Assembly: GCA_029863805.1 (NCBI GenBank)
Contig: JAOTUR010000001.1
Span: 1 to 63,358 of the forward strand
Length of the DNA: 63,358 nucleotides
Direction of reading: 5' to 3'
Source: Candidatus Krumholzibacteriia bacterium
GTDB taxonomy: Bacteria > Krumholzibacteriota > Krumholzibacteriia > WVZY01
Position numbers and translations under genes: made by a program
Notes under the pieces: model-generated
Seen by the model: the letters and a program-made list of their open reading frames with translations, nothing else
Database searches by the model: none
What the model was told of the DNA's origin: nothing
Part shown: piece by piece, positions 1 through 63,358 of the stretch
How the letters are laid out: the number at the start of each line of letters is the position of its first letter
Numbering within the stretch: the first letter of the stretch is position 1

Positions 1-2
1 TC

Positions 3-692
3 GGTCTCGAGGAAGCAATCAGCGGCACCATCCAGGAGTACTACGGTGAGAGGGGATTCGTCACCGCCGCCGTCGAGGGCGGTCAACATCGGGATCCCGA
101 GACCGTGGATCGCTTGGAATCAACGCTGTGGATAGCTCTTGTCGCGGGCGGCTTTCTCAGGGCCGAGCAGGTCGCGCAGCTCGGCGAGCACCGCCTACGT
201 CTGCGGAGTTTTACGCGCGGACTTCCGTCGGTTGTGGAGGTGGTTCACCGCCACGGACGGGAAGACGGTGATGGATTCCAGATGAAAGACGGCTTCAGGA
301 ACTTCTCCACGATCAAGAGGGGCCAAGTGGTTGCCCGTGACAGGCGGGGGGACATCCGTTCCGATGTAGACGGCATGCTCATCTTGCCCAGTTATCAGTC
401 GAGCGGAGATGACGGGTTCTTTGTCGGACGACGCGTGCGGCGTATTTGGCTGAGAATCTCGGCGATCGTACGTCGACTGCACCTTCATCGCTTGCTGCCG
501 CTGCTTCCCGGAGTGAGGCAACATCCCGACGATCCCATGGCGCTTGTCGCTAACCCCAAGATTACCCGCTGGGCCGCGGTTAAGGTATTTCATCTCTTCG
601 GATTACGCAGATACGCACAGGAGGGTGGTTGCCTGGTCTTCCGACGTCGCCGCGAGCAAATCGTGGGCGGAAAGTCCGTATCAGAACCGTAA
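3..692 (+). CDS. 5'-truncated CDS, succinylglutamate desuccinylase/aspartoacylase (AstE/AspA, M14-like) family, C-terminal part
   Basis: The frame of track ORF 105..692 stays open back to the window edge (GLEEAISGTIQEYYGERGFVTAAVEGGQHRDPETV...). The 'VEGGQH' motif and the small C-terminal beta-type domain resemble AstE/AspA-family proteins. The family call is from memory of motifs only. Confidence 0.4.
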   Translation, partial: GLEEAISGTIQEYYGERGFVTAAVEGGQHRDPETVDRLESTLWIALVAGGFLRAEQVAQLGEHRLRLRSFTRGLPSVVEVVHRHGREDGDGFQMKDGFRNFSTIKRGQVVARDRRGDIRSDVDGMLILPSYQSSGDDGFFVGRRVRRIWLRISAIVRRLHLHRLLPLLPGVRQHPDDPMALVANPKITRWAAVKVFHLFGLRRYAQEGGCLVFRRRREQIVGGKSVSEP

Positions 693-739
693 GGGCCGAG
701 TTCGCAAGGCCCCGACACACCGGTTGAGGATTACTACGT

Positions 740-1528
740 ATGAGTTTTTTTGTCGTGGGATTGGTGGCGCTGGTCGTGTCGGGCCTGACTCTATTCACGG
801 GCTTTGGCCTGGGCACGTTGCTGCTACCGGCGTTTGCTCTATTCTTCGCCGTTCCGGTCGCTGTCGCGGCAACCGCCGTGGTCCATGCGGCCAACAACGT
901 GTTCAAGGTGATGCTTCTTCACGCGACTGCCGATTGGCGTATCGTTTTGCGTTTTGGGATTCCGGCGGTTCTTGCCGCGTTTTTCGGTGCGTGGCTGTTG
1001 ACTACCCTCTCGGCGTTTGAACCCGTAGCGGTGTGGTTTGTCGGCGAGCGCGAGGCGGTGATCACTCCCGTCAAACTGGTGATGGGTTTGTTGATCTTTG
1101 GGTTTGCGATCATTGATCTGATCCCAAAGTCCCACGGTTTGCAGGTGGATACCCGTTGGCTTCCGATGGGGGGTGTTCTGTCCGGGTTCTTTGGTGGTCT
1201 ATCAGGACACCAGGGTGCGTTACGAGCGGCGTTTCTTCGACGTGTCCATCTGACGCCATCGGCATTTGCGGCCACCCAGGCGGTCATCGCTTCTCTGGTG
1301 GATGGGGCCCGTCTGACGGTTTACGGTGCCGAGTATTTTCGCGGTAAAATGGGCGGTATCGAGACGAAGCAGCAATGGTCACTGGTCGCCGTCGCGACGA
1401 TACTCGCGTTCGTGGGGGCGCTGGTGGGTAGAAGCTTGCTGCCCAAAGTCACATTGGGCCTGCTGAGAGGCATCACCGGGGTCATGCTCCTCATCGTGGC
1501 GGTCGCCCTAGGTCTGGGTCTGATATAA
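740..1528 (+). CDS. TauE/SafE (DUF81) family anion exporter membrane protein
   Basis: 262 aa and very hydrophobic, with about 8 TM segments. The two halves carry Gly-rich motifs (GFGLGTLLLPAF; GGLSGHQGALRAAFL) typical of the DUF81/TauE family. Confidence 0.75.
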   Translation: MSFFVVGLVALVVSGLTLFTGFGLGTLLLPAFALFFAVPVAVAATAVVHAANNVFKVMLLHATADWRIVLRFGIPAVLAAFFGAWLLTTLSAFEPVAVWFVGEREAVITPVKLVMGLLIFGFAIIDLIPKSHGLQVDTRWLPMGGVLSGFFGGLSGHQGALRAAFLRRVHLTPSAFAATQAVIASLVDGARLTVYGAEYFRGKMGGIETKQQWSLVAVATILAFVGALVGRSLLPKVTLGLLRGITGVMLLIVAVALGLGLI

Positions 1529-1675
1529 AACTGACTGTGGCCGAACCGAGTGGCCGGACTGATTTGCTGGTGCAGCGCGAACCGTGGCTTACTCGGTCTT
1601 GGCTAAATAGCTCGTAGATCCGGGTGTTACCCGGGCAAATGGCGACCGGGAGGGCGATCGACGCCCGGAAGAGAC

Positions 1676-1933
1676 ATGAGCCACCCGCAACGAGCGGTTT
1701 TTCTCGGCAGCCGGGACAGGTTGGTTCACACGGGCGGGATGACCGTGGTATACTCGAGTATCGAGGCCGGCGCGGAGGTGCCGGAACCCCGTCATTACCA
1801 CGAGCGGGTGGTCAGTGTCTTGTCCGGCGAATGTGAACTCAGGGTAAATGGCAATCCCCAATTGGCGTGGTCTTTGTTATTCCCTCCAGTCATATACATG
1901 TGCGAGTCGCAGTTTCGGAAGGCTAGATCCTAG
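1676..1933 (+). CDS. small cupin-domain protein, possibly degenerate or truncated
   Basis: 'PEPRHYHERVVSVLSGECELRVNG' looks like cupin motif 1 (HxH...E...G). The second motif is poor and the protein is only 85 aa. Confidence 0.3.
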   Translation: MSHPQRAVFLGSRDRLVHTGGMTVVYSSIEAGAEVPEPRHYHERVVSVLSGECELRVNGNPQLAWSLLFPPVIYMCESQFRKARS

Positions 1934-2102
1934 ACATTTTTCCGGCCCCGTTGGGGAAGCTCGTTGTGAGGAAGCCCCGATCAGACCGCGCCGAGTTCTG
2001 AGTTGCCTCGAGTTTGGCGAAGGCTGTTGTTCTTCACCAAGGTGTGATAACATTACGATTTACTTGGTGTTGCCGTGTTTATGGTCTTAACAAGGGGGCG
2101 CA

Positions 2103-2312
2103 ATGAGCAATCATGTTTACAAGCAGGTTGAGCTTACGGGTTCCTCGCCGAATGGGATCGAAGATGCGGTTGTGAATGCGGTGTCCAAGGCCTCACAAAC
2201 CGTTCGCAACATGCGCTGGTTCGAAGTGGTGGAGACCCGCGGGCACTTGGAAAACAGCATGATTGCCCATTGGCAGGTCACAGTAAAAATAGGTTTTACG
2301 CTGGAGGACTGA
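2103..2312 (+). CDS. dodecin family flavin-binding protein
   Basis: 69 aa. '[47 protein letters not shown]...[14 protein letters not shown]' matches the dodecin consensus nearly end to end. An AAGGGGG RBS lies upstream. Confidence 0.85.
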
Positions 2313-3989
<1,677 letters not shown>

Positions 3990-4129
3990 GCTCATTTGTT
4001 GCTCGCCGTGCTGGCGTTGGTTGGGGTTTCCGGGTTCGCTGGACGTGGGATAAAGGAGTTGTCATCTGATCTATGTCTCTAATAACCTGCAGGAAATAAG
4101 CAAACTTCATTGCGCGAGGACCGGTAACT

Positions 4130-5470
4130 ATGCAAGTTCTCATCGTCGGTGCGGGAGACATTGGTCTGGAGCTCGCCAAGCGCCTGTCGCAGGAAAAACA
4201 CGACATCACCATGATCGAGCACGATCCGCACAAGATGCGACGGGCTCGTGAGCAGCTCGACGCACTGGTCATCGAAGGACACGGCGCCAGCTACAACGCC
4301 CTCAAGAAGGCGAACGTGCACGGGGCGGACGTCGTAGCTGCGATGACGAATAACGATGAGACCAACATCCTGGCCTGCCAACTGGCTAAAAAAGCCGGTG
4401 TCCCCTCCACGCTGGGCCGGGTTAGAAATCCCGAATACACGATGCCGGATTTCTTTCTGAGTCCTCAAGAGCTTGGCGTCGACGTGATGATTCATCCCGA
4501 AAAAGAGACCGCGAATGCCGTCGTACGTCTGATACGAAGATCGAGTGCGACCGATCTGATAGAGTTCGAAGACGGTCGTATCCAATTGTTGGGCATCCGC
4601 CTCGAGGAAGATTCTTCGCTTCTCGATATACCGCTGAGTGAACTTGGCAAGAAATCTGGAGATCCTCCCCTGCGTATCGTGGCTATAATCCGCAAGCAAT
4701 CTACGATCATTCCCAAGGGACACGACGCTCTTGAGCCGGGTGATCAGATATTTGTGATCTGTGATCCTGATTACGTAAACGACTTCATCACCCTCACCGG
4801 CAAGAAGGATACTCGCATCGACGATATCATGATCTTGGGTGGCGGTTTGATTGGGCAGTTCATCGCTGCCAGTCTCGGCAGTGAGATGAAAGTCAAGATT
4901 ATCGAAAGCAACGCGGAAAAATCTGAGGAGATCGCCGAGGTACTACCGCACACGCTCATTATTCATGGCGACGGAACCGACTATGATCTGCTGGCTGCCG
5001 AAGGTATTGTTGATATGGACGCGTTCATTGCGGTCACTGGTGATGATGAGACCAATATTATCGCTACGCTGCTGGTTCGTCACATGAAAATACCCAGGAC
5101 GGTTGCGTTGGTTAATAAGGTGGTGTATCTGCCCATCACGACTACGATTGGCATGGATGCCGTCGTCAGCAAGCAGCTGCTGACGGTGAATGCCGTACAG
5201 CGACATATTCGACAACATCAAGTTGCAGCCGTTGTCAGTCTGCCCGGTATCGACGCTCACTGTAACGAGTACATTGCCAAAGGAGGTTCGAAAATCACCA
5301 AGAAGAAACTGAGAGACATAAATTTCCCACAAGACGCTATCGTGGGTGCTATTCTGCACGACGAACATATTGTCATCCCCAAAGGTGATGATCAAGTCGC
5401 GCCCGGAGACAAAGTCGTAGTTTTCTCGCTGCCGCATGCTTTGGACAGCGTAGAAAAACTTTTCAAGTAG
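4130..5470 (+). CDS. trkA: Trk system K+ uptake protein TrkA (two RCK N/C domain pairs)
   Basis: 446 aa. Rossmann motifs 'MQVLIVGAGDIGLELAKRL' and 'IMILGGGLIGQFIAASL' are each followed by a TrkA-C-type domain. The gene sits immediately upstream of trkH. Confidence 0.9.
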   Translation: MQVLIVGAGDIGLELAKRLSQEKHDITMIEHDPHKMRRAREQLDALVIEGHGASYNALKKANVHGADVVAAMTNNDETNILACQLAKKAGVPSTLGRVRNPEYTMPDFFLSPQELGVDVMIHPEKETANAVVRLIRRSSATDLIEFEDGRIQLLGIRLEEDSSLLDIPLSELGKKSGDPPLRIVAIIRKQSTIIPKGHDALEPGDQIFVICDPDYVNDFITLTGKKDTRIDDIMILGGGLIGQFIAASLGSEMKVKIIESNAEKSEEIAEVLPHTLIIHGDGTDYDLLAAEGIVDMDAFIAVTGDDETNIIATLLVRHMKIPRTVALVNKVVYLPITTTIGMDAVVSKQLLTVNAVQRHIRQHQVAAVVSLPGIDAHCNEYIAKGGSKITKKKLRDINFPQDAIVGAILHDEHIVIPKGDDQVAPGDKVVVFSLPHALDSVEKLFK

Positions 5471-5523
5471 CGGGCTCGTGTAACCACATGGTCGGTGTGT
5501 CGGTCAAAAGGGAAGAGTAATAA

Positions 5524-6966
5524 ATGCGAATCACCAGTGTGATCCACATACTGGGTTTCCTGCTGATGTTTCTGGGGATCGCGATGCTATTACCGATCCC
5601 TTTTTCGTTATACTATGGCGATGCTGATTACATGGCGCTGTTGATTAGCGCCGGGGTTACGCTGGTGCTTGGCTATAGCGCCTTTGTGACTACGGATCTC
5701 GACCGGGAACTACGCGCCAAGGAAGGGTTTGCGATAGTCGCATTTGCGTGGTTCTTTTTTTCGATCTTCGGCTCTCTTCCTTTTCTGATTTCCAATTCGA
5801 TTCCCAACTTCACAGACGCATTTTTTGAAACGATGTCCGGCTTTACCACTACCGGGGCGACGATTCTCACCAATGTCGAGGGACTAAGCCACGGTGTACT
5901 GTTTTGGCGAAGTCTGACGCACTGGATCGGCGGTATGGGCATAATCGTGTTGTCGCTGGCGATCCTGCCCTTTCTCGGGGTCGGCGGCATGCAGCTCTTC
6001 AAAGCGGAAGTGCCGGGACCAGTAGCAGATAAGCTGACCCCTCGGGTGACCGAGACGGCCAAAATCCTGTGGGGCGTGTATGTATTGCTTACAGTGGTGG
6101 AAGCGGGGTTATTGATGCTGGGGGGGATGGGCCTTTTTGATTCGCTTTGTCACTCGTTTGGCACTCTGGCAACCGGTGGGTATTCGACCAAGAACGCCAG
6201 CATTGGAGCGTACAACAGCGCCTACATCGACTACGTGGTCATAGTCTTTATGATTCTGGCGGGAACGAACTTTTCGTTGCACTACCGCTTCCTGCGCGGG
6301 GACTTCCGTGCATACTGGCGGAACCAGGAGTTCCTTTTCTTCCTGTCAATAATCGGACTGGCCACGTTGATCATCGGTGCCGACACTTACTTCAATATCT
6401 ATGATAACGCACCACAAGCAATCCAGAAAACGCTGTTTCAAGTCGTGGCAATTCTGACCACGACCGGCTACGGAACGACCGACTATGAGCAGTGGGCCTT
6501 TAGTTCGCAGTTCGTTTTGTTCATGTTAATGTTTTTTGGCGGGTGCGCTGGCTCGACAGGAGGGGGGATGAAAATAATCCGCATTTTCCTGCTGGTCAAA
6601 TTTGTTTTTAGTGAAATCACACGACTACTGCATCCCCACGCTGTCATCCCGGTACGAATCGGCAATTCAGTCATACCACGAGATGTTCTAACCAACGTGC
6701 TAGGATTTTTTATCCTGTTCATTCTAACATTCATGTTGGGCGTCCTGATTATGTCGTCCATGGGCTTGGATATGCCGACGTCATTTGGCGCGGTTGCCGC
6801 GACACTGGCGAACATTGGCCCAGGGCTTGGCAATGTCGGACCTACCGATAACTACGCTCATATCCCCATGTTTGGGAAATGGGTGCTTTGCGTATTGATG
6901 TTGATGGGGCGCCTGGAGCTCTTTACGGTCATAATACTATTGTCTCCATTCTACTGGCAGAAGTAG
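5524..6966 (+). CDS. trkH: Trk-type K+ transporter membrane subunit TrkH
   Basis: 480 aa polytopic protein with the repeated selectivity-filter-like motifs 'SGFTTTGAT', 'TLATGGYST', 'TTTGYGT' and '[11 protein letters not shown]'. Confidence 0.9.
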
Positions 6967-7003
6967 AACGCCGGTTGAAATCCACGGACGAAACTGTTCG
7001 ATT

Positions 7004-8893
7004 ATGCATTTTGATCTTGCTACAAGTCCCGCGCTTACCGTTGCTCTGGCGCTAGCAGCAGGAATTATTGCCCAGTCGATTGCCCGGCACCTTCGACTGC
7101 CAGGCATTGTCATATTGCTCGGAGTAGGTGCTTTGCTCGGCCCCGATGGTTTGGGCGTGTTGCGACCATCCGCCCTCGGGGAAGCGACGCACATCTTGGT
7201 GGAGTTTGCCGTGGCGGTGATTCTGTTCGAGGGTGGCCTCAACCTAGAATGGCGTCGCCTGCGCGCGGAAGGCGTGACCATTCGACGACTGGTGTGGTTG
7301 GGAGCCTTGGTGACCGCGCTTGGGGGCATGCTGGTGGTGCACTGGGTGCTTGGCTGGAGCTGGCGGCTTTCGATTCTGTTTGGCACCTTGGTTGTGGTTA
7401 CCGGTCCCACCGTCATAACACCACTTCTTCGACGAATTAAGATCAAACGCAATCTCGAGACGGTCCTCGAAGCAGAAGGTGTGTTCATCGATGCCGTTGG
7501 CGCCATTCTCGCCGTGGTAGCACTCGAGGTGGCGCTGAGCCCCACAGGTTCATCACTCGCCATCGGTTTTGTCGGTGTGCCATCGCGTCTTGTCTTCGGC
7601 GCGATCTTTGGCCTTGTAGGCGGCCTGTTGATCGCAGCGCTCCTACGCTTTCGTGGGGTGGTGCCCGAGGGGCTCGAGAATGTTTTTACGCTGTCGCTTG
7701 CGCTGGCCCTCTATCAGTTGAGTGTCACGTTGGTGCCCGAAACCGGAATCACCAGCGTTATTGTCGCGGGATTCGTCGTTGGCAATGCCCGCACTCCTGT
7801 CCACCGCGAGCTCAAGGAGTTTAAAGAACAACTAACCGTAATGTTGATCGGAATGTTGTTTGTGATTCTTGCCGCGGACGTTCGGCTCGCGGAAGTGGCG
7901 GCGTTGGGTTGGCGCGGCCTGCTTGTTGTTTTTGGACTAATGGTTGTGGTAAGGCCGATCAACGTGATCGTCTGCACCTTGGGCGGGGGCATGAATTGGC
8001 GTGAAAAAGCGTTCTTGTCGTGGCTTGCTCCGCGCGGCATCGTCGCGGCGGCTGTCGCATCGCTCTTTTATGATCGCATGTCGAGTGAAGGGCTAGCCGG
8101 TGGAGCCGAAATGAGGGCGTTGGTATTCCTCGTGATCGCGGTTACGGTGGTTTTTCAGGGGTCCACGGGAGCCGTGGTGGCCAAGTGGTTGGGGGTAAGA
8201 CGTCCATCTGGCAGGGGTTACGTGATTCTGGGCGCACACGAAGTGGGGCGAGTGGTTGGGCGCCTGCTGCGCGATGCAGGAGAAGATGTCGTTCTCATCG
8301 ACGCGAGCGCCGAGGCCTGCCGTGAGGCGCAGGAGGAGGGTTTTCGAGTGGTCTTTGGCAACGCGCTTGAGGAGCGAGTCTTGATTATGGCAGATCTCGA
8401 GTCGAGAAAGGGGGCAATTGGCACTCTACCCAATGAAGCAGTGAATCTGTTGTTTGTAAGAAGGGCTCGCAACGAATACAAGGTACCAAAAACCTATGTC
8501 GCCATCCAGCGGGGCCATGGTGCGATCGACGCGAAAATGGTGCACGACGCGGGAGCAACGGTACTGTTTGCCGAGGAGACCGATCTCGATCTATGGTCAG
8601 TTCGCATACGACGTGATTCTGCGCATATCGAGGTCTGGCGGCGTGATGACGGGGCGGTGGAGGATGATGAAGATAAGTCAATCCGGTTGAGTCGCGACGT
8701 GCAAAACCTGCTACTACCCTTGGCACTGCTTCGCGATGGTTCGCTGTCGCCGCTCGATGACCGGACCCGCGCAGACAGTGGCGATGAGGTCTACTGGCTT
8801 GTGCTGACGGAACGGGCAAAGCACTGGCAGGGTTGGTTGGAGCAATCCGGCTGGCGGCGGGTAGAGGCGCCAGTACCCGCCAAGGACAGCTGA
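7004..8893 (+). CDS. CPA1-type cation:proton antiporter (NhaP-like) with C-terminal RCK (TrkA-N/TrkA-C) domains
   Basis: The N-terminal ~400 aa form a Na+/H+-exchanger-type membrane domain. This is followed by 'GYVILGAHEVGRVVGRLLRDAGEDVVLIDAS' (Rossmann/RCK) and a C-terminal TrkA-C-like segment. Confidence 0.8.
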   Translation: MHFDLATSPALTVALALAAGIIAQSIARHLRLPGIVILLGVGALLGPDGLGVLRPSALGEATHILVEFAVAVILFEGGLNLEWRRLRAEGVTIRRLVWLGALVTALGGMLVVHWVLGWSWRLSILFGTLVVVTGPTVITPLLRRIKIKRNLETVLEAEGVFIDAVGAILAVVALEVALSPTGSSLAIGFVGVPSRLVFGAIFGLVGGLLIAALLRFRGVVPEGLENVFTLSLALALYQLSVTLVPETGITSVIVAGFVVGNARTPVHRELKEFKEQLTVMLIGMLFVILAADVRLAEVAALGWRGLLVVFGLMVVVRPINVIVCTLGGGMNWREKAFLSWLAPRGIVAAAVASLFYDRMSSEGLAGGAEMRALVFLVIAVTVVFQGSTGAVVAKWLGVRRPSGRGYVILGAHEVGRVVGRLLRDAGEDVVLIDASAEACREAQEEGFRVVFGNALEERVLIMADLESRKGAIGTLPNEAVNLLFVRRARNEYKVPKTYVAIQRGHGAIDAKMVHDAGATVLFAEETDLDLWSVRIRRDSAHIEVWRRDDGAVEDDEDKSIRLSRDVQNLLLPLALLRDGSLSPLDDRTRADSGDEVYWLVLTERAKHWQGWLEQSGWRRVEAPVPAKDS

Positions 8894-8974
8894 CGGCGCT
8901 TGTGTGGGGGCCAACGTATGCTGCGACGAGAACCTGCTTGCATTCTGGCTGCAAAGCTGGCCCGGACGCGCGGG

Positions 8975-9235
8975 TCAACGGGTGGACGGACTGGACGAAC
9001 GTATGAGGTCCAGCTTGTCCGAACGTTTCATCTCTTTTATCATGACTTCACGTCTGAGTGCGCTTCGGCGTGACGGGTGGCCCTCTTTGTAGACTAGTCT
9101 GATGGGGAGACGCGCTCTCGTGTATTTTGACGCGGTGCCCTTGCGGTGAGATTGCAGACGCTTCGCGATGTCTGTTGTGATACCGGTATACAGAGTCTGG
9201 TCACGGCACTCTATAATGTATACGATCCATCTCAC
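8975..9235 (-). CDS. GIY-YIG nuclease family protein (UPF0213-like)
   Basis: 86 aa. 'WIVYIIECRDQTLYTGITTDIAKRLQSHRKG' is a GIY-YIG core. Confidence 0.8.
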   Translation of the reverse strand: MRWIVYIIECRDQTLYTGITTDIAKRLQSHRKGTASKYTRARLPIRLVYKEGHPSRRSALRREVMIKEMKRSDKLDLIRSSSPSTR

Positions 9236-9275
9236 GTCTTGATATTACATCACTAGGCCGGAAAGGAAAAGGCGG

Positions 9276-9758
9276 ATGCCGTCATTCGATGTTGTATCCC
9301 GAGTTGACATGCACGAGGTGACCAACGCGATCGATCAAGCGAACCGGGAGGTCACCAATCGCTTCGATTTCAAAGGAACGGACTCCCGATTCGAGCGACA
9401 GGAGTCGACGATAACGCTGCACGCCAGCTCTAAATTTCAGCTCAAACAGATGTTGGATGTTCTGGAGGGAAAGCTGGCCAAGAGGCATGTTGATCTCGGC
9501 TGTTTGCTGGTGGGTGAAGCAGAGGAGTCGGGGAAAGGTGCGCGGCAGACTGTGACCATTCGTCAGGGGATAGAGACCGACCTCGCCAGACAGATCATAA
9601 AGCGGATCAAGGAAACAAAACTCAAAGTCCAGGCTTCGATTCAGGGTGAAAAGGTACGAATATCCGGCAAGAAGAAAGACGATCTACAGCAAGTGATCGC
9701 CCTGCTCAAGGAACAAGAGTGGGATATGCCACTCCAGTTCGAGAACTTTCGGGACTAG
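9276..9758 (+). CDS. yajQ: YajQ family nucleotide / cyclic-di-GMP-binding protein (UPF0234)
   Basis: 160 aa. '[35 protein letters not shown]' is the characteristic YajQ N-terminus. Confidence 0.85.
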
Positions 9759-9847
9759 CTAGTTGGTCCGCTACGGTCACGTCCGTAGGGTGGCCCTCAA
9801 TCCGCAACACGAGCTCAGAGTGCAACGCCCGCATACCGGAGGTGACT

Positions 9848-10516
9848 ATGACCAAGTCAGGATTTATACCGCTCGAATCCCATGAGGAATACTCGACCGA
9901 GGAGATGACAAAGCGTGCTGCGGAGTTTCTCGCCAACTTGCAGCGACGTCGCACGGTTAGACAGTTTTCGGAAAAACCAGTGACCAAAGAGATCATCGAG
10001 CAGTGTATTCGAGCGGCCGGGTGTGCGCCAAGTGGAGCAAATAAGCAGCCGTGGCATTTTGTGGTGGTTTCCGATGCCGTGCGAAAAAAACGAATCCGCG
10101 AGGCGGCTGAAGCCGAAGAGCGTGAGTTCTATAGCAGACGGGCACCCCAAGCTTGGTTGGAGGTCCTGGCGCCGCTGGGCACCGACGAAAACAAACCGTT
10201 CCTGGAGACGGCCCCCTACTTAATCGTAATCTTCGAACAGCGTTATGAGATCAACCAACGCGGGGAGAGGGTTAAGCACTACTACACCCAGGAGTCCGTG
10301 GGGATCGCTGTGGGTATGCTGATAACAGCCATCCATAACGCAGGTCTCGTATCCTTGACGCACACGCCTAGTCCGATGGGCTTTCTCAACGACATACTGG
10401 ATCGGCCCGCGTATGAGCGCCCGTTTCTGATCCTCGTAGTTGGGCATCCCAGCAAAGATGCGGTGGTTCCAAAGCTCGAGCGAAAGTCGCTGGACCAAAT
10501 CGTGACTTTTCTGTAG
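9848..10516 (+). CDS. nitroreductase-superfamily flavoprotein, iodotyrosine deiodinase (IYD)-like subfamily
   Basis: I trimmed the track ORF 9719..10516 to the ATG at 9848, which follows a GGAGG. The protein aligns along its full length with my recollection of human IYD ([77 protein letters not shown]). Confidence 0.75.
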
Positions 10517-10568
10517 TCTCAACAAACCAAGCGTCACTTACTCGCCCACGACGCTATGCTCAAATGCT

Positions 10569-12194
10569 GTGCTTGTCCGTTCGAGAGCATGCTCCCCGAT
10601 GGCAAATGTTATCAAGCAACCCTGTGACGACGGTGTCTTGCAATGTAGCGAGGCGACACTGCCGTGCTCCCGTTCGGTTGGCACCTGGGTACTCATAGCG
10701 ACTATTCTTGGTTCCAGCATGGCTTTCGTTGATGGCACAGTCGTCAATGTCGCGTTGCCCGTGTTTCAGAGCGAGCTAAACGCGACTGTCTCCGACGTGC
10801 AGTGGATTGTGGAGTCCTACGCGCTCTTTCTGGCGGCGTTACTCCTGGTCGGTGGTGCGCTCGGCGATCGTTTCGGGCGAAAGCGTATTTTCGGCGTGGG
10901 TGTTTCGCTTTTTGCGCTGGCGTCCGTTACTTGTGGAATGTCTCAGACGACTACTCAGCTGATCATCTTCCGTGGCGCCCAGGGCGTCGGGGGAGCGCTG
11001 CTGGTGCCAGGTAGTCTGGCTATTATTAGCGCCACGTTTGACCGTGCTCAACGTGGGCGCGCGATAGGTACCTGGTCAGCGTTTACGGCGATAACCGCGG
11101 CGCTGGGTCCGGTGCTCGGGGGATGGTTGATCGAAAATCTGTCGTGGCGTTGGATCTTCTTTGTCAATATTCCGCTCGCCGTTGCGGTGATTGCAATTGT
11201 GTTGTGGCGGGTACCAGAAAGCCGGGGCGAAGCGACGGAGGGAAGGCTGGACTGGGTTGGGGCTGTCTTGGCCACGCTCGGTCTAGGCTTGGTGGTTTAC
11301 GGACTGATCGAGTCGGCTAATCTGGGTTTGGGCCACCCCGTTGTTTTACTGACCATCGCGTTGGGATTCGTCGGACTTGTGGCGTTCATCCTTGTCGAGG
11401 CAAAGGGTCGAACACCGATGCTGCCGCTTAGCCTATTCGCTTCGCGAGACTTTAGCGGGGCGAACATCGTTACCCTTTTCTTGTATTCGGCGCTCAGTGC
11501 GGGGTTGTTCTTCCTGCCGTTTAATCTTATACAGGTCCAGGGTTATTCGACGACAGCGGCTGGCGCCGCCTTCCTGCCGCTGATCTTGATCATATTTCTG
11601 CTGTCGCGGTGGGCAGGCGGGCTAGTGACGCGTTTTGGTGCAACAATACCCCTGGTTGTGGGCCCCACCGTCGCCGCGGTTGGTTACGTATTATTTGCTC
11701 TGCCTGACATCGGTGGCAGCTACTGGCAAACGTTTTTTCCCGCTGTGGCCGTATTGGGGATTGGTATGGCCATAAGCGTAGCGCCACTGACGACGGTGGT
11801 CATGAATGCGGTGGGGACCACGAGATCGGGCCTGGCCTCTGGTGTAAACAACGCGATCTCTCGCACCGCGGGTCTTGTGTCGATCGCTGTGATGGGAGTC
11901 TTCGTGTTGACGGTATTCAACAATAATCTCGATGCTCGCCTGGAATTACTCGATCTGTCTGCGGAAGCGCGTACCGAGCTGAGCACCCAGCGAGTCAAAC
12001 TTGCTGCCGCGGAAGTGCCTGCTGGGCTCGACGATGAGATGACTGGTGCCGTCGCACGAGCGATTGCCTCCTCTTTTGTCGTGAGTTTTCGGGTGCTCAT
12101 GATGATCGCTGCTGGGCTCGCGCTGGCGAGCGCGGTCGCTGCAGGTCTCATATTGGGTAGGAAGGGCTCGGGGCAGAGTTCCGTCGGAGCCTGA
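10569..12194 (+). CDS. MFS transporter, DHA2 (EmrB/QacA, 14-TMS) drug:H+ antiporter family
   Basis: About 14 hydrophobic segments. 'FVDGTVVNVALPVFQSEL' and 'LGDRFGRKRIF' are typical motif A / N-terminal motifs. The exact start is uncertain. Confidence 0.8.
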   Translation: MLVRSRACSPMANVIKQPCDDGVLQCSEATLPCSRSVGTWVLIATILGSSMAFVDGTVVNVALPVFQSELNATVSDVQWIVESYALFLAALLLVGGALGDRFGRKRIFGVGVSLFALASVTCGMSQTTTQLIIFRGAQGVGGALLVPGSLAIISATFDRAQRGRAIGTWSAFTAITAALGPVLGGWLIENLSWRWIFFVNIPLAVAVIAIVLWRVPESRGEATEGRLDWVGAVLATLGLGLVVYGLIESANLGLGHPVVLLTIALGFVGLVAFILVEAKGRTPMLPLSLFASRDFSGANIVTLFLYSALSAGLFFLPFNLIQVQGYSTTAAGAAFLPLILIIFLLSRWAGGLVTRFGATIPLVVGPTVAAVGYVLFALPDIGGSYWQTFFPAVAVLGIGMAISVAPLTTVVMNAVGTTRSGLASGVNNAISRTAGLVSIAVMGVFVLTVFNNNLDARLELLDLSAEARTELSTQRVKLAAAEVPAGLDDEMTGAVARAIASSFVVSFRVLMMIAAGLALASAVAAGLILGRKGSGQSSVGA

Positions 12195-12266
12195 TTCCCA
12201 CGGCAACCTTCACATCAATTCTCAACTTTGCTATACTACGAGTCTGTACGCAACGAGAGGAGCGTC

Positions 12267-12671
12267 GTGTCAAAGCGAGTAAAGAAAACACAAGAGCAGT
12301 GGCAGGGACAACTCACCCCTGAGCAATATCGAATCACGCGGCAGAAGGGAACCGAGCCGGCTTTTGCAGGTCGATTCCACGATTTTAAGGGGCATGGTGT
12401 CTACCGCTGCGTTTGCTGCGGCAACGTTGTCTTTGAGTCGAAAGCGAAGTTTGACTCTGGTACAGGATGGCCGAGTTTCTTCCGGCCTGCCGACAAACAG
12501 AGTACGACGGAAGCCACTGACAACAGTCTTGGTATGGTGAGGACTGAAGTGATGTGTAGCCGGTGTGACGCTCATCTGGGCCATGTTTTTGATGATGGGC
12601 CGCGCCCGACTGGTCTGCGGTACTGTATCAATTCTGAAGCACTGACATTTGACAGCACCGACGAGAAGTAG
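12267..12671 (+). CDS. msrB: peptide-methionine (R)-S-oxide reductase MsrB
   Basis: 'YRCVCCGNVVF', 'GTGWPSF', 'CSRCDAHLGHVFDDGP' and 'RYCINS' are present. I placed the start at GTG 12267, behind GAGAGGAG, rather than at the track start 12228. Confidence 0.9.
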   Translation: MSKRVKKTQEQWQGQLTPEQYRITRQKGTEPAFAGRFHDFKGHGVYRCVCCGNVVFESKAKFDSGTGWPSFFRPADKQSTTEATDNSLGMVRTEVMCSRCDAHLGHVFDDGPRPTGLRYCINSEALTFDSTDEK

Positions 12672-13192
12672 TGGCTGTTATGAGGGACATTACGAACAGA
12701 CCAGGCGCTATAGGTTTGTGCACAGCAGTTATCTTGGCTCTGCTTAGCGCCAGCTGTGCCAACGATGACAACGGTCTCAGCGAAGGTGATATCGTTGCCA
12801 TGAGAAACTTGAGCGAGGTGTATACTAGCGCCTGGATGGCTGATGATGCGGAAACGGTGATGGATTTGTTTACAGAAGACGCGGTGCTGATTCCACATCA
12901 CGGTGCCGAGGTAGTAGAGGGAAACGAAGACATTCGGCGGTTTTTTTGGCCAGCGGATGGACCGGGGGTGACGATCACTGATTTCAGTCTCGTTCCCGCG
13001 GAGGTCAGTGGCAATAACGGACTTGGTTTCGTTCGTGGCCGTTTTTCGCTTAGTTTCGCTATGGAGGAGAATGGGGAGAGATCGGTTTACTCCAATGATG
13101 GCAACTACCTGATGATTCTGCGCAAGAGTCGCGACGGATCGTGGCGAGTCTCTCACTATATTTGGAACGATCCGGTACCCCAAGTACGTTAA
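12671..13192 (+). CDS. probable lipoprotein with SnoaL-like / DUF4440 (NTF2-fold) domain
   Basis: It has a signal peptide ending 'LLSASC' followed by an NTF2-like pattern ('VYTSAWMADDAETVMDLFTEDAVLI...RFF'). The start overlaps the msrB stop; an ATG at 12680 is an alternative. Confidence 0.55.
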   Translation: MAVMRDITNRPGAIGLCTAVILALLSASCANDDNGLSEGDIVAMRNLSEVYTSAWMADDAETVMDLFTEDAVLIPHHGAEVVEGNEDIRRFFWPADGPGVTITDFSLVPAEVSGNNGLGFVRGRFSLSFAMEENGERSVYSNDGNYLMILRKSRDGSWRVSHYIWNDPVPQVR

Positions 13193-13235
13193 CGAGCGCC
13201 CAGCCAAACCTGCCGCCCGATTAAACAGGTAAGAT

Positions 13236-15191
13236 ATGAGCCATAGTATTGAAGAACTCGAAACACGCCTGGAACAACTAAACGACAGTCGGCAGGAAAC
13301 GACTGAGAAAGTCGATGTTCTAAACGACCTGGCGAGAAGTTACTCCACAGATCATCCACGGCTGGCCCTGGACACCAGCGTGGAAGCGTACGAGCTTGCC
13401 AGAAAGTTGGGCTATAAAGAAGGACTGGCCGTCAGTCTTGGCAATACGGGGTTCTCGTATTACCTGCTGTCCGACCATGAAAAAGCGCTACACAGATTGC
13501 TCGAGTCCATAAGTTTGTGCGAGGAAACGGGGGACCGCAAGCACATGGCGCAAGCTTTGGACATTCTGGCCGCCGTGCAACAGAGTCTGGGCAACTATGG
13601 ACAGGCGTTTTCAACGTCGCTGCGTGCCTTAAAAATCCATCGCGAGGTCGGTGATCGTCATTCTGAGGGATGGGTCTTGAACGGATTGGGCGGAGCGTAC
13701 AACGATATCGGTGATTACGATCGCGCGGTCGAGCATCATGAGAAGAGTCTACGCGTCTTCGAGGATTTGCACAACAAGGTGGGCATAGCAAGGGCGTTGA
13801 ATGGCCTGGGCACGGTGCATCAGAGTTTGGGCAACCATCAAAAAGCGCAGGAGTATCATCGTAGGAGTCTGAAGCTGTTCAGGGAGATGCGTAACAAGCT
13901 CGGAGAGGCCCGCGCACTGAATGATCTCGGATTGATCCACCAGGAACTCGGCGAATATGAAGAGGCCCTACGGTGTCATGAGAAGGCCTTGCAGCTCCGA
14001 GATCAAGTGGGAAACAAACAGGCCAAGAGTACAAGCTTGATCAATCTGGGCAAGTTATTCATAGAGAAACGCGACATCGACAAAGCCTTCGATGCGCTAC
14101 ACCGCGCATTGACGATCGCCATGGAGATCAAGGCCAAACCCAGAGTTTATCAGGCGAATCTTGCGCTGTCCGAAGCGCACGCGCTGAATGGCGATTTCTC
14201 GGAGGCTCTGGAGCATTACAAGATCTATCAACAAATAAAGGAAGAAGTGGCAGGTGACGAGGCCAACGCAAGGCTGAGGAATCTGCAGATCAATTTTGAG
14301 GTCGACTCTTCCAAAAGAGACGCCGAGATCTCTCGTCTAAAGAATGTGGAGCTGAAGCAAAAGAACGAGCAGCTTGAAAAGCTGTTGGTAGAGCTTAGAG
14401 AGACTCAGGCCCAGCTCATACAGACGGAGAAAATGGCGGCACTTGGTATTCTTGTCGCTGGTGTCGTTCACGAGATCAATAACCCGGTCGGAGCCATCAA
14501 TAGCGCGGCTGACGTAACGCGTCGCTGCATCGCGTCGCTCGATCAAGTGTTGCGATCGGCCACATCACTGGATGACATTAGAAACAGCAAGCAGCGGAAA
14601 AGCGCACTTGAGACGCTAGAAAGCGTAGGCCGTATTACGCAAGACGCGATTAACCGCATAAGCAAGATTGTGCGTAGTCTAAAGAGCTTTTCCCGTCTCG
14701 ATGAGGCCGAGTTTCAAGAAGCGGACCTTCACGAAGGGCTTGACAGTACATTAACCTTGCTGGAGCACGACTTCGGTGAGCGTATCAAGGTGGTAAGGGA
14801 GTTTGGGAGCGTTCCGCGTGTCCCATGCAATCCGGGTGAAATGAATCAGGTCTTCATGAACCTGCTCACCAATGCAAGTCAGGCGATCGACGGCAAGGGG
14901 ACGATCAAGATCCGCACCTATGAAGATAAATCGCGTGTGCATATAGAGATCAGCGACACAGGTGTCGGCATCCCCAAGGTTCATATGGAGCGTTTATTCG
15001 ATCCGACGATTTCGAAAAGAGGGGTAAGGGTAAAAGCAGGGTTGGGGTTGTTTACGTCGTACAATATACTCAAGAAACACAAGGGTGACATCAAAGTTGA
15101 CAGTAAAGTTGGACGAGGCACGGTCTTCACACTGATTCTGCCAACCGGCGCTCAGACGGGTGCCGGTGCTGCAGACCGTGTCATACATTAG
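13236..15191 (+). CDS. cytoplasmic TPR-repeat sensor histidine kinase
   Basis: The N-terminal ~330 aa are repeated 40-aa TPR-like units (…ALNGLGTVHQSLGNHQKAQEYH…), followed by a coiled coil. The H-box is 'VVHEINNPVGAI' and the HATPase_c motifs are 'NLLTNASQAI' and 'DTGVGIP'. There is no TM segment. Confidence 0.8.
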   Translation: MSHSIEELETRLEQLNDSRQETTEKVDVLNDLARSYSTDHPRLALDTSVEAYELARKLGYKEGLAVSLGNTGFSYYLLSDHEKALHRLLESISLCEETGDRKHMAQALDILAAVQQSLGNYGQAFSTSLRALKIHREVGDRHSEGWVLNGLGGAYNDIGDYDRAVEHHEKSLRVFEDLHNKVGIARALNGLGTVHQSLGNHQKAQEYHRRSLKLFREMRNKLGEARALNDLGLIHQELGEYEEALRCHEKALQLRDQVGNKQAKSTSLINLGKLFIEKRDIDKAFDALHRALTIAMEIKAKPRVYQANLALSEAHALNGDFSEALEHYKIYQQIKEEVAGDEANARLRNLQINFEVDSSKRDAEISRLKNVELKQKNEQLEKLLVELRETQAQLIQTEKMAALGILVAGVVHEINNPVGAINSAADVTRRCIASLDQVLRSATSLDDIRNSKQRKSALETLESVGRITQDAINRISKIVRSLKSFSRLDEAEFQEADLHEGLDSTLTLLEHDFGERIKVVREFGSVPRVPCNPGEMNQVFMNLLTNASQAIDGKGTIKIRTYEDKSRVHIEISDTGVGIPKVHMERLFDPTISKRGVRVKAGLGLFTSYNILKKHKGDIKVDSKVGRGTVFTLILPTGAQTGAGAADRVIH

Positions 15192-15215
15192 TACCCCGGG
15201 ATCGGAGCAGGTCCG

Positions 15216-15875
15216 ATGAAGTTAGCGACATCCTACGTCTTGATGGGATTGCTGATTCTGGCGAACGCGTGCGAGTCCCCTGATAACGAGACGGGCGGGC
15301 GTAACGCCCCGGCTCTTATGCAGCTGGTCATTATGGGGCCACCAGGCGCGGGAAAGGGCACGCAAGCCAGGAAGATCGCAGCGAAGTATGGAATCCCCCA
15401 CATCTCAACGGGCGATATACTGCGAGCGGAAGTCGCCCGCGGTACGGAGTTGGGCAAGCAGGTCAAAGGCATTATGGAAAGCGGTGAGTTGGTAGCCGAT
15501 TCGATTGTGCTAGATCTGGTCGACGTCCGCCTCGCCGAACCTGACTGTAATAATGGGTTCATTCTCGATGGATTTCCCCGCACGGTACCACAGGCTGAGG
15601 GTCTGGATGGCATAATCAACAGGCAGCGCACGGGGACGCTGAAAGTCATCGATCTGGTAGTGTCGGATGAGATCCTGGTTGCCCGGCTGCTTGCCCGCGA
15701 GCGGGCGGACGACACGGAAGAGACGATACATAATCGAATCGAGGTTTATCACCAGAAGACCGCTCCCCTCATCGGGTACTACGGTGGCCGGGGTGTACTG
15801 GTCCAGGTTAATGGCGCACAGCGGATCGACGAGGTGTTCGATGATATTGTGGCGGCTTTGGCCAAGAACAGATGA
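15216..15875 (+). CDS. adk: adenylate kinase, short-LID type, with a 34-aa signal-peptide-like N-terminal extension (alternative start ATG 15318)
   Basis: 'LVIMGPPGAGKGTQ', 'ISTGDILR' and 'GFILDGFPRT' are present, and the LID is short with no Zn-ribbon insert. ATG 15216 has a GGAG 8 nt upstream. The canonical Adk N-terminus would begin at M35 (15318), which has no obvious SD. Confidence 0.85.
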   Translation: MKLATSYVLMGLLILANACESPDNETGGRNAPALMQLVIMGPPGAGKGTQARKIAAKYGIPHISTGDILRAEVARGTELGKQVKGIMESGELVADSIVLDLVDVRLAEPDCNNGFILDGFPRTVPQAEGLDGIINRQRTGTLKVIDLVVSDEILVARLLARERADDTEETIHNRIEVYHQKTAPLIGYYGGRGVLVQVNGAQRIDEVFDDIVAALAKNR

Positions 15876-18841
15876 GCAAGGTTTCTTTGAGGAGGAGATC
15901 CGGTAGCATGAGCAATCGAGGATTTAACGTTGGCTTGATCGTAGCAGTGACTTTGGTTCTCTCGGTAACGACCGGAGTCGCCGATGACGCGAAAAAAGAA
16001 CCGGGTGAGGCGCGTTTTCTTACCAATCCACGGGCGCTGACCTACCAGGGTAAGCGCGCGGGCGAAGGCTACTTCTCACACGACGAGCGACACGTGATAT
16101 TTCAGGACGAGCGCGAGTCCGACAATCCCTTTTATCAAATCTACGTAATGAGCCTGGAGACCGGGGAGACACACCGGGTATCCACAGGACTTGGCAAGAC
16201 GACATGCGCATTTTTTAGGCCTGGCACGGACGAGGTAATATTCGCCTCGACGCACCTTGACCCCGACGCCAAGAAAAAACAGGTAGAGGAAATCGAATTT
16301 AGAGCATCCGGTAAGAAGCGGCGGTACTCGTTTGATTATGACGAGACATTTGATATTTTCTCAGCCCGGCGGGACGGCAGCGACATGAAGCGTCTGACCA
16401 GCACATCAGGTTACGACGCCGAGTGTGCCTATTCACCCGATGGTAACCAGATCGTGTTTTGTTCGATACGCGATGCGTATCCCGTCGCAAACCTATCCAA
16501 GAAGGATCAAAAACAGCTGCAGGTCGATGCTTCGTATTTTGGTGAGGTCTACATTATGGACGCCGATGGAAGTAATGCCAGACGATTGACCAATTGGGAG
16601 GGTTACGACGGCGGACCGTTCTTCAGCCCGGACGGAACACGGATCTTGTGGAGGCATTTCGACGAAAGCGGGATGGTGGCCGATGTTTATACCATGAGGC
16701 TCGACGGTTCCGACCGGCGTCAGCTGACAGATTTCGACTCCATGTCTTGGGCACCTTACTATCATCCGTCCGGCAGCTACGTGATCTTCACGTCGAATAA
16801 ACTTGGCTTTTCGAATTTTGAGCTTTACATCGTGGATGCGCAGGGAATTCAGGAGCCGGTGCGGGTCACTTTTACGGACGGATTTGATGGTCTTCCCGTA
16901 TTCTCACCGGACGGGCGTCGTCTTATGTGGACGTCGAACCGCTCGTCCTCGAAGAAGTCGCAGCTCTTTCTGGCAAGATGGAATCACGCCGCCGCGTTGC
17001 AGGCTCTACAGCTGACTGCGGTCGCTGCGAACCAGGCAGGAGACGTTTCGCGGTACTCTGCGGACATATCAGCGGCGGATCTCAGCGCTCATGTCGAGTA
17101 TCTGGCCTCTGATCAGCTCGAGGGTCGAATGACCGGTTCACAGGGCGCCCGGATGGCGGGTGACTATATCGCGGACCGGTTCAAAGAGCTGGCACTCGAA
17201 CCGCTCGACGAGGAAGAGGGTTATTTTCAAGTGTTCCCCTTTACGTCGGGGGTCGAGATCGATGCGGGTGGGTGTCGGCTCAGCGTATCCGACGGAGCGA
17301 ACTCGCGAAACGGGCATGAACTGAAGGTGGAGAGAGACTTCCGTCCGCTTGCATTCGCAGAGAACGACGAAGTGGAGGGTTCCATCGTTTTCGCGGGGTA
17401 TGGGTTGAACGTGCCGGATAACGGACAGAGAGGGCACGAGTCCTACTCGGGTCTCGATGTTAAAGACAAAGTGGTGATGGTTCTGCGCTATGTCCCCGAG
17501 GGCGTGGACACCGAGAGGAGGCGCGAGCTAAACCATTATGCGGGTTTACGCTACAAAGCCATGGTCGCGCGTGAGAAGGGAGCGAAAGCGATTCTGATGG
17601 TGGGGGGGCCAAACTCGCCCAACGCAGGCGAATTGATACCGCTCAAATTTGATCAAAGCTCGGCCAGTTCGGGCATTGTCGCTGCCTCGATCTCTGGAGA
17701 GGTGGCACAGATGATTCTCACAGGTGCGGGCAAGGATCTGCATGAGGTCCAGTCGGGGTTGGACGACGAGAATCCTCATTTTGAGGGGACGTTTGAGATT
17801 CCCGATGTCCGCGTGAAGATCGCCACCTCGGTGAATAGAACAAAGAAGGACGGCCGAAACGTCATAGGTATGATTCCTCCAGCCAAAAGGCAAAGCGAGA
17901 CTGAGTACCTCTTGATTGGTGCGCATTACGATCATATTGGCTATGGCGAGATTGGTTCTCTCGCCCACAAAGACGAAGAAGGTCAGATACACAATGGAGC
18001 GGATGACAACGCCTCTGGAACGGCGACGGTGCTTGAAGTAGCGGCGGCGTTGGCTGAGTTGAAGATGAGAAGTCCAGCCAAGTTCCGACGGGGTGTCATC
18101 GTTGCGCTTTGGTCGGGAGAGGAATTGGGCACGGTTGGTTCATCGTATTTTGTCAGTCATTCTCCAACGCCGCTCGACCGTATCGTTGCCTATCTGAACT
18201 TTGATATGGTAGGACGCCTGAGGGACAACAAACTGACGATGCAAGGTGTGGGGTCATCAACCCTTTGGCCCGAGCTGATAGAAAAACGCAATGTGCCTGC
18301 CGGCTTCGATCTAACGCTACAACAAGATCCTTATTTGCCAACAGACGTTAGTCCGTTTTATCCAAAAGAAGTCCCTGTCTTGAGCTTCTTTACCGGTAGC
18401 CATGAGGACTACAACCGCCCAACCGATGACTGGGCGACCCTGGACTACGACGGGATGGAGAGAATCGCGACGTTTGCGTTGGGTATGTTGACCGACCTCA
18501 TCGATCGCGAGCAGCGACCACAATACGCTGAGGTCCAGCAAACCAAGAGTCCACAGGGGCAGCGGGCCTCGTTGCGTGCCTACCTGGGCACGATCCCCGA
18601 TTACGCGACGGACGGCATCGAAGGCGTAAAACTGTCCGGCACCAGGGCCGGTGGTCCTGCTGACCTGGCCGGTGTTCAGGGTGGGGATATCATCATCGAA
18701 CTCGACGGCCAAAAAATCACCAATATCTACGATTACACGTATGCCTTAGATGCGGTAAAGATCGGCAAAGCCGTAGAGATCGTTGTCCTGCGCAACGACA
18801 AACGGGTCACCTTGACCATAACCCCCGAAACCCGCAAGTGA
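15872..18841 (+). CDS. exported multidomain protease: TolB-like PD40 beta-propeller + PA/M28 aminopeptidase + C-terminal PDZ
   Basis: There is a signal peptide, then PD40 repeats (YSPDGNQIVF, FFSPDGTRILW, YHPSGSYVIFTSN, VFSPDGRRLMWTSNR). M28 motifs follow (GAHYDHIGYGE, HNGADDNASGTATVLE, SGEELGTVGS, NFDMVGR), then a PDZ domain (GGPADLAGVQGGDIIIELDG). The ATG overlaps the adk stop (ATGA). Confidence 0.75.
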   Translation: MSKVSLRRRSGSMSNRGFNVGLIVAVTLVLSVTTGVADDAKKEPGEARFLTNPRALTYQGKRAGEGYFSHDERHVIFQDERESDNPFYQIYVMSLETGETHRVSTGLGKTTCAFFRPGTDEVIFASTHLDPDAKKKQVEEIEFRASGKKRRYSFDYDETFDIFSARRDGSDMKRLTSTSGYDAECAYSPDGNQIVFCSIRDAYPVANLSKKDQKQLQVDASYFGEVYIMDADGSNARRLTNWEGYDGGPFFSPDGTRILWRHFDESGMVADVYTMRLDGSDRRQLTDFDSMSWAPYYHPSGSYVIFTSNKLGFSNFELYIVDAQGIQEPVRVTFTDGFDGLPVFSPDGRRLMWTSNRSSSKKSQLFLARWNHAAALQALQLTAVAANQAGDVSRYSADISAADLSAHVEYLASDQLEGRMTGSQGARMAGDYIADRFKELALEPLDEEEGYFQVFPFTSGVEIDAGGCRLSVSDGANSRNGHELKVERDFRPLAFAENDEVEGSIVFAGYGLNVPDNGQRGHESYSGLDVKDKVVMVLRYVPEGVDTERRRELNHYAGLRYKAMVAREKGAKAILMVGGPNSPNAGELIPLKFDQSSASSGIVAASISGEVAQMILTGAGKDLHEVQSGLDDENPHFEGTFEIPDVRVKIATSVNRTKKDGRNVIGMIPPAKRQSETEYLLIGAHYDHIGYGEIGSLAHKDEEGQIHNGADDNASGTATVLEVAAALAELKMRSPAKFRRGVIVALWSGEELGTVGSSYFVSHSPTPLDRIVAYLNFDMVGRLRDNKLTMQGVGSSTLWPELIEKRNVPAGFDLTLQQDPYLPTDVSPFYPKEVPVLSFFTGSHEDYNRPTDDWATLDYDGMERIATFALGMLTDLIDREQRPQYAEVQQTKSPQGQRASLRAYLGTIPDYATDGIEGVKLSGTRAGGPADLAGVQGGDIIIELDGQKITNIYDYTYALDAVKIGKAVEIVVLRNDKRVTLTITPETRK

Positions 18842-19133
18842 AGCCGTAGATGGGCTAACCGTCTTCACGCGGGTCTGGTGGACGATCGATGGCTTGACCA
18901 ACCACGGTGATAACGGTATACTAGTCAATAGTCAACACCGCGTATTGTAGAGGATTGCCGCCATGCAACCTCCTCTCCGCCGACCACATCGCGGGGTCGC
19001 AGCCGACGTGCTCATGTTGGGTCGTGGGCCAAAGGGCCTTTAACCGCGTCTTGCGTGGCTCGGGCACCATCCAGCCTGCAACTGATTTTGGAGGCCTTGT
19101 ACCGAGCGTGCCCCAGTTCTGCTTCTTTAGTTC

Positions 19134-20993
19134 TTGACCAGCAATCAGGAGATGACGAACTTGTCTAGTCAGCATCGAGGAAAAAAGCGCGACGAGACCG
19201 ACGCGCACGAACTTATTGGCGAAGAAGGATTCCGCACCATCTACGAGCATGCGCCAGTGATGATCGACTCCTTTGACGATAAGGGTAGGTGTCTGCTGTG
19301 GAACCGCGAGTGCGAGAAGAACCTTGGATGGACCATTGAAGAAATTCGGGATTGCGCGGATCCGCTGGCATTGACTTATCCCGACCCCAAGACGAGGGAT
19401 AGGGTGCTAAACACAATTAAAAAGGCCGATGGCAAGTTCCGCGAGTACGAGGTTTTGGCCAAGGACGGGTCCACGCGAACGCAGCTATGGGCCGATTTTC
19501 GTCTGCCGGACGGTACGTTGATTTCGGTAGGTCACGACATCACGGAGCGCAAGTCGGTGGACAGGGCACTCGAGGAAAAAGATGAGCGTCTGCGTACGCT
19601 GGTCGAGCAAATCCCCGCCGTGCTATGGACGACTGACATCAACCTGTGTTTTACCTCGAGCGAAGGCACAGGGCTGGAATCGCTTGGCCTGAAGCCTGGG
19701 CAGGTTGTCGGGCTGAGTCTCTACGAGTATTTTAGCACGGATGATCCCGATTATTTGCCCATTGAGATGCACCGCCGGGCTCTGCGAGGTGAATCGGTGA
19801 AGTACGATACGTTGTGGTCAGAGCGCGTCTTCGAGTCGCACATCGATCCGCTCCGCGATAAGGACGGCAAGATAATCGGATGTCTGGGATTCGCTCTCGA
19901 CGTAACCGAACGTAAGAAAGCCGAAGCCGCACTCAAGGACAGTGAGGTCAGACTGCGGCAGATCATAGATCTGGTGCCTCACATGATATTCGCCAAGGAC
20001 AAAACGGGACGGTTCATTCTGGTCAATTCCGCGGTCGCTGAAGCCTACGGAAAAACTGTGGATGACCTCCTTGCGTTCAGGCACGTGGATGTTCACGCCA
20101 CAAAGCAAGAGATTGAACATTTTTTGAAGGACGATCTGCAGGTTATCGATAGTGGGATCCCGAAGTTCATACCCGAAGAGTCGTTCGTGGACGTTTATGG
20201 CGTCGAGCGTATCCTGCAAACTACTAAGATTCCGTATAATGTCCCCAATACCGACGAAAGGGCGGTCCTTGGCGTGGCGGTTGATATCACGGAACGAAAG
20301 CGCGCAGAGGAAAAGGTCCGACTCTCGCAGCAGCAGTTACGCGCTCTTGCGTCTCGACTGCAGGAGGTGCGTGAAGAAGAGAGCGCAAGCATCGCGCGAG
20401 AGATCCACGACGAGCTTGGACAGACATTGACGGGACTGAAGTTGGATATCACCTGGATTCGTAGAACATTATTGGCGTCTGAGTCCAGCAACCAAGGCTC
20501 CGAAATCGTACAGCGACTTAACTCCATTGCCGGCGAGGTTGATGCCGCGATAAGAGCGGTCAGGCGAATTGCTACTCAGCTTCGTCCGGTCATCCTGGAC
20601 GACCTTGGCCTGGCAAGAGCCCTCGAGTGGCAGACGCAGGAGTTTGAATATCGCACCGGGATAAAGAGCGTGTTCAAAATGGATACGGGTGAAAGCAATC
20701 TCGATCCCGAGCGTTCGACGGCGGTTTTTCGGATTTTTCAGGAGATTCTAACGAACGTAGCCAGACACGCCCGCGCGGAGTGTGTAAGAACAAAGTTGAA
20801 TCACGACAACGGATTTCTCGTCCTGGAGGTTGTTGATGACGGCTTGGGAATATCCGACAAGGACGTCAATAGTCCGCGCGCGCTGGGCATCCTGGGCATG
20901 CAGGAACGCGCGCAGGTTTGCGGTGGCGACGTTGTCATAAAGCGACAAAACGGGGGCGGCACACGCGTAACCGTTAGGATTCCGGTCGATTAG
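19134..20993 (+). CDS. multi-PAS sensor histidine kinase (HisKA_3 / NarX-type core)
   Basis: There are at least three PAS/PAC units, each ending '...D(I/V)TERK'. The H-box is 'IAREIHDELGQTLTGL' and the HATPase_c is '...VVDDGLGIS...GILGMQERA'. The start codon is uncertain (TTG 19134 or ATG 19152). Confidence 0.8.
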   Translation: MTSNQEMTNLSSQHRGKKRDETDAHELIGEEGFRTIYEHAPVMIDSFDDKGRCLLWNRECEKNLGWTIEEIRDCADPLALTYPDPKTRDRVLNTIKKADGKFREYEVLAKDGSTRTQLWADFRLPDGTLISVGHDITERKSVDRALEEKDERLRTLVEQIPAVLWTTDINLCFTSSEGTGLESLGLKPGQVVGLSLYEYFSTDDPDYLPIEMHRRALRGESVKYDTLWSERVFESHIDPLRDKDGKIIGCLGFALDVTERKKAEAALKDSEVRLRQIIDLVPHMIFAKDKTGRFILVNSAVAEAYGKTVDDLLAFRHVDVHATKQEIEHFLKDDLQVIDSGIPKFIPEESFVDVYGVERILQTTKIPYNVPNTDERAVLGVAVDITERKRAEEKVRLSQQQLRALASRLQEVREEESASIAREIHDELGQTLTGLKLDITWIRRTLLASESSNQGSEIVQRLNSIAGEVDAAIRAVRRIATQLRPVILDDLGLARALEWQTQEFEYRTGIKSVFKMDTGESNLDPERSTAVFRIFQEILTNVARHARAECVRTKLNHDNGFLVLEVVDDGLGISDKDVNSPRALGILGMQERAQVCGGDVVIKRQNGGGTRVTVRIPVD

Positions 20994-21040
20994 GGCTATA
21001 GTTGGGTCCAACAACGGCATATAGCCCGGATGGAGATGAG

Positions 21041-21673
21041 ATGAGAGTCTTGATTGTAGATGATCATGCAGTTGTCCGCCGGGGTCTGCAGCAGATTGTA
21101 CTCGACGAGTATAAGGATCTGGTATTCGGAGAAGCCAAGAATGGTCAGGAGGCCCTCGAACTCGTGCGGCATCAGGAGTGGGACGTCGTTATCCTGGACA
21201 TCTCGATGCCGGGTCGTAGTGGACTCGACGTTCTCAAGGATATCAAGAAGGCGCGGCCGAACACTCCTGTCCTGGTGCTTAGCATCCATCCCGAGGATCA
21301 GTTTGCCGTCCGTGTTCTCAAAGCAGGAGCGTCGGGTTATATGACAAAAGAGACGGCGCCGGAGGAGCTTGTCAGCGCTGTCAACAAAGTGGTTGCCGGC
21401 GGCAACTATGTCAGCGAGGCGTTCGCGGAGATTCTCGCAAGCGATCTGCAAAGGGATGCGAGTGAGGTCTCTTTGCACAAGAGGCTTTCAGATCGCGAGT
21501 ACGAGGTCATGATCAAGATAGCATCGGGCAAAACGGTTTCAGAGATCGCCGAAGAACTCTCTTTGAGCGTCAAGACTATCAGTACATATCGCGCCCGCGT
21601 CCTCGAGAAGATCAACATGAAGGGCAATGCTGAGCTCACACGCTATGCCATCAAACACGGCCTGGTGGACTGA
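21041..21673 (+). CDS. response regulator, NarL/FixJ (LuxR-type HTH) family
   Basis: 'MRVLIVDDHAVVRRGL', 'DVVILDISMPGRSG' and 'LVLSIH' form the receiver domain, and 'LSDREYEVMIKIASGKTVSEIAEELSLSVKTISTYRARVLEKI' is the HTH. ATG 21041 follows a GGAG. The gene lies directly downstream of the HisKA_3 kinase. Confidence 0.9.
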   Translation: MRVLIVDDHAVVRRGLQQIVLDEYKDLVFGEAKNGQEALELVRHQEWDVVILDISMPGRSGLDVLKDIKKARPNTPVLVLSIHPEDQFAVRVLKAGASGYMTKETAPEELVSAVNKVVAGGNYVSEAFAEILASDLQRDASEVSLHKRLSDREYEVMIKIASGKTVSEIAEELSLSVKTISTYRARVLEKINMKGNAELTRYAIKHGLVD

Positions 21674-22099
21674 TTGCCTGCTCACGGTCGTTAATCAAAC
21701 GGTATACGCTGTGACACCCTTGATCATGGTTTAGTACCCCTCTCACAACACAAGGGTTCTGTCGCTATCCCCCTGGCGCATCCAACTCCTGTAAGACGCA
21801 CACCGACAGGCTTCGTCAGGTTTTGCCTACGCAAAATTCATACTTCTATCTGATTGCGAAGAAGCCCCATTTCCGGCATATTACTAGTGTCTTCTCTAAA
21901 GGATTGTTTGTATGTAAGACAATCGTTTGGGTACACAGGAGTCTGGCGGCGCAGGCTCGTGAGTTGTCAACTAAAGAACTATTCCAAAGAAGTCTGCGCC
22001 GCACCACAACCACCATCCGCTCTGCCGACACTCACTGCCGCGAATCTTTTGGAGAAGGCCATCGAAGCAGCCTCGGCACAAAACGACAGCCAACGGAAT

Positions 22100-22212
22100 T
22101 AAAGAGGGTCGCACGCATCGCGAAATTGATGATTTAGCAACAACACTCGTACCCACGCCGATTTCGCGATATCATCAAACGGAAGTAGCTCAAAGCGGCC
22201 CTCTTTATTTTT
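22100..22212 (+). other. branched hairpin ending in a U-tract (orphan terminator-like element or candidate ncRNA 3' end)
   Basis: TAAAGAGGGTCGC (22100-22112) pairs with GCGGCCCTCTTTA (22195-22207), giving 13 bp with one G.U. Inside it, ATCGCGAAATTG (22117-22128) pairs with CGATTTCGCGAT (22159-22170), giving 12 bp with one G.U. The 3' arm runs into TTTATTTTTG. No convincing gene ends here. Confidence 0.4.
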
Positions 22213-22464
22213 GTATCTCCCAGACAGCTTTCACTCGTTCAAGCGGACTCGCATCGCCCCGCCCGTGGCGCCTATCAACGGAAGAACCAACGGACTGACG
22301 TCCAGCGCACAGAACGGCTGATGGTGTAGGGGGGAGTGAAGCTTGACTGGCCATGTTGGTAGACAGCCCGGTCTTAGACCGGGAAAAACCCGTAGAAAGG
22401 CCAGCGTTCCAGCAATCTGGACACCATGAAGCAGGGGTACGGACTGTGCCGAACAACGCAGTGG

Positions 22465-22492
22465 TTGTCAAATATGTGGACTTGTGTATAAT
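22465..22492 (+). promoter_or_regulatory. sigma70-type promoter candidate for egtBD
   Basis: TTGTCA (22465-22470), a 16-nt spacer and a perfect TATAAT (22487-22492), about 100 nt upstream of the egtB start. Confidence 0.5.
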
Positions 22493-22596
22493 GTCAAGAC
22501 ATCGTATCACGGCGATCCGCTCGCTGTGCTGTGTGTGGGGAGGTTGCTAGTTGTTGCCAGTTTGCGTAACACAATCTCACGGGAGACGAATTAATC

Positions 22597-23922
22597 GTGT
22601 GTGCGAGCAGAAAAGCGGCAAGTGCCCCATCACCAGACGCCAAGCGTCACGACGTTGCGGCTAAACCACTTCTCGATCGATACGCGGAAGTGCGTGCATT
22701 CACCGACGAGCTGTGCCATCCGCTCGAGACCGAAGACTACGTCATCCAGACTATGGCTGATGTCAGCCCGACAAAATGGCATCTTGCCCATACCAGCTGG
22801 TTCTTCGAGACGTTTGTCCTGACCCCCCACTACCCGGGTTATGTGTCTCCACACCCCGCTTTCGCGTTTCTCTTCAATTCTTATTACAATGCCATCGGTG
22901 ATATGCACCCCCGTCCGCATCGAGGTTCGTTGTCGCGACCCACAGTGGCGGAGATTTTCGCTTATCGCGAACATGTGGACGGACATATAACAAGCTTGCT
23001 GGAAGGTTTGGATAAGCGCTCTTGTGGAGACATAGTATCGATTATCGAGTTGGGAATACACCACGAACAGCAACACCAGGAGCTCATTTTGAGCGATATA
23101 AAACACGTCTTCTCAAAGAATCCCTTGCAGCCCTCTTACAAATTGCAAGATGCGCCTGCACCGCGGGTCTCCGGACTCTCGCCGGCGCGGTGGGCTGACT
23201 ATCCAGAGGGGGTACACTCGGTCGGATTTGAGGGAGATGGCTTTTGCTATGATAACGAATCGCCACGTCACCGGGTGTTTCTAAATGACTTCCGTCTTGC
23301 ATCGCGGCTTGTGACTAATGGTGAATTCCTCGAGTTTGTGGTAGATGGGGGTTATAAGAAACCGGAGTTTTGGCTTTCCGACGGGTGGGCGACCGTGAGA
23401 GAAAATGGTTGGAAGGCGCCGTTGTACTGGGAGAAATCCGATGAGGGATGGCGGATTTTTACGCTGGCAGGCATGTCTGAGCTTGATGCAAGCGAGCCCG
23501 TGATTCATGTGAGCTACTTCGAGGCCGACGCGTATGCGCGTTGGGCCGGATGTCGCTTGCCCACGGAGGCGGAGTGGGAGGTGGCGGCTCGCGACGCACC
23601 CATCGAAGGAAACTTTGCCGATAGCCGCAGATTTCATCCTCTTCCCTTGTCGGGTGAAAGGCCGAATGGTGACATGGCTCAGATGTTTGGCGACGTGTGG
23701 GAATGGACACAGAGCCCGTATACGGCGTATCCGGGGTATAAGCCGGTGCCAGGAGCGCTGGGCGAATACAACGGCAAGTTTATGTGCAACCAGCTGGTGC
23801 TGCGAGGTGGATCGTGCGCGACGTCTCGTTCCCACATTCGGCCCACGTACCGCAATTTTTTTCCCGCTGCCGCGCGGTGGCAGTTTGCGGGCATACGTCT
23901 CGCGAACGACGCGACCAAGTGA
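22597..23922 (+). CDS. egtB: ergothioneine biosynthesis sulfoxide synthase EgtB (DinB_2 + FGE-sulfatase domains)
   Basis: 'SPTKWHLAHTSWFFETF', 'HHEQQHQELI', 'GWKAPLYW', 'EAEWE' and 'LRGGSCATSRSHIRPTYRNFF' are present. The start is a GTG with GGGAGA upstream. The gene is adjacent to egtD. Confidence 0.85.
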   Translation: MCASRKAASAPSPDAKRHDVAAKPLLDRYAEVRAFTDELCHPLETEDYVIQTMADVSPTKWHLAHTSWFFETFVLTPHYPGYVSPHPAFAFLFNSYYNAIGDMHPRPHRGSLSRPTVAEIFAYREHVDGHITSLLEGLDKRSCGDIVSIIELGIHHEQQHQELILSDIKHVFSKNPLQPSYKLQDAPAPRVSGLSPARWADYPEGVHSVGFEGDGFCYDNESPRHRVFLNDFRLASRLVTNGEFLEFVVDGGYKKPEFWLSDGWATVRENGWKAPLYWEKSDEGWRIFTLAGMSELDASEPVIHVSYFEADAYARWAGCRLPTEAEWEVAARDAPIEGNFADSRRFHPLPLSGERPNGDMAQMFGDVWEWTQSPYTAYPGYKPVPGALGEYNGKFMCNQLVLRGGSCATSRSHIRPTYRNFFPAAARWQFAGIRLANDATK

Positions 23923-23929
23923 TAATCCT

Positions 23930-24901
23930 ATGGCCCGACCGTTAAAAGTACGGGACTTTGCCCCGGAAACCGACAGCTTTCTGCAAGAGGTTATTACGGG
24001 GCTTCGCAAGCCCGTGAGGGAGATTCCCAGCAAGTTTTTGTACGATGAGCGTGGTTCGCGTCTCTTCGATGAAATCACACGTCTCGATGAGTACTATCCG
24101 ACCCGTACAGAGATCATGATCTTACAGCGTTACATAGGCGAAATTGTCGAATGTATCGGTCACGGCTCCATGCTGATCGAGTATGGGAGTGGAAGCAGCG
24201 AAAAAACCAGAATCCTCTTGAATCACCTTCCGGATCTGGCCGCCTATGTCCCGATCGATATATCTAAAGAGCACCTAACGCGCTCTGCTCAGGACATCGC
24301 CGAAAAGTATCCCCATCTCGAAGTACTGCCCGTCGCTGCCGATTACAACGATTCTTCGTTTCGTCTTCCGTCCAGCTCCAAAACGGTGTCGCATCGTGTC
24401 GTATATTATCCGGGATCAACGATTGGCAACTTTCATCCGCCTGAGGCGGTCGCGTTTCTGAGAAGGATTGCATTCCTGTGTGGTTCAGGAGGGGGTTTGC
24501 TGCTGGGCGTTGACCTAAAGAAAGATCCGGCCATTCTTCATGATGCCTACAACGACCGGGATGGGGTCACGGCCGAGTTCAATCTCAACCTGTTGAAGCG
24601 TATAAACGATGAGCTCGATTGTGATTTTCAGCTGGATCAGTGGAGACACAGAGCGATCTACAACAAAGAAGCGGGGCGTATAGAGATGCACGTCGTGAGC
24701 CTGTGCAAACAGGCGGTACATCTCAACGGTGCAGTCATCGAGTTTGAAGAGGGGGATAGCATCTGGACGGAGTCATCGTACAAGTATACGGTCGAGGAGT
24801 TTGACACTATCGCGGCCAGAGGCGGGTTCGAAGTCGAGAAGGTTTGGACCGATCCCGAAGACCTGTTCAGTGTTCAATACCTGACGACTTCAATGACGTG
24901 A
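23930..24901 (+). CDS. egtD: L-histidine N(alpha)-methyltransferase EgtD
   Basis: I trimmed the track ORF 23534..24901 to ATG 23930, because the upstream part overlaps egtB in another frame. 'IPSKFLYDERGSRLFDEITRLDEYYPTRTEIMIL', 'EYGSGSSEKT' and 'YYPGSTIGNF' are EgtD hallmarks. Confidence 0.85.
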   Translation: MARPLKVRDFAPETDSFLQEVITGLRKPVREIPSKFLYDERGSRLFDEITRLDEYYPTRTEIMILQRYIGEIVECIGHGSMLIEYGSGSSEKTRILLNHLPDLAAYVPIDISKEHLTRSAQDIAEKYPHLEVLPVAADYNDSSFRLPSSSKTVSHRVVYYPGSTIGNFHPPEAVAFLRRIAFLCGSGGGLLLGVDLKKDPAILHDAYNDRDGVTAEFNLNLLKRINDELDCDFQLDQWRHRAIYNKEAGRIEMHVVSLCKQAVHLNGAVIEFEEGDSIWTESSYKYTVEEFDTIAARGGFEVEKVWTDPEDLFSVQYLTTSMT

Positions 24902-24987
24902 TGCGTTTCTGCCCCACAAGAGTCATTGCCGTCCCCCGGTTGTCGGTTGAGTAGAGTTCATCACCTCTGGGTTGATAGCGACGACCT

Positions 24988-25704
24988 GTGCGAGGGTCTA
25001 TTTATTGTGGGACGTTTGGAGGGGTGACCGCCGTGTTTTTGCCGCTGATTACAGGAATTCTCGCGGGATTCGTACACGTGTTGGTGGGGCCGGACCACCT
25101 GGCCGCCGTGGGCACGCTCGTTGCCGATCAGAGACGAAGGCCGTGGAAAGTCGGATTTTTCTGGGGGGTGGGGCACACCTACGGTGTCTGGTTGATCGCG
25201 ATCCTAGTGCTCTTGTTCAAGGCGGTCATACCCATCGAGAAGCTCACCGGCGTAAGTGAGATTCTGGTGGGAATTACGCTGATCACCATCGGATTGTGGA
25301 GTCTTCGCAAGGCGCTGGTTCACAGGATTCACTATCACGAGCACACCCATGGTGGCGACAGTCACGCCCACTTTCACATACACAAGAGTGTCGACGAGCA
25401 ACATCAACGGGCAACACACGATCACACGCATGCCGCAACGGGTGTTGGTTTACTGCACGGATTGGCTGGAAGCTCTCATTTATTGGCCGTACTGCCCACC
25501 GCCGCTCTACCAGGCTGGACGGCGGTTGCTTACATTCTCGGCTATGGCTTGGGCTCGGTAGCGGCTATGAGTGGTTTTTCGTGGGTGATGGGCAGATTAA
25601 TGAGTCGTTGGATAGCCGCATACTCAAACACGTACAGTATCATCCTGGGCAGCTTTGCACTAGCGGCGATGGGTCTGGGCATCTTGTGGCTCGTTCACGT
25701 TTGA
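24988..25704 (+). CDS. metal (Ni/Co-type) transporter-like membrane protein with His-rich loop (NicO/UreH-like)
   Basis: About 6 TM segments. 'GFVHVLVGPDHLAAV' is present, and the central loop is 'HRIHYHEHTHGGDSHAHFHIHKSVDEQHQRATHDHTH'. The start is uncertain; GTG codons at 25024 and 25033 behind GGAGGGG are alternatives. Confidence 0.55.
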   Translation: MRGSIYCGTFGGVTAVFLPLITGILAGFVHVLVGPDHLAAVGTLVADQRRRPWKVGFFWGVGHTYGVWLIAILVLLFKAVIPIEKLTGVSEILVGITLITIGLWSLRKALVHRIHYHEHTHGGDSHAHFHIHKSVDEQHQRATHDHTHAATGVGLLHGLAGSSHLLAVLPTAALPGWTAVAYILGYGLGSVAAMSGFSWVMGRLMSRWIAAYSNTYSIILGSFALAAMGLGILWLVHV

Positions 25705-25927
25705 TCGTGGGTCAAATATTTTTCGCTTCCGTCTATCGTCTCATGGCGCTTAGGGCGCCAGTGGTTACTGCCGAGGCGATTTTACTTCCTCATCTCGACT
25801 GTGAAATGTGTTTCTGAACAGGTTTGCTGTGAGGTAAAACCTGAATGAGTCAATGCTCCGAGTTGGCTGACTTATTAACCATATGTATGTAAAGGATTAA
25901 CCGGCTGTCCAAAAACGGGGGTTAAGA

Positions 25928-27688
25928 ATGAAACGTCTTCTGTTGAGCATGCTGACTACTGCAAGCCTTGCCACAGCCTCGCCGGTCGCGGCGGCGGATA
26001 ACGGCGCTTCGGCGGATCTGCAAAAGTTGTTTAACGAAGACTGGGAGCTCTTTCTCGAACAGCACCCTTTGTCTGCAACCTTCTATGGAGACCACCGGTA
26101 CAACGACAAGCTTCCGCACGTCTCCGAGGAAGCGAACAGGAACCGGAAAGACATCACCGAGGCGTCTATTAGACGGCTGGATGCGATCGACCGCGAGGCC
26201 CTGTCAGCCGTGGAGCAGGTCAACTACGATATATTCAGGAGATTAAAGGAAAATCAAATCAAGGAATTTGAGTTTCGTGTCTACCTCATGCCCATTACCA
26301 ACCGAAGTGGATTTCACGTGGCCTTTCCACAGCTGCCCGATCGGGTTCCGCTCAATACCGTCACAGACTACGAGAATTATGTCGCGCGGCTGAATGGTTT
26401 CAAATCTTACGCACGGGAACATATCGAAGTGATGACAACGGGAATCGCCGAGGGGTATGTTCTGCCCAGAATCGTCCTGAAAGGCTTCGAGTCGACCATT
26501 GAACCTCATATTGTGGAAGACCCGACACATAGCCTTCTGTACAAGCCATTCAAAAACTTTCCCGACAGGGTGACCGTTCCGGATCGTCAGCGATTGTCCG
26601 AGGCCGGCGCCATGGCCATCAAGAACTCCGTTGTCCCTGGTTACCGGCTGTTTCTGAAGTTCATGCGCAGCGAGTATTTACCGGCCGCCAGGCTGGAGAT
26701 AGGGGCATCGTATCTGCCCGCGGGCCGGGAGTTTTATGAACACCGCGTGCATCGTTACACGACTTTGCCCCTGGCAGCGGAGGAAATCCACGATATAGGT
26801 CGTGCCGAAGTGGACCGTATTCGGGGAGAGATGGAAGAAATAATAGCCGAGGTCGGGTTCGAGGGAAGCTTCAGCGGCTTCGTCGAGTTCCTTCGCACCG
26901 ATGACCGGTTCTACGTCGACACGCCCGAAGATCTGATGAGACGTGTCGCGTACGTTCTAAAGAAGATGGACGGTGAGCTTCCCGGTCTGTTCAAGACGCT
27001 GCCCAGGATGCCGTACGGTATAAAACCCGTCCCCGAGTATATTGCACCTAAAACCACGACCGCCTACTACAACCGGCCCGCCGGCGACGGCACGAAGGCG
27101 GGCCTTTACTATGTAAACACGTACGATCTCCAGAGTCGTCCAACGTATGAGATAGAGGCGCTGTCGCTCCACGAGGCGGTTCCGGGCCATCATCTGCAGA
27201 TAGCCATCCAACAGGAGTTGGATGGTATTCCAGAATTTAGGCGTTTCACGGGGTTTACGGTGTTTGTGGAGGGATGGGCGTTGTACTCAGAGCGTCTGGG
27301 TCTCGAGGCCGGTTTCTACGAGGATCCGTATAGTAACTTCGGCCGCTTGACATACGAAATGTGGCGCGCGTGCAGGCTCGTCGTAGACACGGGTATGCAC
27401 TACCTCGGTTGGAGCAGGCAACAGGCGATCGACTTTATGGTGGACAATACGGCGCTGACGAAACACAACATCACCACGGAGGTGGATCGATATATTTCAT
27501 GGCCGGGTCAGGCACTCGCATACAAGATGGGTGAGCTCAAGATCCGTGAACTTCGCTCGATGGCTCAGGAGCAGCTCGGTGCAAGGTTCGACGTCCGGGA
27601 GTTCCATGATGTGGTTCTGGGCAGCGGTGCCGTGCCCCTGGATATTCTGGAGGCCAATGTAAATCGCTGGGTAAGCAACAGTGATTAA
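25928..27688 (+). CDS. secreted DUF885 family protein (metallopeptidase-like)
   Basis: There is a signal peptide (…LATASPVAAAD). 'LHEAVPGHHLQ' and 'EGWALYSE' match the DUF885 signature. Confidence 0.8.
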   Translation: MKRLLLSMLTTASLATASPVAAADNGASADLQKLFNEDWELFLEQHPLSATFYGDHRYNDKLPHVSEEANRNRKDITEASIRRLDAIDREALSAVEQVNYDIFRRLKENQIKEFEFRVYLMPITNRSGFHVAFPQLPDRVPLNTVTDYENYVARLNGFKSYAREHIEVMTTGIAEGYVLPRIVLKGFESTIEPHIVEDPTHSLLYKPFKNFPDRVTVPDRQRLSEAGAMAIKNSVVPGYRLFLKFMRSEYLPAARLEIGASYLPAGREFYEHRVHRYTTLPLAAEEIHDIGRAEVDRIRGEMEEIIAEVGFEGSFSGFVEFLRTDDRFYVDTPEDLMRRVAYVLKKMDGELPGLFKTLPRMPYGIKPVPEYIAPKTTTAYYNRPAGDGTKAGLYYVNTYDLQSRPTYEIEALSLHEAVPGHHLQIAIQQELDGIPEFRRFTGFTVFVEGWALYSERLGLEAGFYEDPYSNFGRLTYEMWRACRLVVDTGMHYLGWSRQQAIDFMVDNTALTKHNITTEVDRYISWPGQALAYKMGELKIRELRSMAQEQLGARFDVREFHDVVLGSGAVPLDILEANVNRWVSNSD

Positions 27689-27902
27689 ACCAGATACGAA
27701 GTCTCTGTGCGTCGGGTCAATTTCGATGTGACCTTGGGCAGGTATTTCGTGTCTATCCATGTGATCACATCGCACCCCAATATTTTGATCGACCCGCTGC
27801 GGTATCTTGTCATAAACTCAAAACACAGCGGCTGGCAAGCATCATCGGGGACGCGTATATCTAATAATTGTTCTTGGTTTTTTGCCCCAGGAGGGTGATG
27901 TC

Positions 27903-29063
27903 ATGAGATTCGTTTCTAGTGTGGCGTGTGTCGTTCTGATTCTGGCGTTCGTGGTAACCGGCTGCCAGCCCAAGCGATCCCGGGTAAAGATTGCCGACCT
28001 CGAAGACACAGTCGAGCGACAGAACGCAAAAATTGAAGAGCTCCAGTCATCGCTGGATGAGCAAGAGTCTGAGCTGGGCATGAAGCAAAGCGAGATCAAG
28101 ACCCTGGAGCAGCAAGCGCGCACCGCGGAAAAGCAAAGTCGCGAGGCCACCCGTACCGCCCAGGACACACCGGTCGCTGCGCGAGCCGGCGCGGACCTAC
28201 TGCCCAATGCCAAGGTTGGCGAGTGTTACGCGAAAGTATGGATTCCTGCGGCGTATGAAACCCTTAGCGAACGCGTGCTCAAGAACGAGGCAAGCGAGCG
28301 CCTCGAAGTTATTGCACCGAAGTACGAGTGGGTTGAGCAACAATTAGTCGTCAAAGAGGGCTCGGAGGAAATCGAGGTGATCCCGCCGAAATACGAGTGG
28401 GTCGAAGAGCAAGTGCTCGTGAAGCCCGAATCCAAGAAGATCGTGACGGTACCTGCGGTGTACGAAACCGTGACGGAGAAAGTCGTAGATACTCCAGCGC
28501 ACACCGAGTGGAAGAAGGGGCGCGGACCCATAGAAAAGGTCGACAATGCGACCGGTGAGATCATGTGTCTCGTGGAAGTACCGGCCACCCATAAGACGGT
28601 GAAGAAGCGCATGCTCAAGACGCCGGCGACGACAAAAGAAATCAACATCCCGGCGGAGTACAAGACGGTGAAAAAGCGTTTGCTAAAAGAGCCGGCGACG
28701 ACTCGCACGGTGGAAATCCCCGCGCAGTACGACGTGGTCAAAGTGCAGAAGATGGTCTCGCCGACCGATGTCAAGCGTATTCCGATCGAGGCGGAGTACG
28801 TGACGCTCACTTATCGCAAGAAGATCAGCGAGAGTCGCTTGGAGTGGCGCCCTGTGTTGTGTGAGACGAACATGGGCTCCAACGTCGTCTCCGACATTCA
28901 GAGGGCTCTGAAAAGCGCCGGTCATGATCCCGGTCCGATCGATGGTGTCTATGGTGGCAAGACCAGCCGAGCGATTACTTCGTACCAAAAGGAGAAAGGT
29001 CTCGCCACGGGCGGATTGACGATGGCGACGATCAAATCGCTGGGCGTCGTGGTAGGTCGATAG
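27903..29063 (+). CDS. lipoprotein with coiled coil, eight ~23-aa repeats and a C-terminal peptidoglycan-binding (PG_binding_1) domain
   Basis: ATG 27903 follows GGAGGG. The lipobox is 'VVTGC'. The C-terminus 'DIQRALKSAGHDPGPIDGVYGGKTSRAITSYQKEKGLATGGL' is PG_binding_1-like. Confidence 0.7.
   Translation: MRFVSSVACVVLILAFVVTGCQPKRSRVKIADLEDTVERQNAKIEELQSSLDEQESELGMKQSEIKTLEQQARTAEKQSREATRTAQDTPVAARAGADLLPNAKVGECYAKVWIPAAYETLSERVLKNEASERLEVIAPKYEWVEQQLVVKEGSEEIEVIPPKYEWVEEQVLVKPESKKIVTVPAVYETVTEKVVDTPAHTEWKKGRGPIEKVDNATGEIMCLVEVPATHKTVKKRMLKTPATTKEINIPAEYKTVKKRLLKEPATTRTVEIPAQYDVVKVQKMVSPTDVKRIPIEAEYVTLTYRKKISESRLEWRPVLCETNMGSNVVSDIQRALKSAGHDPGPIDGVYGGKTSRAITSYQKEKGLATGGLTMATIKSLGVVVGR
28242..28865 (+). 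repeat. intragenic tandem repeats (eight units of about 69 nt, with one unit enlarged) encoding (I/V)P-x-x-Y-E/K-x-V-x-(E/K)-x-(V/L)-x-K units
   Basis: The units are IPAAYETLSERVLKNE..., IAPKYEWVEQQLVVKEGSEEIEV, IPPKYEWVEEQVLVKPESKKIVT, VPAVYETVTEKVVD..., VPATHKTVKKRMLKTPATTKEIN, IPAEYKTVKKRLLKEPATTRTVE, IPAQYDVVKVQKMVSPTDVKRIP and IEAEYVTLTYRKKI. Confidence 0.8.
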
Positions 29064-29141
29064 CCGAGAAGGATACGACTTACACCCTCGTTCTTGAACA
29101 AGCAAACGGGCGTGAACGTAAGGACGGGTGGAACCGCGCAG

Positions 29142-29969
29142 TCAGTTTCGAGGCTGCGTGGTTTCGTCCGTCCTTTTGTAAACCAGAAAGCGACGGTCGC
29201 GGTCTGCGATCACGAGCATCACGGACCCTCTCAGCCTGTCTGCAAGCTCCTCGAGCGACGCCTCGTCCTGCAATGGCCCCTTGCCTGGATGCGGTCTTGC
29301 GTTGGGCACGAACTGGAGAAGTCTACTCAGTACTTGGGTTTTTACCGCGTAGCTGACATTGGGAAGTGGCCGCGCGGGCTCGGATCCCGTCGACGTGATC
29401 CCCAACATCGAGGTCACGATACCCACGACCTCCCCGCGCATATTCACCAGTGGGCCACCGCTGTTGCCCGGCTGTATGGGGACAGATGTTTGGTAACTGC
29501 GAACGTCGTCCCGGATGCCATTCTCGCCACTAATAATCCCGGTTGTGAGCTTTGGCTCTTCACCCATGATATCAATACGCGGAAAACCAATGGTGAAAAC
29601 ACGCTCGCCGAGCCGCCCTGTTGTGTCGGTCAACGGCAGAGCTTTGGGGAGACGATGGGGCTGGGCGGTTCGTAGGATCGCGATATCGCTCGTTTCGTCC
29701 CTGAGAACCACGTAGGCCTCGATCTGGTCCTGGTCGTTGGTGACGAGTTGGACCGTGTCGGTTTCGGCCACGACGTGGTTGCTGGTGACGACGTACCCGG
29801 CCGCGAGCGGCCAGGCAGTGCCGGTCGCCGATGTGACGATGGTGGGATGGTCGCTGGACCGTGGGTTTGAGTGTGCTGTTGCGCCGCCCATGATTAGCGC
29901 GATCAACGTGATTGTGGCCGCGGCGCGCGCGTTCACCGACTTCAACGTTCTATGGAGTATCGATAGCAT
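29142..29969 (-). CDS. secreted trypsin-like serine protease (S1C-like, no PDZ)
   Basis: There is a signal peptide. The catalytic residues sit in 'VVTSNHVV' (His), 'DIAILR' (Asp) and 'GNSGGPLVN' (Ser). Confidence 0.8.
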   Translation of the reverse strand: MLSILHRTLKSVNARAAATITLIALIMGGATAHSNPRSSDHPTIVTSATGTAWPLAAGYVVTSNHVVAETDTVQLVTNDQDQIEAYVVLRDETSDIAILRTAQPHRLPKALPLTDTTGRLGERVFTIGFPRIDIMGEEPKLTTGIISGENGIRDDVRSYQTSVPIQPGNSGGPLVNMRGEVVGIVTSMLGITSTGSEPARPLPNVSYAVKTQVLSRLLQFVPNARPHPGKGPLQDEASLEELADRLRGSVMLVIADRDRRFLVYKRTDETTQPRN

Positions 29970-30280
29970 ATCTGATGCGTCGCCAAGCAGTTATTCGCTC
30001 GCTCGTTGTAATTTCTGGGCCAAACCCGTTGATGCGTGTGAGGGATCAAGCAAAGTTAGGGCCAACATCACGGTCTACGGCGTGTCGAGACACCATGAGA
30101 CGTGCCACCAGAGAACGTGAGCGGGTGCTGGCGGGGAGTGAAACCGTTGTGAGGACCCAAAAAGTGCCTCCAGCCACGGATTGACAAAAGTCGACAAAAC
30201 CTATAACTTTATAGTTCTGGAACAAAGGTGCCCTCTCGCTCGGAGACGTGGCATCACCGGCGTTCGAGCGACCTATCCCT

Positions 30281-31402
30281 ATGAAACGTGTACTCTTATC
30301 ACTTCTTGTGGCGGGGCTCAATCTGTTGTGCCCGCGTGATTTTGCCAGCAGTCAGGATTTCCCGCCGGCGTTGGTCGTTACCGAGCCGGTGAAGACGCTC
30401 GACTTCCACAAGCAGCTCACCCTGATCGGCCGCTCCAAGGCCCGCGCCGAAAGCCGTATCGTGTCGGAGGTATCGGGTCGGGTCGTGAGAATTGGCGCGC
30501 GCGAGGGGGTATGGATATCCAAGGGGAAGCCCCTCGTGACTATTGATGCGCAACGTATCCAGTTTACACTCGATGCAAAAACAGCGGAGGCGGCTCAGGC
30601 TGAGGCCGATGCGGACCTCGCCAAGAAAGAGTTGGCCCGTGCGGAGAATCTTTTTGAGCAGGAAATCCTCCCCGAACGTACCCTGGACGCCGCGCGTGCG
30701 GCAGCCACGCGAACCATCGAGCGGTATCACCAACTTGAGGCGGAGCGCAATCAGCTCACAGTGGATGTAGCGAACTGCACGATCCGGGCGCCGTATGGCG
30801 GTTTTACGATCCGAGAGCTGATCCAAGTCGGCGAATGGGTGAACCCGGGAACACCCGTCTATGAAATCGTGGATCTGTCGGTGGTCAAGGTTACGCTGGA
30901 TCTTCCGGAGCGTCATTTTGGCCACGTCAGCATAGGGAGTTTAGTGTCGATCATGGTCTCCGGCAATGATCAAACCCGCCTTGTCGGCAAGATCACCGGT
31001 ATTGCTCCCCAAGCTTCGCCAACCACCCACACCTTTCCAGTCATCGTTTCCGTTCAGAATGGTGATGGGCGGTTGGGGAGTGGTATGCTGGTGAAGGCGA
31101 CGGTTTCGCTAAAGGGCAAGTTCACGAGTCTCGCCGTGTCCAAGGACGCGATCATCCGGCAGGGGGATCAGACGCTTGTCTATACGATCGTCGAAGGGAA
31201 AGCAGCCCCGATACAGGTTAGATTGTCTTCCAGCAACGGCAGCATGGTAGCCGTCGAGGGCGAAGGGCTGACGGATGGTATGCCCGTGGTGGTTCGCGGA
31301 AACGAGCGAATCTTTCCGGGAAGCCCCGTGCAGACGCCCGATGGCGGCAGGGACTCGGGTGAAGACCCCGAGGGAGACGCTGCCACTCAAACCAGCGGAT
31401 AG
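30281..31402 (+). CDS. RND efflux periplasmic adaptor (membrane fusion protein, HlyD family)
   Basis: The coiled-coil hairpin is 'AEAAQAEADADLAKKELARAENLFEQEILPERTLD', followed by 'CTIRAPYGGFT' and beta-barrel segments. The track start at GTG 30248 is possible; I prefer ATG 30281 (MKRVLLSLLVAG...). Confidence 0.85.
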   Translation: MKRVLLSLLVAGLNLLCPRDFASSQDFPPALVVTEPVKTLDFHKQLTLIGRSKARAESRIVSEVSGRVVRIGAREGVWISKGKPLVTIDAQRIQFTLDAKTAEAAQAEADADLAKKELARAENLFEQEILPERTLDAARAAATRTIERYHQLEAERNQLTVDVANCTIRAPYGGFTIRELIQVGEWVNPGTPVYEIVDLSVVKVTLDLPERHFGHVSIGSLVSIMVSGNDQTRLVGKITGIAPQASPTTHTFPVIVSVQNGDGRLGSGMLVKATVSLKGKFTSLAVSKDAIIRQGDQTLVYTIVEGKAAPIQVRLSSSNGSMVAVEGEGLTDGMPVVVRGNERIFPGSPVQTPDGGRDSGEDPEGDAATQTSG

Positions 31403-31411
31403 CAGCGACGG

Positions 31412-34400
31412 ATGAGTCTTGTAACCTCGTCGATACGTTACCCCGTTACGGTAGCCGTTGGCGTTCTGCTCGCCTTTCTTGGCGGGTTTCTCGCTCTAAC
31501 GGCTGTGCCAATTCAGCTAACTCCGGACGTTGACCGACCGGTCATCAACGTGACGACGTCATGGGTCGGAGCCTCCCCAGAAGAGATCGAAAAAGAGATC
31601 ATAGAGGAGCAGGAGGACTACCTGAAATCGGTCGAAGGCGTTGTAAAGATGGATTCCGAATCATACGATGGGTTTGGACAGATCTCGATGGAGTTTGCCG
31701 TGGGCACCGACATTACCGGTGCGACGGTGCGCGTCACCAACAAGTTGAACGAGGTGCCATCCTACCCCGACAATGCCGACAGACCGGTGGTGTCCTCTTC
31801 CGGCCGCTTTGATCGTGCTATCGCGTGGTTTGTAATAAAGGGCGATAGCGGTGTCTACGTGCCTCACATGCTCACTTTTGTAGAAGACGTGGTTAAGCCA
31901 AGACTGGAACGTGTGGAGGGCGTGTCGGCGGTGAACGTGTTCGGAGGTCTCGAACGGGAGGTCCATGTGACGTTCGCCCCAGAGCTACTGGCTTCGACGG
32001 GGATAACCGTCTCCGATATGTCGAACGCGCTGCGGTCCGAGAATCGGGATATATCGGCAGGCGACTTTGGTGAAGGTAAGCGCCGCTATGTTGTTCGAAC
32101 CGTGTCGCGGTTTCTAAGCACCGAGGATATCGAGCAGACAATCGTCGCGGTACGTAACGGCGTAAGTATACGCGTTGGCGACGTCGCGGACGTCGAGCTT
32201 TCCTACCAGAAACCTTATGCCCAGGTGCGCCACAAGGGCCGTCCGGCGCTCGCCTTCAACGTCCAGCGGCGTATTGGTGCCAACGTGCTCGAGGTCACCG
32301 ACGCCTTGATGTTACAAGTGGGTGTCTTGAACGAGGAAATCCTCGGTCCCCGGGGCATGACCCTCGAAAACGTTTACCGTGAAACCGTTTATATACATTC
32401 GGCGGTCGATCGTGTATTTCAGAACATATTTATCGGCGGGTTTCTTGCGATTGCCATTCTTTTCATGTTTCTCCGCTCGCTGTCGTCGATACTGGTAATC
32501 GGGCTCTCGATTCCCATTTCCATCATAACCACCTTTTTGACCATGTTTCTCTTTGGGCGCACGATCAATGTGATCTCGCTCGCGGGTATGGCTTTCGCGG
32601 TGGGGATGGTGGTGGATAATGCTATCGTTGTGCTCGAGAACATCTATCGCCACCTGCAAATGGGGAAGAGCAGGTGGCAAGCAGCCAACGAAGGGACGCG
32701 TGAGGTGTGGGGGGCGGTCTTGGCATCCACGATGACCACCGTCGCCGTTTTTCTCCCCATCGTTTTCATTCAGGAGCGTGCAGGGCAGCTGTTTCGTGAC
32801 ATCGCCATTGCGATATCCAGCGCGATAGTGGTCTCGCTCATCGTGTCCGTCACGGTGATCCCAGCTGCTTCGGCCAAGATTCTGAAGATATCGTCGAGCA
32901 TGAAGGATGGTGTGGGGAAAACCCGGCTTGCCCTATTTGCGGAGAGAATAGCGACGGTCGTCGACTACATCAACGCGACAAACGCGCGACGGCTGATTAC
33001 CATTGTTGGCATTGTTGCAATCTCGGTTGGTTTTACGCTGCTCCTGCTTCCCGCTTCCGAGTATCTCCCCAACGGTAACCAGAACTTCATCTTTGGCTTC
33101 ATGCTGCCACCACCGGGATACAACTTGGACGAGATGGTCAAGCTGGGTCAGAGCATCGAGGCACGCTTGGGCTATCTGTGGGAAACGCCGGAACAAGAAG
33201 CAAAGGATATCCCCGGTGGAGGCGTCGACAATTTCTTTTTCGTAGCTTGGGGCCAACAGGCCTTCATGGGTTTGCGAGCTAGGGACCCCTCACGTTGTCG
33301 TGAACTCTTGCCCGTTGCCAACGGTACGCTTTTCACGATTCCGGGTACGCTGGGTTTTGCCAACCAGGCCTCTCTTTTTGCTCGAGGGTTCGCGGGCACC
33401 CGTTCGGTCAAGATTGATGTGACCGGCCCCGATCTCAACAAGGTGCTTGTACTGGCTCGCCGGGTTTTTGGACAGGTGAGCCAGTTAATTCCGGGCGCGC
33501 AGTCGAGACCGATCCCTGGATTGGATTTGGGCAATCCAGAGGTGCGCGTCTATCCCGATCGGGCCCGGGCCGCCGATGTTGGGTTCAGCGCTACGGACAT
33601 AGGACTGACCGTTAATTCACTGGTGGATGGCATGGAGGTGAGTGAGTACTTTCACGAGGGCCGTGAGATCGACCTGGTTCTCAGGGGAAGGGATGACTGG
33701 ACGAACCACACGCAGAACATCGAGCAACTTCCCATCGCCACGCCTTCGGGCCAAATTATAACCTTGGGAGACATCGCTGACGTCCGCCAACAACAGGGAC
33801 CCGTCCAAATCAATCACGTGGAGCGCCAGCGGGCCGTTTCCATCGAAACCGTTTTGCCCGACGATATAGCGCTGGAGGAAGCCATCGGACGAATCGAAGA
33901 GGGTATCGTCAAACCACTGAGAGACGACGGGCAGATCGGAGGGCTGTATGATGTTCACCAGACCGGATCAGCAGACGATCTGTCCAAACTGCGCGCCGCA
34001 CTGCGAACAAATTTCGTAGTCGTCATTCTGTTGACTTATCTCTTGCTGGCATCGCTCTTCCAGTCCTTCCTGTATCCGCTTGTTATTATGTTTACCGTTC
34101 CTCTCGCCACTTTTGGTGGAGTGCTCGGACTTCGAATCGTGCAGTTTTTTGACAGCGCGCAGCAGCTGGATGTTCTGACCATGTTGGGTTTTGTCATTCT
34201 TGTGGGAACGGTCATAAACAACTCGATTCTGATTGTTTATCAAGCGCTCAACCTGATGCGTGATGAGGGGATGGATCCGCGGGAGTCCGTCAAGGAGTCT
34301 GTACGTGTACGCGTGCGACCTATCTTCATGTCGACGATGACATCGACGCTGGGAATGCTACCACTGGTGGTTATGCCCGGCGCCGGGTCCGAGCTGTACC

Positions 34401-34573
34401 GAGGGCTGGGGTCGGTGGTGGTGGGTGGTCTGGCATTGTCTACCGTGTTCACGCTGCTTTTGACGCCCCTCGTATTCTCTTACGCGATAGAAGCCAACGC
34501 CCGGCTGCGCCGTATTCTTGGCCGAGAACCCCTGCCCGCGGCGGGCAAGCCCGCTATGAATGGCAAGTTCTAG
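31412..34573 (+). CDS. RND efflux permease (AcrB/AcrD/AcrF family)
   Basis: 1053 aa with 12-TM, two-large-loop architecture. 'AFAVGMVVDNAIVVLENI' and 'GFVILVGTVINNSILIV' are present. Confidence 0.9.
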   Translation: MSLVTSSIRYPVTVAVGVLLAFLGGFLALTAVPIQLTPDVDRPVINVTTSWVGASPEEIEKEIIEEQEDYLKSVEGVVKMDSESYDGFGQISMEFAVGTDITGATVRVTNKLNEVPSYPDNADRPVVSSSGRFDRAIAWFVIKGDSGVYVPHMLTFVEDVVKPRLERVEGVSAVNVFGGLEREVHVTFAPELLASTGITVSDMSNALRSENRDISAGDFGEGKRRYVVRTVSRFLSTEDIEQTIVAVRNGVSIRVGDVADVELSYQKPYAQVRHKGRPALAFNVQRRIGANVLEVTDALMLQVGVLNEEILGPRGMTLENVYRETVYIHSAVDRVFQNIFIGGFLAIAILFMFLRSLSSILVIGLSIPISIITTFLTMFLFGRTINVISLAGMAFAVGMVVDNAIVVLENIYRHLQMGKSRWQAANEGTREVWGAVLASTMTTVAVFLPIVFIQERAGQLFRDIAIAISSAIVVSLIVSVTVIPAASAKILKISSSMKDGVGKTRLALFAERIATVVDYINATNARRLITIVGIVAISVGFTLLLLPASEYLPNGNQNFIFGFMLPPPGYNLDEMVKLGQSIEARLGYLWETPEQEAKDIPGGGVDNFFFVAWGQQAFMGLRARDPSRCRELLPVANGTLFTIPGTLGFANQASLFARGFAGTRSVKIDVTGPDLNKVLVLARRVFGQVSQLIPGAQSRPIPGLDLGNPEVRVYPDRARAADVGFSATDIGLTVNSLVDGMEVSEYFHEGREIDLVLRGRDDWTNHTQNIEQLPIATPSGQIITLGDIADVRQQQGPVQINHVERQRAVSIETVLPDDIALEEAIGRIEEGIVKPLRDDGQIGGLYDVHQTGSADDLSKLRAALRTNFVVVILLTYLLLASLFQSFLYPLVIMFTVPLATFGGVLGLRIVQFFDSAQQLDVLTMLGFVILVGTVINNSILIVYQALNLMRDEGMDPRESVKESVRVRVRPIFMSTMTSTLGMLPLVVMPGAGSELYRGLGSVVVGGLALSTVFTLLLTPLVFSYAIEANARLRRILGREPLPAAGKPAMNGKF

Positions 34574-34575
34574 CG

Positions 34576-36012
34576 TCAAATATCGATCTCAAGGGCGATG
34601 AACATGAGTTGACCGCCTCTCTCCACCTGGCACACGACTGCATCACCGGTTTGAAGTCCGTTCAAGAGTGCCCGTAGATTTTCTACACTGCCAACGGGTG
34701 TTCGATTTACCATGTGGATAACGTCGCCAGGTAACAAGAACATATTATCCCCGACCGGCGCGTCGGCGGCACGGGCCGCTACTACGACACCGTCGTCGCG
34801 ACGAAGCGGCGGTAGCATCCGGCGTGTATAGTCATCGACGTCGACGGCGAGAATTCCCAATTGGGGTACCAGGTTCTTGCCTGGTTTTACCAAATTCGAA
34901 AATCGCTCAGGGTCGTCCTGGCGTTCGATGACCGATACCGTGAAGTTCCGGTTGCCGGAGATGCGTTCGACCTCGACGGTCACCTCTTCACCGACTGGTC
35001 GTCGGTAGAGGTTGACGTCGAACTGACGACCGTTTTCCATCGTTTTCCCGTTCAGTGTCAGGACCACATCACCGATGCGCAGCCCCGCCCGATCTGCAGG
35101 ACCACCGGGATAAACGTCCCCCAGTACGACTCCCCATTCACGTTCGAGTCCCAGGCCGGCTGCCACGGTCGCGGTGATGGTCTGCGCGTGTACCCCAATG
35201 TGTCCTCTACGCACACGACCGCTAGAGCGAAACTGACGGTACACGTTGAGAACGATATTACTCGGGGCCGCAAAACCCACACCCTCACTACCACCCCCGC
35301 GTGAGGCAATCATGGTATTTATCCCGACAACCCGACCTTGGGTGTCGGTCAGGGGTCCGCCGCTGTTGCCGGGGTTTATCGTTGCATCCGTTTGTATATA
35401 GATCATGGGTGCCTCCGGCGTCAGCTGGCGCGAAACCGAGCTGACAACGCCCATTGAAACCGAGTTCTCCAACCCGTAGGGACTGCCAAAAGCAAGTACG
35501 ATCTGCCCCTGCCTGAGCTCGTCCGAATCACCGAGCTCCAGATACGGCAGGTCGCTGTAGGCGACCTTGAGAACGGCCAGGTCTGTTTCACGGTCGACGC
35601 CGACGATCTGTGCCTCGACCCGTCTTCCGCGCGGCCTTAGTATCGATCGCGCCATCTTTTTTGTCGGGTCAGCCAACGGCAGCATCACCTGAACGCGCCT
35701 CGCGCCATCCACTACGTGGGCATTGGTGATGATATAGCCGTCGGGATGAAGAATCACACCGCTGCCGCCAGCCCGCCGCTTGACGATCAGACCACTCGTT
35801 GTCACACCATCACCCACGGGACCGTAACCCGTTGCGAATATTTGGACAACCGCCGGGCTGATTGCCTCGACCAGCGCCTCAAAGGAGTCGCTGAGCTCGT
35901 CAAGCGAGCGGGGTATTTCTTTCACCTTCGTGGGTTGTGAGCGCGCCGTATCGGTCCAGGGCAATGCCAGGACCGTCACCCCCACGATCAATAGAAGATG
36001 TATGTGCTTCAT
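34576..36012 (-). CDS. periplasmic serine endoprotease, HtrA/DegP/DegQ family (protease + 2 PDZ)
   Basis: 'ITNAHVV', 'DLAVLKV' and 'GNSGGPLTD' are followed by two PDZ-like segments. I trimmed the start to ATG 36012 (MKHIHLLLIV..., GGAGGG upstream), which removes the overlap with the GNAT gene. Confidence 0.9.
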   Translation of the reverse strand: MKHIHLLLIVGVTVLALPWTDTARSQPTKVKEIPRSLDELSDSFEALVEAISPAVVQIFATGYGPVGDGVTTSGLIVKRRAGGSGVILHPDGYIITNAHVVDGARRVQVMLPLADPTKKMARSILRPRGRRVEAQIVGVDRETDLAVLKVAYSDLPYLELGDSDELRQGQIVLAFGSPYGLENSVSMGVVSSVSRQLTPEAPMIYIQTDATINPGNSGGPLTDTQGRVVGINTMIASRGGGSEGVGFAAPSNIVLNVYRQFRSSGRVRRGHIGVHAQTITATVAAGLGLEREWGVVLGDVYPGGPADRAGLRIGDVVLTLNGKTMENGRQFDVNLYRRPVGEEVTVEVERISGNRNFTVSVIERQDDPERFSNLVKPGKNLVPQLGILAVDVDDYTRRMLPPLRRDDGVVVAARAADAPVGDNMFLLPGDVIHMVNRTPVGSVENLRALLNGLQTGDAVVCQVERGGQLMFIALEIDI

Positions 36013-36049
36013 AGTCCCTCCAGTTTGTCGGCCAGCAATCGAGATGCCA

Positions 36050-36514
36050 TCACAACGCGAGTTCAAAGTATCGTGCCCCAGGAATTTTCTCGTTCGTGTA
36101 GGGTTTGATTTCCTTGAAGTTGAGTGCTCTATAAATTGAGATCGCGGTTTTCATTGTGGGAAGTGTATCGAGTCGCATGTAGGCATAGCCTCGACTTCGA
36201 GCCTGTTCGATGATAGCGGAAGCCAATGCCAACCCGATTTCTCTCCCCCGAAACGCCGGGCGTACGAATAGCCTTTTCATTTCGCAGCCGCTTGTGTTTA
36301 GTCCACGCAGCGCCACGCAGCCTGCGAGCTCGCTTCCCCACAAGGCGACCAAGATGCAACCATCCGGAGGACTGTATTGGCCGGGCAGAGATTTAAATTC
36401 TTCATCGAAGTTCTGGACACAGGGCTCGAAACCGAGCCACCGCCAATACTCGAGGAATAGAACTCGAATCTGCTCAAGATTTGAGTCGTAATCGGGTTCA
36501 GTGATTTGTAACAA
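36050..36514 (-). CDS. GNAT family N-acetyltransferase
   Basis: 'LFVRPAFRGREIGLALASAIIEQARSRGYAYMRLDT' is the acetyl-CoA binding motif A region. Confidence 0.75.
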   Translation of the reverse strand: MLQITEPDYDSNLEQIRVLFLEYWRWLGFEPCVQNFDEEFKSLPGQYSPPDGCILVALWGSELAGCVALRGLNTSGCEMKRLFVRPAFRGREIGLALASAIIEQARSRGYAYMRLDTLPTMKTAISIYRALNFKEIKPYTNEKIPGARYFELAL

Positions 36515-36755
36515 CGATCAATTCTCGGATCTTGATTTGTTTAACCTGAGCTGTGCTCGCACAGCCATGGTTTCGGCGGAGCTGAGTAGTTGTTTGGGTC
36601 CCGTTTGTCTAACTTATACCGTCGGCTGCCAAATTCAACATGAGGGCCAGACGATAATCCAGCTTTTTCGAACATGACGGTCAAGCATCATTATAGTAAA
36701 ATCATGTTCTCACTCACAAGCCGAACTGTATTCAATTTAACAACCGGAGGCGAAG

Positions 36756-37379
36756 ATGCTCCTGGAACATCGAGGAAAAACGCCAAGGATTCATCCCGGT
36801 GCTTATGTGGCGCCGACGGCGACTATTTGCGGTGATGTGTCGATAGGGGAGGATAGCTGTGTTCTATTTGGTGCGGTTATCACGGCCGACGGTGGATCCG
36901 TTGACATCGGACGCCGGTGCGTAATCATGGAGAATTCGGTTATCCGCGGCACGCCAGGACATGCGACGCACGTCGGAGACCATGTCCTCGTTGGTCCTCG
37001 GGCATATCTTACCGGTTGCCGGGTCGAGGACGATGTATTCCTTGCGACGGGGTCTACGATATTCAACGGTGCGGTTATTGGTGCTGGCTCTGAAGTGAGA
37101 ATCAATGGCGTGGTGCATATCAAGACCAGGATCGCACCGAATAGTACCGTGCCTATCGCGTGGGTGGCGGTGGGAGACCCTGCTGAGATGCATCCCTGCC
37201 AGGAACATGACGCAATCTGGGCAATACAGGAGACACTCAACTTCCCTCGAGAAGTCTTTGGTGTTGACCGACTCCCCAACGGTAAAAGCGAGATGCCGGA
37301 GATCGCGAGACGTTACACTCGAGGATTGGCAAAACACAAGACTGATCGAATCCTCGGTGGCGGAGCGTGCGATAAGTAA
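36756..37379 (+). CDS. gamma-carbonic-anhydrase-like left-handed beta-helix (hexapeptide repeat) protein
   Basis: 'PRIHPGAYVAPTATICGDVSIGEDSCVLFGAVITADGGSVDIG' is present, with hexapeptide periodicity as in the YrdA/PaaY family. Confidence 0.8.
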   Translation: MLLEHRGKTPRIHPGAYVAPTATICGDVSIGEDSCVLFGAVITADGGSVDIGRRCVIMENSVIRGTPGHATHVGDHVLVGPRAYLTGCRVEDDVFLATGSTIFNGAVIGAGSEVRINGVVHIKTRIAPNSTVPIAWVAVGDPAEMHPCQEHDAIWAIQETLNFPREVFGVDRLPNGKSEMPEIARRYTRGLAKHKTDRILGGGACDK

Positions 37380-37439
37380 TCCACATGATTGTCAATGACT
37401 TCGATGATAATCAGCCTACCCTTGGCTAGGAGAGATGCG

Positions 37440-37805
37440 ATGAACTACTACGAAGCTTGGTTCAATCTAAAGGACACAACCAGAGATCTGGATTTCACGG
37501 AGAGAATGCATGCTTTCCTAGGCCATCTCGAGAACAGAGGCATGATCGAAGGGTATCGTTTGACGCGCCGTAAGCTTGGGTTTGGCCCCGCTGGATTGGG
37601 AGAATTTCATATCACGATAGAGGTCAAAGACCTGGTGCAGTTGGAGGAAGCCTTTCTACATGCTGCCACCCGAAGCCCCGAAATCGAACCGTTGCACGCA
37701 GGCGTGCACACCGCAGTCGAGGACGTCAAGTTTGCTCTGTACCGTGATTTTCCAGATTCGGTGCGTCATAGAGACGACCACCAGTCGCATGAGGATGGGC
37801 CATGA
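37440..37805 (+). CDS. conserved hypothetical protein (resembles DUF6614-type small proteins)
   Basis: I trimmed the start to ATG 37440, behind AGGAGAG. 'YEAWFNLKD...GYRLTRRKLGFGPAGLGEFHITIEV...FALYRDFPD' matches my recollection of DUF6614. The function is unknown. Confidence 0.5.
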   Translation: MNYYEAWFNLKDTTRDLDFTERMHAFLGHLENRGMIEGYRLTRRKLGFGPAGLGEFHITIEVKDLVQLEEAFLHAATRSPEIEPLHAGVHTAVEDVKFALYRDFPDSVRHRDDHQSHEDGP

Positions 37806-38278
37806 CCACACGCGATATGGACGGGTTGAAGATTGTACAGGCGGAGGCAAATCACCTCGATCATGTTGCCGGTTTGTTCGATCAGTATCGGATGTTTTAT
37901 GGCCTGCCATCCAACATGAGTCGCGCGAGGGAGTTTATTCATGATCGCATGGAGAAAGGCGATTCGATCATTTTTCTCGCACAGGCGAAGATTGAGGGCC
38001 GTGCGGTGGCACTCGGGTTTACACAGCTCTATCCGTCGTACTCATCGGTGTCGATGCAGCGGCTGTGGATCCTCAATGATCTCTATGTCGACCAGCGCAG
38101 CAGAAACCGGGGGGTGGGCCGAGCCCTGATCGATCGTGCCTGCAAGCTCGCCATCGACACGGGTGCTAAAGGCTTGATTCTGGAGACCGCGATAGACAAT
38201 CGTGTTGCTAAGAGACTATACGAGGAATACGGTTTTGCCAAGGACGCCAAATTCAACCGATACTCACTTGATTTGTGA
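37802..38278 (+). CDS. GNAT family N-acetyltransferase
   Basis: 'LYVDQRSRNRGVGRALIDRACKLAIDTGAKGLILET...AKRLYEEYGF' is present. The ATG overlaps the preceding stop (ATGA). Confidence 0.8.
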   Translation: MTTRDMDGLKIVQAEANHLDHVAGLFDQYRMFYGLPSNMSRAREFIHDRMEKGDSIIFLAQAKIEGRAVALGFTQLYPSYSSVSMQRLWILNDLYVDQRSRNRGVGRALIDRACKLAIDTGAKGLILETAIDNRVAKRLYEEYGFAKDAKFNRYSLDL

Positions 38279-38294
38279 CCTATCGCGCGAAGTC

Positions 38295-39215
38295 CTAGAG
38301 CTCGAGAAGGACGGCCAGGTTGCCTCCCAAGATCAGCTGTTGATCTTCGGCTCGAATACCGGCATCATGCATCGCTCGGATCTGCGCGTTCCGGACGTCT
38401 TTTCGATAGCCTCTTGGAAACCCGGCGGTGTCCGACCCATAGAGAATCCTCTCGATACCGTAGACCTCGACGGTCTGGGCGAAAAGATCCTCGAGGTAGA
38501 GGGGTGGGGCCTGAAACATCCCCCAAGCGTTTGAGCCCGCTGTATCCGCATAGACGTTGGGACATGCTTGTCCGAGACGCAGAAACTCGTCAAAGAAGCC
38601 CGCACCAAAATGTGGAACTACAAAAACCTGATCGGGTCGAGCCCGCGCCACCGCAATCAAATCCTGCGGGTGGCCGCGTTCCAGTGGAAAATCAGGGTCC
38701 AGCCCGAGAATCGAGCGGGCGCGAATCCTCAGTAACCCACAGTGCACAAACACCACCAAATCGAGGCTGCGTGCGAGATCAAGTGCTCGCGCCGCGATAT
38801 CACTGGCAATACCGTAGTCATGCATTGCGGGAAACAAGAGCATACCCTCAAAGTTGTACTTCCCTTGAACGGACTTCAGTTTGTCCAGAGTTCGTTGCTC
38901 CGTGGGGTCAACCATCGCGTAAGGCACGAGTCGACCGTTAGATGATCTTGCCGCCTCGCCGACGATCTCCATCTCATCGGGACAGGAGGCGAAGGTTACC
39001 GCTCGGTCGACACCATTTTCGTCGAGATCGGCGATAATGCGATCACGGTGCGCCGCTATGCTTTCCCCGGGAACTTCGACGCCGTTTCTACTCAATTTAT
39101 CGAGCAGGGAGGTCACATCGGCGCCAGGCACCTGTCTGACCTGATACTCGTAGAACGCGCGGCTAAAAAAATGCGTATGGGCATCGAAAACGTGCACCGG
39201 CTCTATCCTCGGCAA
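38295..39215 (-). CDS. amidohydrolase-2 (TIM-barrel metal-dependent hydrolase) family protein
   Basis: 'VFDAHTHFF', 'HCG', 'VVPHFGAGF' and 'LYGSD' follow the pattern of PF04909-type hydrolases. Confidence 0.7.
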   Translation of the reverse strand: MPRIEPVHVFDAHTHFFSRAFYEYQVRQVPGADVTSLLDKLSRNGVEVPGESIAAHRDRIIADLDENGVDRAVTFASCPDEMEIVGEAARSSNGRLVPYAMVDPTEQRTLDKLKSVQGKYNFEGMLLFPAMHDYGIASDIAARALDLARSLDLVVFVHCGLLRIRARSILGLDPDFPLERGHPQDLIAVARARPDQVFVVPHFGAGFFDEFLRLGQACPNVYADTAGSNAWGMFQAPPLYLEDLFAQTVEVYGIERILYGSDTAGFPRGYRKDVRNAQIRAMHDAGIRAEDQQLILGGNLAVLLEL

Positions 39216-39336
39216 AAACGCCTAAATTGCTCATTTCCTTGCCCATACCATATATCGAACGCCGATTGAATTCAATCGTAGAAGCGGGTATATTATACGA
39301 AGACGCTCAGCAAATACTCGTAATAACGGAGCAATC

Positions 39337-40428
39337 ATGTCGTTGGAGCAAGACAACCTGTTTCCAGGACGCTACTGGCACCTGCTGGGCGATGGACGTA
39401 TTCAGTGTGACGTCTGTCCACGGTACTGCAGACTCCGGGAGGGACAGCGGGGTATGTGTTTTGTCCGCGCCCGGGAGAACGACGGCATCGTACTAACGAC
39501 CTACGGGCGCTCAAGCGGCTTTTGTATCGATCCCATTGAAAAAAAGCCACTGAACCATTTCTTGCCTGGCAGTTCGGTACTGTCATTTGGGACCGCCGGA
39601 TGCAACCTAGCGTGCAAATTCTGTCAAAACTGGGATATGAGTAAGTCGCGGGAGATGGATACGCTTGCCGACCAGGCGTCCCCGGAGCAGATCGCGCGCG
39701 CCGCCAGTAAGTTGGGTTGTCGCAGCGTGGCCTTTACGTACAATGATCCGGTCATATTCTTGGAGTATGCAGTCGATGTTGCCAAAGCATGCCGCGCCGT
39801 TGGTATAAAGAGCGTTGCCGTGACCGCCGGGTACATGTGTGAGGAGCCAAGAAAGGAATTCTACCGGCATATGGATGCGGCGAACGTCGATCTCAAGGCT
39901 TTCTCCGAAGGATTCTACAAGAATATTTGCGCAGGAGATCTTGGCAATGTGCTGGACACGCTTTGTTACTTGAAACATGAAACCGATGTCTGGTTTGAAA
40001 TCACGACTCTGCTTATCCCGGGTGAGAACGACTCCGACCAGGAACTCGAATCGCTTACCCAATGGGTCGTTGATAATCTAGGTCATGAGGTTCCCATTCA
40101 CTTTACCGCTTTCCACCCCGATTGGAAGATGATGAATCACCCGTCGACACCTCCGGAGACGCTCACCCGCGCGCGGGACATCGCTGTCAAGAACGGTATT
40201 CACTACGCTTACACGGGCAACGTGCACGATGAGAGAGGTGGAAGTACATATTGCCCCAAATGTGGCAAGCGACTGATCGGACGCGACTGGTACAAGATGA
40301 CGGCCTGGAACATGACCGAGGACGGCCGGTGTGTAGCCTGCGGTGCATCGTGTGCTGGGGTGTTCGATGAACGACCGGGTGACTGGGGTGCCAAACGTGT
40401 CATGGTCCGAATGGCAGAGTTTGCTTAG
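39337..40428 (+). CDS. AmmeMemoRadiSam system radical SAM enzyme
   Basis: 'CDVCPRYCRLREGQRGMCFVR', 'IDPIEKKPLNHF', 'GCNLACKFCQNWDMSKS' (CxxxCxxC) and a C-terminal 'CPKCG...CVACG' are present. Confidence 0.8.
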   Translation: MSLEQDNLFPGRYWHLLGDGRIQCDVCPRYCRLREGQRGMCFVRARENDGIVLTTYGRSSGFCIDPIEKKPLNHFLPGSSVLSFGTAGCNLACKFCQNWDMSKSREMDTLADQASPEQIARAASKLGCRSVAFTYNDPVIFLEYAVDVAKACRAVGIKSVAVTAGYMCEEPRKEFYRHMDAANVDLKAFSEGFYKNICAGDLGNVLDTLCYLKHETDVWFEITTLLIPGENDSDQELESLTQWVVDNLGHEVPIHFTAFHPDWKMMNHPSTPPETLTRARDIAVKNGIHYAYTGNVHDERGGSTYCPKCGKRLIGRDWYKMTAWNMTEDGRCVACGASCAGVFDERPGDWGAKRVMVRMAEFA

Positions 40429-40485
40429 CATCGGCAATGCCGCTGATTTTCTACGCGGACTTCTCTGGGAGTAGACAACCAAGGC

Positions 40486-41115
40486 ATGTTCATCGACCCA
40501 AAACGAGCGACGTACAAAGAACGATACAAGCTAATGACTGGGAGTATCGTTCCGCGTCCCATAGCTTTCGTATCGACTATATCTTCTGATGGCGATCTCA
40601 ATCTTGCGCCGTTTTCATATTTTGCTGCGATCTGCGCCGAACCTCCTACACTTTGTTTTGCTCCCGGCCGACGGTCTTCCGATGGTGAGCGTAAGGATAC
40701 CCTCATTAATATCGAGGCGACGGGAGAGTTCGTTGTCAATACTGTCACCGAAGGTCTCGGGCGCGCGATGGTTGCGACGGCTGCCGAGTACTCGGCGCAA
40801 AGGAACGAGTTCGAGGTAGCTCGTCTGACACCGGTGCCGAGTCATATCGTCAAGCCGCCGCGAGTCAAAGAATCGCCAATCACAATGGAGTGCAAACTTC
40901 ACCAGGTAATCCCCATTGGTTCTGGGGGCGTTGGTGGTGGTGATCTTGTAATCGGCGAAATCGTCATGTTTCACATTGCGGACGAATTGTATGACGAGGG
41001 GCGGATCAACATCCACAAGCTCAAACCCCTCGGGCGTCTCGCGGGCGCCGAATACACAACGCTTGGTAAAATCGTCTCGTTGCAGGTAGATGTCCAACAT
41101 CCAGATAACGGCTGA
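40486..41115 (+). CDS. flavin reductase family protein (FMN-binding split barrel)
   Basis: 'IVPRPIAFVSTISSDGDLNLAPFSYFAAICAEPP' is typical of the flavin reductase-like domain. Confidence 0.8.
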   Translation: MFIDPKRATYKERYKLMTGSIVPRPIAFVSTISSDGDLNLAPFSYFAAICAEPPTLCFAPGRRSSDGERKDTLINIEATGEFVVNTVTEGLGRAMVATAAEYSAQRNEFEVARLTPVPSHIVKPPRVKESPITMECKLHQVIPIGSGGVGGGDLVIGEIVMFHIADELYDEGRINIHKLKPLGRLAGAEYTTLGKIVSLQVDVQHPDNG

Positions 41116-41169
41116 CTCAAGGGACGTAATCCGCAACCGGCGAATGTCCTCTCAGTCACCCGCCAGAAT

Positions 41170-43089
41170 GTGAAGTGGTTCATGTCGCTCTCTTTTCTTC
41201 GAGCCTCCCTCGCCGGTATAGCAATTGGATCGATGATAATGGTAGTTGGCTGTGGCGATGACCACGGGGTTGCGCCGCGGCCCGTGCCGATGCAACAAAA
41301 ATGTATCGATTTCGGTGAGTTTCTTCATCTGACAGGCAGGCTGGAGACTCCGGGTAGTGCGCGGCGTGCGGTACAAAACGGCAATTTTGTCTATGTGGCG
41401 GATGGCCTGTTCGGTTTGCATGTGGTCGATGTAGGCGATCCAGCCACGCCGATGATACTCAAAACCGTAGCGACCAACGGTGCAGCGCTGGACGTGCTGG
41501 CCGTGGACTCACTGCTCTATGTGGCGACTGCAAGCGCTGGCGTTGAAATCTATGACCTGGTGGATGCAAAGGGTCCGTTATTTGTGGGTGGAGTTGCCAC
41601 ACCCGGCCAAGTGCTGGGGATGGCCGTAAAGGACACTCTCCTTTTCATTGCAGACGATGCCTTGGGTTTGCAGGTGATCAATGCCCGTGTTCCGTCGAGT
41701 CCCGCGATCATCGGTGGTGAGAACACGCCGGGTCAGGCTCAGGATGTCGTCGTCTCGGGAGACCATGCGTTTGTATCGGACCTCGTTCTTGGATTTCGGT
41801 CGATCTCGATCTCCAACCCGTCAGCACCGTTTCTGTTGGACACATTAGCGATCCCCGGTCAACCGGGCGGACTCGCCATCGATGGCTCCACGGTCTATGT
41901 CGCGTCCGGAAGCGAAGGTGTGCAAGTGGTCGACGTGAGTCAGCCAGATACACCGATCATCGTGGGCAATGTTCCCATGCCGGGTGGCACACGGGACGTC
42001 GATACGAGTGAAAACCGCGTTTATGCCGCCGATCGTTTTTTGGGTGTGCAGGTTGTCGACATCACCGAACCACAGAACCCGTCGTTACTCATGTCTTTTG
42101 ACACATCGGGTGAAGCCATAGGCGTAAACGTCTTTGGCGATTTGCTGTACGTTTCGAACCCTGGGGTTGGTTTTGGTGGCAGTGTGGATGTTGTCGATGT
42201 CTCAAACCCCGATCCGGTACCCATCTTGTCGACTGAGGATACGCCAGGCCCGGCGCAGGGTGCGTTTTTGGTCGGTGAGGCGCTGTATGTATGTGATGGG
42301 GTATCGGGTGTCCAAGTTTTCGATGTCTCGAACGCGGAAGCACCGAGAGTCGCTGCAAATATTCCCCTGGCCGGCGCACGACATCTGGCCGCGCACGGCG
42401 GCTTGGCTTACGTGGCCATGGACGTGGATGGAGTGGGTATGATCGACGTGAGCGATCCATTTACGCCCACGGTTTTGCCAGCGGTGTTTCCGCCGGCGGA
42501 GAGAGTAGCTGCCCAGGACAGCCTGGTTTATCTTGCCAGGGGCGCCGCCGGTTTGTCCGTATTCCGGGTGGGGCCGGCGAAGGATCCTGAGTTGTTTTTA
42601 AACGTTGAGTCACCTTTTGCCGGCAGGGCTCATGACGTGGTCGCGTCGACATCACACGCCTTTGTAGCCTGGGGTAACGCGGGTCTGCGAGTCATCGACC
42701 CCACGGGAATGCAGGTCGTTGGCATAAGTGCCACGTCGGGCGTGGCTAGGGGCATCGCTCTTGCCGATCACTATTTGCTGGTGGCGGTTGGATCGGCGGG
42801 CCTCGAGATCTTTGACGTACAAAGTCCGACGGCTCCTGTGCACATCACCCGTGTTGATACCCCCGGGTTTGCTTCGTTTGTCTTTGCCAGAGGACAGCTA
42901 GCCTACGTGGCGGACGGATCGGGCGGTGTTCACGCTGTGGGCATCGGTGACCCAGCGACTGCAACACTGGTCGGTTCGTTTGGTGCCAGTAGTACAGTGC
43001 TGGGCGTGACGGCGGACGAGTTTTTTATGTATGCCGTGGATAGGGACGATGGTTTGTTCATCACGCGAGCTCAGTGCGAAGGGAACTAG
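41170..43089 (+). CDS. LVIVD-repeat beta-propeller lipoprotein
   Basis: The lipobox is 'MVVGC'. About 13-14 units of roughly 45 aa carry the LVIVD-type core (GLHVVDVGDPATP, GVEIYDLVDAKGP, GLQVINARVPSSP, GVQVVDVSQPDTP, ...). Confidence 0.75.
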   Translation: MKWFMSLSFLRASLAGIAIGSMIMVVGCGDDHGVAPRPVPMQQKCIDFGEFLHLTGRLETPGSARRAVQNGNFVYVADGLFGLHVVDVGDPATPMILKTVATNGAALDVLAVDSLLYVATASAGVEIYDLVDAKGPLFVGGVATPGQVLGMAVKDTLLFIADDALGLQVINARVPSSPAIIGGENTPGQAQDVVVSGDHAFVSDLVLGFRSISISNPSAPFLLDTLAIPGQPGGLAIDGSTVYVASGSEGVQVVDVSQPDTPIIVGNVPMPGGTRDVDTSENRVYAADRFLGVQVVDITEPQNPSLLMSFDTSGEAIGVNVFGDLLYVSNPGVGFGGSVDVVDVSNPDPVPILSTEDTPGPAQGAFLVGEALYVCDGVSGVQVFDVSNAEAPRVAANIPLAGARHLAAHGGLAYVAMDVDGVGMIDVSDPFTPTVLPAVFPPAERVAAQDSLVYLARGAAGLSVFRVGPAKDPELFLNVESPFAGRAHDVVASTSHAFVAWGNAGLRVIDPTGMQVVGISATSGVARGIALADHYLLVAVGSAGLEIFDVQSPTAPVHITRVDTPGFASFVFARGQLAYVADGSGGVHAVGIGDPATATLVGSFGASSTVLGVTADEFFMYAVDRDDGLFITRAQCEGN

Positions 43090-43122
43090 CCGTCCTCGTT
43101 CACGACAACTTGTGAAGTAATA

Positions 43123-44313
43123 TTGGAACCAGAACAGTTATACCGATCCCCGAATGCCCTGGCCCGGTACTATAGTGGGTTTCGTGTGCACGAACGGCTT
43201 TTGCTCACCGGCCACTCGCATCAGGCGTGGCCCGATTGCGGATTCGACGGGCAGAGACAGGCGTGGAGCGATGCGGCGGAGTTTGTCGATGACAAGTGGC
43301 GGCGGGCTTTTGACAAGGCAGATAGGGTACGGCGTGGGTATGCCCGCTTGTTGGGTGGCGACAACGGTTTTATTGCGCTTGCCTCGAATACGCACGACCT
43401 GGTGGTTCGCTTTCTCTCTGCTTTACCGCTGCACGAGAGGCCCCGTATCGTGACGACGGATGGCGAATACCACTCGATCAGGCGACAGATCGATCGTCTG
43501 GCCGAGGAGAAAATAGAGGTTGTCAAAGTCGCGGCCCATCCTGTCAGCACCGTGGCCGAGAGACTGGCCGGCGCGGTCGATACACGAACCTCAGCTGTCA
43601 TGGTTTCCTCGGTTTTTTACCAGAATGGGCACAGGGTATCGCATCTTGGTGATGTGCTCGATGCGTGCCTCAAGGCGGGGGCGGAGCTCCTCGTTGATGC
43701 ATACCATTCGCTCAATGTCATGCCGTTTTCGCTCGAACGACAGCGACTCGAGCGCGCTTTTGTTATCGGGGGTGGTTACAAGTATTGTCAGTTGGGGGAG
43801 GGCAACTGTTTTCTTCGTTTTCCGTCAGACTGCAGGATGCGCCCCCTGGTGACGGGTTGGTTTAGCGAATTCGAAGCGTTAGCTCACGCAAAGATCAGCG
43901 ATCGAGTTGTATACGGTCAGGGTGAGGACCTGTTCGCGGGGTCGACGTATGATCCTACGAGTCATTATCGTGCTGCCGCCGTCTTCGACTTTTTCGAAAA
44001 GTACAATCTGACACCCGGCTTTTTGCGTGAGGTTAGCCAGCACCAGATCGGATTGTTGGTCGAGCTTTTTGACCAGCTCGACGCCGATCCAAGTGTGATA
44101 ACACGCGACCGTGTGGTTGAGATAAGCGATGTAGGTGGTTTCTTGGCCTTGTACTCGCCACACGCCGACAGCGTTCATCGGTTGCTGCGAGAACGCGGCG
44201 TGTTTACCGACTATCGGGCACAAATTCTGCGTATCGGTCCCGCACCATACCTGTCGGATTCACAGTTGACCGAGGTGATGACCAAGTTGGGGCAAACCAT
44301 CAATACCTTGTAG
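43123..44313 (+). CDS. PLP-dependent aminotransferase class V-fold protein, kynureninase-like
   Basis: 'GGGYKYCQLGEGNCFLR' resembles the kynureninase PLP-Lys region 'YKYLNGGPG', and 'ILRIGPAPYLSDSQL' resembles its C-terminal 'RvaPvPLYnsf' motif. The substrate is unknown. Confidence 0.55.
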   Translation: MEPEQLYRSPNALARYYSGFRVHERLLLTGHSHQAWPDCGFDGQRQAWSDAAEFVDDKWRRAFDKADRVRRGYARLLGGDNGFIALASNTHDLVVRFLSALPLHERPRIVTTDGEYHSIRRQIDRLAEEKIEVVKVAAHPVSTVAERLAGAVDTRTSAVMVSSVFYQNGHRVSHLGDVLDACLKAGAELLVDAYHSLNVMPFSLERQRLERAFVIGGGYKYCQLGEGNCFLRFPSDCRMRPLVTGWFSEFEALAHAKISDRVVYGQGEDLFAGSTYDPTSHYRAAAVFDFFEKYNLTPGFLREVSQHQIGLLVELFDQLDADPSVITRDRVVEISDVGGFLALYSPHADSVHRLLRERGVFTDYRAQILRIGPAPYLSDSQLTEVMTKLGQTINTL

Positions 44314-44373
44314 TCGACACTCGTTCACGATTCAGACCGACGCCGGAGTTCAGCCACCAAGGAGAGTGTTCAT

Positions 44374-44646
44374 ATGTGCAGAAACATAGTCAAACTGCGC
44401 CGTCCCGAGGGCGAACCGACGGATCAGGAGCTTCACGACGCGGCGTTGCAGTTCGTCCGCAAGATAAGCGGCTACCGAGTGCCGTCCCAGACCAACAGGC
44501 AAGTTTTTGACACAGCGGTTGCAGACATCACGTCGGCTTGCCGAGTTTTGTTTGATAAGCTCGCGGTAACTAGAAAAACCGACGCACGTGGTCTGTCAGC
44601 TCCCCGGGTGGTGAAGCAGGACCCGTCGGATAAAGGGTTTGCTTGA
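44374..44646 (+). CDS. DUF2277 family protein
   Basis: 'MCRNIVKLRRPEGEPTDQELHDAALQFVRKISGYRVPSQTN' matches the DUF2277 N-terminal consensus. Confidence 0.8.
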   Translation: MCRNIVKLRRPEGEPTDQELHDAALQFVRKISGYRVPSQTNRQVFDTAVADITSACRVLFDKLAVTRKTDARGLSAPRVVKQDPSDKGFA

Positions 44647-44663
44647 GGTGACCTTGACGTGGT

Positions 44664-45896
44664 CTAGAATTCGTGCAAAAGAGTCTCCGGAAAGAAAGCG
44701 GCCCAAGCGTACCAAAACGATCGGTAAGCGAGCATCTGCGGGAGCCGCTCGCCCTTGAGAGGGCCTCCTACCGCGATACCATCGAATGTCCACAGTGAAC
44801 CGGTCTCCTCGTCTTCATACAGGGGCAGACCATGGCCTTCACGCCCCATAAAAGAGAAGGTCAGCAATTGCCCGTCGATCACAGGTTCGAATGCAACTGT
44901 TCCACCGCGGTCGCTAAAAAGCACGACGTCGACACCCCCGACTTGGTCGTTGAGAACCATCCCCGTTAAACCAGCCAGTGGGTAGGCTTTTGCCTCCGCA
45001 GGAGTATATACGCCATAAACGAGGGTTTTCTTGCGTAGCCGGCTGTCCAGCGACGATACCGGGAAGCAAAGACCGTTTACGCACAATTCATCATTAAGCC
45101 AAAACTCTTTGTAAGGGTGGTTAAAAAGGTCGTAACCACCGGGAGGAGGAGGGAAGCCGGTGTTCTCGGTCAGCACCTCAGCATTCGGATAGAGCCGCGA
45201 GAACACGCTCCACGGCAAGTCGATGTTAACCCGCTCGATTTCCAGGCAATCATCGATAAGCCCACCCCCGTACATCTGGACGTACAAGGCATCAGTGGTC
45301 CCCGCGGTTCCACGTCGGTAAACAATGAGGTTGCCGTTGTAGAGCCCAGCCGAGACTCCGTAACTCTGGCCCTTTGGCTTACCACAGGAGAACTCTGGGC
45401 GGATGAAATGCAAGGCGACATCAACAATGGGGCAGTAGGTGATGGAGGAAAACACTTGCCTGCCACCTGAGAGGTTCCAGCAGATGTTTACGACTTCATG
45501 GTACATCAATATACGAATAGGGAAACCGCGAACCTGGCCTTCCATCTCAACTGCAACCACGCGCTCGAAATCGACCAGAGGACTGTTTTTAACAGTCGCG
45601 AATTCCGGGTTGTCGATCGCAGGAATACAATCCGGGACCGGACAGCCCAAGGTGACGTTGGGGTTGTCGACGCCCTCAGGCACGATGCCCAACGGACATG
45701 GGACCTGAAAGCTCAAAGACGGATTGGGCGGTCTGTTCGTGGCCACAAACCCGTTGGGAAGCGTGGAATCACCGCCGACGGTCGTACCCGGAATGTCCAC
45801 CGAGGTATCGCTACATCCGGCGGACAAAGCAAATAACAGCAAAGCGAGCACTACGGGGATGCGGAGACTCGGGCTCAAACTAGCCAATGGACGCAT
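44664..45896 (-). CDS. DUF3179 domain-containing probable lipoprotein (Cys form)
   Basis: The signal/lipobox is '…LFALSAGC'. 'CIPAIDNPEF', 'YHEVVN', 'ITYCPI' and the C-terminal 'FWYAWAAFFPETLL' are DUF3179 hallmarks. A GAAGGAG RBS is present. Confidence 0.75.
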   Translation of the reverse strand: MRPLASLSPSLRIPVVLALLLFALSAGCSDTSVDIPGTTVGGDSTLPNGFVATNRPPNPSLSFQVPCPLGIVPEGVDNPNVTLGCPVPDCIPAIDNPEFATVKNSPLVDFERVVAVEMEGQVRGFPIRILMYHEVVNICWNLSGGRQVFSSITYCPIVDVALHFIRPEFSCGKPKGQSYGVSAGLYNGNLIVYRRGTAGTTDALYVQMYGGGLIDDCLEIERVNIDLPWSVFSRLYPNAEVLTENTGFPPPPGGYDLFNHPYKEFWLNDELCVNGLCFPVSSLDSRLRKKTLVYGVYTPAEAKAYPLAGLTGMVLNDQVGGVDVVLFSDRGGTVAFEPVIDGQLLTFSFMGREGHGLPLYEDEETGSLWTFDGIAVGGPLKGERLPQMLAYRSFWYAWAAFFPETLLHEF

Positions 45897-46269
45897 GACG
45901 GACTCCTTCGGCGGATCGATATCGGTTCGGGGTGGTTTCTCATGTGACTGGATCGTGTGATCATCGCCGTCCCCTTAACGTGGGGCAGGAGCACTGAGCC
46001 GCCGGTAGCGACAGGAGGTGCGCTAGGAGGCTCCGGATAGCAAAAGGTTTTGGCTGACTGTATTGGGTTTGGTCGGTCCACCTGCTCGCAACTTACAAAG
46101 ATCGGTCATCTAAATACCAAATCCCCGGGCCGTGCGGCGGGTGCGTGAGTCAGTAAGGGCATATTTGTCCATAGTTTACAAGGATCCCCCCATAATGTCT
46201 GCGTCGGTGTGCGGTTACACAGACAAGACCCACCGGGCCGGCTCGCCCGCATCCGGCGGCATGCGGCCG

Positions 46270-47163
46270 TTAGCGCGTGACCACGGCACTGAGGGCGTAA
46301 GTCGTTTGCGCCAAGGTATTCTTGCCCACCAGCACGTGAAAGAGCTCAAATCCAATAGAGAATCTTTCGGTTAGCGAATAGCTAGAGACTGGATTCAACT
46401 TGAGCCAGTCTTGGTCTCCGACGATCGCGTTGTTAGTCGGGGAAGACAGGTCGGGCGGGTTCTTCGTGTTTTCCACTCCGTCCAGCCGAAGTTTTAGAAA
46501 AACCGGCCCGAGCGTGTAGCCACTCTCCACGTTGTAGACGACCTCGTCGTTAAGGCGCCCGCCACGGAGACGGTAGCCGATGCCCGCACTGATGTACCCG
46601 GTGAGGGGGTAAAGGCTCTTGCCCACGTAGACATGGATCTCGCCGTCCACATGGGCTGTGCCCAGCGGTGGCAGTGGCTGTCCGTTTTCCACCGGGTTTT
46701 CTTCGTACCCCAAAGGGATTTTTACACCCGCCTGCGCGGATAGCGCGATCGGCTCGAGAAGGATCTGCCCTCGCAACGATGTCCACAGATCGGCCACCCC
46801 CCCCAGCGTGCGCGTCACTCGAACCGGTGGAAGGCCTGGCCCGATGATTTGGGTTTCTCTGGTGGTGAGGATCTTGAGCGGAGCGGTGGCGACAATCGTG
46901 TATCGATCCGTGAGTCCGTACTCCACGTAGCCCGTATACGATACATCGCGAAACCACGCCCCTGTCACCGATAATCGACTCGCAAAGATCTCCTGTCTGT
47001 CACCCTGGAAGTCCAACTCCTCGGTCGCGAACAGATAGCTAGTGAAGAACTTGCCATAGTAATCGCCTCTGGCCTGAGTCCAGGCTTGGGCTGCGGTATC
47101 GCCGGCGAGTACGGGCGAAAGCGAAAGCCCAATTATCACGGCCAATATTCGGACACGGCGCAT
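46270..47163 (-). CDS. putative outer-membrane beta-barrel protein
   Basis: There is a signal peptide (…VLAGDTAAQA) followed by alternating-hydrophobicity strands rich in Y/G/T/R. No family is recognised. Confidence 0.45.
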   Translation of the reverse strand: MRRVRILAVIIGLSLSPVLAGDTAAQAWTQARGDYYGKFFTSYLFATEELDFQGDRQEIFASRLSVTGAWFRDVSYTGYVEYGLTDRYTIVATAPLKILTTRETQIIGPGLPPVRVTRTLGGVADLWTSLRGQILLEPIALSAQAGVKIPLGYEENPVENGQPLPPLGTAHVDGEIHVYVGKSLYPLTGYISAGIGYRLRGGRLNDEVVYNVESGYTLGPVFLKLRLDGVENTKNPPDLSSPTNNAIVGDQDWLKLNPVSSYSLTERFSIGFELFHVLVGKNTLAQTTYALSAVVTR

Positions 47164-47530
47164 GTGGTGATCCTCAACCCAAGTATCGTATTGGTGTTTG
47201 CAATTCCGGGTGGGCAGGCGGAAAAGCGTGCCTCTGGTACTCAGCGGGTATTAACGCTCCCCATTGGATCTAACCCCATCCAATCAACTCAATGTTACGC
47301 ACTCACCGTTGTTTTGTGAAGCAAAAAACCATCGAGTGACATCGGTGTCTCGCCGCTCCTGGCCTCCGTTACTCGTGCAACGGAGCGCCGTTCTCATAAC
47401 ACGACAAGACGTTGGCACGACGGTGCCGGGTTCGATTCGATGGCATGTTGGTTGGCCGCCGCTGGTCTACGTTGCCTCAAGAGGCTGTGCCTGTTATATT
47501 GCGCAGTACTTGCCCCGGAAAGGAGATCGC

Positions 47531-48592
47531 TTGCAGGCCAATCACTCACAAGAGTCGCGCATAGCATTTGTTGTCGTGTTATTCATGTGGGGTAATCTCG
47601 GGACATCTGTGGTCTCCATTGCCCACGCACAATCGGAATCCGCTCCGCCGGGCGTGCAACTCTTGCTTCCCAGGGGCGGAATCCCAGCCATCTTTGCACC
47701 GGAGTTTGTCTCTGCCGAAGCGGCGAGAATCGCTGATGACGCATGGATACTGGGTGTTGTCATCGATGGTGAAGCGCACGCGTACAGTCTAAACCTCTTG
47801 AATTCTCACGAGATCGTGAACGATAGCTTTGGCGAACTTCCGGTCGCGGCGGTCTGGTGACCACTAGCCAATACGGGCGTCGTGTACGACCGTCGTTACC
47901 ATGGCAAGGTGCTGGCGTTTGAAGCTTCCGGTGGACTGTTGAACGCAGCGCTCGTCATGCGCGACCGCGAAACAGATAGCTGGTGGTCGATCATGACCGG
48001 TGATGCGATTGGAGGCGAGCTGGATGGAACGCGCCTAAAAGAGCTGACCGTCGGTGAAAAAGCTCAGTGGCGCGACTGGAAACGTCGCTACCCCCGCACA
48101 AAGGTGCTTTCGGTAAAGGGCAAGCAGCATGTCGATCAGGACCCGTACGAGAGTTACTACTCGAGCAAGGATGGTTTCCGTGGTCTCTCGACACCGGATA
48201 CCCGATTGCAGAACAAGGAGGCGGTGTACGCGTTTCAGATGAACGGCATCGCGTATGCGGTCCCACATTCGGCAATCGAGGGGGGAAAGGTGTTCGATGT
48301 TGGACATACCACGGAGGTGTTTCTCTACCGAGAATCGGGATCCGACATGCTCGCATCTACCATTGCCTATGTTTCTGAGAAGGGGGGAGAATCGAGCCGA
48401 TTTGACAAAAGGAAGGGTCGATGGCGAGACTTGCTGACGGGATCCGAGTTTTCCAAAGACATCGGATTTCGGGCACAACAGGTGGACCAGCAAGCCGATG
48501 AGTCCGTTCAGCAGTTGCAGAGGCTCGACGGCTTCGACACATTTTGGTACACCTGGTCGACAACTCACCAGGGGGTGACGATAATAGAGTAA
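47531..48592 (+). CDS. secreted DUF3179 protein with a single in-frame TGA at 47858-47860 (candidate selenocysteine codon, or otherwise a nonsense pseudogene)
   Basis: Track ORFs 47264..47860 and 47882..48592 are in the same frame and are separated only by one TGA. Joined, the sequence reads '...GIPAIFAPEF...SHEIVNDSFGELPVAAVW[TGA]PLANTGVVYDRR...FDTFWYTWSTTHQ'. The TGA aligns with the Cys of 'ITYCPI' in the paralog at 44664..45896. The proposed start is TTG 47531, behind AAGGAGA, and gives the signal peptide '...SIAHA/QS'. Confidence 0.7.
47855..47901 (+). promoter_or_regulatory. candidate bacterial SECIS-like hairpin spanning and following the TGA
   Basis: The lower stem is UGGUGAC (47855-61) with GUUACCA (47895-901). 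The upper stem is 47876-82 with 47887-94, 7 bp with one bulged C and one G.U. The apical loop is UGUA (47883-86) and starts 22 nt after the UGA. It was folded by eye only and is modest in stability. Confidence 0.25.
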
Positions 48593-48602
48593 AGGTGTGC
48601 AG

Positions 48603-49064
48603 TCAACCCGGTCGTGACCTGCCTGCTTCGGCAACGATCCAGTCGATAGCCCTGAGATAACTCTGGTAGCCAAGGCCGACTATCTGCTGGCGACAAACAG
48701 GTGCTATCACCGACCGACTTCGAAACTCCTCCCTCGCCTGAATGTCGCTCAAATGGACCTCGACCGCTGGGACACCGACCGCCTCGATCGCATCACGAAT
48801 TGCGAAGCTGTAGTGGGTGTATGCACCCGGATTGATAATGAGAGCCTGGTGAGGATCCTGTGGGTCTTTGGCAGCGAGTTCGTGAATCTTATCGATGATG
48901 TTACCCTCGTGGTTGTTCTGATACAGGGTGACGGTTGCTCCACGTTTTTTTGCGTGCTCCACGATGATCACATTGATCTCCGCGAGAGTCCTGGTTCCAT
49001 AGATCTCCGTGTTGCGGGTGCCCAATAGGTTCAAATTCGGGCCATGGATTACAAGGATCTTCAT
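48603..49064 (-). CDS. aroQ: type II 3-dehydroquinate dehydratase
   Basis: 'MKILVIHGPNLNLLGTR...YG', 'NHEG' and 'INPGAYTHYSFAIRDA' are present. ATG 49064 lies 2 nt after the aroK/B stop. Confidence 0.9.
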   Translation of the reverse strand: MKILVIHGPNLNLLGTRNTEIYGTRTLAEINVIIVEHAKKRGATVTLYQNNHEGNIIDKIHELAAKDPQDPHQALIINPGAYTHYSFAIRDAIEAVGVPAVEVHLSDIQAREEFRSRSVIAPVCRQQIVGLGYQSYLRAIDWIVAEAGRSRPG

Positions 49065-49066
49065 GC

Positions 49067-50755
49067 TCAAGCTACCCCCACCGTCGATAGGATTTCGTCT
49101 ACCGACACATCGTCTACGACGCGAGCGCTGCCGATGCCCGTGGGCAGAACAAAATGAAGCCGGCCATTCCGGACTTTCTTATCGAGCGAAAGGCTGCGCG
49201 TGAACGTCTCGCGATCGAAGCGCTCACATTTGATGGGAAGCCCGCACCAGGATAAGAGGTAGCGGGTTCGGTCGAGAATATCTTTGCCGGTGGTCCCCCG
49301 CACTACGGCGATTTGAAGAGCCGCGATCAGACCAATCGATACTGCTTGACCGTGTTTAAGACCACCGTAGCCTGCTGATGCCTCTAACGCATGCCCGACC
49401 GTGTGTCCAAGATTGAGGGTTCGACGGCGGTCCTTCTCGTAAGGATCCTCGTTGACGATCTGACATTTGATCCTTGCGCTTTCCAGCACACACCGTTCAA
49501 GGAAATGAGTGTTGCGGAGGCGAGTTTGAGAATCGCTGGAGGTTTGTTCCTCGAGGTAATTGAAGAGCGTCTGTGAGCCTACAAGCGCGTATTTTACAAC
49601 CTCAGCCATTCCGTTTGCCACTTCCGTCAATGGAAGCGTGCGCAATGTGCAGGGGTCGACGACTACAAGATGAGGTTGATAGAAGCTTCCGATCAAATTC
49701 TTTGCCAGGCTGTGGTTGACACCGACCTTACCGCCAATGCTGGAATCCACCTGGGCCAGCAACGTTGTTGGGACATGCACCAAAGGAACTCCCCGCATAT
49801 AGAGCGATGCTACGAATCCACCAATATCGCCGGTGACACCACCCCCCACCGGAATGATGGTTGCATCCCGTCGTGCACCGCTATCGATTAGACGATCGAT
49901 GATGTCACTCGTCTGATCCAGGTGTTTCCGTGCGTCTCCATCTTCGACCTCGAGCAGGGTAGAGGTGATACCAGCGAGACGCAAAGAGGCTTGAAGTTGG
50001 GTGGTAAACAATCCTCGCGTGGTCTCTGGCATCAGTAAGAAGGCGTGACCCGTCAAACCCAAGTCGATCAGGTAATTGCCTAGCTTTGACAGCGAGCCGC
50101 GACCGATATCGACACGTGACACGCCGTACCGCCCACGCGGTGTCGAGTTATCACCATCGGTCGATCCGGCCCCGGGGTTTACGAACAGCGACTCACTGGG
50201 AAGTTCGAGCATCGCCGCAATCTGAGCGGCAACCTCAACCGGTCTACGGTTTGTTGTGTTCACTGTGTTCTTGATTTTGCTATAGAGGTCTGCGCGTTCC
50301 TTTACAAGTGCAGAAATGCGCTCGCGAAGCGCATCACCGGACAGGGCGACCCCGTCTTCACACAGAAGAGGTCTCTTTCGACTGAATTGCAGGCGCTGGT
50401 ACAGGGCTTCCGTCGTGGTCTCGAGCAACACGATGTGCGCGGTCTGCGCAAACAGATCGAATGTCGCAGTGTCCAGTAATGTACCACCTCCGGTGGCGAT
50501 GACCGATCCGCACGTGTCTTTCATGTCGGCACAGAGCGACTTCTCCATGTCACGAAAATAACTCTCCCCGTGCCTCTCGAAAATCTTGGCTACTGGTAAA
50601 CCGGCTGACTTCTCGATCTCCGTGTCAGTGTCGATAAATTCCAACCCCAGCATATCGGCAAGAATCTGGGCGACGGACGTCTTGCCCGTTGCCATGAAAC
50701 CCGTGATGACAATCCTCGGTGGCGCTAGACTATCGGACTTGGTCATCTCTTGCAT
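49067..50755 (-). CDS. aroKB: bifunctional shikimate kinase / 3-dehydroquinate synthase (AroK-AroB fusion)
   Basis: The N-terminal part 'IVITGFMATGKTSVAQILADMLGLEFIDTD' is shikimate kinase. The C-terminal ~360 aa carry 'GGGVTGDIGGFVA', 'VPTTLLAQVDSSIGGK' and 'LNLGHTVGHALE' and are DHQ synthase. I trimmed the start to ATG 50755, which overlaps the aroC stop (TGATG). Confidence 0.9.
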   Translation of the reverse strand: MQEMTKSDSLAPPRIVITGFMATGKTSVAQILADMLGLEFIDTDTEIEKSAGLPVAKIFERHGESYFRDMEKSLCADMKDTCGSVIATGGGTLLDTATFDLFAQTAHIVLLETTTEALYQRLQFSRKRPLLCEDGVALSGDALRERISALVKERADLYSKIKNTVNTTNRRPVEVAAQIAAMLELPSESLFVNPGAGSTDGDNSTPRGRYGVSRVDIGRGSLSKLGNYLIDLGLTGHAFLLMPETTRGLFTTQLQASLRLAGITSTLLEVEDGDARKHLDQTSDIIDRLIDSGARRDATIIPVGGGVTGDIGGFVASLYMRGVPLVHVPTTLLAQVDSSIGGKVGVNHSLAKNLIGSFYQPHLVVVDPCTLRTLPLTEVANGMAEVVKYALVGSQTLFNYLEEQTSSDSQTRLRNTHFLERCVLESARIKCQIVNEDPYEKDRRRTLNLGHTVGHALEASAGYGGLKHGQAVSIGLIAALQIAVVRGTTGKDILDRTRYLLSWCGLPIKCERFDRETFTRSLSLDKKVRNGRLHFVLPTGIGSARVVDDVSVDEILSTVGVA

Positions 50756-51891
50756 CAAAGGATTCCTCGCTTTGCAAGACCGGTTACATAACTTCCGTAG
50801 TTCGCTTTCATCTGATCGATTGAGTCGCCACCAAATTGTTCCACCATAGCCAGCAGGAGTTCCCATGCCACAACGCCCTCGGCGATCACGGTCAAAGCGG
50901 GGAGCACACATACATCGGAGCGGACAAAGGGGCTCTTCGCCGACTTCATCATTTTCATATCGTACGAGGAAAGGCGCTTCAATGAGGTGGGCAGCGGTTT
51001 GGCATAGAGGCGCATGATGATGTCCTCTCCGTTGGTCATACTTCCTTCGATGCCGCCGGCGTGGTTCGTCTTGCGAGACACACGGCCGCGGTCAAGATAC
51101 ATCGCATCGTGTGATTCAAAACCCTTTAGCCTGTGAGTCTTGAGTACATCGCCGATCTCGACCGCCTTCACGCTCTGGATGCTCACCAACGCCCCAGCCA
51201 GACGCGCATCGAGTTTGCGGTCTGATTCAACGTGCGTTCCAAGACCAGGAATCAAGCCGGTAGCCACTACTTCCACCCTTCCCCCCAGTGAGTTGCCCTC
51301 CTTCTTGGCGACCCGGATCGTCTCGATCATCTTGTCGGCCGCTTGTTTGTCAGCACAGTACAGCGGTGACCGAGACACGCTTCGCTTTAGCTTTGCAAAC
51401 GGGACAGGGGCTACGTCCGCATCCACACCCCCGATTGATGTAACGTGGCCCAGTATTTCTATCGCAAACAACTTCAAAACACTCTTGGCCAGTGATCCGA
51501 AGGCGACCCGCATCGCCGTTCCCCTCGCGCTCGACCGCTCCGAGATCGGGGGCACCTCGTCGAAACCGTATTTCAGACAACCCGCGAGGTCGGCGTGTCC
51601 AGGCCGTGGCACGCTACCCAGCGCGCCACCAGGTTTACCCGACACGGTTCGTCCCAAATTCTGCACAAGAATGGCGATCGGTGCTCCTGTCGTCCTACCT
51701 TTCCACAAACCACTGACGATCTTGATGCTATCGCGCTCTATATTCTGGCGAGCACTCCGGCCGTACGACTTTCTACGACGGCTAAGATCGCGTTCGATAT
51801 CTCGTACCGATACGCGGTGCCCGGCCGGGAAGCCTTCGATAATGCCCACAAGAAGCTCGCCGTGCGAGTCACCCGCGGTAAGAGATCTCAT
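50755..51891 (-). CDS. aroC: chorismate synthase
   Basis: 'MRSLTAGDSHGE', 'RPGHADL' and 'ERSSARGTA' are present. Confidence 0.95.
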   Translation of the reverse strand: MRSLTAGDSHGELLVGIIEGFPAGHRVSVRDIERDLSRRRKSYGRSARQNIERDSIKIVSGLWKGRTTGAPIAILVQNLGRTVSGKPGGALGSVPRPGHADLAGCLKYGFDEVPPISERSSARGTAMRVAFGSLAKSVLKLFAIEILGHVTSIGGVDADVAPVPFAKLKRSVSRSPLYCADKQAADKMIETIRVAKKEGNSLGGRVEVVATGLIPGLGTHVESDRKLDARLAGALVSIQSVKAVEIGDVLKTHRLKGFESHDAMYLDRGRVSRKTNHAGGIEGSMTNGEDIIMRLYAKPLPTSLKRLSSYDMKMMKSAKSPFVRSDVCVLPALTVIAEGVVAWELLLAMVEQFGGDSIDQMKANYGSYVTGLAKRGIL

Positions 51892-51974
51892 ACGAACATC
51901 TCCCCAATTTCATTCTGATCCGTGTAACGTTTCGTGCATGACGCGAATTTAATAGGGCGGCCTGTACTCTTGCA

Positions 51975-52865
51975 TCATTTTGTTTGCGCCACCCCGCCAT
52001 CCGCGATATGCGCCGAGACGGCACCATACATCTCGGTGAGTGAAAAATCCTTGCCAGTCCAAAGACGAAATCCTGCTCTTGCCTGCGCGACCAGAGGTGC
52101 CAAACCGTCGACTGTCTTGGCGCCCCTATGCCTGGCAGCTTTGATAAACGCTGTTTCGCGAGGATGGTAAACAAGATCGAGGCAGCAGTGCCTGTCTCGT
52201 ATCACCGAGTCATCGGTCAGCAGTCGGCCTTCAGTAAAGCCGACCATACCGACGGTTGTCGCATTGATGATTATGTCCACCAGGTCGAACACGCCCCTGT
52301 CCCGAGTCAGGTTCGCCACGAGATAACAGTCTATGCAACAACCCGGGAACGCCCGACGATAACGATCTACCGTTCGCTGTGCCTTTTTCGCATCACGTAC
52401 GCCGAAAGTTACTGCCCGAGCCCCCGCTTGCAGAAGTCCGTAAGCGACGGCACGCGCGGCACCACCGCCACCAAAAACGAAGACCCGCTTGCCGGACACT
52501 GGAGTAGCCCCCAGAACTTCCAGTGCTTGAGTGGTGCCGACCGCATCGGTATTGTCTGCTAATATGCCTTCGTCCGTAAATCGCAATATGTTGACTGCCT
52601 CGATCAGGTCAACAGCCGGTGTGGCTCGGTCCGCCAGTGATCGTGAGAGCTCTTTCAAAGGGTACGTGACATTGGCTCCGACAAAGCCACGGCTGCGCAA
52701 CCCGTGGATCGCATCCGGCAGGCGTTCCATCGACACAGCAAAAGCCGAATATACTGCATCCAGTCTACATTCGCCAAAAGCCCGGTTCATGATAAAGGGA
52801 GAGAGGCTGTGATCGACGGGATCGCCGATCAGGCAGTACAGTTTCTTGTGCACGATACTATCCAC
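51975..52865 (-). CDS. aroE: shikimate dehydrogenase
   Basis: 'YCLIGDPVDHSLSPFIMN', 'GANVTYPLK' and 'VFGGGGAARAVAYGL' are present. Confidence 0.9.
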   Translation of the reverse strand: MDSIVHKKLYCLIGDPVDHSLSPFIMNRAFGECRLDAVYSAFAVSMERLPDAIHGLRSRGFVGANVTYPLKELSRSLADRATPAVDLIEAVNILRFTDEGILADNTDAVGTTQALEVLGATPVSGKRVFVFGGGGAARAVAYGLLQAGARAVTFGVRDAKKAQRTVDRYRRAFPGCCIDCYLVANLTRDRGVFDLVDIIINATTVGMVGFTEGRLLTDDSVIRDRHCCLDLVYHPRETAFIKAARHRGAKTVDGLAPLVAQARAGFRLWTGKDFSLTEMYGAVSAHIADGGVAQTK

Positions 52866-52894
52866 CTGGCTGGACGAGTATGGTCTGCGAGGCT

Positions 52895-54160
52895 CTAGCC
52901 CGATACGGTTTGCAGATCTTTAAAAAACGACGGGTACGATACGCCAATAATGTCACTCCGCTCGATATGCGTTTGCCCTGTTGCCAGCAAGCCGGCGATG
53001 GTCATGGCCATAGCAACGCGGTGATCTCCAAGCGAAGAGACCTTGTTGCCCTTTAGCCGTGTGGGACCACGTATCACAAATCCGTCGTCACGCGCCTCTA
53101 TGTCGGCGCCCATTCGCTTAAGATTGCCGACGATGGCCGCGATCCTGTCGGATTCCTTGTATCGCAGCTCTTTGGCGCCGCTGACGGTTGTTTCCCCCTC
53201 CGCCTGAGTTGCGGCGACGGCGATGATCGGCAACTCGTCAATCAAAGACGGGATTAGCTCGTGACCAATGGTGGTACCTCGCAGCTCGCTAGACTTGACC
53301 ACGATATCGGCGATAGGTTCTTCGAGAAACGAGGCGTGATTGATCAGCTCAATGCTGGCCCCCATCTCCTGCAAGACTCTAATGGCGCCGGTGCGGGTGG
53401 GGTTGATACCCACTGTGGGCAGATACAGTTCGGAACCAGGCACGCACACGCTGGCGACGACGAAGAATGCTGCCGACGACAAGTCTCCAGGTATCTTTAC
53501 CTGAGCGGCTCTTGGCACCGAGCCTCCGCGAATCGCGATTTTGTGGCCGTCGATTTCAACAGGCACGGCCATAGCAGCCAGAAGGCGCTCTGTGTGGTCA
53601 CGGGTCGGGACTCGTTCTTCAACAACCGTAATCCCTTCGGCCATCAGTCCCGCTATCAGGATCGCTGATTTGACTTGTGCGCTCGCCACCGGCGGCTGGT
53701 GTGAAATCGCTTTCAGGCGGCCACCCCTGATCGTGATGGGTAACCGTCCCCCGGGAGCGGTGGCTATGTCGGCCCCCATCTGGCTCAGCGGCTCCACGAT
53801 ACGATCCATCGGACGCCCCCGCAGGGATTCGTCGCCATCGATCGTTGTCTCTCCGGGAAGGCCGGCAAGTAATCCCGAGAGCAAGCGAGCTGTCGTACCA
53901 GAATTACCCGCGTCGATATGTTTTCCAGATACAAACTCTTTCGAGAGAACAAGTAAACGTCCGTCTGGCATTTCTTCAATAAATGCACCCAGCGATCTCA
54001 AACAAGAAACTGTACTGTAAAGGTCAGCGCCAGCCGGCGCTCCCTCGACAACATGCTTGCCTTTGGCCATGGAACCGATGATGAGCGCACGGTGTGCAAT
54101 CGATTTATCGCCCGGCACTCGCACGGTACCTCTTAGTCGTTCAGCAGGTTGCACAAGCAT
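52895..54160 (-). CDS. aroA: 3-phosphoshikimate 1-carboxyvinyltransferase (EPSP synthase)
   Basis: 'VPGDKSIAHRALI', 'GNSGTTARLLSG', 'LRGRPM' and 'DHRVAMA' are present. Confidence 0.95.
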   Translation of the reverse strand: MLVQPAERLRGTVRVPGDKSIAHRALIIGSMAKGKHVVEGAPAGADLYSTVSCLRSLGAFIEEMPDGRLLVLSKEFVSGKHIDAGNSGTTARLLSGLLAGLPGETTIDGDESLRGRPMDRIVEPLSQMGADIATAPGGRLPITIRGGRLKAISHQPPVASAQVKSAILIAGLMAEGITVVEERVPTRDHTERLLAAMAVPVEIDGHKIAIRGGSVPRAAQVKIPGDLSSAAFFVVASVCVPGSELYLPTVGINPTRTGAIRVLQEMGASIELINHASFLEEPIADIVVKSSELRGTTIGHELIPSLIDELPIIAVAATQAEGETTVSGAKELRYKESDRIAAIVGNLKRMGADIEARDDGFVIRGPTRLKGNKVSSLGDHRVAMAMTIAGLLATGQTHIERSDIIGVSYPSFFKDLQTVSG

Positions 54161-54403
54161 CCAGGCATTCCTCGTCGCATAATATCTGCCACGGAAGAGC
54201 CACGTGGCACAAAAACGTCATCTCCGTCGCCTATCGCGCCCCGAGAAACACGAGCCCCCCAGCCGAGTGTATTCTCCGGCGGGACACAAGGGGCCAAAGC
54301 GATGGCGCATGAGCCACCGACCTGACCGAGAACGATGTCTGCAGAATACTGGATTTGCGATTTCATCCTCAGGAAAGGGCTCTTGCCGTTGCCCAGCTTC
54401 AGC

Positions 54404-55444
54404 CTAGCCTACGTGTGTCCCGGCACGCTGAACTCGACGTCCCACTGCAAGGGCGATGGGATCGATCTCTTTCATCATATCCCGAAACTCGGCAAACGAG
54501 AGACTTTGAATACCGTCGCTCAGAGCATTCTCCGGCGACGGGTGTACCTCGACAATGATTCCGTCCGCACCGGCGGCCACAGCGGCGCGCGCCGCGGCGG
54601 GGACGAACTCCCGGTGACCGGTGCCGTGGCTTGGATCCACGATCACTGGTAAATGACTGTTCTTCTTGATTACGGGTACGGCGGAAATGTCTAACGTATT
54701 GCGCGTGGCCTTTTCAAACGAGCGAATTCCACGCTCGCACAGTAACACCTGAGAGTTTCCATTCGACAAGATGTATTCTGCGGCTAACAAAAGTTCTTCT
54801 ATCGTAGACATCATGCCACGCTTGAGTAACACCGGTTTTCTTACCTTGCCAACCGCTTCCAGCAACGCATAATTTTGCATGTTTCTCGCACCGACCTGGA
54901 GAATGTCTGCATACTTGCCGACCAGGTCGACGAGTTCCGGAGATGTGACTTCGGTTATGATGGGTAGGCCCGTCGCATCACGAGCCTCGGCCAGCAACTT
55001 CAAACCCTCCTCACCGAGACCCTGAAAGCTATAGGGTGAAGTTCGAGGTTTGAAGGCCCCACCCCGTAAGATGTGTGCGCCTGCCTCCTTGACTGCCGCG
55101 GCCGTCGCCAGGATTTGATCTCGTGACTCGACAGCGCACGGGCCCGCCATCACCACAATATTCTCACCACCGATCGTTACCCCGTTTACTTTTACGACCG
55201 TTCGACCCGGTTTGAACTCTCTATTGACCAGCTTGAAGGATTTGGTGATAGGCACCACCTGTTCGACTCCCCGCATGTCGGCCAATTCGGACAACCGGGG
55301 GTTTTCCTCGCCACCTATCACACCAACGATGGTTTGCTCAGGTCCTCGGGAAGGGTGTGGTTTCAGACCAAGGGCCTCGATGGACTTGATGACCGCACCG
55401 ATCTCGGCTACCGATGCGCCACTTTTCATCACAACCAGCATCAT
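54404..55444 (-). CDS. 3-deoxy-7-phosphoheptulonate (DAHP) synthase, class I-beta with N-terminal ACT/ferredoxin-like regulatory domain
   Basis: I trimmed the start to ATG 55444 ([11 protein letters not shown]..., GGGAGA upstream). From there the protein is colinear with my recollection of Thermotoga maritima DAHPS (…GPCAVES…[23 protein letters not shown]…LLKRG…CERGIRSFE…NTLDISAVP…DPSH…). Confidence 0.9.
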
Positions 55445-55547
55445 AACTATTCTCCCATGTGATCGGTTCTCAACCCTTGCGTGCTCGCGGCGGTTGGCAA
55501 CCCGCCAAAATCCATTGTTCGAACAGCGACAGCTCTCAGCTCGAACT

Positions 55548-56393
55548 TCACGCGAATCGGTCTCGCCGAGAGTTTGATCTGCCCGCCAGTCGTCCGGCGC
55601 GGGATTCAATGGCTGCTTTTACTTCTGCCAAAAAAGCATGCACGCTCCTAACCCCCACGCTATTGGATGCCGCAGACTCGATCAATCGGATCAACGCACT
55701 ACCGATGATAACTCCATCGCTGTGGGCAACGGCAGCCTTCGCCGTCCGTATATCGGAGATGCCGAAGCCGACGTAAAGCGGCAGATCCGTTGCCGCTCGA
55801 ACCCTCGCAACAAACGAGGAGATCTCTCCCGAGATCGGTGAGCGCACACCGGTAACTCCAGTAACGGAGACGAGGTAAAGGAATCCGTCCGCTTCGTCGG
55901 CGATGGCTTCGATGCGGTCGTCGTTGGACGTCGGCGCGATAAGATCAACATAGACAATATCTCTGCTCTTCAGGGCAGACCGCACCATGTCAGATTCTTC
56001 GAGCGGCAGGTCGGGGACTATTACCCCTGCTACGCCGGCGGCCGACGCCAGCTCAGCGAAGTGTCCGTCACCCATGCGTAGTATTGGATTATAATAACTC
56101 ATAAGTACAATCGGCGTGGTGATTTCTTTTGCGATGTCTGCGGCGAGCTCGAGGCTATGTCGCAGCGACATGCCGTTGTCGAGGGCTCTCTTGGACGAAG
56201 TCTGGATCAGGGGACCATCGGCGATGGGGTCCGAGAAGGGTATGCCAATTTCTATCACGTCGCAGCCGGAGGCATGTGCCGACCACACCAGATCCAAAAA
56301 GGTCTTTTCATCCGGATAACCGGCGGTGAAAAACGCCACCAGCGCTTTGCGTCCACGTTCCTTGAGCGCATGCGTGACTTGGTGTAACTTCAT
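55548..56393 (-). CDS. trpA: tryptophan synthase alpha chain
   Basis: '[12 protein letters not shown]', '[15 protein letters not shown]' and 'GFGIS' are present. The start overlaps the trpB stop. Confidence 0.95.
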
Positions 56394-57559
56394 CCGCCAA
56401 CCTCGCTGCGCACACTGTCTATATCTTTATCGCCACGACCGGAGAGATTGACGATGATGATTTGGTCGTGTTTGGAACCTGTGCTCAAGCGTTGCTTGAC
56501 AAAGGCTAGCGCGTGGCTGGATTCCAGCGCAGGTATAATGCCCTCCAGGCGCGAAAGCTCCCGAAACGCCTCCAGCGCCTCCTCGTCGGTTACGCTCGCA
56601 TATGTCACGCGTCCCGTGTCCTTTAGATAACTGTGCTCCGGACCGACGCCGGGGTAGTCGAGACCCGCGGATATCGAGTGGGCCAGCTGAACCTGGCCAT
56701 CCGTATCCTGAAGCAGATAGCTGAGCGAGCCGTGAAGCACGCCCGGAGACCCCTTGCACAAGGCGGCCGCATGACCGGCACTGGATCCACCTGCCTCCAC
56801 TCCGAAAGCTTGTACCGAAACATCATCCACAAACGCCGAGAACATGCCGAGGGCGTTAGAACCCCCGCCGACACAGGCGACGAGCCAGTGGGGAAGTCGC
56901 TGCTCGAGGTCGAGAATTTGTTGGCGCGTCTCTCGACCGATGATCGACTGAAAATCGCGGACGATAGTGGGGTAGGGGTGTGGCCCCACCGTTGATCCAA
57001 TAATATAATGGGAACTAGTCACGCTGGTAACCCAATCACGGATCGCTTCATTCGTCGCGTCTTTCAGCGTACGGCTGCCGCTTGCTACCGGTATGACTTC
57101 GGCCCCAAGCAACTTCATGCGCGTAACGTTGGGCTTCTGGCGCAACATGTCCACCTCGCCCATGTATACCGTGCAGGTCATGTCAAAAAGCGCAGCTACG
57201 GTCGCCGTTGCCACGCCGTGTTGCCCGGCACCGGTCTCCGCGATGATACGAGTCTTGCCCATCCGACAAGCCAAAAGCGCCTGACCCAGACAATTGTTGA
57301 TCTTGTGAGCGCCCGTGTGGTTGAGATCTTCGCGCTTGAGGTAAATCTTCGAGTCTTTGCCGTAGTAAGTGCTCAGACGACGTGCGAGGTACAGCGGTGT
57401 GGGACGGCCGGAATAGGTCTCCAACAAGTGCTGAAGCTGAACACGAAATGCGGTGTCTCCATTCGCGTCGTCATAGGCAGCTTCCAACTCGACAAGACAA
57501 GGCATTAGCGTTTCGGGTACGTACTGACCACCGTAAATGCCAAATCGGCCGCGGCTCAA
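56390..57559 (-). CDS. trpB: tryptophan synthase beta chain
   Basis: 'GQYVPETLM', '[15 protein letters not shown]' and 'GGGSNA' are present. Confidence 0.95.
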
Positions 57560-58203
57560 CGTCGAGCTTCCTGGATAAAACGATTCAGAGTCTTTGCATC
57601 CTTGACGCCGGGTGCTTTCTCAACACCTCTGGCGACATCGATGCAATACGGCCCCACATGGTGTACTGCCTCTCTTACATTTGCGGCTGTGAGAGCACCG
57701 GCCAGGAAGATACGGTACCCTGTGCGCCGCAAGCCAGCAGCGGTCGACCACAGGCGTTGCTGCTGACCGTTAATGGGGCTTGAGATATCGCTTCTTACCC
57801 CCCGGTTCTTGTCCAGATCAAGCAGAAAGTAGCTGATTCGCGTGTATTCCTTGAGTCTGGTGGGGTCGTCGAGTTGTCTGCTGCCGAGCGCCTTGATGAT
57901 CGGTAGCGAGAGGCGCGACAGCAGGGTGTCACAGTACGCCGGCGATTCATGTCCGTGCAACTGAACCAAGTTTACGCGCGACGCACAACTCAGCTCCACA
58001 ACGTCTGCAAGCGGCGCATCCACGAAAACACCTATGAGCATAGCCTTGGGAACCGCCCTACGGATTAATCGAGCGGTGTCCACATCTACGCGGCGCTTGC
58101 TGTCGGCGAATATCATGCCCAGATAGTCGGCGCCCAGGGACCAGCTCAGCTTGGCGTCCTCGGGTGAAGTGATTCCACAAATCTTGATTCGCGTGTCTCT
58201 CAT
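57556..58203 (-). CDS. trpF: phosphoribosylanthranilate isomerase
   Basis: 'IKICGIT', 'GADYLGMIF' and 'VQLHG' are present. There are 4-nt overlaps on both sides. Confidence 0.9.
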
Positions 58204-59018
58204 ACCGTTCTACTTTTCTTAACCCTGTCGCAATTGTCGGTCGCCCGTGACTTGCCAAGAAGTGTCCGCAGTACCTTGCCCGGATCTGACGACTCGAGCA
58301 AAGCCCCTCCAACCAAGAACGCATTTACGCCCAGCTGGCAAAGTTCCTGGATATCGCGGCGGCTACGGATACCGCTTTCCGATACGATCAACGCGCTATT
58401 GCCCACAAGGCCAACTAGATTCCTGGTGGCGTCGAGAGAGACCTCCAGGGTATCGAGGTCGCGATTGTTGATGCCAACGATCTCGGCACCCGCCTGTGTA
58501 GCCCGCAATAGATCGCGGCGCGAGTGGATTTCGACCAGGGCCCTCATTCCAAGTTGATGTGTAACGGCAAGCAGGGACCTGAGACGATCGGCGCTCAGAA
58601 TTAGACTTATCAAGAGAACCGCGTCGGCTCCGAAAGCGCGCGCCTCGTATATTTGGTACGGATCAAAAAAGAAATCCTTGACCAAGACCGGTAGCGAGAC
58701 CTGGTTGCGTATGGCCTGCGCATCGGCCAACGACATGCCAAAGTGTATCTCATCGGTCACCACCGATACCGCACAGGCCCCATTGCGCTCATAAACCGCG
58801 GCAAGGCCATCGATGTGTTGGGCCTGTGTGAATTCGGCAACTCGCGGTGACCGCTTCTTGACTTCGGCAATGATCTTGTCACCTCCAAGCAGCGCACCGT
58901 AGAAGTCCCGGGTGGGCCCAACATCGACGAGGCTGCGGAGCTTCTCCAACGGTAACGCATCCATTTTGCGCGCAACCTCGCGCTTTTTCTGTCTCATGAT
59001 CTCGCTAAGAAAACTCAA
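58200..59018 (-). CDS. trpC: indole-3-glycerol phosphate synthase
   Basis: 'IIAEVKKRSP', 'VLVKDFF', 'GADAVLLI', 'LVEIH' and 'IGINNRDL' are present. Confidence 0.95.
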   Translation of the reverse strand: MSFLSEIMRQKKREVARKMDALPLEKLRSLVDVGPTRDFYGALLGGDKIIAEVKKRSPRVAEFTQAQHIDGLAAVYERNGACAVSVVTDEIHFGMSLADAQAIRNQVSLPVLVKDFFFDPYQIYEARAFGADAVLLISLILSADRLRSLLAVTHQLGMRALVEIHSRRDLLRATQAGAEIVGINNRDLDTLEVSLDATRNLVGLVGNSALIVSESGIRSRRDIQELCQLGVNAFLVGGALLESSDPGKVLRTLLGKSRATDNCDRVKKSRTV

Positions 59019-59031
59019 CCTTTACTCCTCC

Positions 59032-60066
59032 TCAACCACGTCGGCCATTTCGCAGGGCGTCCGTTACCCTTCTCAGCTCGTCGAGCACGCGAAGCGCACG
59101 GCCAGAATCAATCGTCTCCTGAGCTATCGCGGCACCCTGAACCAGGTTTCTAGCTTTGTCGGTAAGTACCGCAACGAAGGCTGCGTTGAGCACTACCACG
59201 TCCCTTCTCGGCCCCTTTTTTCCACCCAGTATGTCGCGAATATGTCCCGCGTTCTCCGCCGCGTCGCCACCGGACAGCTCGGTGATATCCGCCCGTTCGA
59301 GCTCGGCATCTTCCGGTGTAAATGTCATCGTGTGCACGTGGCCATTCTCTAGAAGACTGACCGTGGTGTCTCCGCTAAGCGACACCTCATCGGTGCCGTC
59401 ACGTCCGTGAACGACAAAAACCTTCTCCGAACCGAGAGATCGCAACACCTTGGCCACCACCTCGGTCAGGTCCTCGCGGAACACACCAATCAGTTGCCGC
59501 TTTACGCCCGCCGGGTTTGCCAAGGGGCCCAGGAGATTAAAGACGGTGCGAATACCCAGGTCGCGTCTCACCGGCGCCACGTGCTTCATGGCCGGGTGAT
59601 GATGTGGAGCGAAAAGGAAACCAATGCCCACCCCATCGATCAGCTGTGCGACCGCCTCCGGCTCGATGTCGACCGATATTTGCAGAGCCTCGAGCACATC
59701 CGCGCTGCCACAGCTCGATGAGACCGCGCGGTTGCCGTGTTTGGCCACCGGCACCCCCATGCCGGCGGCAACCAGCGCTGTGGCGGTGGAGATATTGAAG
59801 GTGTGTTGGGCGTCTCCACCGGTGCCACAGGTATCGATCACGCCATTGCGGCGTGGCAACACATGGACTGACCGTGCACGCATTGCGGACACAAAACCGG
59901 TGATCTCATCCACGGACTCGCCCTTTACTCGCAGCGCCGTCAGTATTGCAGCCAACCGTGTCGGACTGATGTCACCGGACATCATAGACACCATGAGCGA
60001 CTCCGCCTCCGCCCGCGTTAAGTCTTGTCTATCAACGAGCTTTGCAAGCAAAGCTTTTGTCGTCAT
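59032..60066 (-). CDS. trpD: anthranilate phosphoribosyltransferase
   Basis: 'DTCGTGGD', 'FNISTA' and 'KHGNRAVSSSCGSADVLEAL' are present. Confidence 0.95.
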   Translation of the reverse strand: MTTKALLAKLVDRQDLTRAEAESLMVSMMSGDISPTRLAAILTALRVKGESVDEITGFVSAMRARSVHVLPRRNGVIDTCGTGGDAQHTFNISTATALVAAGMGVPVAKHGNRAVSSSCGSADVLEALQISVDIEPEAVAQLIDGVGIGFLFAPHHHPAMKHVAPVRRDLGIRTVFNLLGPLANPAGVKRQLIGVFREDLTEVVAKVLRSLGSEKVFVVHGRDGTDEVSLSGDTTVSLLENGHVHTMTFTPEDAELERADITELSGGDAAENAGHIRDILGGKKGPRRDVVVLNAAFVAVLTDKARNLVQGAAIAQETIDSGRALRVLDELRRVTDALRNGRRG

Positions 60067-60076
60067 CTGTAAATCC

Positions 60077-60685
60077 TCACGGTTTGATCGGCGCGGTGTA
60101 GAATGGTCCCGACATCGACGCGGATACCTGGAGAAAATTTGTCAGTAGCTTCAGACCCTCCACCGTCAGAATTGATTCGGGATGGAACTGAACTCCTTCA
60201 ACAGGTTTGCTCTTGAGTCGAACACCCATGATCTCCCCCTCGGACGTATAGGCGGACACGTCGAACTCAACGGGCACCTTTTCCTCGCGCGCGATGAGCG
60301 AGTGATAGCGCGTTGCGAGAAAAGGATTTGACAAACCTTCGTAGATCGTCTGTCCGTCGTGATAAACTTGTGACACCTTGCCGTGCATGACACGATCCGC
60401 ACGTTCGATGACGCCGCCGAAAGCGGTCACGATACATTGGTGACCCAGGCAAATCCCCAGTATGGGTGTGCTGTCGAAAAACGACCGCACGAGGTCGACG
60501 GAAATACCCGCATCTTCCGGCCTGCCCGGGCCCGGTGAGATAATTATGCTGTTGGGCTTGAGCTCCCTCGCCTTGCTGACGTCGAGGGCGTCATTTCTGA
60601 AGACCTCAAAGCTGTGCCCCAGCTGACCAAGCGCCTGCGCTATGTTGTAAGTGAATGAATCATAATTATCGATTAGAAGATGCAT
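60077..60685 (-). CDS. trpG: anthranilate synthase component II (glutamine amidotransferase)
   Basis: 'LIDNYDSFTYN', 'ILGICLGHQ' and 'VQFHPES' are present. Confidence 0.9.
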   Translation of the reverse strand: MHLLIDNYDSFTYNIAQALGQLGHSFEVFRNDALDVSKARELKPNSIIISPGPGRPEDAGISVDLVRSFFDSTPILGICLGHQCIVTAFGGVIERADRVMHGKVSQVYHDGQTIYEGLSNPFLATRYHSLIAREEKVPVEFDVSAYTSEGEIMGVRLKSKPVEGVQFHPESILTVEGLKLLTNFLQVSASMSGPFYTAPIKP

Positions 60686-60700
60686 GCCATGCGCCTTTCT

Positions 60701-62179
60701 TTATGAATCCTTCTCGGCAATCGACACGGCCCTGCGCAGCGCCTGAATCTTGTCGAGCGTTTCTTTGTACTCGGCTGCGGCATCCGAATCGGCGACTATC
60801 CCGGCGCCACCCTGAACATAATACTGATCCCCTTTCATCACGATTGTGCGAATCGTGATACACATGTCCATATCACCCTGGGCGCCAAAGTACCCCACAG
60901 CCCCGCCATAGGGGCCACGTTTCTCGCGTTCCAAATCAGCGATGATCTCCATGGCACGTATCTTCGGTGCGCCTGTGAGCGTACCTGCTGGGAACGCCGA
61001 CCTGAGAAGATCGAACATGTCCAGATCACTCTTCAAAACACCCTTCACCCGCGACACCAGATGCATCACGTGTGAGTATTTCTCAACCTGCATCAGCGAC
61101 TCCATGTTCACGCTACCCGGCTCACACACTCGCCCCAAATCATTGCGACCTAGATCGACAAGCATGACGTGCTCGGCCCGCTCCTTTTCATCCGTTTTGA
61201 GGTCCGTTTGCAGGTGTCTGTCTTGCGTCGCATCGGATCCTCGGGGACGAGTGCCAGCGATCGGGTTTAGCGTGGCCTGCCCTTTGTCAAGCTTGACCAA
61301 CATCTCGGGCGACGAGCCAATCAGCTGGAAATCACCAAAATTGATATAAAACATGTAGGGCGAAGGATTGAGAATTCTAAGCGCACGGTATATCCGAAAT
61401 GGTGATGCTTTGGTTGTGCCGGCAACTCGCTGCGACAGGACGATCTGAAAGGCGTCACCATCTAGTATATGTTCCTTGGCTTGCCCAACCAGTTGTTCGA
61501 AATGCTCTCTAGTCATGTTGAATTGCTCACTCACACGTTCGGCCTGCTCGACGGGCGCCTGTTCATCCAGGATAAGTGGGGAGTTCAACGCCTCAAACAG
61601 TGTCCGCACCTGCTTTTGAGCGCTCGCATAGGCCAGTTCGGCATCGGCGTCATTCTGTGGTATGGCGACGATTTCTATTTCGCTCTTCACGTGATCGAAA
61701 ACCACCAGCGCGGAAGGAAAGAGAAAAAAATAATCGGGCAGCCCAAGCTCATCGCGAGGCGGAGTCGGAAGCTTCTCGAAGTATTTGGCCAGATCGTACG
61801 ACATATAGCCGACGGCGCCGGCGATGGGTCCGGTAATGTCCTCGGTCCTCGGTAACGGCGATCGGCTAAGCTCCTCTCGCACAGGCGCCAAAGGATCCTT
61901 GTCGTCGAGCGACTCGGTGCGAACATCGTCACCCCTTTGCATTTGTAGCATGCCAGCCTCCAGCTTGACGGTGGCAAAGGGGGACACACCGATAAAAGAA
62001 TACCGACCGACCTGGATTCCGCGTTCCACACTTTCCAAGAGAAAGGTAGCCCCCAGCTCTCGTAACTTCAGGAACACAGAAACCGGCGTTTCCAGGTCGG
62101 CGGGCATTCTCCTGCGCAATACGGTGTATTCCCCCTGTCCCGCACTCTTCAGGAACTCTTGCAACGATGGGGTGACCAT
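60701..62179 (-). CDS. trpE: anthranilate synthase component I
   Basis: 'LLESVE…GRYSFIG', 'NPSPYMFY', 'GTLTGAPKIRAMEII' and 'GPYGGAVGYF' are present. I trimmed the start to ATG 62179 (MVTPSLQEF...), because the longer track ORF would run through the terminator. Confidence 0.9.
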   Translation of the reverse strand: MVTPSLQEFLKSAGQGEYTVLRRRMPADLETPVSVFLKLRELGATFLLESVERGIQVGRYSFIGVSPFATVKLEAGMLQMQRGDDVRTESLDDKDPLAPVREELSRSPLPRTEDITGPIAGAVGYMSYDLAKYFEKLPTPPRDELGLPDYFFLFPSALVVFDHVKSEIEIVAIPQNDADAELAYASAQKQVRTLFEALNSPLILDEQAPVEQAERVSEQFNMTREHFEQLVGQAKEHILDGDAFQIVLSQRVAGTTKASPFRIYRALRILNPSPYMFYINFGDFQLIGSSPEMLVKLDKGQATLNPIAGTRPRGSDATQDRHLQTDLKTDEKERAEHVMLVDLGRNDLGRVCEPGSVNMESLMQVEKYSHVMHLVSRVKGVLKSDLDMFDLLRSAFPAGTLTGAPKIRAMEIIADLEREKRGPYGGAVGYFGAQGDMDMCITIRTIVMKGDQYYVQGGAGIVADSDAAAEYKETLDKIQALRRAVSIAEKDS

Positions 62180-62213
62180 GACATCCCTTTCCCGGGACAC
62201 GTGCCCGTAAACG

Positions 62214-62247
62214 AAAAAACCCACTTCCTTTCTTTCCGGAAGTGGGT
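62214..62247 (-). terminator. intrinsic terminator of the trp attenuator
   Basis: On the minus-strand RNA, ACCCACUUCC (62247-62238), a 9-nt loop GGAAAGAAA and GGAAGUGGGU (62228-62219) are followed by UUUUU. This is a perfect 10-bp stem with a U-tract, about 35 nt upstream of the trpE ATG and inside a divergent intergenic region. Confidence 0.8.
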
Positions 62248-62278
62248 CGCAAACGAGTTGTTTCTTTAGAGAATACTG

Positions 62279-62386
62279 TTAAGCAGAGCCAGTCTCGATT
62301 CGCCCACATTCCGCCAGGGACAGCGTCAACGGCCACCACCAGCCGACGGTGTGCGAATAACAATTCTGCTCTGCGATGCGTTTCAT
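62279..62386 (-). CDS. trpL: trp operon leader peptide (35 aa, three consecutive Trp codons)
   Basis: I translated it by hand; it is below the 60-aa cutoff of the track. The sequence is ATG(62386) MKRIAEQNCYSHTVGWWWPLTLSLAECGRIETGSA TAA(62281-62279). TGG TGG TGG lies at 62341-62333. The ORF sits between a consensus-like promoter and the terminator. Confidence 0.8.
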   Translation of the reverse strand: MKRIAEQNCYSHTVGWWWPLTLSLAECGRIETGSA

Positions 62387-62413
62387 GTCTACTTTCAACT
62401 TTTACTTAGGGTA

Positions 62414-62442
62414 ATTGTAGAACATATACTCTGCGATGTCAA
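62414..62442 (-). promoter_or_regulatory. sigma70-type promoter for trpL and the trp/aro operon
   Basis: On the minus strand, TTGACA (62442-62437), a 17-nt spacer and TACAAT (62419-62414) lie about 28 nt upstream of the leader ATG. Confidence 0.6.
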
Positions 62443-62494
62443 GTTGCAAAAATGATAGATCGCTCTCCCTGTCGGCACGCCGTCTATTATGGCA

Positions 62495-62523
62495 TTGAAA
62501 ACTGTCTTCTTTTTTTATAAGAT
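62495..62523 (+). promoter_or_regulatory. possible promoter for the divergent dehydrogenase gene
   Basis: TTGAAA (62495-62500), 17 nt and TAAGAT (62518-62523) sit in an AT-rich stretch about 75 nt upstream of GTG 62600. The match is weak. Confidence 0.3.
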
Positions 62524-62599
62524 GCTTAACGGCATTATTACTATTTAGCAATACGAGAGAATTTAGCTGCCTGTGTCAGTTGAGAGGGGGAGGGTAAAC

Positions 62600-63358
62600 G
62601 TGTCAAACCAAGCTCTAGACAAGGCCAAGGCTCATTTTGCGGGCGTTGTAGAAGAGCAACTTGCTCGCATCGAGAGGATGAAGGCCCAAGATGAGTGGAT
62701 CGACTATGGCCAGGTCGACCCGATCAAGATCGGTATTCTTGGCGGTGATGGGATCGGACCCTACATAGCAGAGCACGCCCGAAGTGTGCTCGAGTTTCTT
62801 CTAGAGGACGAGCTCCGCAGCGGTAAGGTCGAATTCAACGTGATCGATGGTTTGACGATAGAGAACCGTGCGGAGCACAACCAGTCGGTTCCGGATGACG
62901 TCCTGGCCGAGATCAAGACTCAGCACATACTCTTAAAGGGACCGACCACGACGCCACGAAAAGGCGATCCGTGGCCCAACATCGAGTCGTGCAACGTCTC
63001 GCTTCGTCGCTACCTGGACCTTTTCGCCAATGTTCGACCGGTGAAGGTCCCCAGCGAAGGGATCGACTGGGTGTTTTTCCGCGAGAATACCGAGGGTGCA
63101 TACGTTTTGGGTAGTTCGGGCATCAATGTGACAGATGATCTGGCGGTCGACTTCACCGTTGCCACCTCGCCGGGATCCGAGCGCATCATCCGCCTGGCCT
63201 TCGAGTATGCCAAGAAGAACAACATAAAGCGCGTCACCGCGGTGACCAAAGCCAACGTGATCAAAACCACCGACGGTAAATTCCTGAGCATCGCGCAACA
63301 CGTTGCTGGAGAATATCCCGATATCGAATTCGATGACTGGTATATAGACATAATGACA
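62600..63358 (+). CDS. 3'-truncated CDS, isocitrate/isopropylmalate dehydrogenase family (NAD-IDH-like)
   Basis: It is not in the track because no stop falls before the window end. GTG 62600 follows GAGAGGGGGAGGG. My hand translation gives 'IGILGGDGIGPYI', 'LLKGPTTTP', 'SCNVSLRRYLDLFANVRP', 'FRENTEGAY' and 'VTAVTKANV…TDG', and the frame is open for all 253 codons. Confidence 0.8.
   Translation, partial: MSNQALDKAKAHFAGVVEEQLARIERMKAQDEWIDYGQVDPIKIGILGGDGIGPYIAEHARSVLEFLLEDELRSGKVEFNVIDGLTIENRAEHNQSVPDDVLAEIKTQHILLKGPTTTPRKGDPWPNIESCNVSLRRYLDLFANVRPVKVPSEGIDWVFFRENTEGAYVLGSSGINVTDDLAVDFTVATSPGSERIIRLAFEYAKKNNIKRVTAVTKANVIKTTDGKFLSIAQHVAGEYPDIEFDDWYIDIMT

Follow-up and report, generated by a model that had tools for sequence, protein, structure and literature searches.

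The TGA at positions 47858-47860 of the window (the whole stretch of 63,358 nucleotides analyzed here) most probably encodes the selenocysteine (Sec) of an exported DUF3179 selenoprotein, a reading to which we assign a probability of about 0.92 on the basis of the sequence and its comparison with relatives. Under this reading, positions 47531-48592 would form a single gene whose UGA is recoded to Sec during translation. Gene callers divide this gene into two open reading frames (ORFs). This is an ordinary case of a gene being split by the caller rather than a discovery, given that DUF3179 has been listed as a selenoprotein family since 2007.

The gene is intact on both sides of the TGA. The ORFs 47264..47860 and 47882..48592 share one frame and lie 7 codons apart, and the TGA is the sole stop between them, which agrees in coordinates and spacing with what the earlier note on this DNA had described. 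The most plausible start of the joined gene is the TTG at 47531, which is also where the N-terminal fragment begins in the Logan gene call. Translation from this TTG gives 353 amino acids, the length that had been proposed for a complete DUF3179 protein. With U replaced by C, the joined product matched PF11376 with an E value of 7.1e-62 (209.9 bits versus a cutoff of 27) and covered profile positions 2-287 of 292, and it is thus a full-length member of the family. The IPAI..PEF, HEIVND, and FWYTW motifs that had been noticed previously were all located in the product. No NCBIfam model matched the joined protein, and there is not a single Cys among its 353 residues. The protein had also been called secreted with a signal peptide. 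Read by eye, the N terminus is RIAFVVVLFMWGNLGTSVVSIAHA/QSE, with a basic n-region, a hydrophobic core, and an AxA site, and full-length Cys homologs carry N-termini equivalent to this putative signal peptide. These features make the signal peptide a probable one, and export is something we infer from them. The main features are collected in Table 1.

Table 1. Features of the probable DUF3179 selenoprotein locus and of related loci (window coordinates unless a locus is named)
Feature	Position	Strand	Remarks
Complete DUF3179 selenoprotein gene (probable)	47531..48592	+	353 codons; Sec = codon 110; ends in TAA; no further internal stop
Shine-Dalgarno-like AAGGAG	47520..47525	+	5 nt 5' of the TTG start; direct sequence reading
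UGA, probable selenocysteine codon, motif W-U-P-L-A-N	47858..47860	+	Faces Cys in the paralog and orthologs
Probable Sec-pathway signal peptide, residues 1-33, ending AHA/QSE	47531..47629	+	Inferred from sequence
SECIS-like hairpin ACGG/GC/GUCG-UGUA-CGAC/CG/UCGU	47873..47896	+	Fold -7.1 kcal/mol; comparative support
Cys-form DUF3179 paralog, 25% identical	44664..45896	-	ITY-C-PIV at the Sec-equivalent site; PF11376 E 2e-51; alignment A3
Outer-membrane-type protein, 297 aa, exported, distant PF13557 (Phenol_MetA_deg) relative	46270..47163	-	BLASTP E 5e-12
tRNA-Sec (anticodon TCA), downstream of orthologous DUF3179 gene	L022:5588-5684, L026:6158-6254, L068:4017-4111, L079:2810-2904		tRNA scan
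ECF-type sigma-70 factor gene	L006:2088-2726, L026:2097-2711, L035:2223-2810, ~11 more loci	divergent	Neighbor search

Comparison with relatives decides between a nonsense mutation and a Sec codon. A scan that kept one genome per species gave 80 loci, 79 of which contain the motif W[C/*]PLAN. Rather than being unique to this allele, with TGC or TGT in close relatives, the TGA was found at exactly the Sec codon (AAVW-U-PLAN) in 78 of these 79 loci, the exception being a locus with TGC (L018). At least 76 open codons precede the TGA in each of the 78 loci, and nearly all of them continue for about 220 to 250 open codons without a further stop, so that the additional downstream frameshifts or stops that would have spoken for decay are largely missing. 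Shorter downstream frames were found in L023 (179 codons) and in L004, L005, and L063, which run off their contigs. The genomes with the TGA are labeled Acidobacteriota/Thermoanaerobaculia, KSB1, Calditrichota, Latescibacterota, Krumholzibacteriia, Gemmatimonadota, Nitrospira, Polyangiaceae, and others, and the four Krumholzibacteriia loci (L002, L003, L025, and L035) have all kept it. The window organism itself is nearest to Candidatus Krumholzibacteriia when judged by its chorismate synthase, which is 74-75% similar to that of named MAGs. Alignment A1, in which the window protein is included, has 37 invariant columns, every one of them past the TGA, and the window sequence retains every family-invariant residue there. 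When 5.8 billion proteins were searched, the 119 other closest clusters included roughly 87 fragments of about 215 to 244 aa that cover only the last 61 to 69% of the query, which indicates the same split site as in the window gene. Two relatives depart from the general pattern. The frame after the Sec TGA in L023, a Gemmatimonadota MAG that is the closest relative (66% identical), ends at another TGA after 179 codons; this early end may mark a second recoded TGA or may result from truncation or faulty assembly. A 272-aa protein from a Halieaceae MAG (P0080) aligns on both sides and lacks about 26 residues spanning HE-VND...W-C/U-PLAN; the gap may be real, as a deletion, or may stem from a gene model in which the Sec region was skipped.

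The residue that faces the TGA in homologs is Cys. The alignment of the TGA with a Cys of the paralog at 44664..45896 had been pointed out before and was confirmed both there ('ITYCPIV') and in Cys-form orthologs ('VWCPLAN'); C110 was invariant in 30 full-length homologs. The Cys-form loci L018 and L085-L087 have TGT or TGC at this codon (TGC in L018), in contrast to the TGA of the window gene. The window gene thus has an in-frame UGA opposite a conserved Cys (a Sec/Cys pair), and the coding sequence is conserved on either flank. The Cys-form paralog and orthologs (P0004, P0015, P0042, and L018) share with the window protein the same domain, the H-E-x-V-N-D and F-W-Y-x-W motifs, and an exported architecture, whereas the paralog has extra Cys residues and insertions relative to the window protein.

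We also examined the RNA immediately downstream of the UGA. The E. coli fdhF-type SECIS, as modeled by bSECISearch, is a coding-region hairpin just 3' of the UGA with a short upper stem of 4 to 7 bp and an apical loop that carries a conserved G and U about 20 to 25 nt from the UGA. The earlier note had placed a hairpin with a GU-containing loop about 22 nt past the UGA, and we located it at 47873-47896. It consists of a 4-bp upper stem (GUCG/CGAC, 47879-47882 with 47887-47890), a 2x2 internal loop, and a 4-bp lower stem, and its apical loop, UGUA (47883-47886), starts 22 nt after the UGA. G47882 and U47883 were invariant across relatives. The window hairpin thus resembles the fdhF-type SECIS in its placement, the G/U at the loop, the spacing of about 22 nt, and the short upper stem, and it differs from it in being very short and weak and in occurring in two alternative registers across the family, with SelB binding only putative. 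The folding check that had been proposed for about 47850-47910 gave a divided answer. The hairpin forms, but the minimum free energies of 47850-47920, 47858-47900, and 47870-47896 were no better than those of shuffled sequences (z of -0.12 to +0.86), and as a result, single-sequence folding can neither support nor refute a SECIS element. The structure is accordingly a stem-loop directly 3' of the UGA; its apical loop has a conserved G, its energy z score is nonsignificant, and its support is comparative instead.

RNAalifold recovered only three consensus pairs from the 79-sequence alignment. We then specified by hand an 8-pair helix (columns 22-29 with 35-42 of this alignment, A2) and tested it. 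Among the 79 sequences, 79% of the cells of this helix were paired, compared to 20 to 30% in most slid controls; a control slid by +3 reached 50%, which reflects the alternative pairing register. Compensatory changes were present at three pairs (24-40, GC>UA; 26-38, CG>GC; 27-37, CG>UA/AU), and none of 500 shuffles matched the observed pairing or covariation score, although this covariation is confounded by protein constraint given that the hairpin sits inside a conserved coding segment. Synonymous entropy was the lowest in the gene at the stem codons, with 0.21 at codon +6 and 0.10 at codon +9: 59 of 61 sequences use GCC for the Ala at +6 (entropy of 1.4 to 1.8 in other Ala columns), and 78 of 79 use TAC for the Tyr at +9 (0.6 to 0.95 in other Tyr columns). 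The hairpin sequence of the window is identical in its closest relatives (L001-L003, L005, and L023). Sec forms read T(A/G)VVY across the hairpin codons, whereas Cys-form orthologs read AAAVY, TAIVY, AGVVY, or AGLVY. An Rfam scan of the whole window at gathering thresholds gave no match, and the hairpin has no Rfam family. Judging from these patterns, the hairpin is most likely a short SECIS of the bacterial type, located within the N-T-(A/G)-V-V-Y-(D/G)-R codons.

If so, the hairpin would act by recruiting SelB with GTP and Sec-tRNA(Sec), and this recruitment would lead to insertion of Sec at residue 110 rather than termination. The product would then leave the cytoplasm via the Sec translocon, as its predicted signal peptide suggests. 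Sec110 would replace the first Cys of the family C-P-x-C motif, which reads U-P-L-A in the clade of the window protein. Given that the mature protein is devoid of Cys, Sec110 would be its only selenol or thiol, and we infer that it could serve as a single nucleophilic, redox, or metal/chalcogen-binding center and not as one half of a CxxC-type dithiol.

The machinery for such decoding was sought near the gene and among the relatives. Neither selA, selB, selD, nor a tRNA-Sec gene was found in the window or the 10 kb beyond each of its ends (about 83 kb of the 138-kb contig), where we annotated about 30 more ORFs of the window and the two 10-kb contig extensions with Pfam and consulted the gene table of the locus. 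ARAGORN detected no tRNA in the window or in either extension. No other TGA-interrupted gene was present in the window, where the scan returned only gene ends and shadow frames, and a literature search on Sec use in Krumholzibacteriota yielded nothing relevant. About 7 kb past the right end of the window lies a gene for a 766-aa HdrA-like FAD/Fe-S oxidoreductase (L084:1-2218, on k141_1150391). HdrA is a selenoprotein in some organisms; the gene at this locus was called as one intact ORF and presumably represents the Cys form. Among the relatives, a tRNA scan of 84 loci (about 0.5 Mb) returned only six tRNAs, four of which were tRNA-Sec genes lying 0.1 to 2.3 kb from the DUF3179 selenoprotein gene (L022, L026, L068, and L079). 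This frequency is far above chance and shows that the DUF3179 family resides in Sec-decoding genomes. It also indicates that selC is physically linked with the DUF3179 selenoprotein gene in one lineage, which comprises KSB1-like MAGs and MAGs labeled Cytophagia. Among the 41 Pfam-supported genes of the window, 22 end in TGA, which makes it the commonest stop codon there; the codon is therefore not globally reassigned.

Three other explanations of the TGA were weighed against these data. The alternative raised in the earlier note was a very young pseudogene, in which a one-step TGY-to-TGA nonsense mutation in a Cys-form gene has left the downstream part untranslated. Such a history would be in keeping with the splitting of the gene by gene callers, with the missing Sec machinery in the 83 kb examined, and with a hairpin that is thermodynamically undistinctive. 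However, a young pseudogene cannot account for a stop that has been kept at one column across phyla, and the recurrence of the TGA, between intact flanks, in 78 of the 79 related species effectively refutes this explanation. The window gene has, moreover, kept all the invariant residues encoded past the TGA, and the RNA-level constraint falls exactly downstream of it, so we consider a pseudogene highly improbable. The gene could also be a relic that derives from a Sec-using lineage and persists in an organism without Sec machinery, where the UGA now terminates translation. Both the absence of Sec machinery from the roughly 83 kb of the contig and the absence of a second selenoprotein gene from the 63-kb window would fit a relic. 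Loss of the Sec machinery is normally soon followed by replacement of Sec by Cys or by decay of the gene, whereas here the ORF is intact on both sides, the putative SECIS is the same as in the closest relatives, and the relatives within Krumholzibacteriia keep the TGA. We regard a relic as very unlikely.

An error of sequencing or assembly, or an alternative code in which TGA is read as Trp or Gly, has next to no probability in our assessment. The window does come from a metagenome assembly, and nothing more specific favors either idea. The ENA assembly, a further assembly of the same organism (Logan SRR7134473), and 78 other genomes all have this TGA, which argues against an error, while the frequent use of TGA as a stop in Pfam-supported window genes, together with homologs that have Cys and neither Trp nor Gly at the aligned position, argues against an alternative code. 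Comparison of the assemblies did reveal small differences: relative to the ENA contig k141_1150391, the window has A instead of C at 43925 and instead of G at 49302, and it has a single-base difference from the Logan contig at 49302. Both positions lie outside the DUF3179 gene.

With Sec insertion as the preferred reading, the question is how much of it is new. The earlier note had presented DUF3179 as a new selenoprotein family, and this claim fails. The selenoprotein tables of two reviews (PMC9312934, from 2022, and PMC13188914, from 2026) contain the entry 'DUF3179 domain-containing protein, pfam11376, UxxC/T', and both credit it to Zhang and Gladyshev 2007 (PMC1976440). NCBI likewise names the homologs P0002 and P0042 'DUF3179 domain-containing (seleno)protein'. 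The window protein resembles the known family in its Pfam domain, in the position of Sec at the first Cys of C-P-x-C, in having one Sec per protein, in the Sec/Cys pairs among homologs, and in the SECIS-like hairpin just 3' of the UGA. It departs from the UxxC/T motif of the review tables in that U-P-L-A is found in the window protein, in all 78 Sec-form relatives, and across all 79 sequences examined from the clade, and, unlike the family as tabulated there, the window protein has no Cys at all. We treat UxxC/T as descriptive and not as defining; the NCBI '(seleno)protein' name is applied to P0002 and P0042, which are CPLA proteins. The hosts differ too: uncultured Krumholzibacteriota-like bacteria, Acidobacteriota, KSB1, Calditrichota, and others in this clade versus the deltaproteobacterial worm symbionts of the 2007 study. 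Our literature search returned no experimental evidence of Se incorporation in any DUF3179 protein.

For annotation, the consequence is that the two fragments, 47264-47860 and 47882-48592, should be joined and recorded as a single selenoprotein gene. Most database entries of the clade are split in this way too, as seen in the C-terminal fragments that make up roughly 87 of the 119 closest clusters. The biological gain is small, given that DUF3179 has been recognized as a selenoprotein family since 2007, and the new points are minor ones: the UxxA motif of the clade, its near-fixed Sec, the Cys-free window protein, and a predicted fold without a match in the PDB. Even so, this widespread environmental UxxA clade, which is overwhelmingly Sec-form and has its putative SECIS in the N-T-A/G-V-V-Y-D/G-R codons, offers a clean candidate for studies of DUF3179 function.

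The AlphaFold2 model of a Cys-form homolog (P0004) was mostly beta, with a pLDDT of 88.8 and a pTM of 0.84. A Foldseek search of the PDB with this model gave no real match (best TM of 0.20, E of 0.01), and a profile search of PDB sequences gave no match. A search for conserved neighbors across the 80 loci did not find a partner gene common to most of them, and the neighbors that did appear were lineage-restricted: an ECF sigma factor, a MetA-like outer-membrane protein, and tRNA-Sec. The gene at 46270..47163 lies between the two DUF3179 genes of the window, where it diverges from the selenoprotein gene and precedes the paralog, and orthologs occupy the same position in L005 and L023. Its product had no direct Pfam match; its BLASTP partner is a PF13557 protein encoded directly before the Cys-form DUF3179 gene in L087. 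Together with the paralog at 44664-45896, it may constitute a module that pairs an outer-membrane protein with DUF3179. The DUF3179 selenoprotein gene of about 14 of the 80 species is preceded by a gene for an ECF-type sigma-70 factor, which lies close by in divergent orientation; it is absent from the window. These outer-membrane and ECF sigma neighbors fit an envelope-located role without defining one.

The Sec codon was found in 78 of the 79 species of the U-P-L-A clade, which span at least seven phylum-level lineages. A speculative and on balance unlikely extension of our reading is that this clade forms a separate group that depends on Sec almost obligately. Its protein would be an exported enzyme working through a single selenol (the window protein lacks a resolving Cys), and the confidently predicted all-beta fold has no detectable solved homolog. 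If this were true, the clade would represent an unrecognized extracytoplasmic selenoenzyme chemistry. A link to envelope functions is possible, since a MetA-like outer-membrane protein is encoded next to the gene in the closest relatives and an ECF sigma factor is encoded divergently in about 14 loci.

Two further gene groups in the window were recorded. On the plus strand, positions 22597-24901 contain an EgtB-like gene (DinB_2 plus FGE-sulfatase) followed by an EgtD-like histidine methyltransferase gene (Methyltransf_33, E of 4e-112), which looks like an ergothioneine-type biosynthesis pair; the longest ORFs of the two overlap by about 390 nt in different frames, and the start of the second is thus probably further downstream. 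On the minus strand, positions 48603-62224 hold an unusually complete, one-strand aromatic amino acid supercluster (aroQ, an aroK-aroB fusion, aroC, aroE, aroA, DAHP synthase, trpA, trpB, trpF, trpC, trpD, trpG, and trpE), and these aro genes apparently flank the DUF3179 gene on the contigs of relatives as well.
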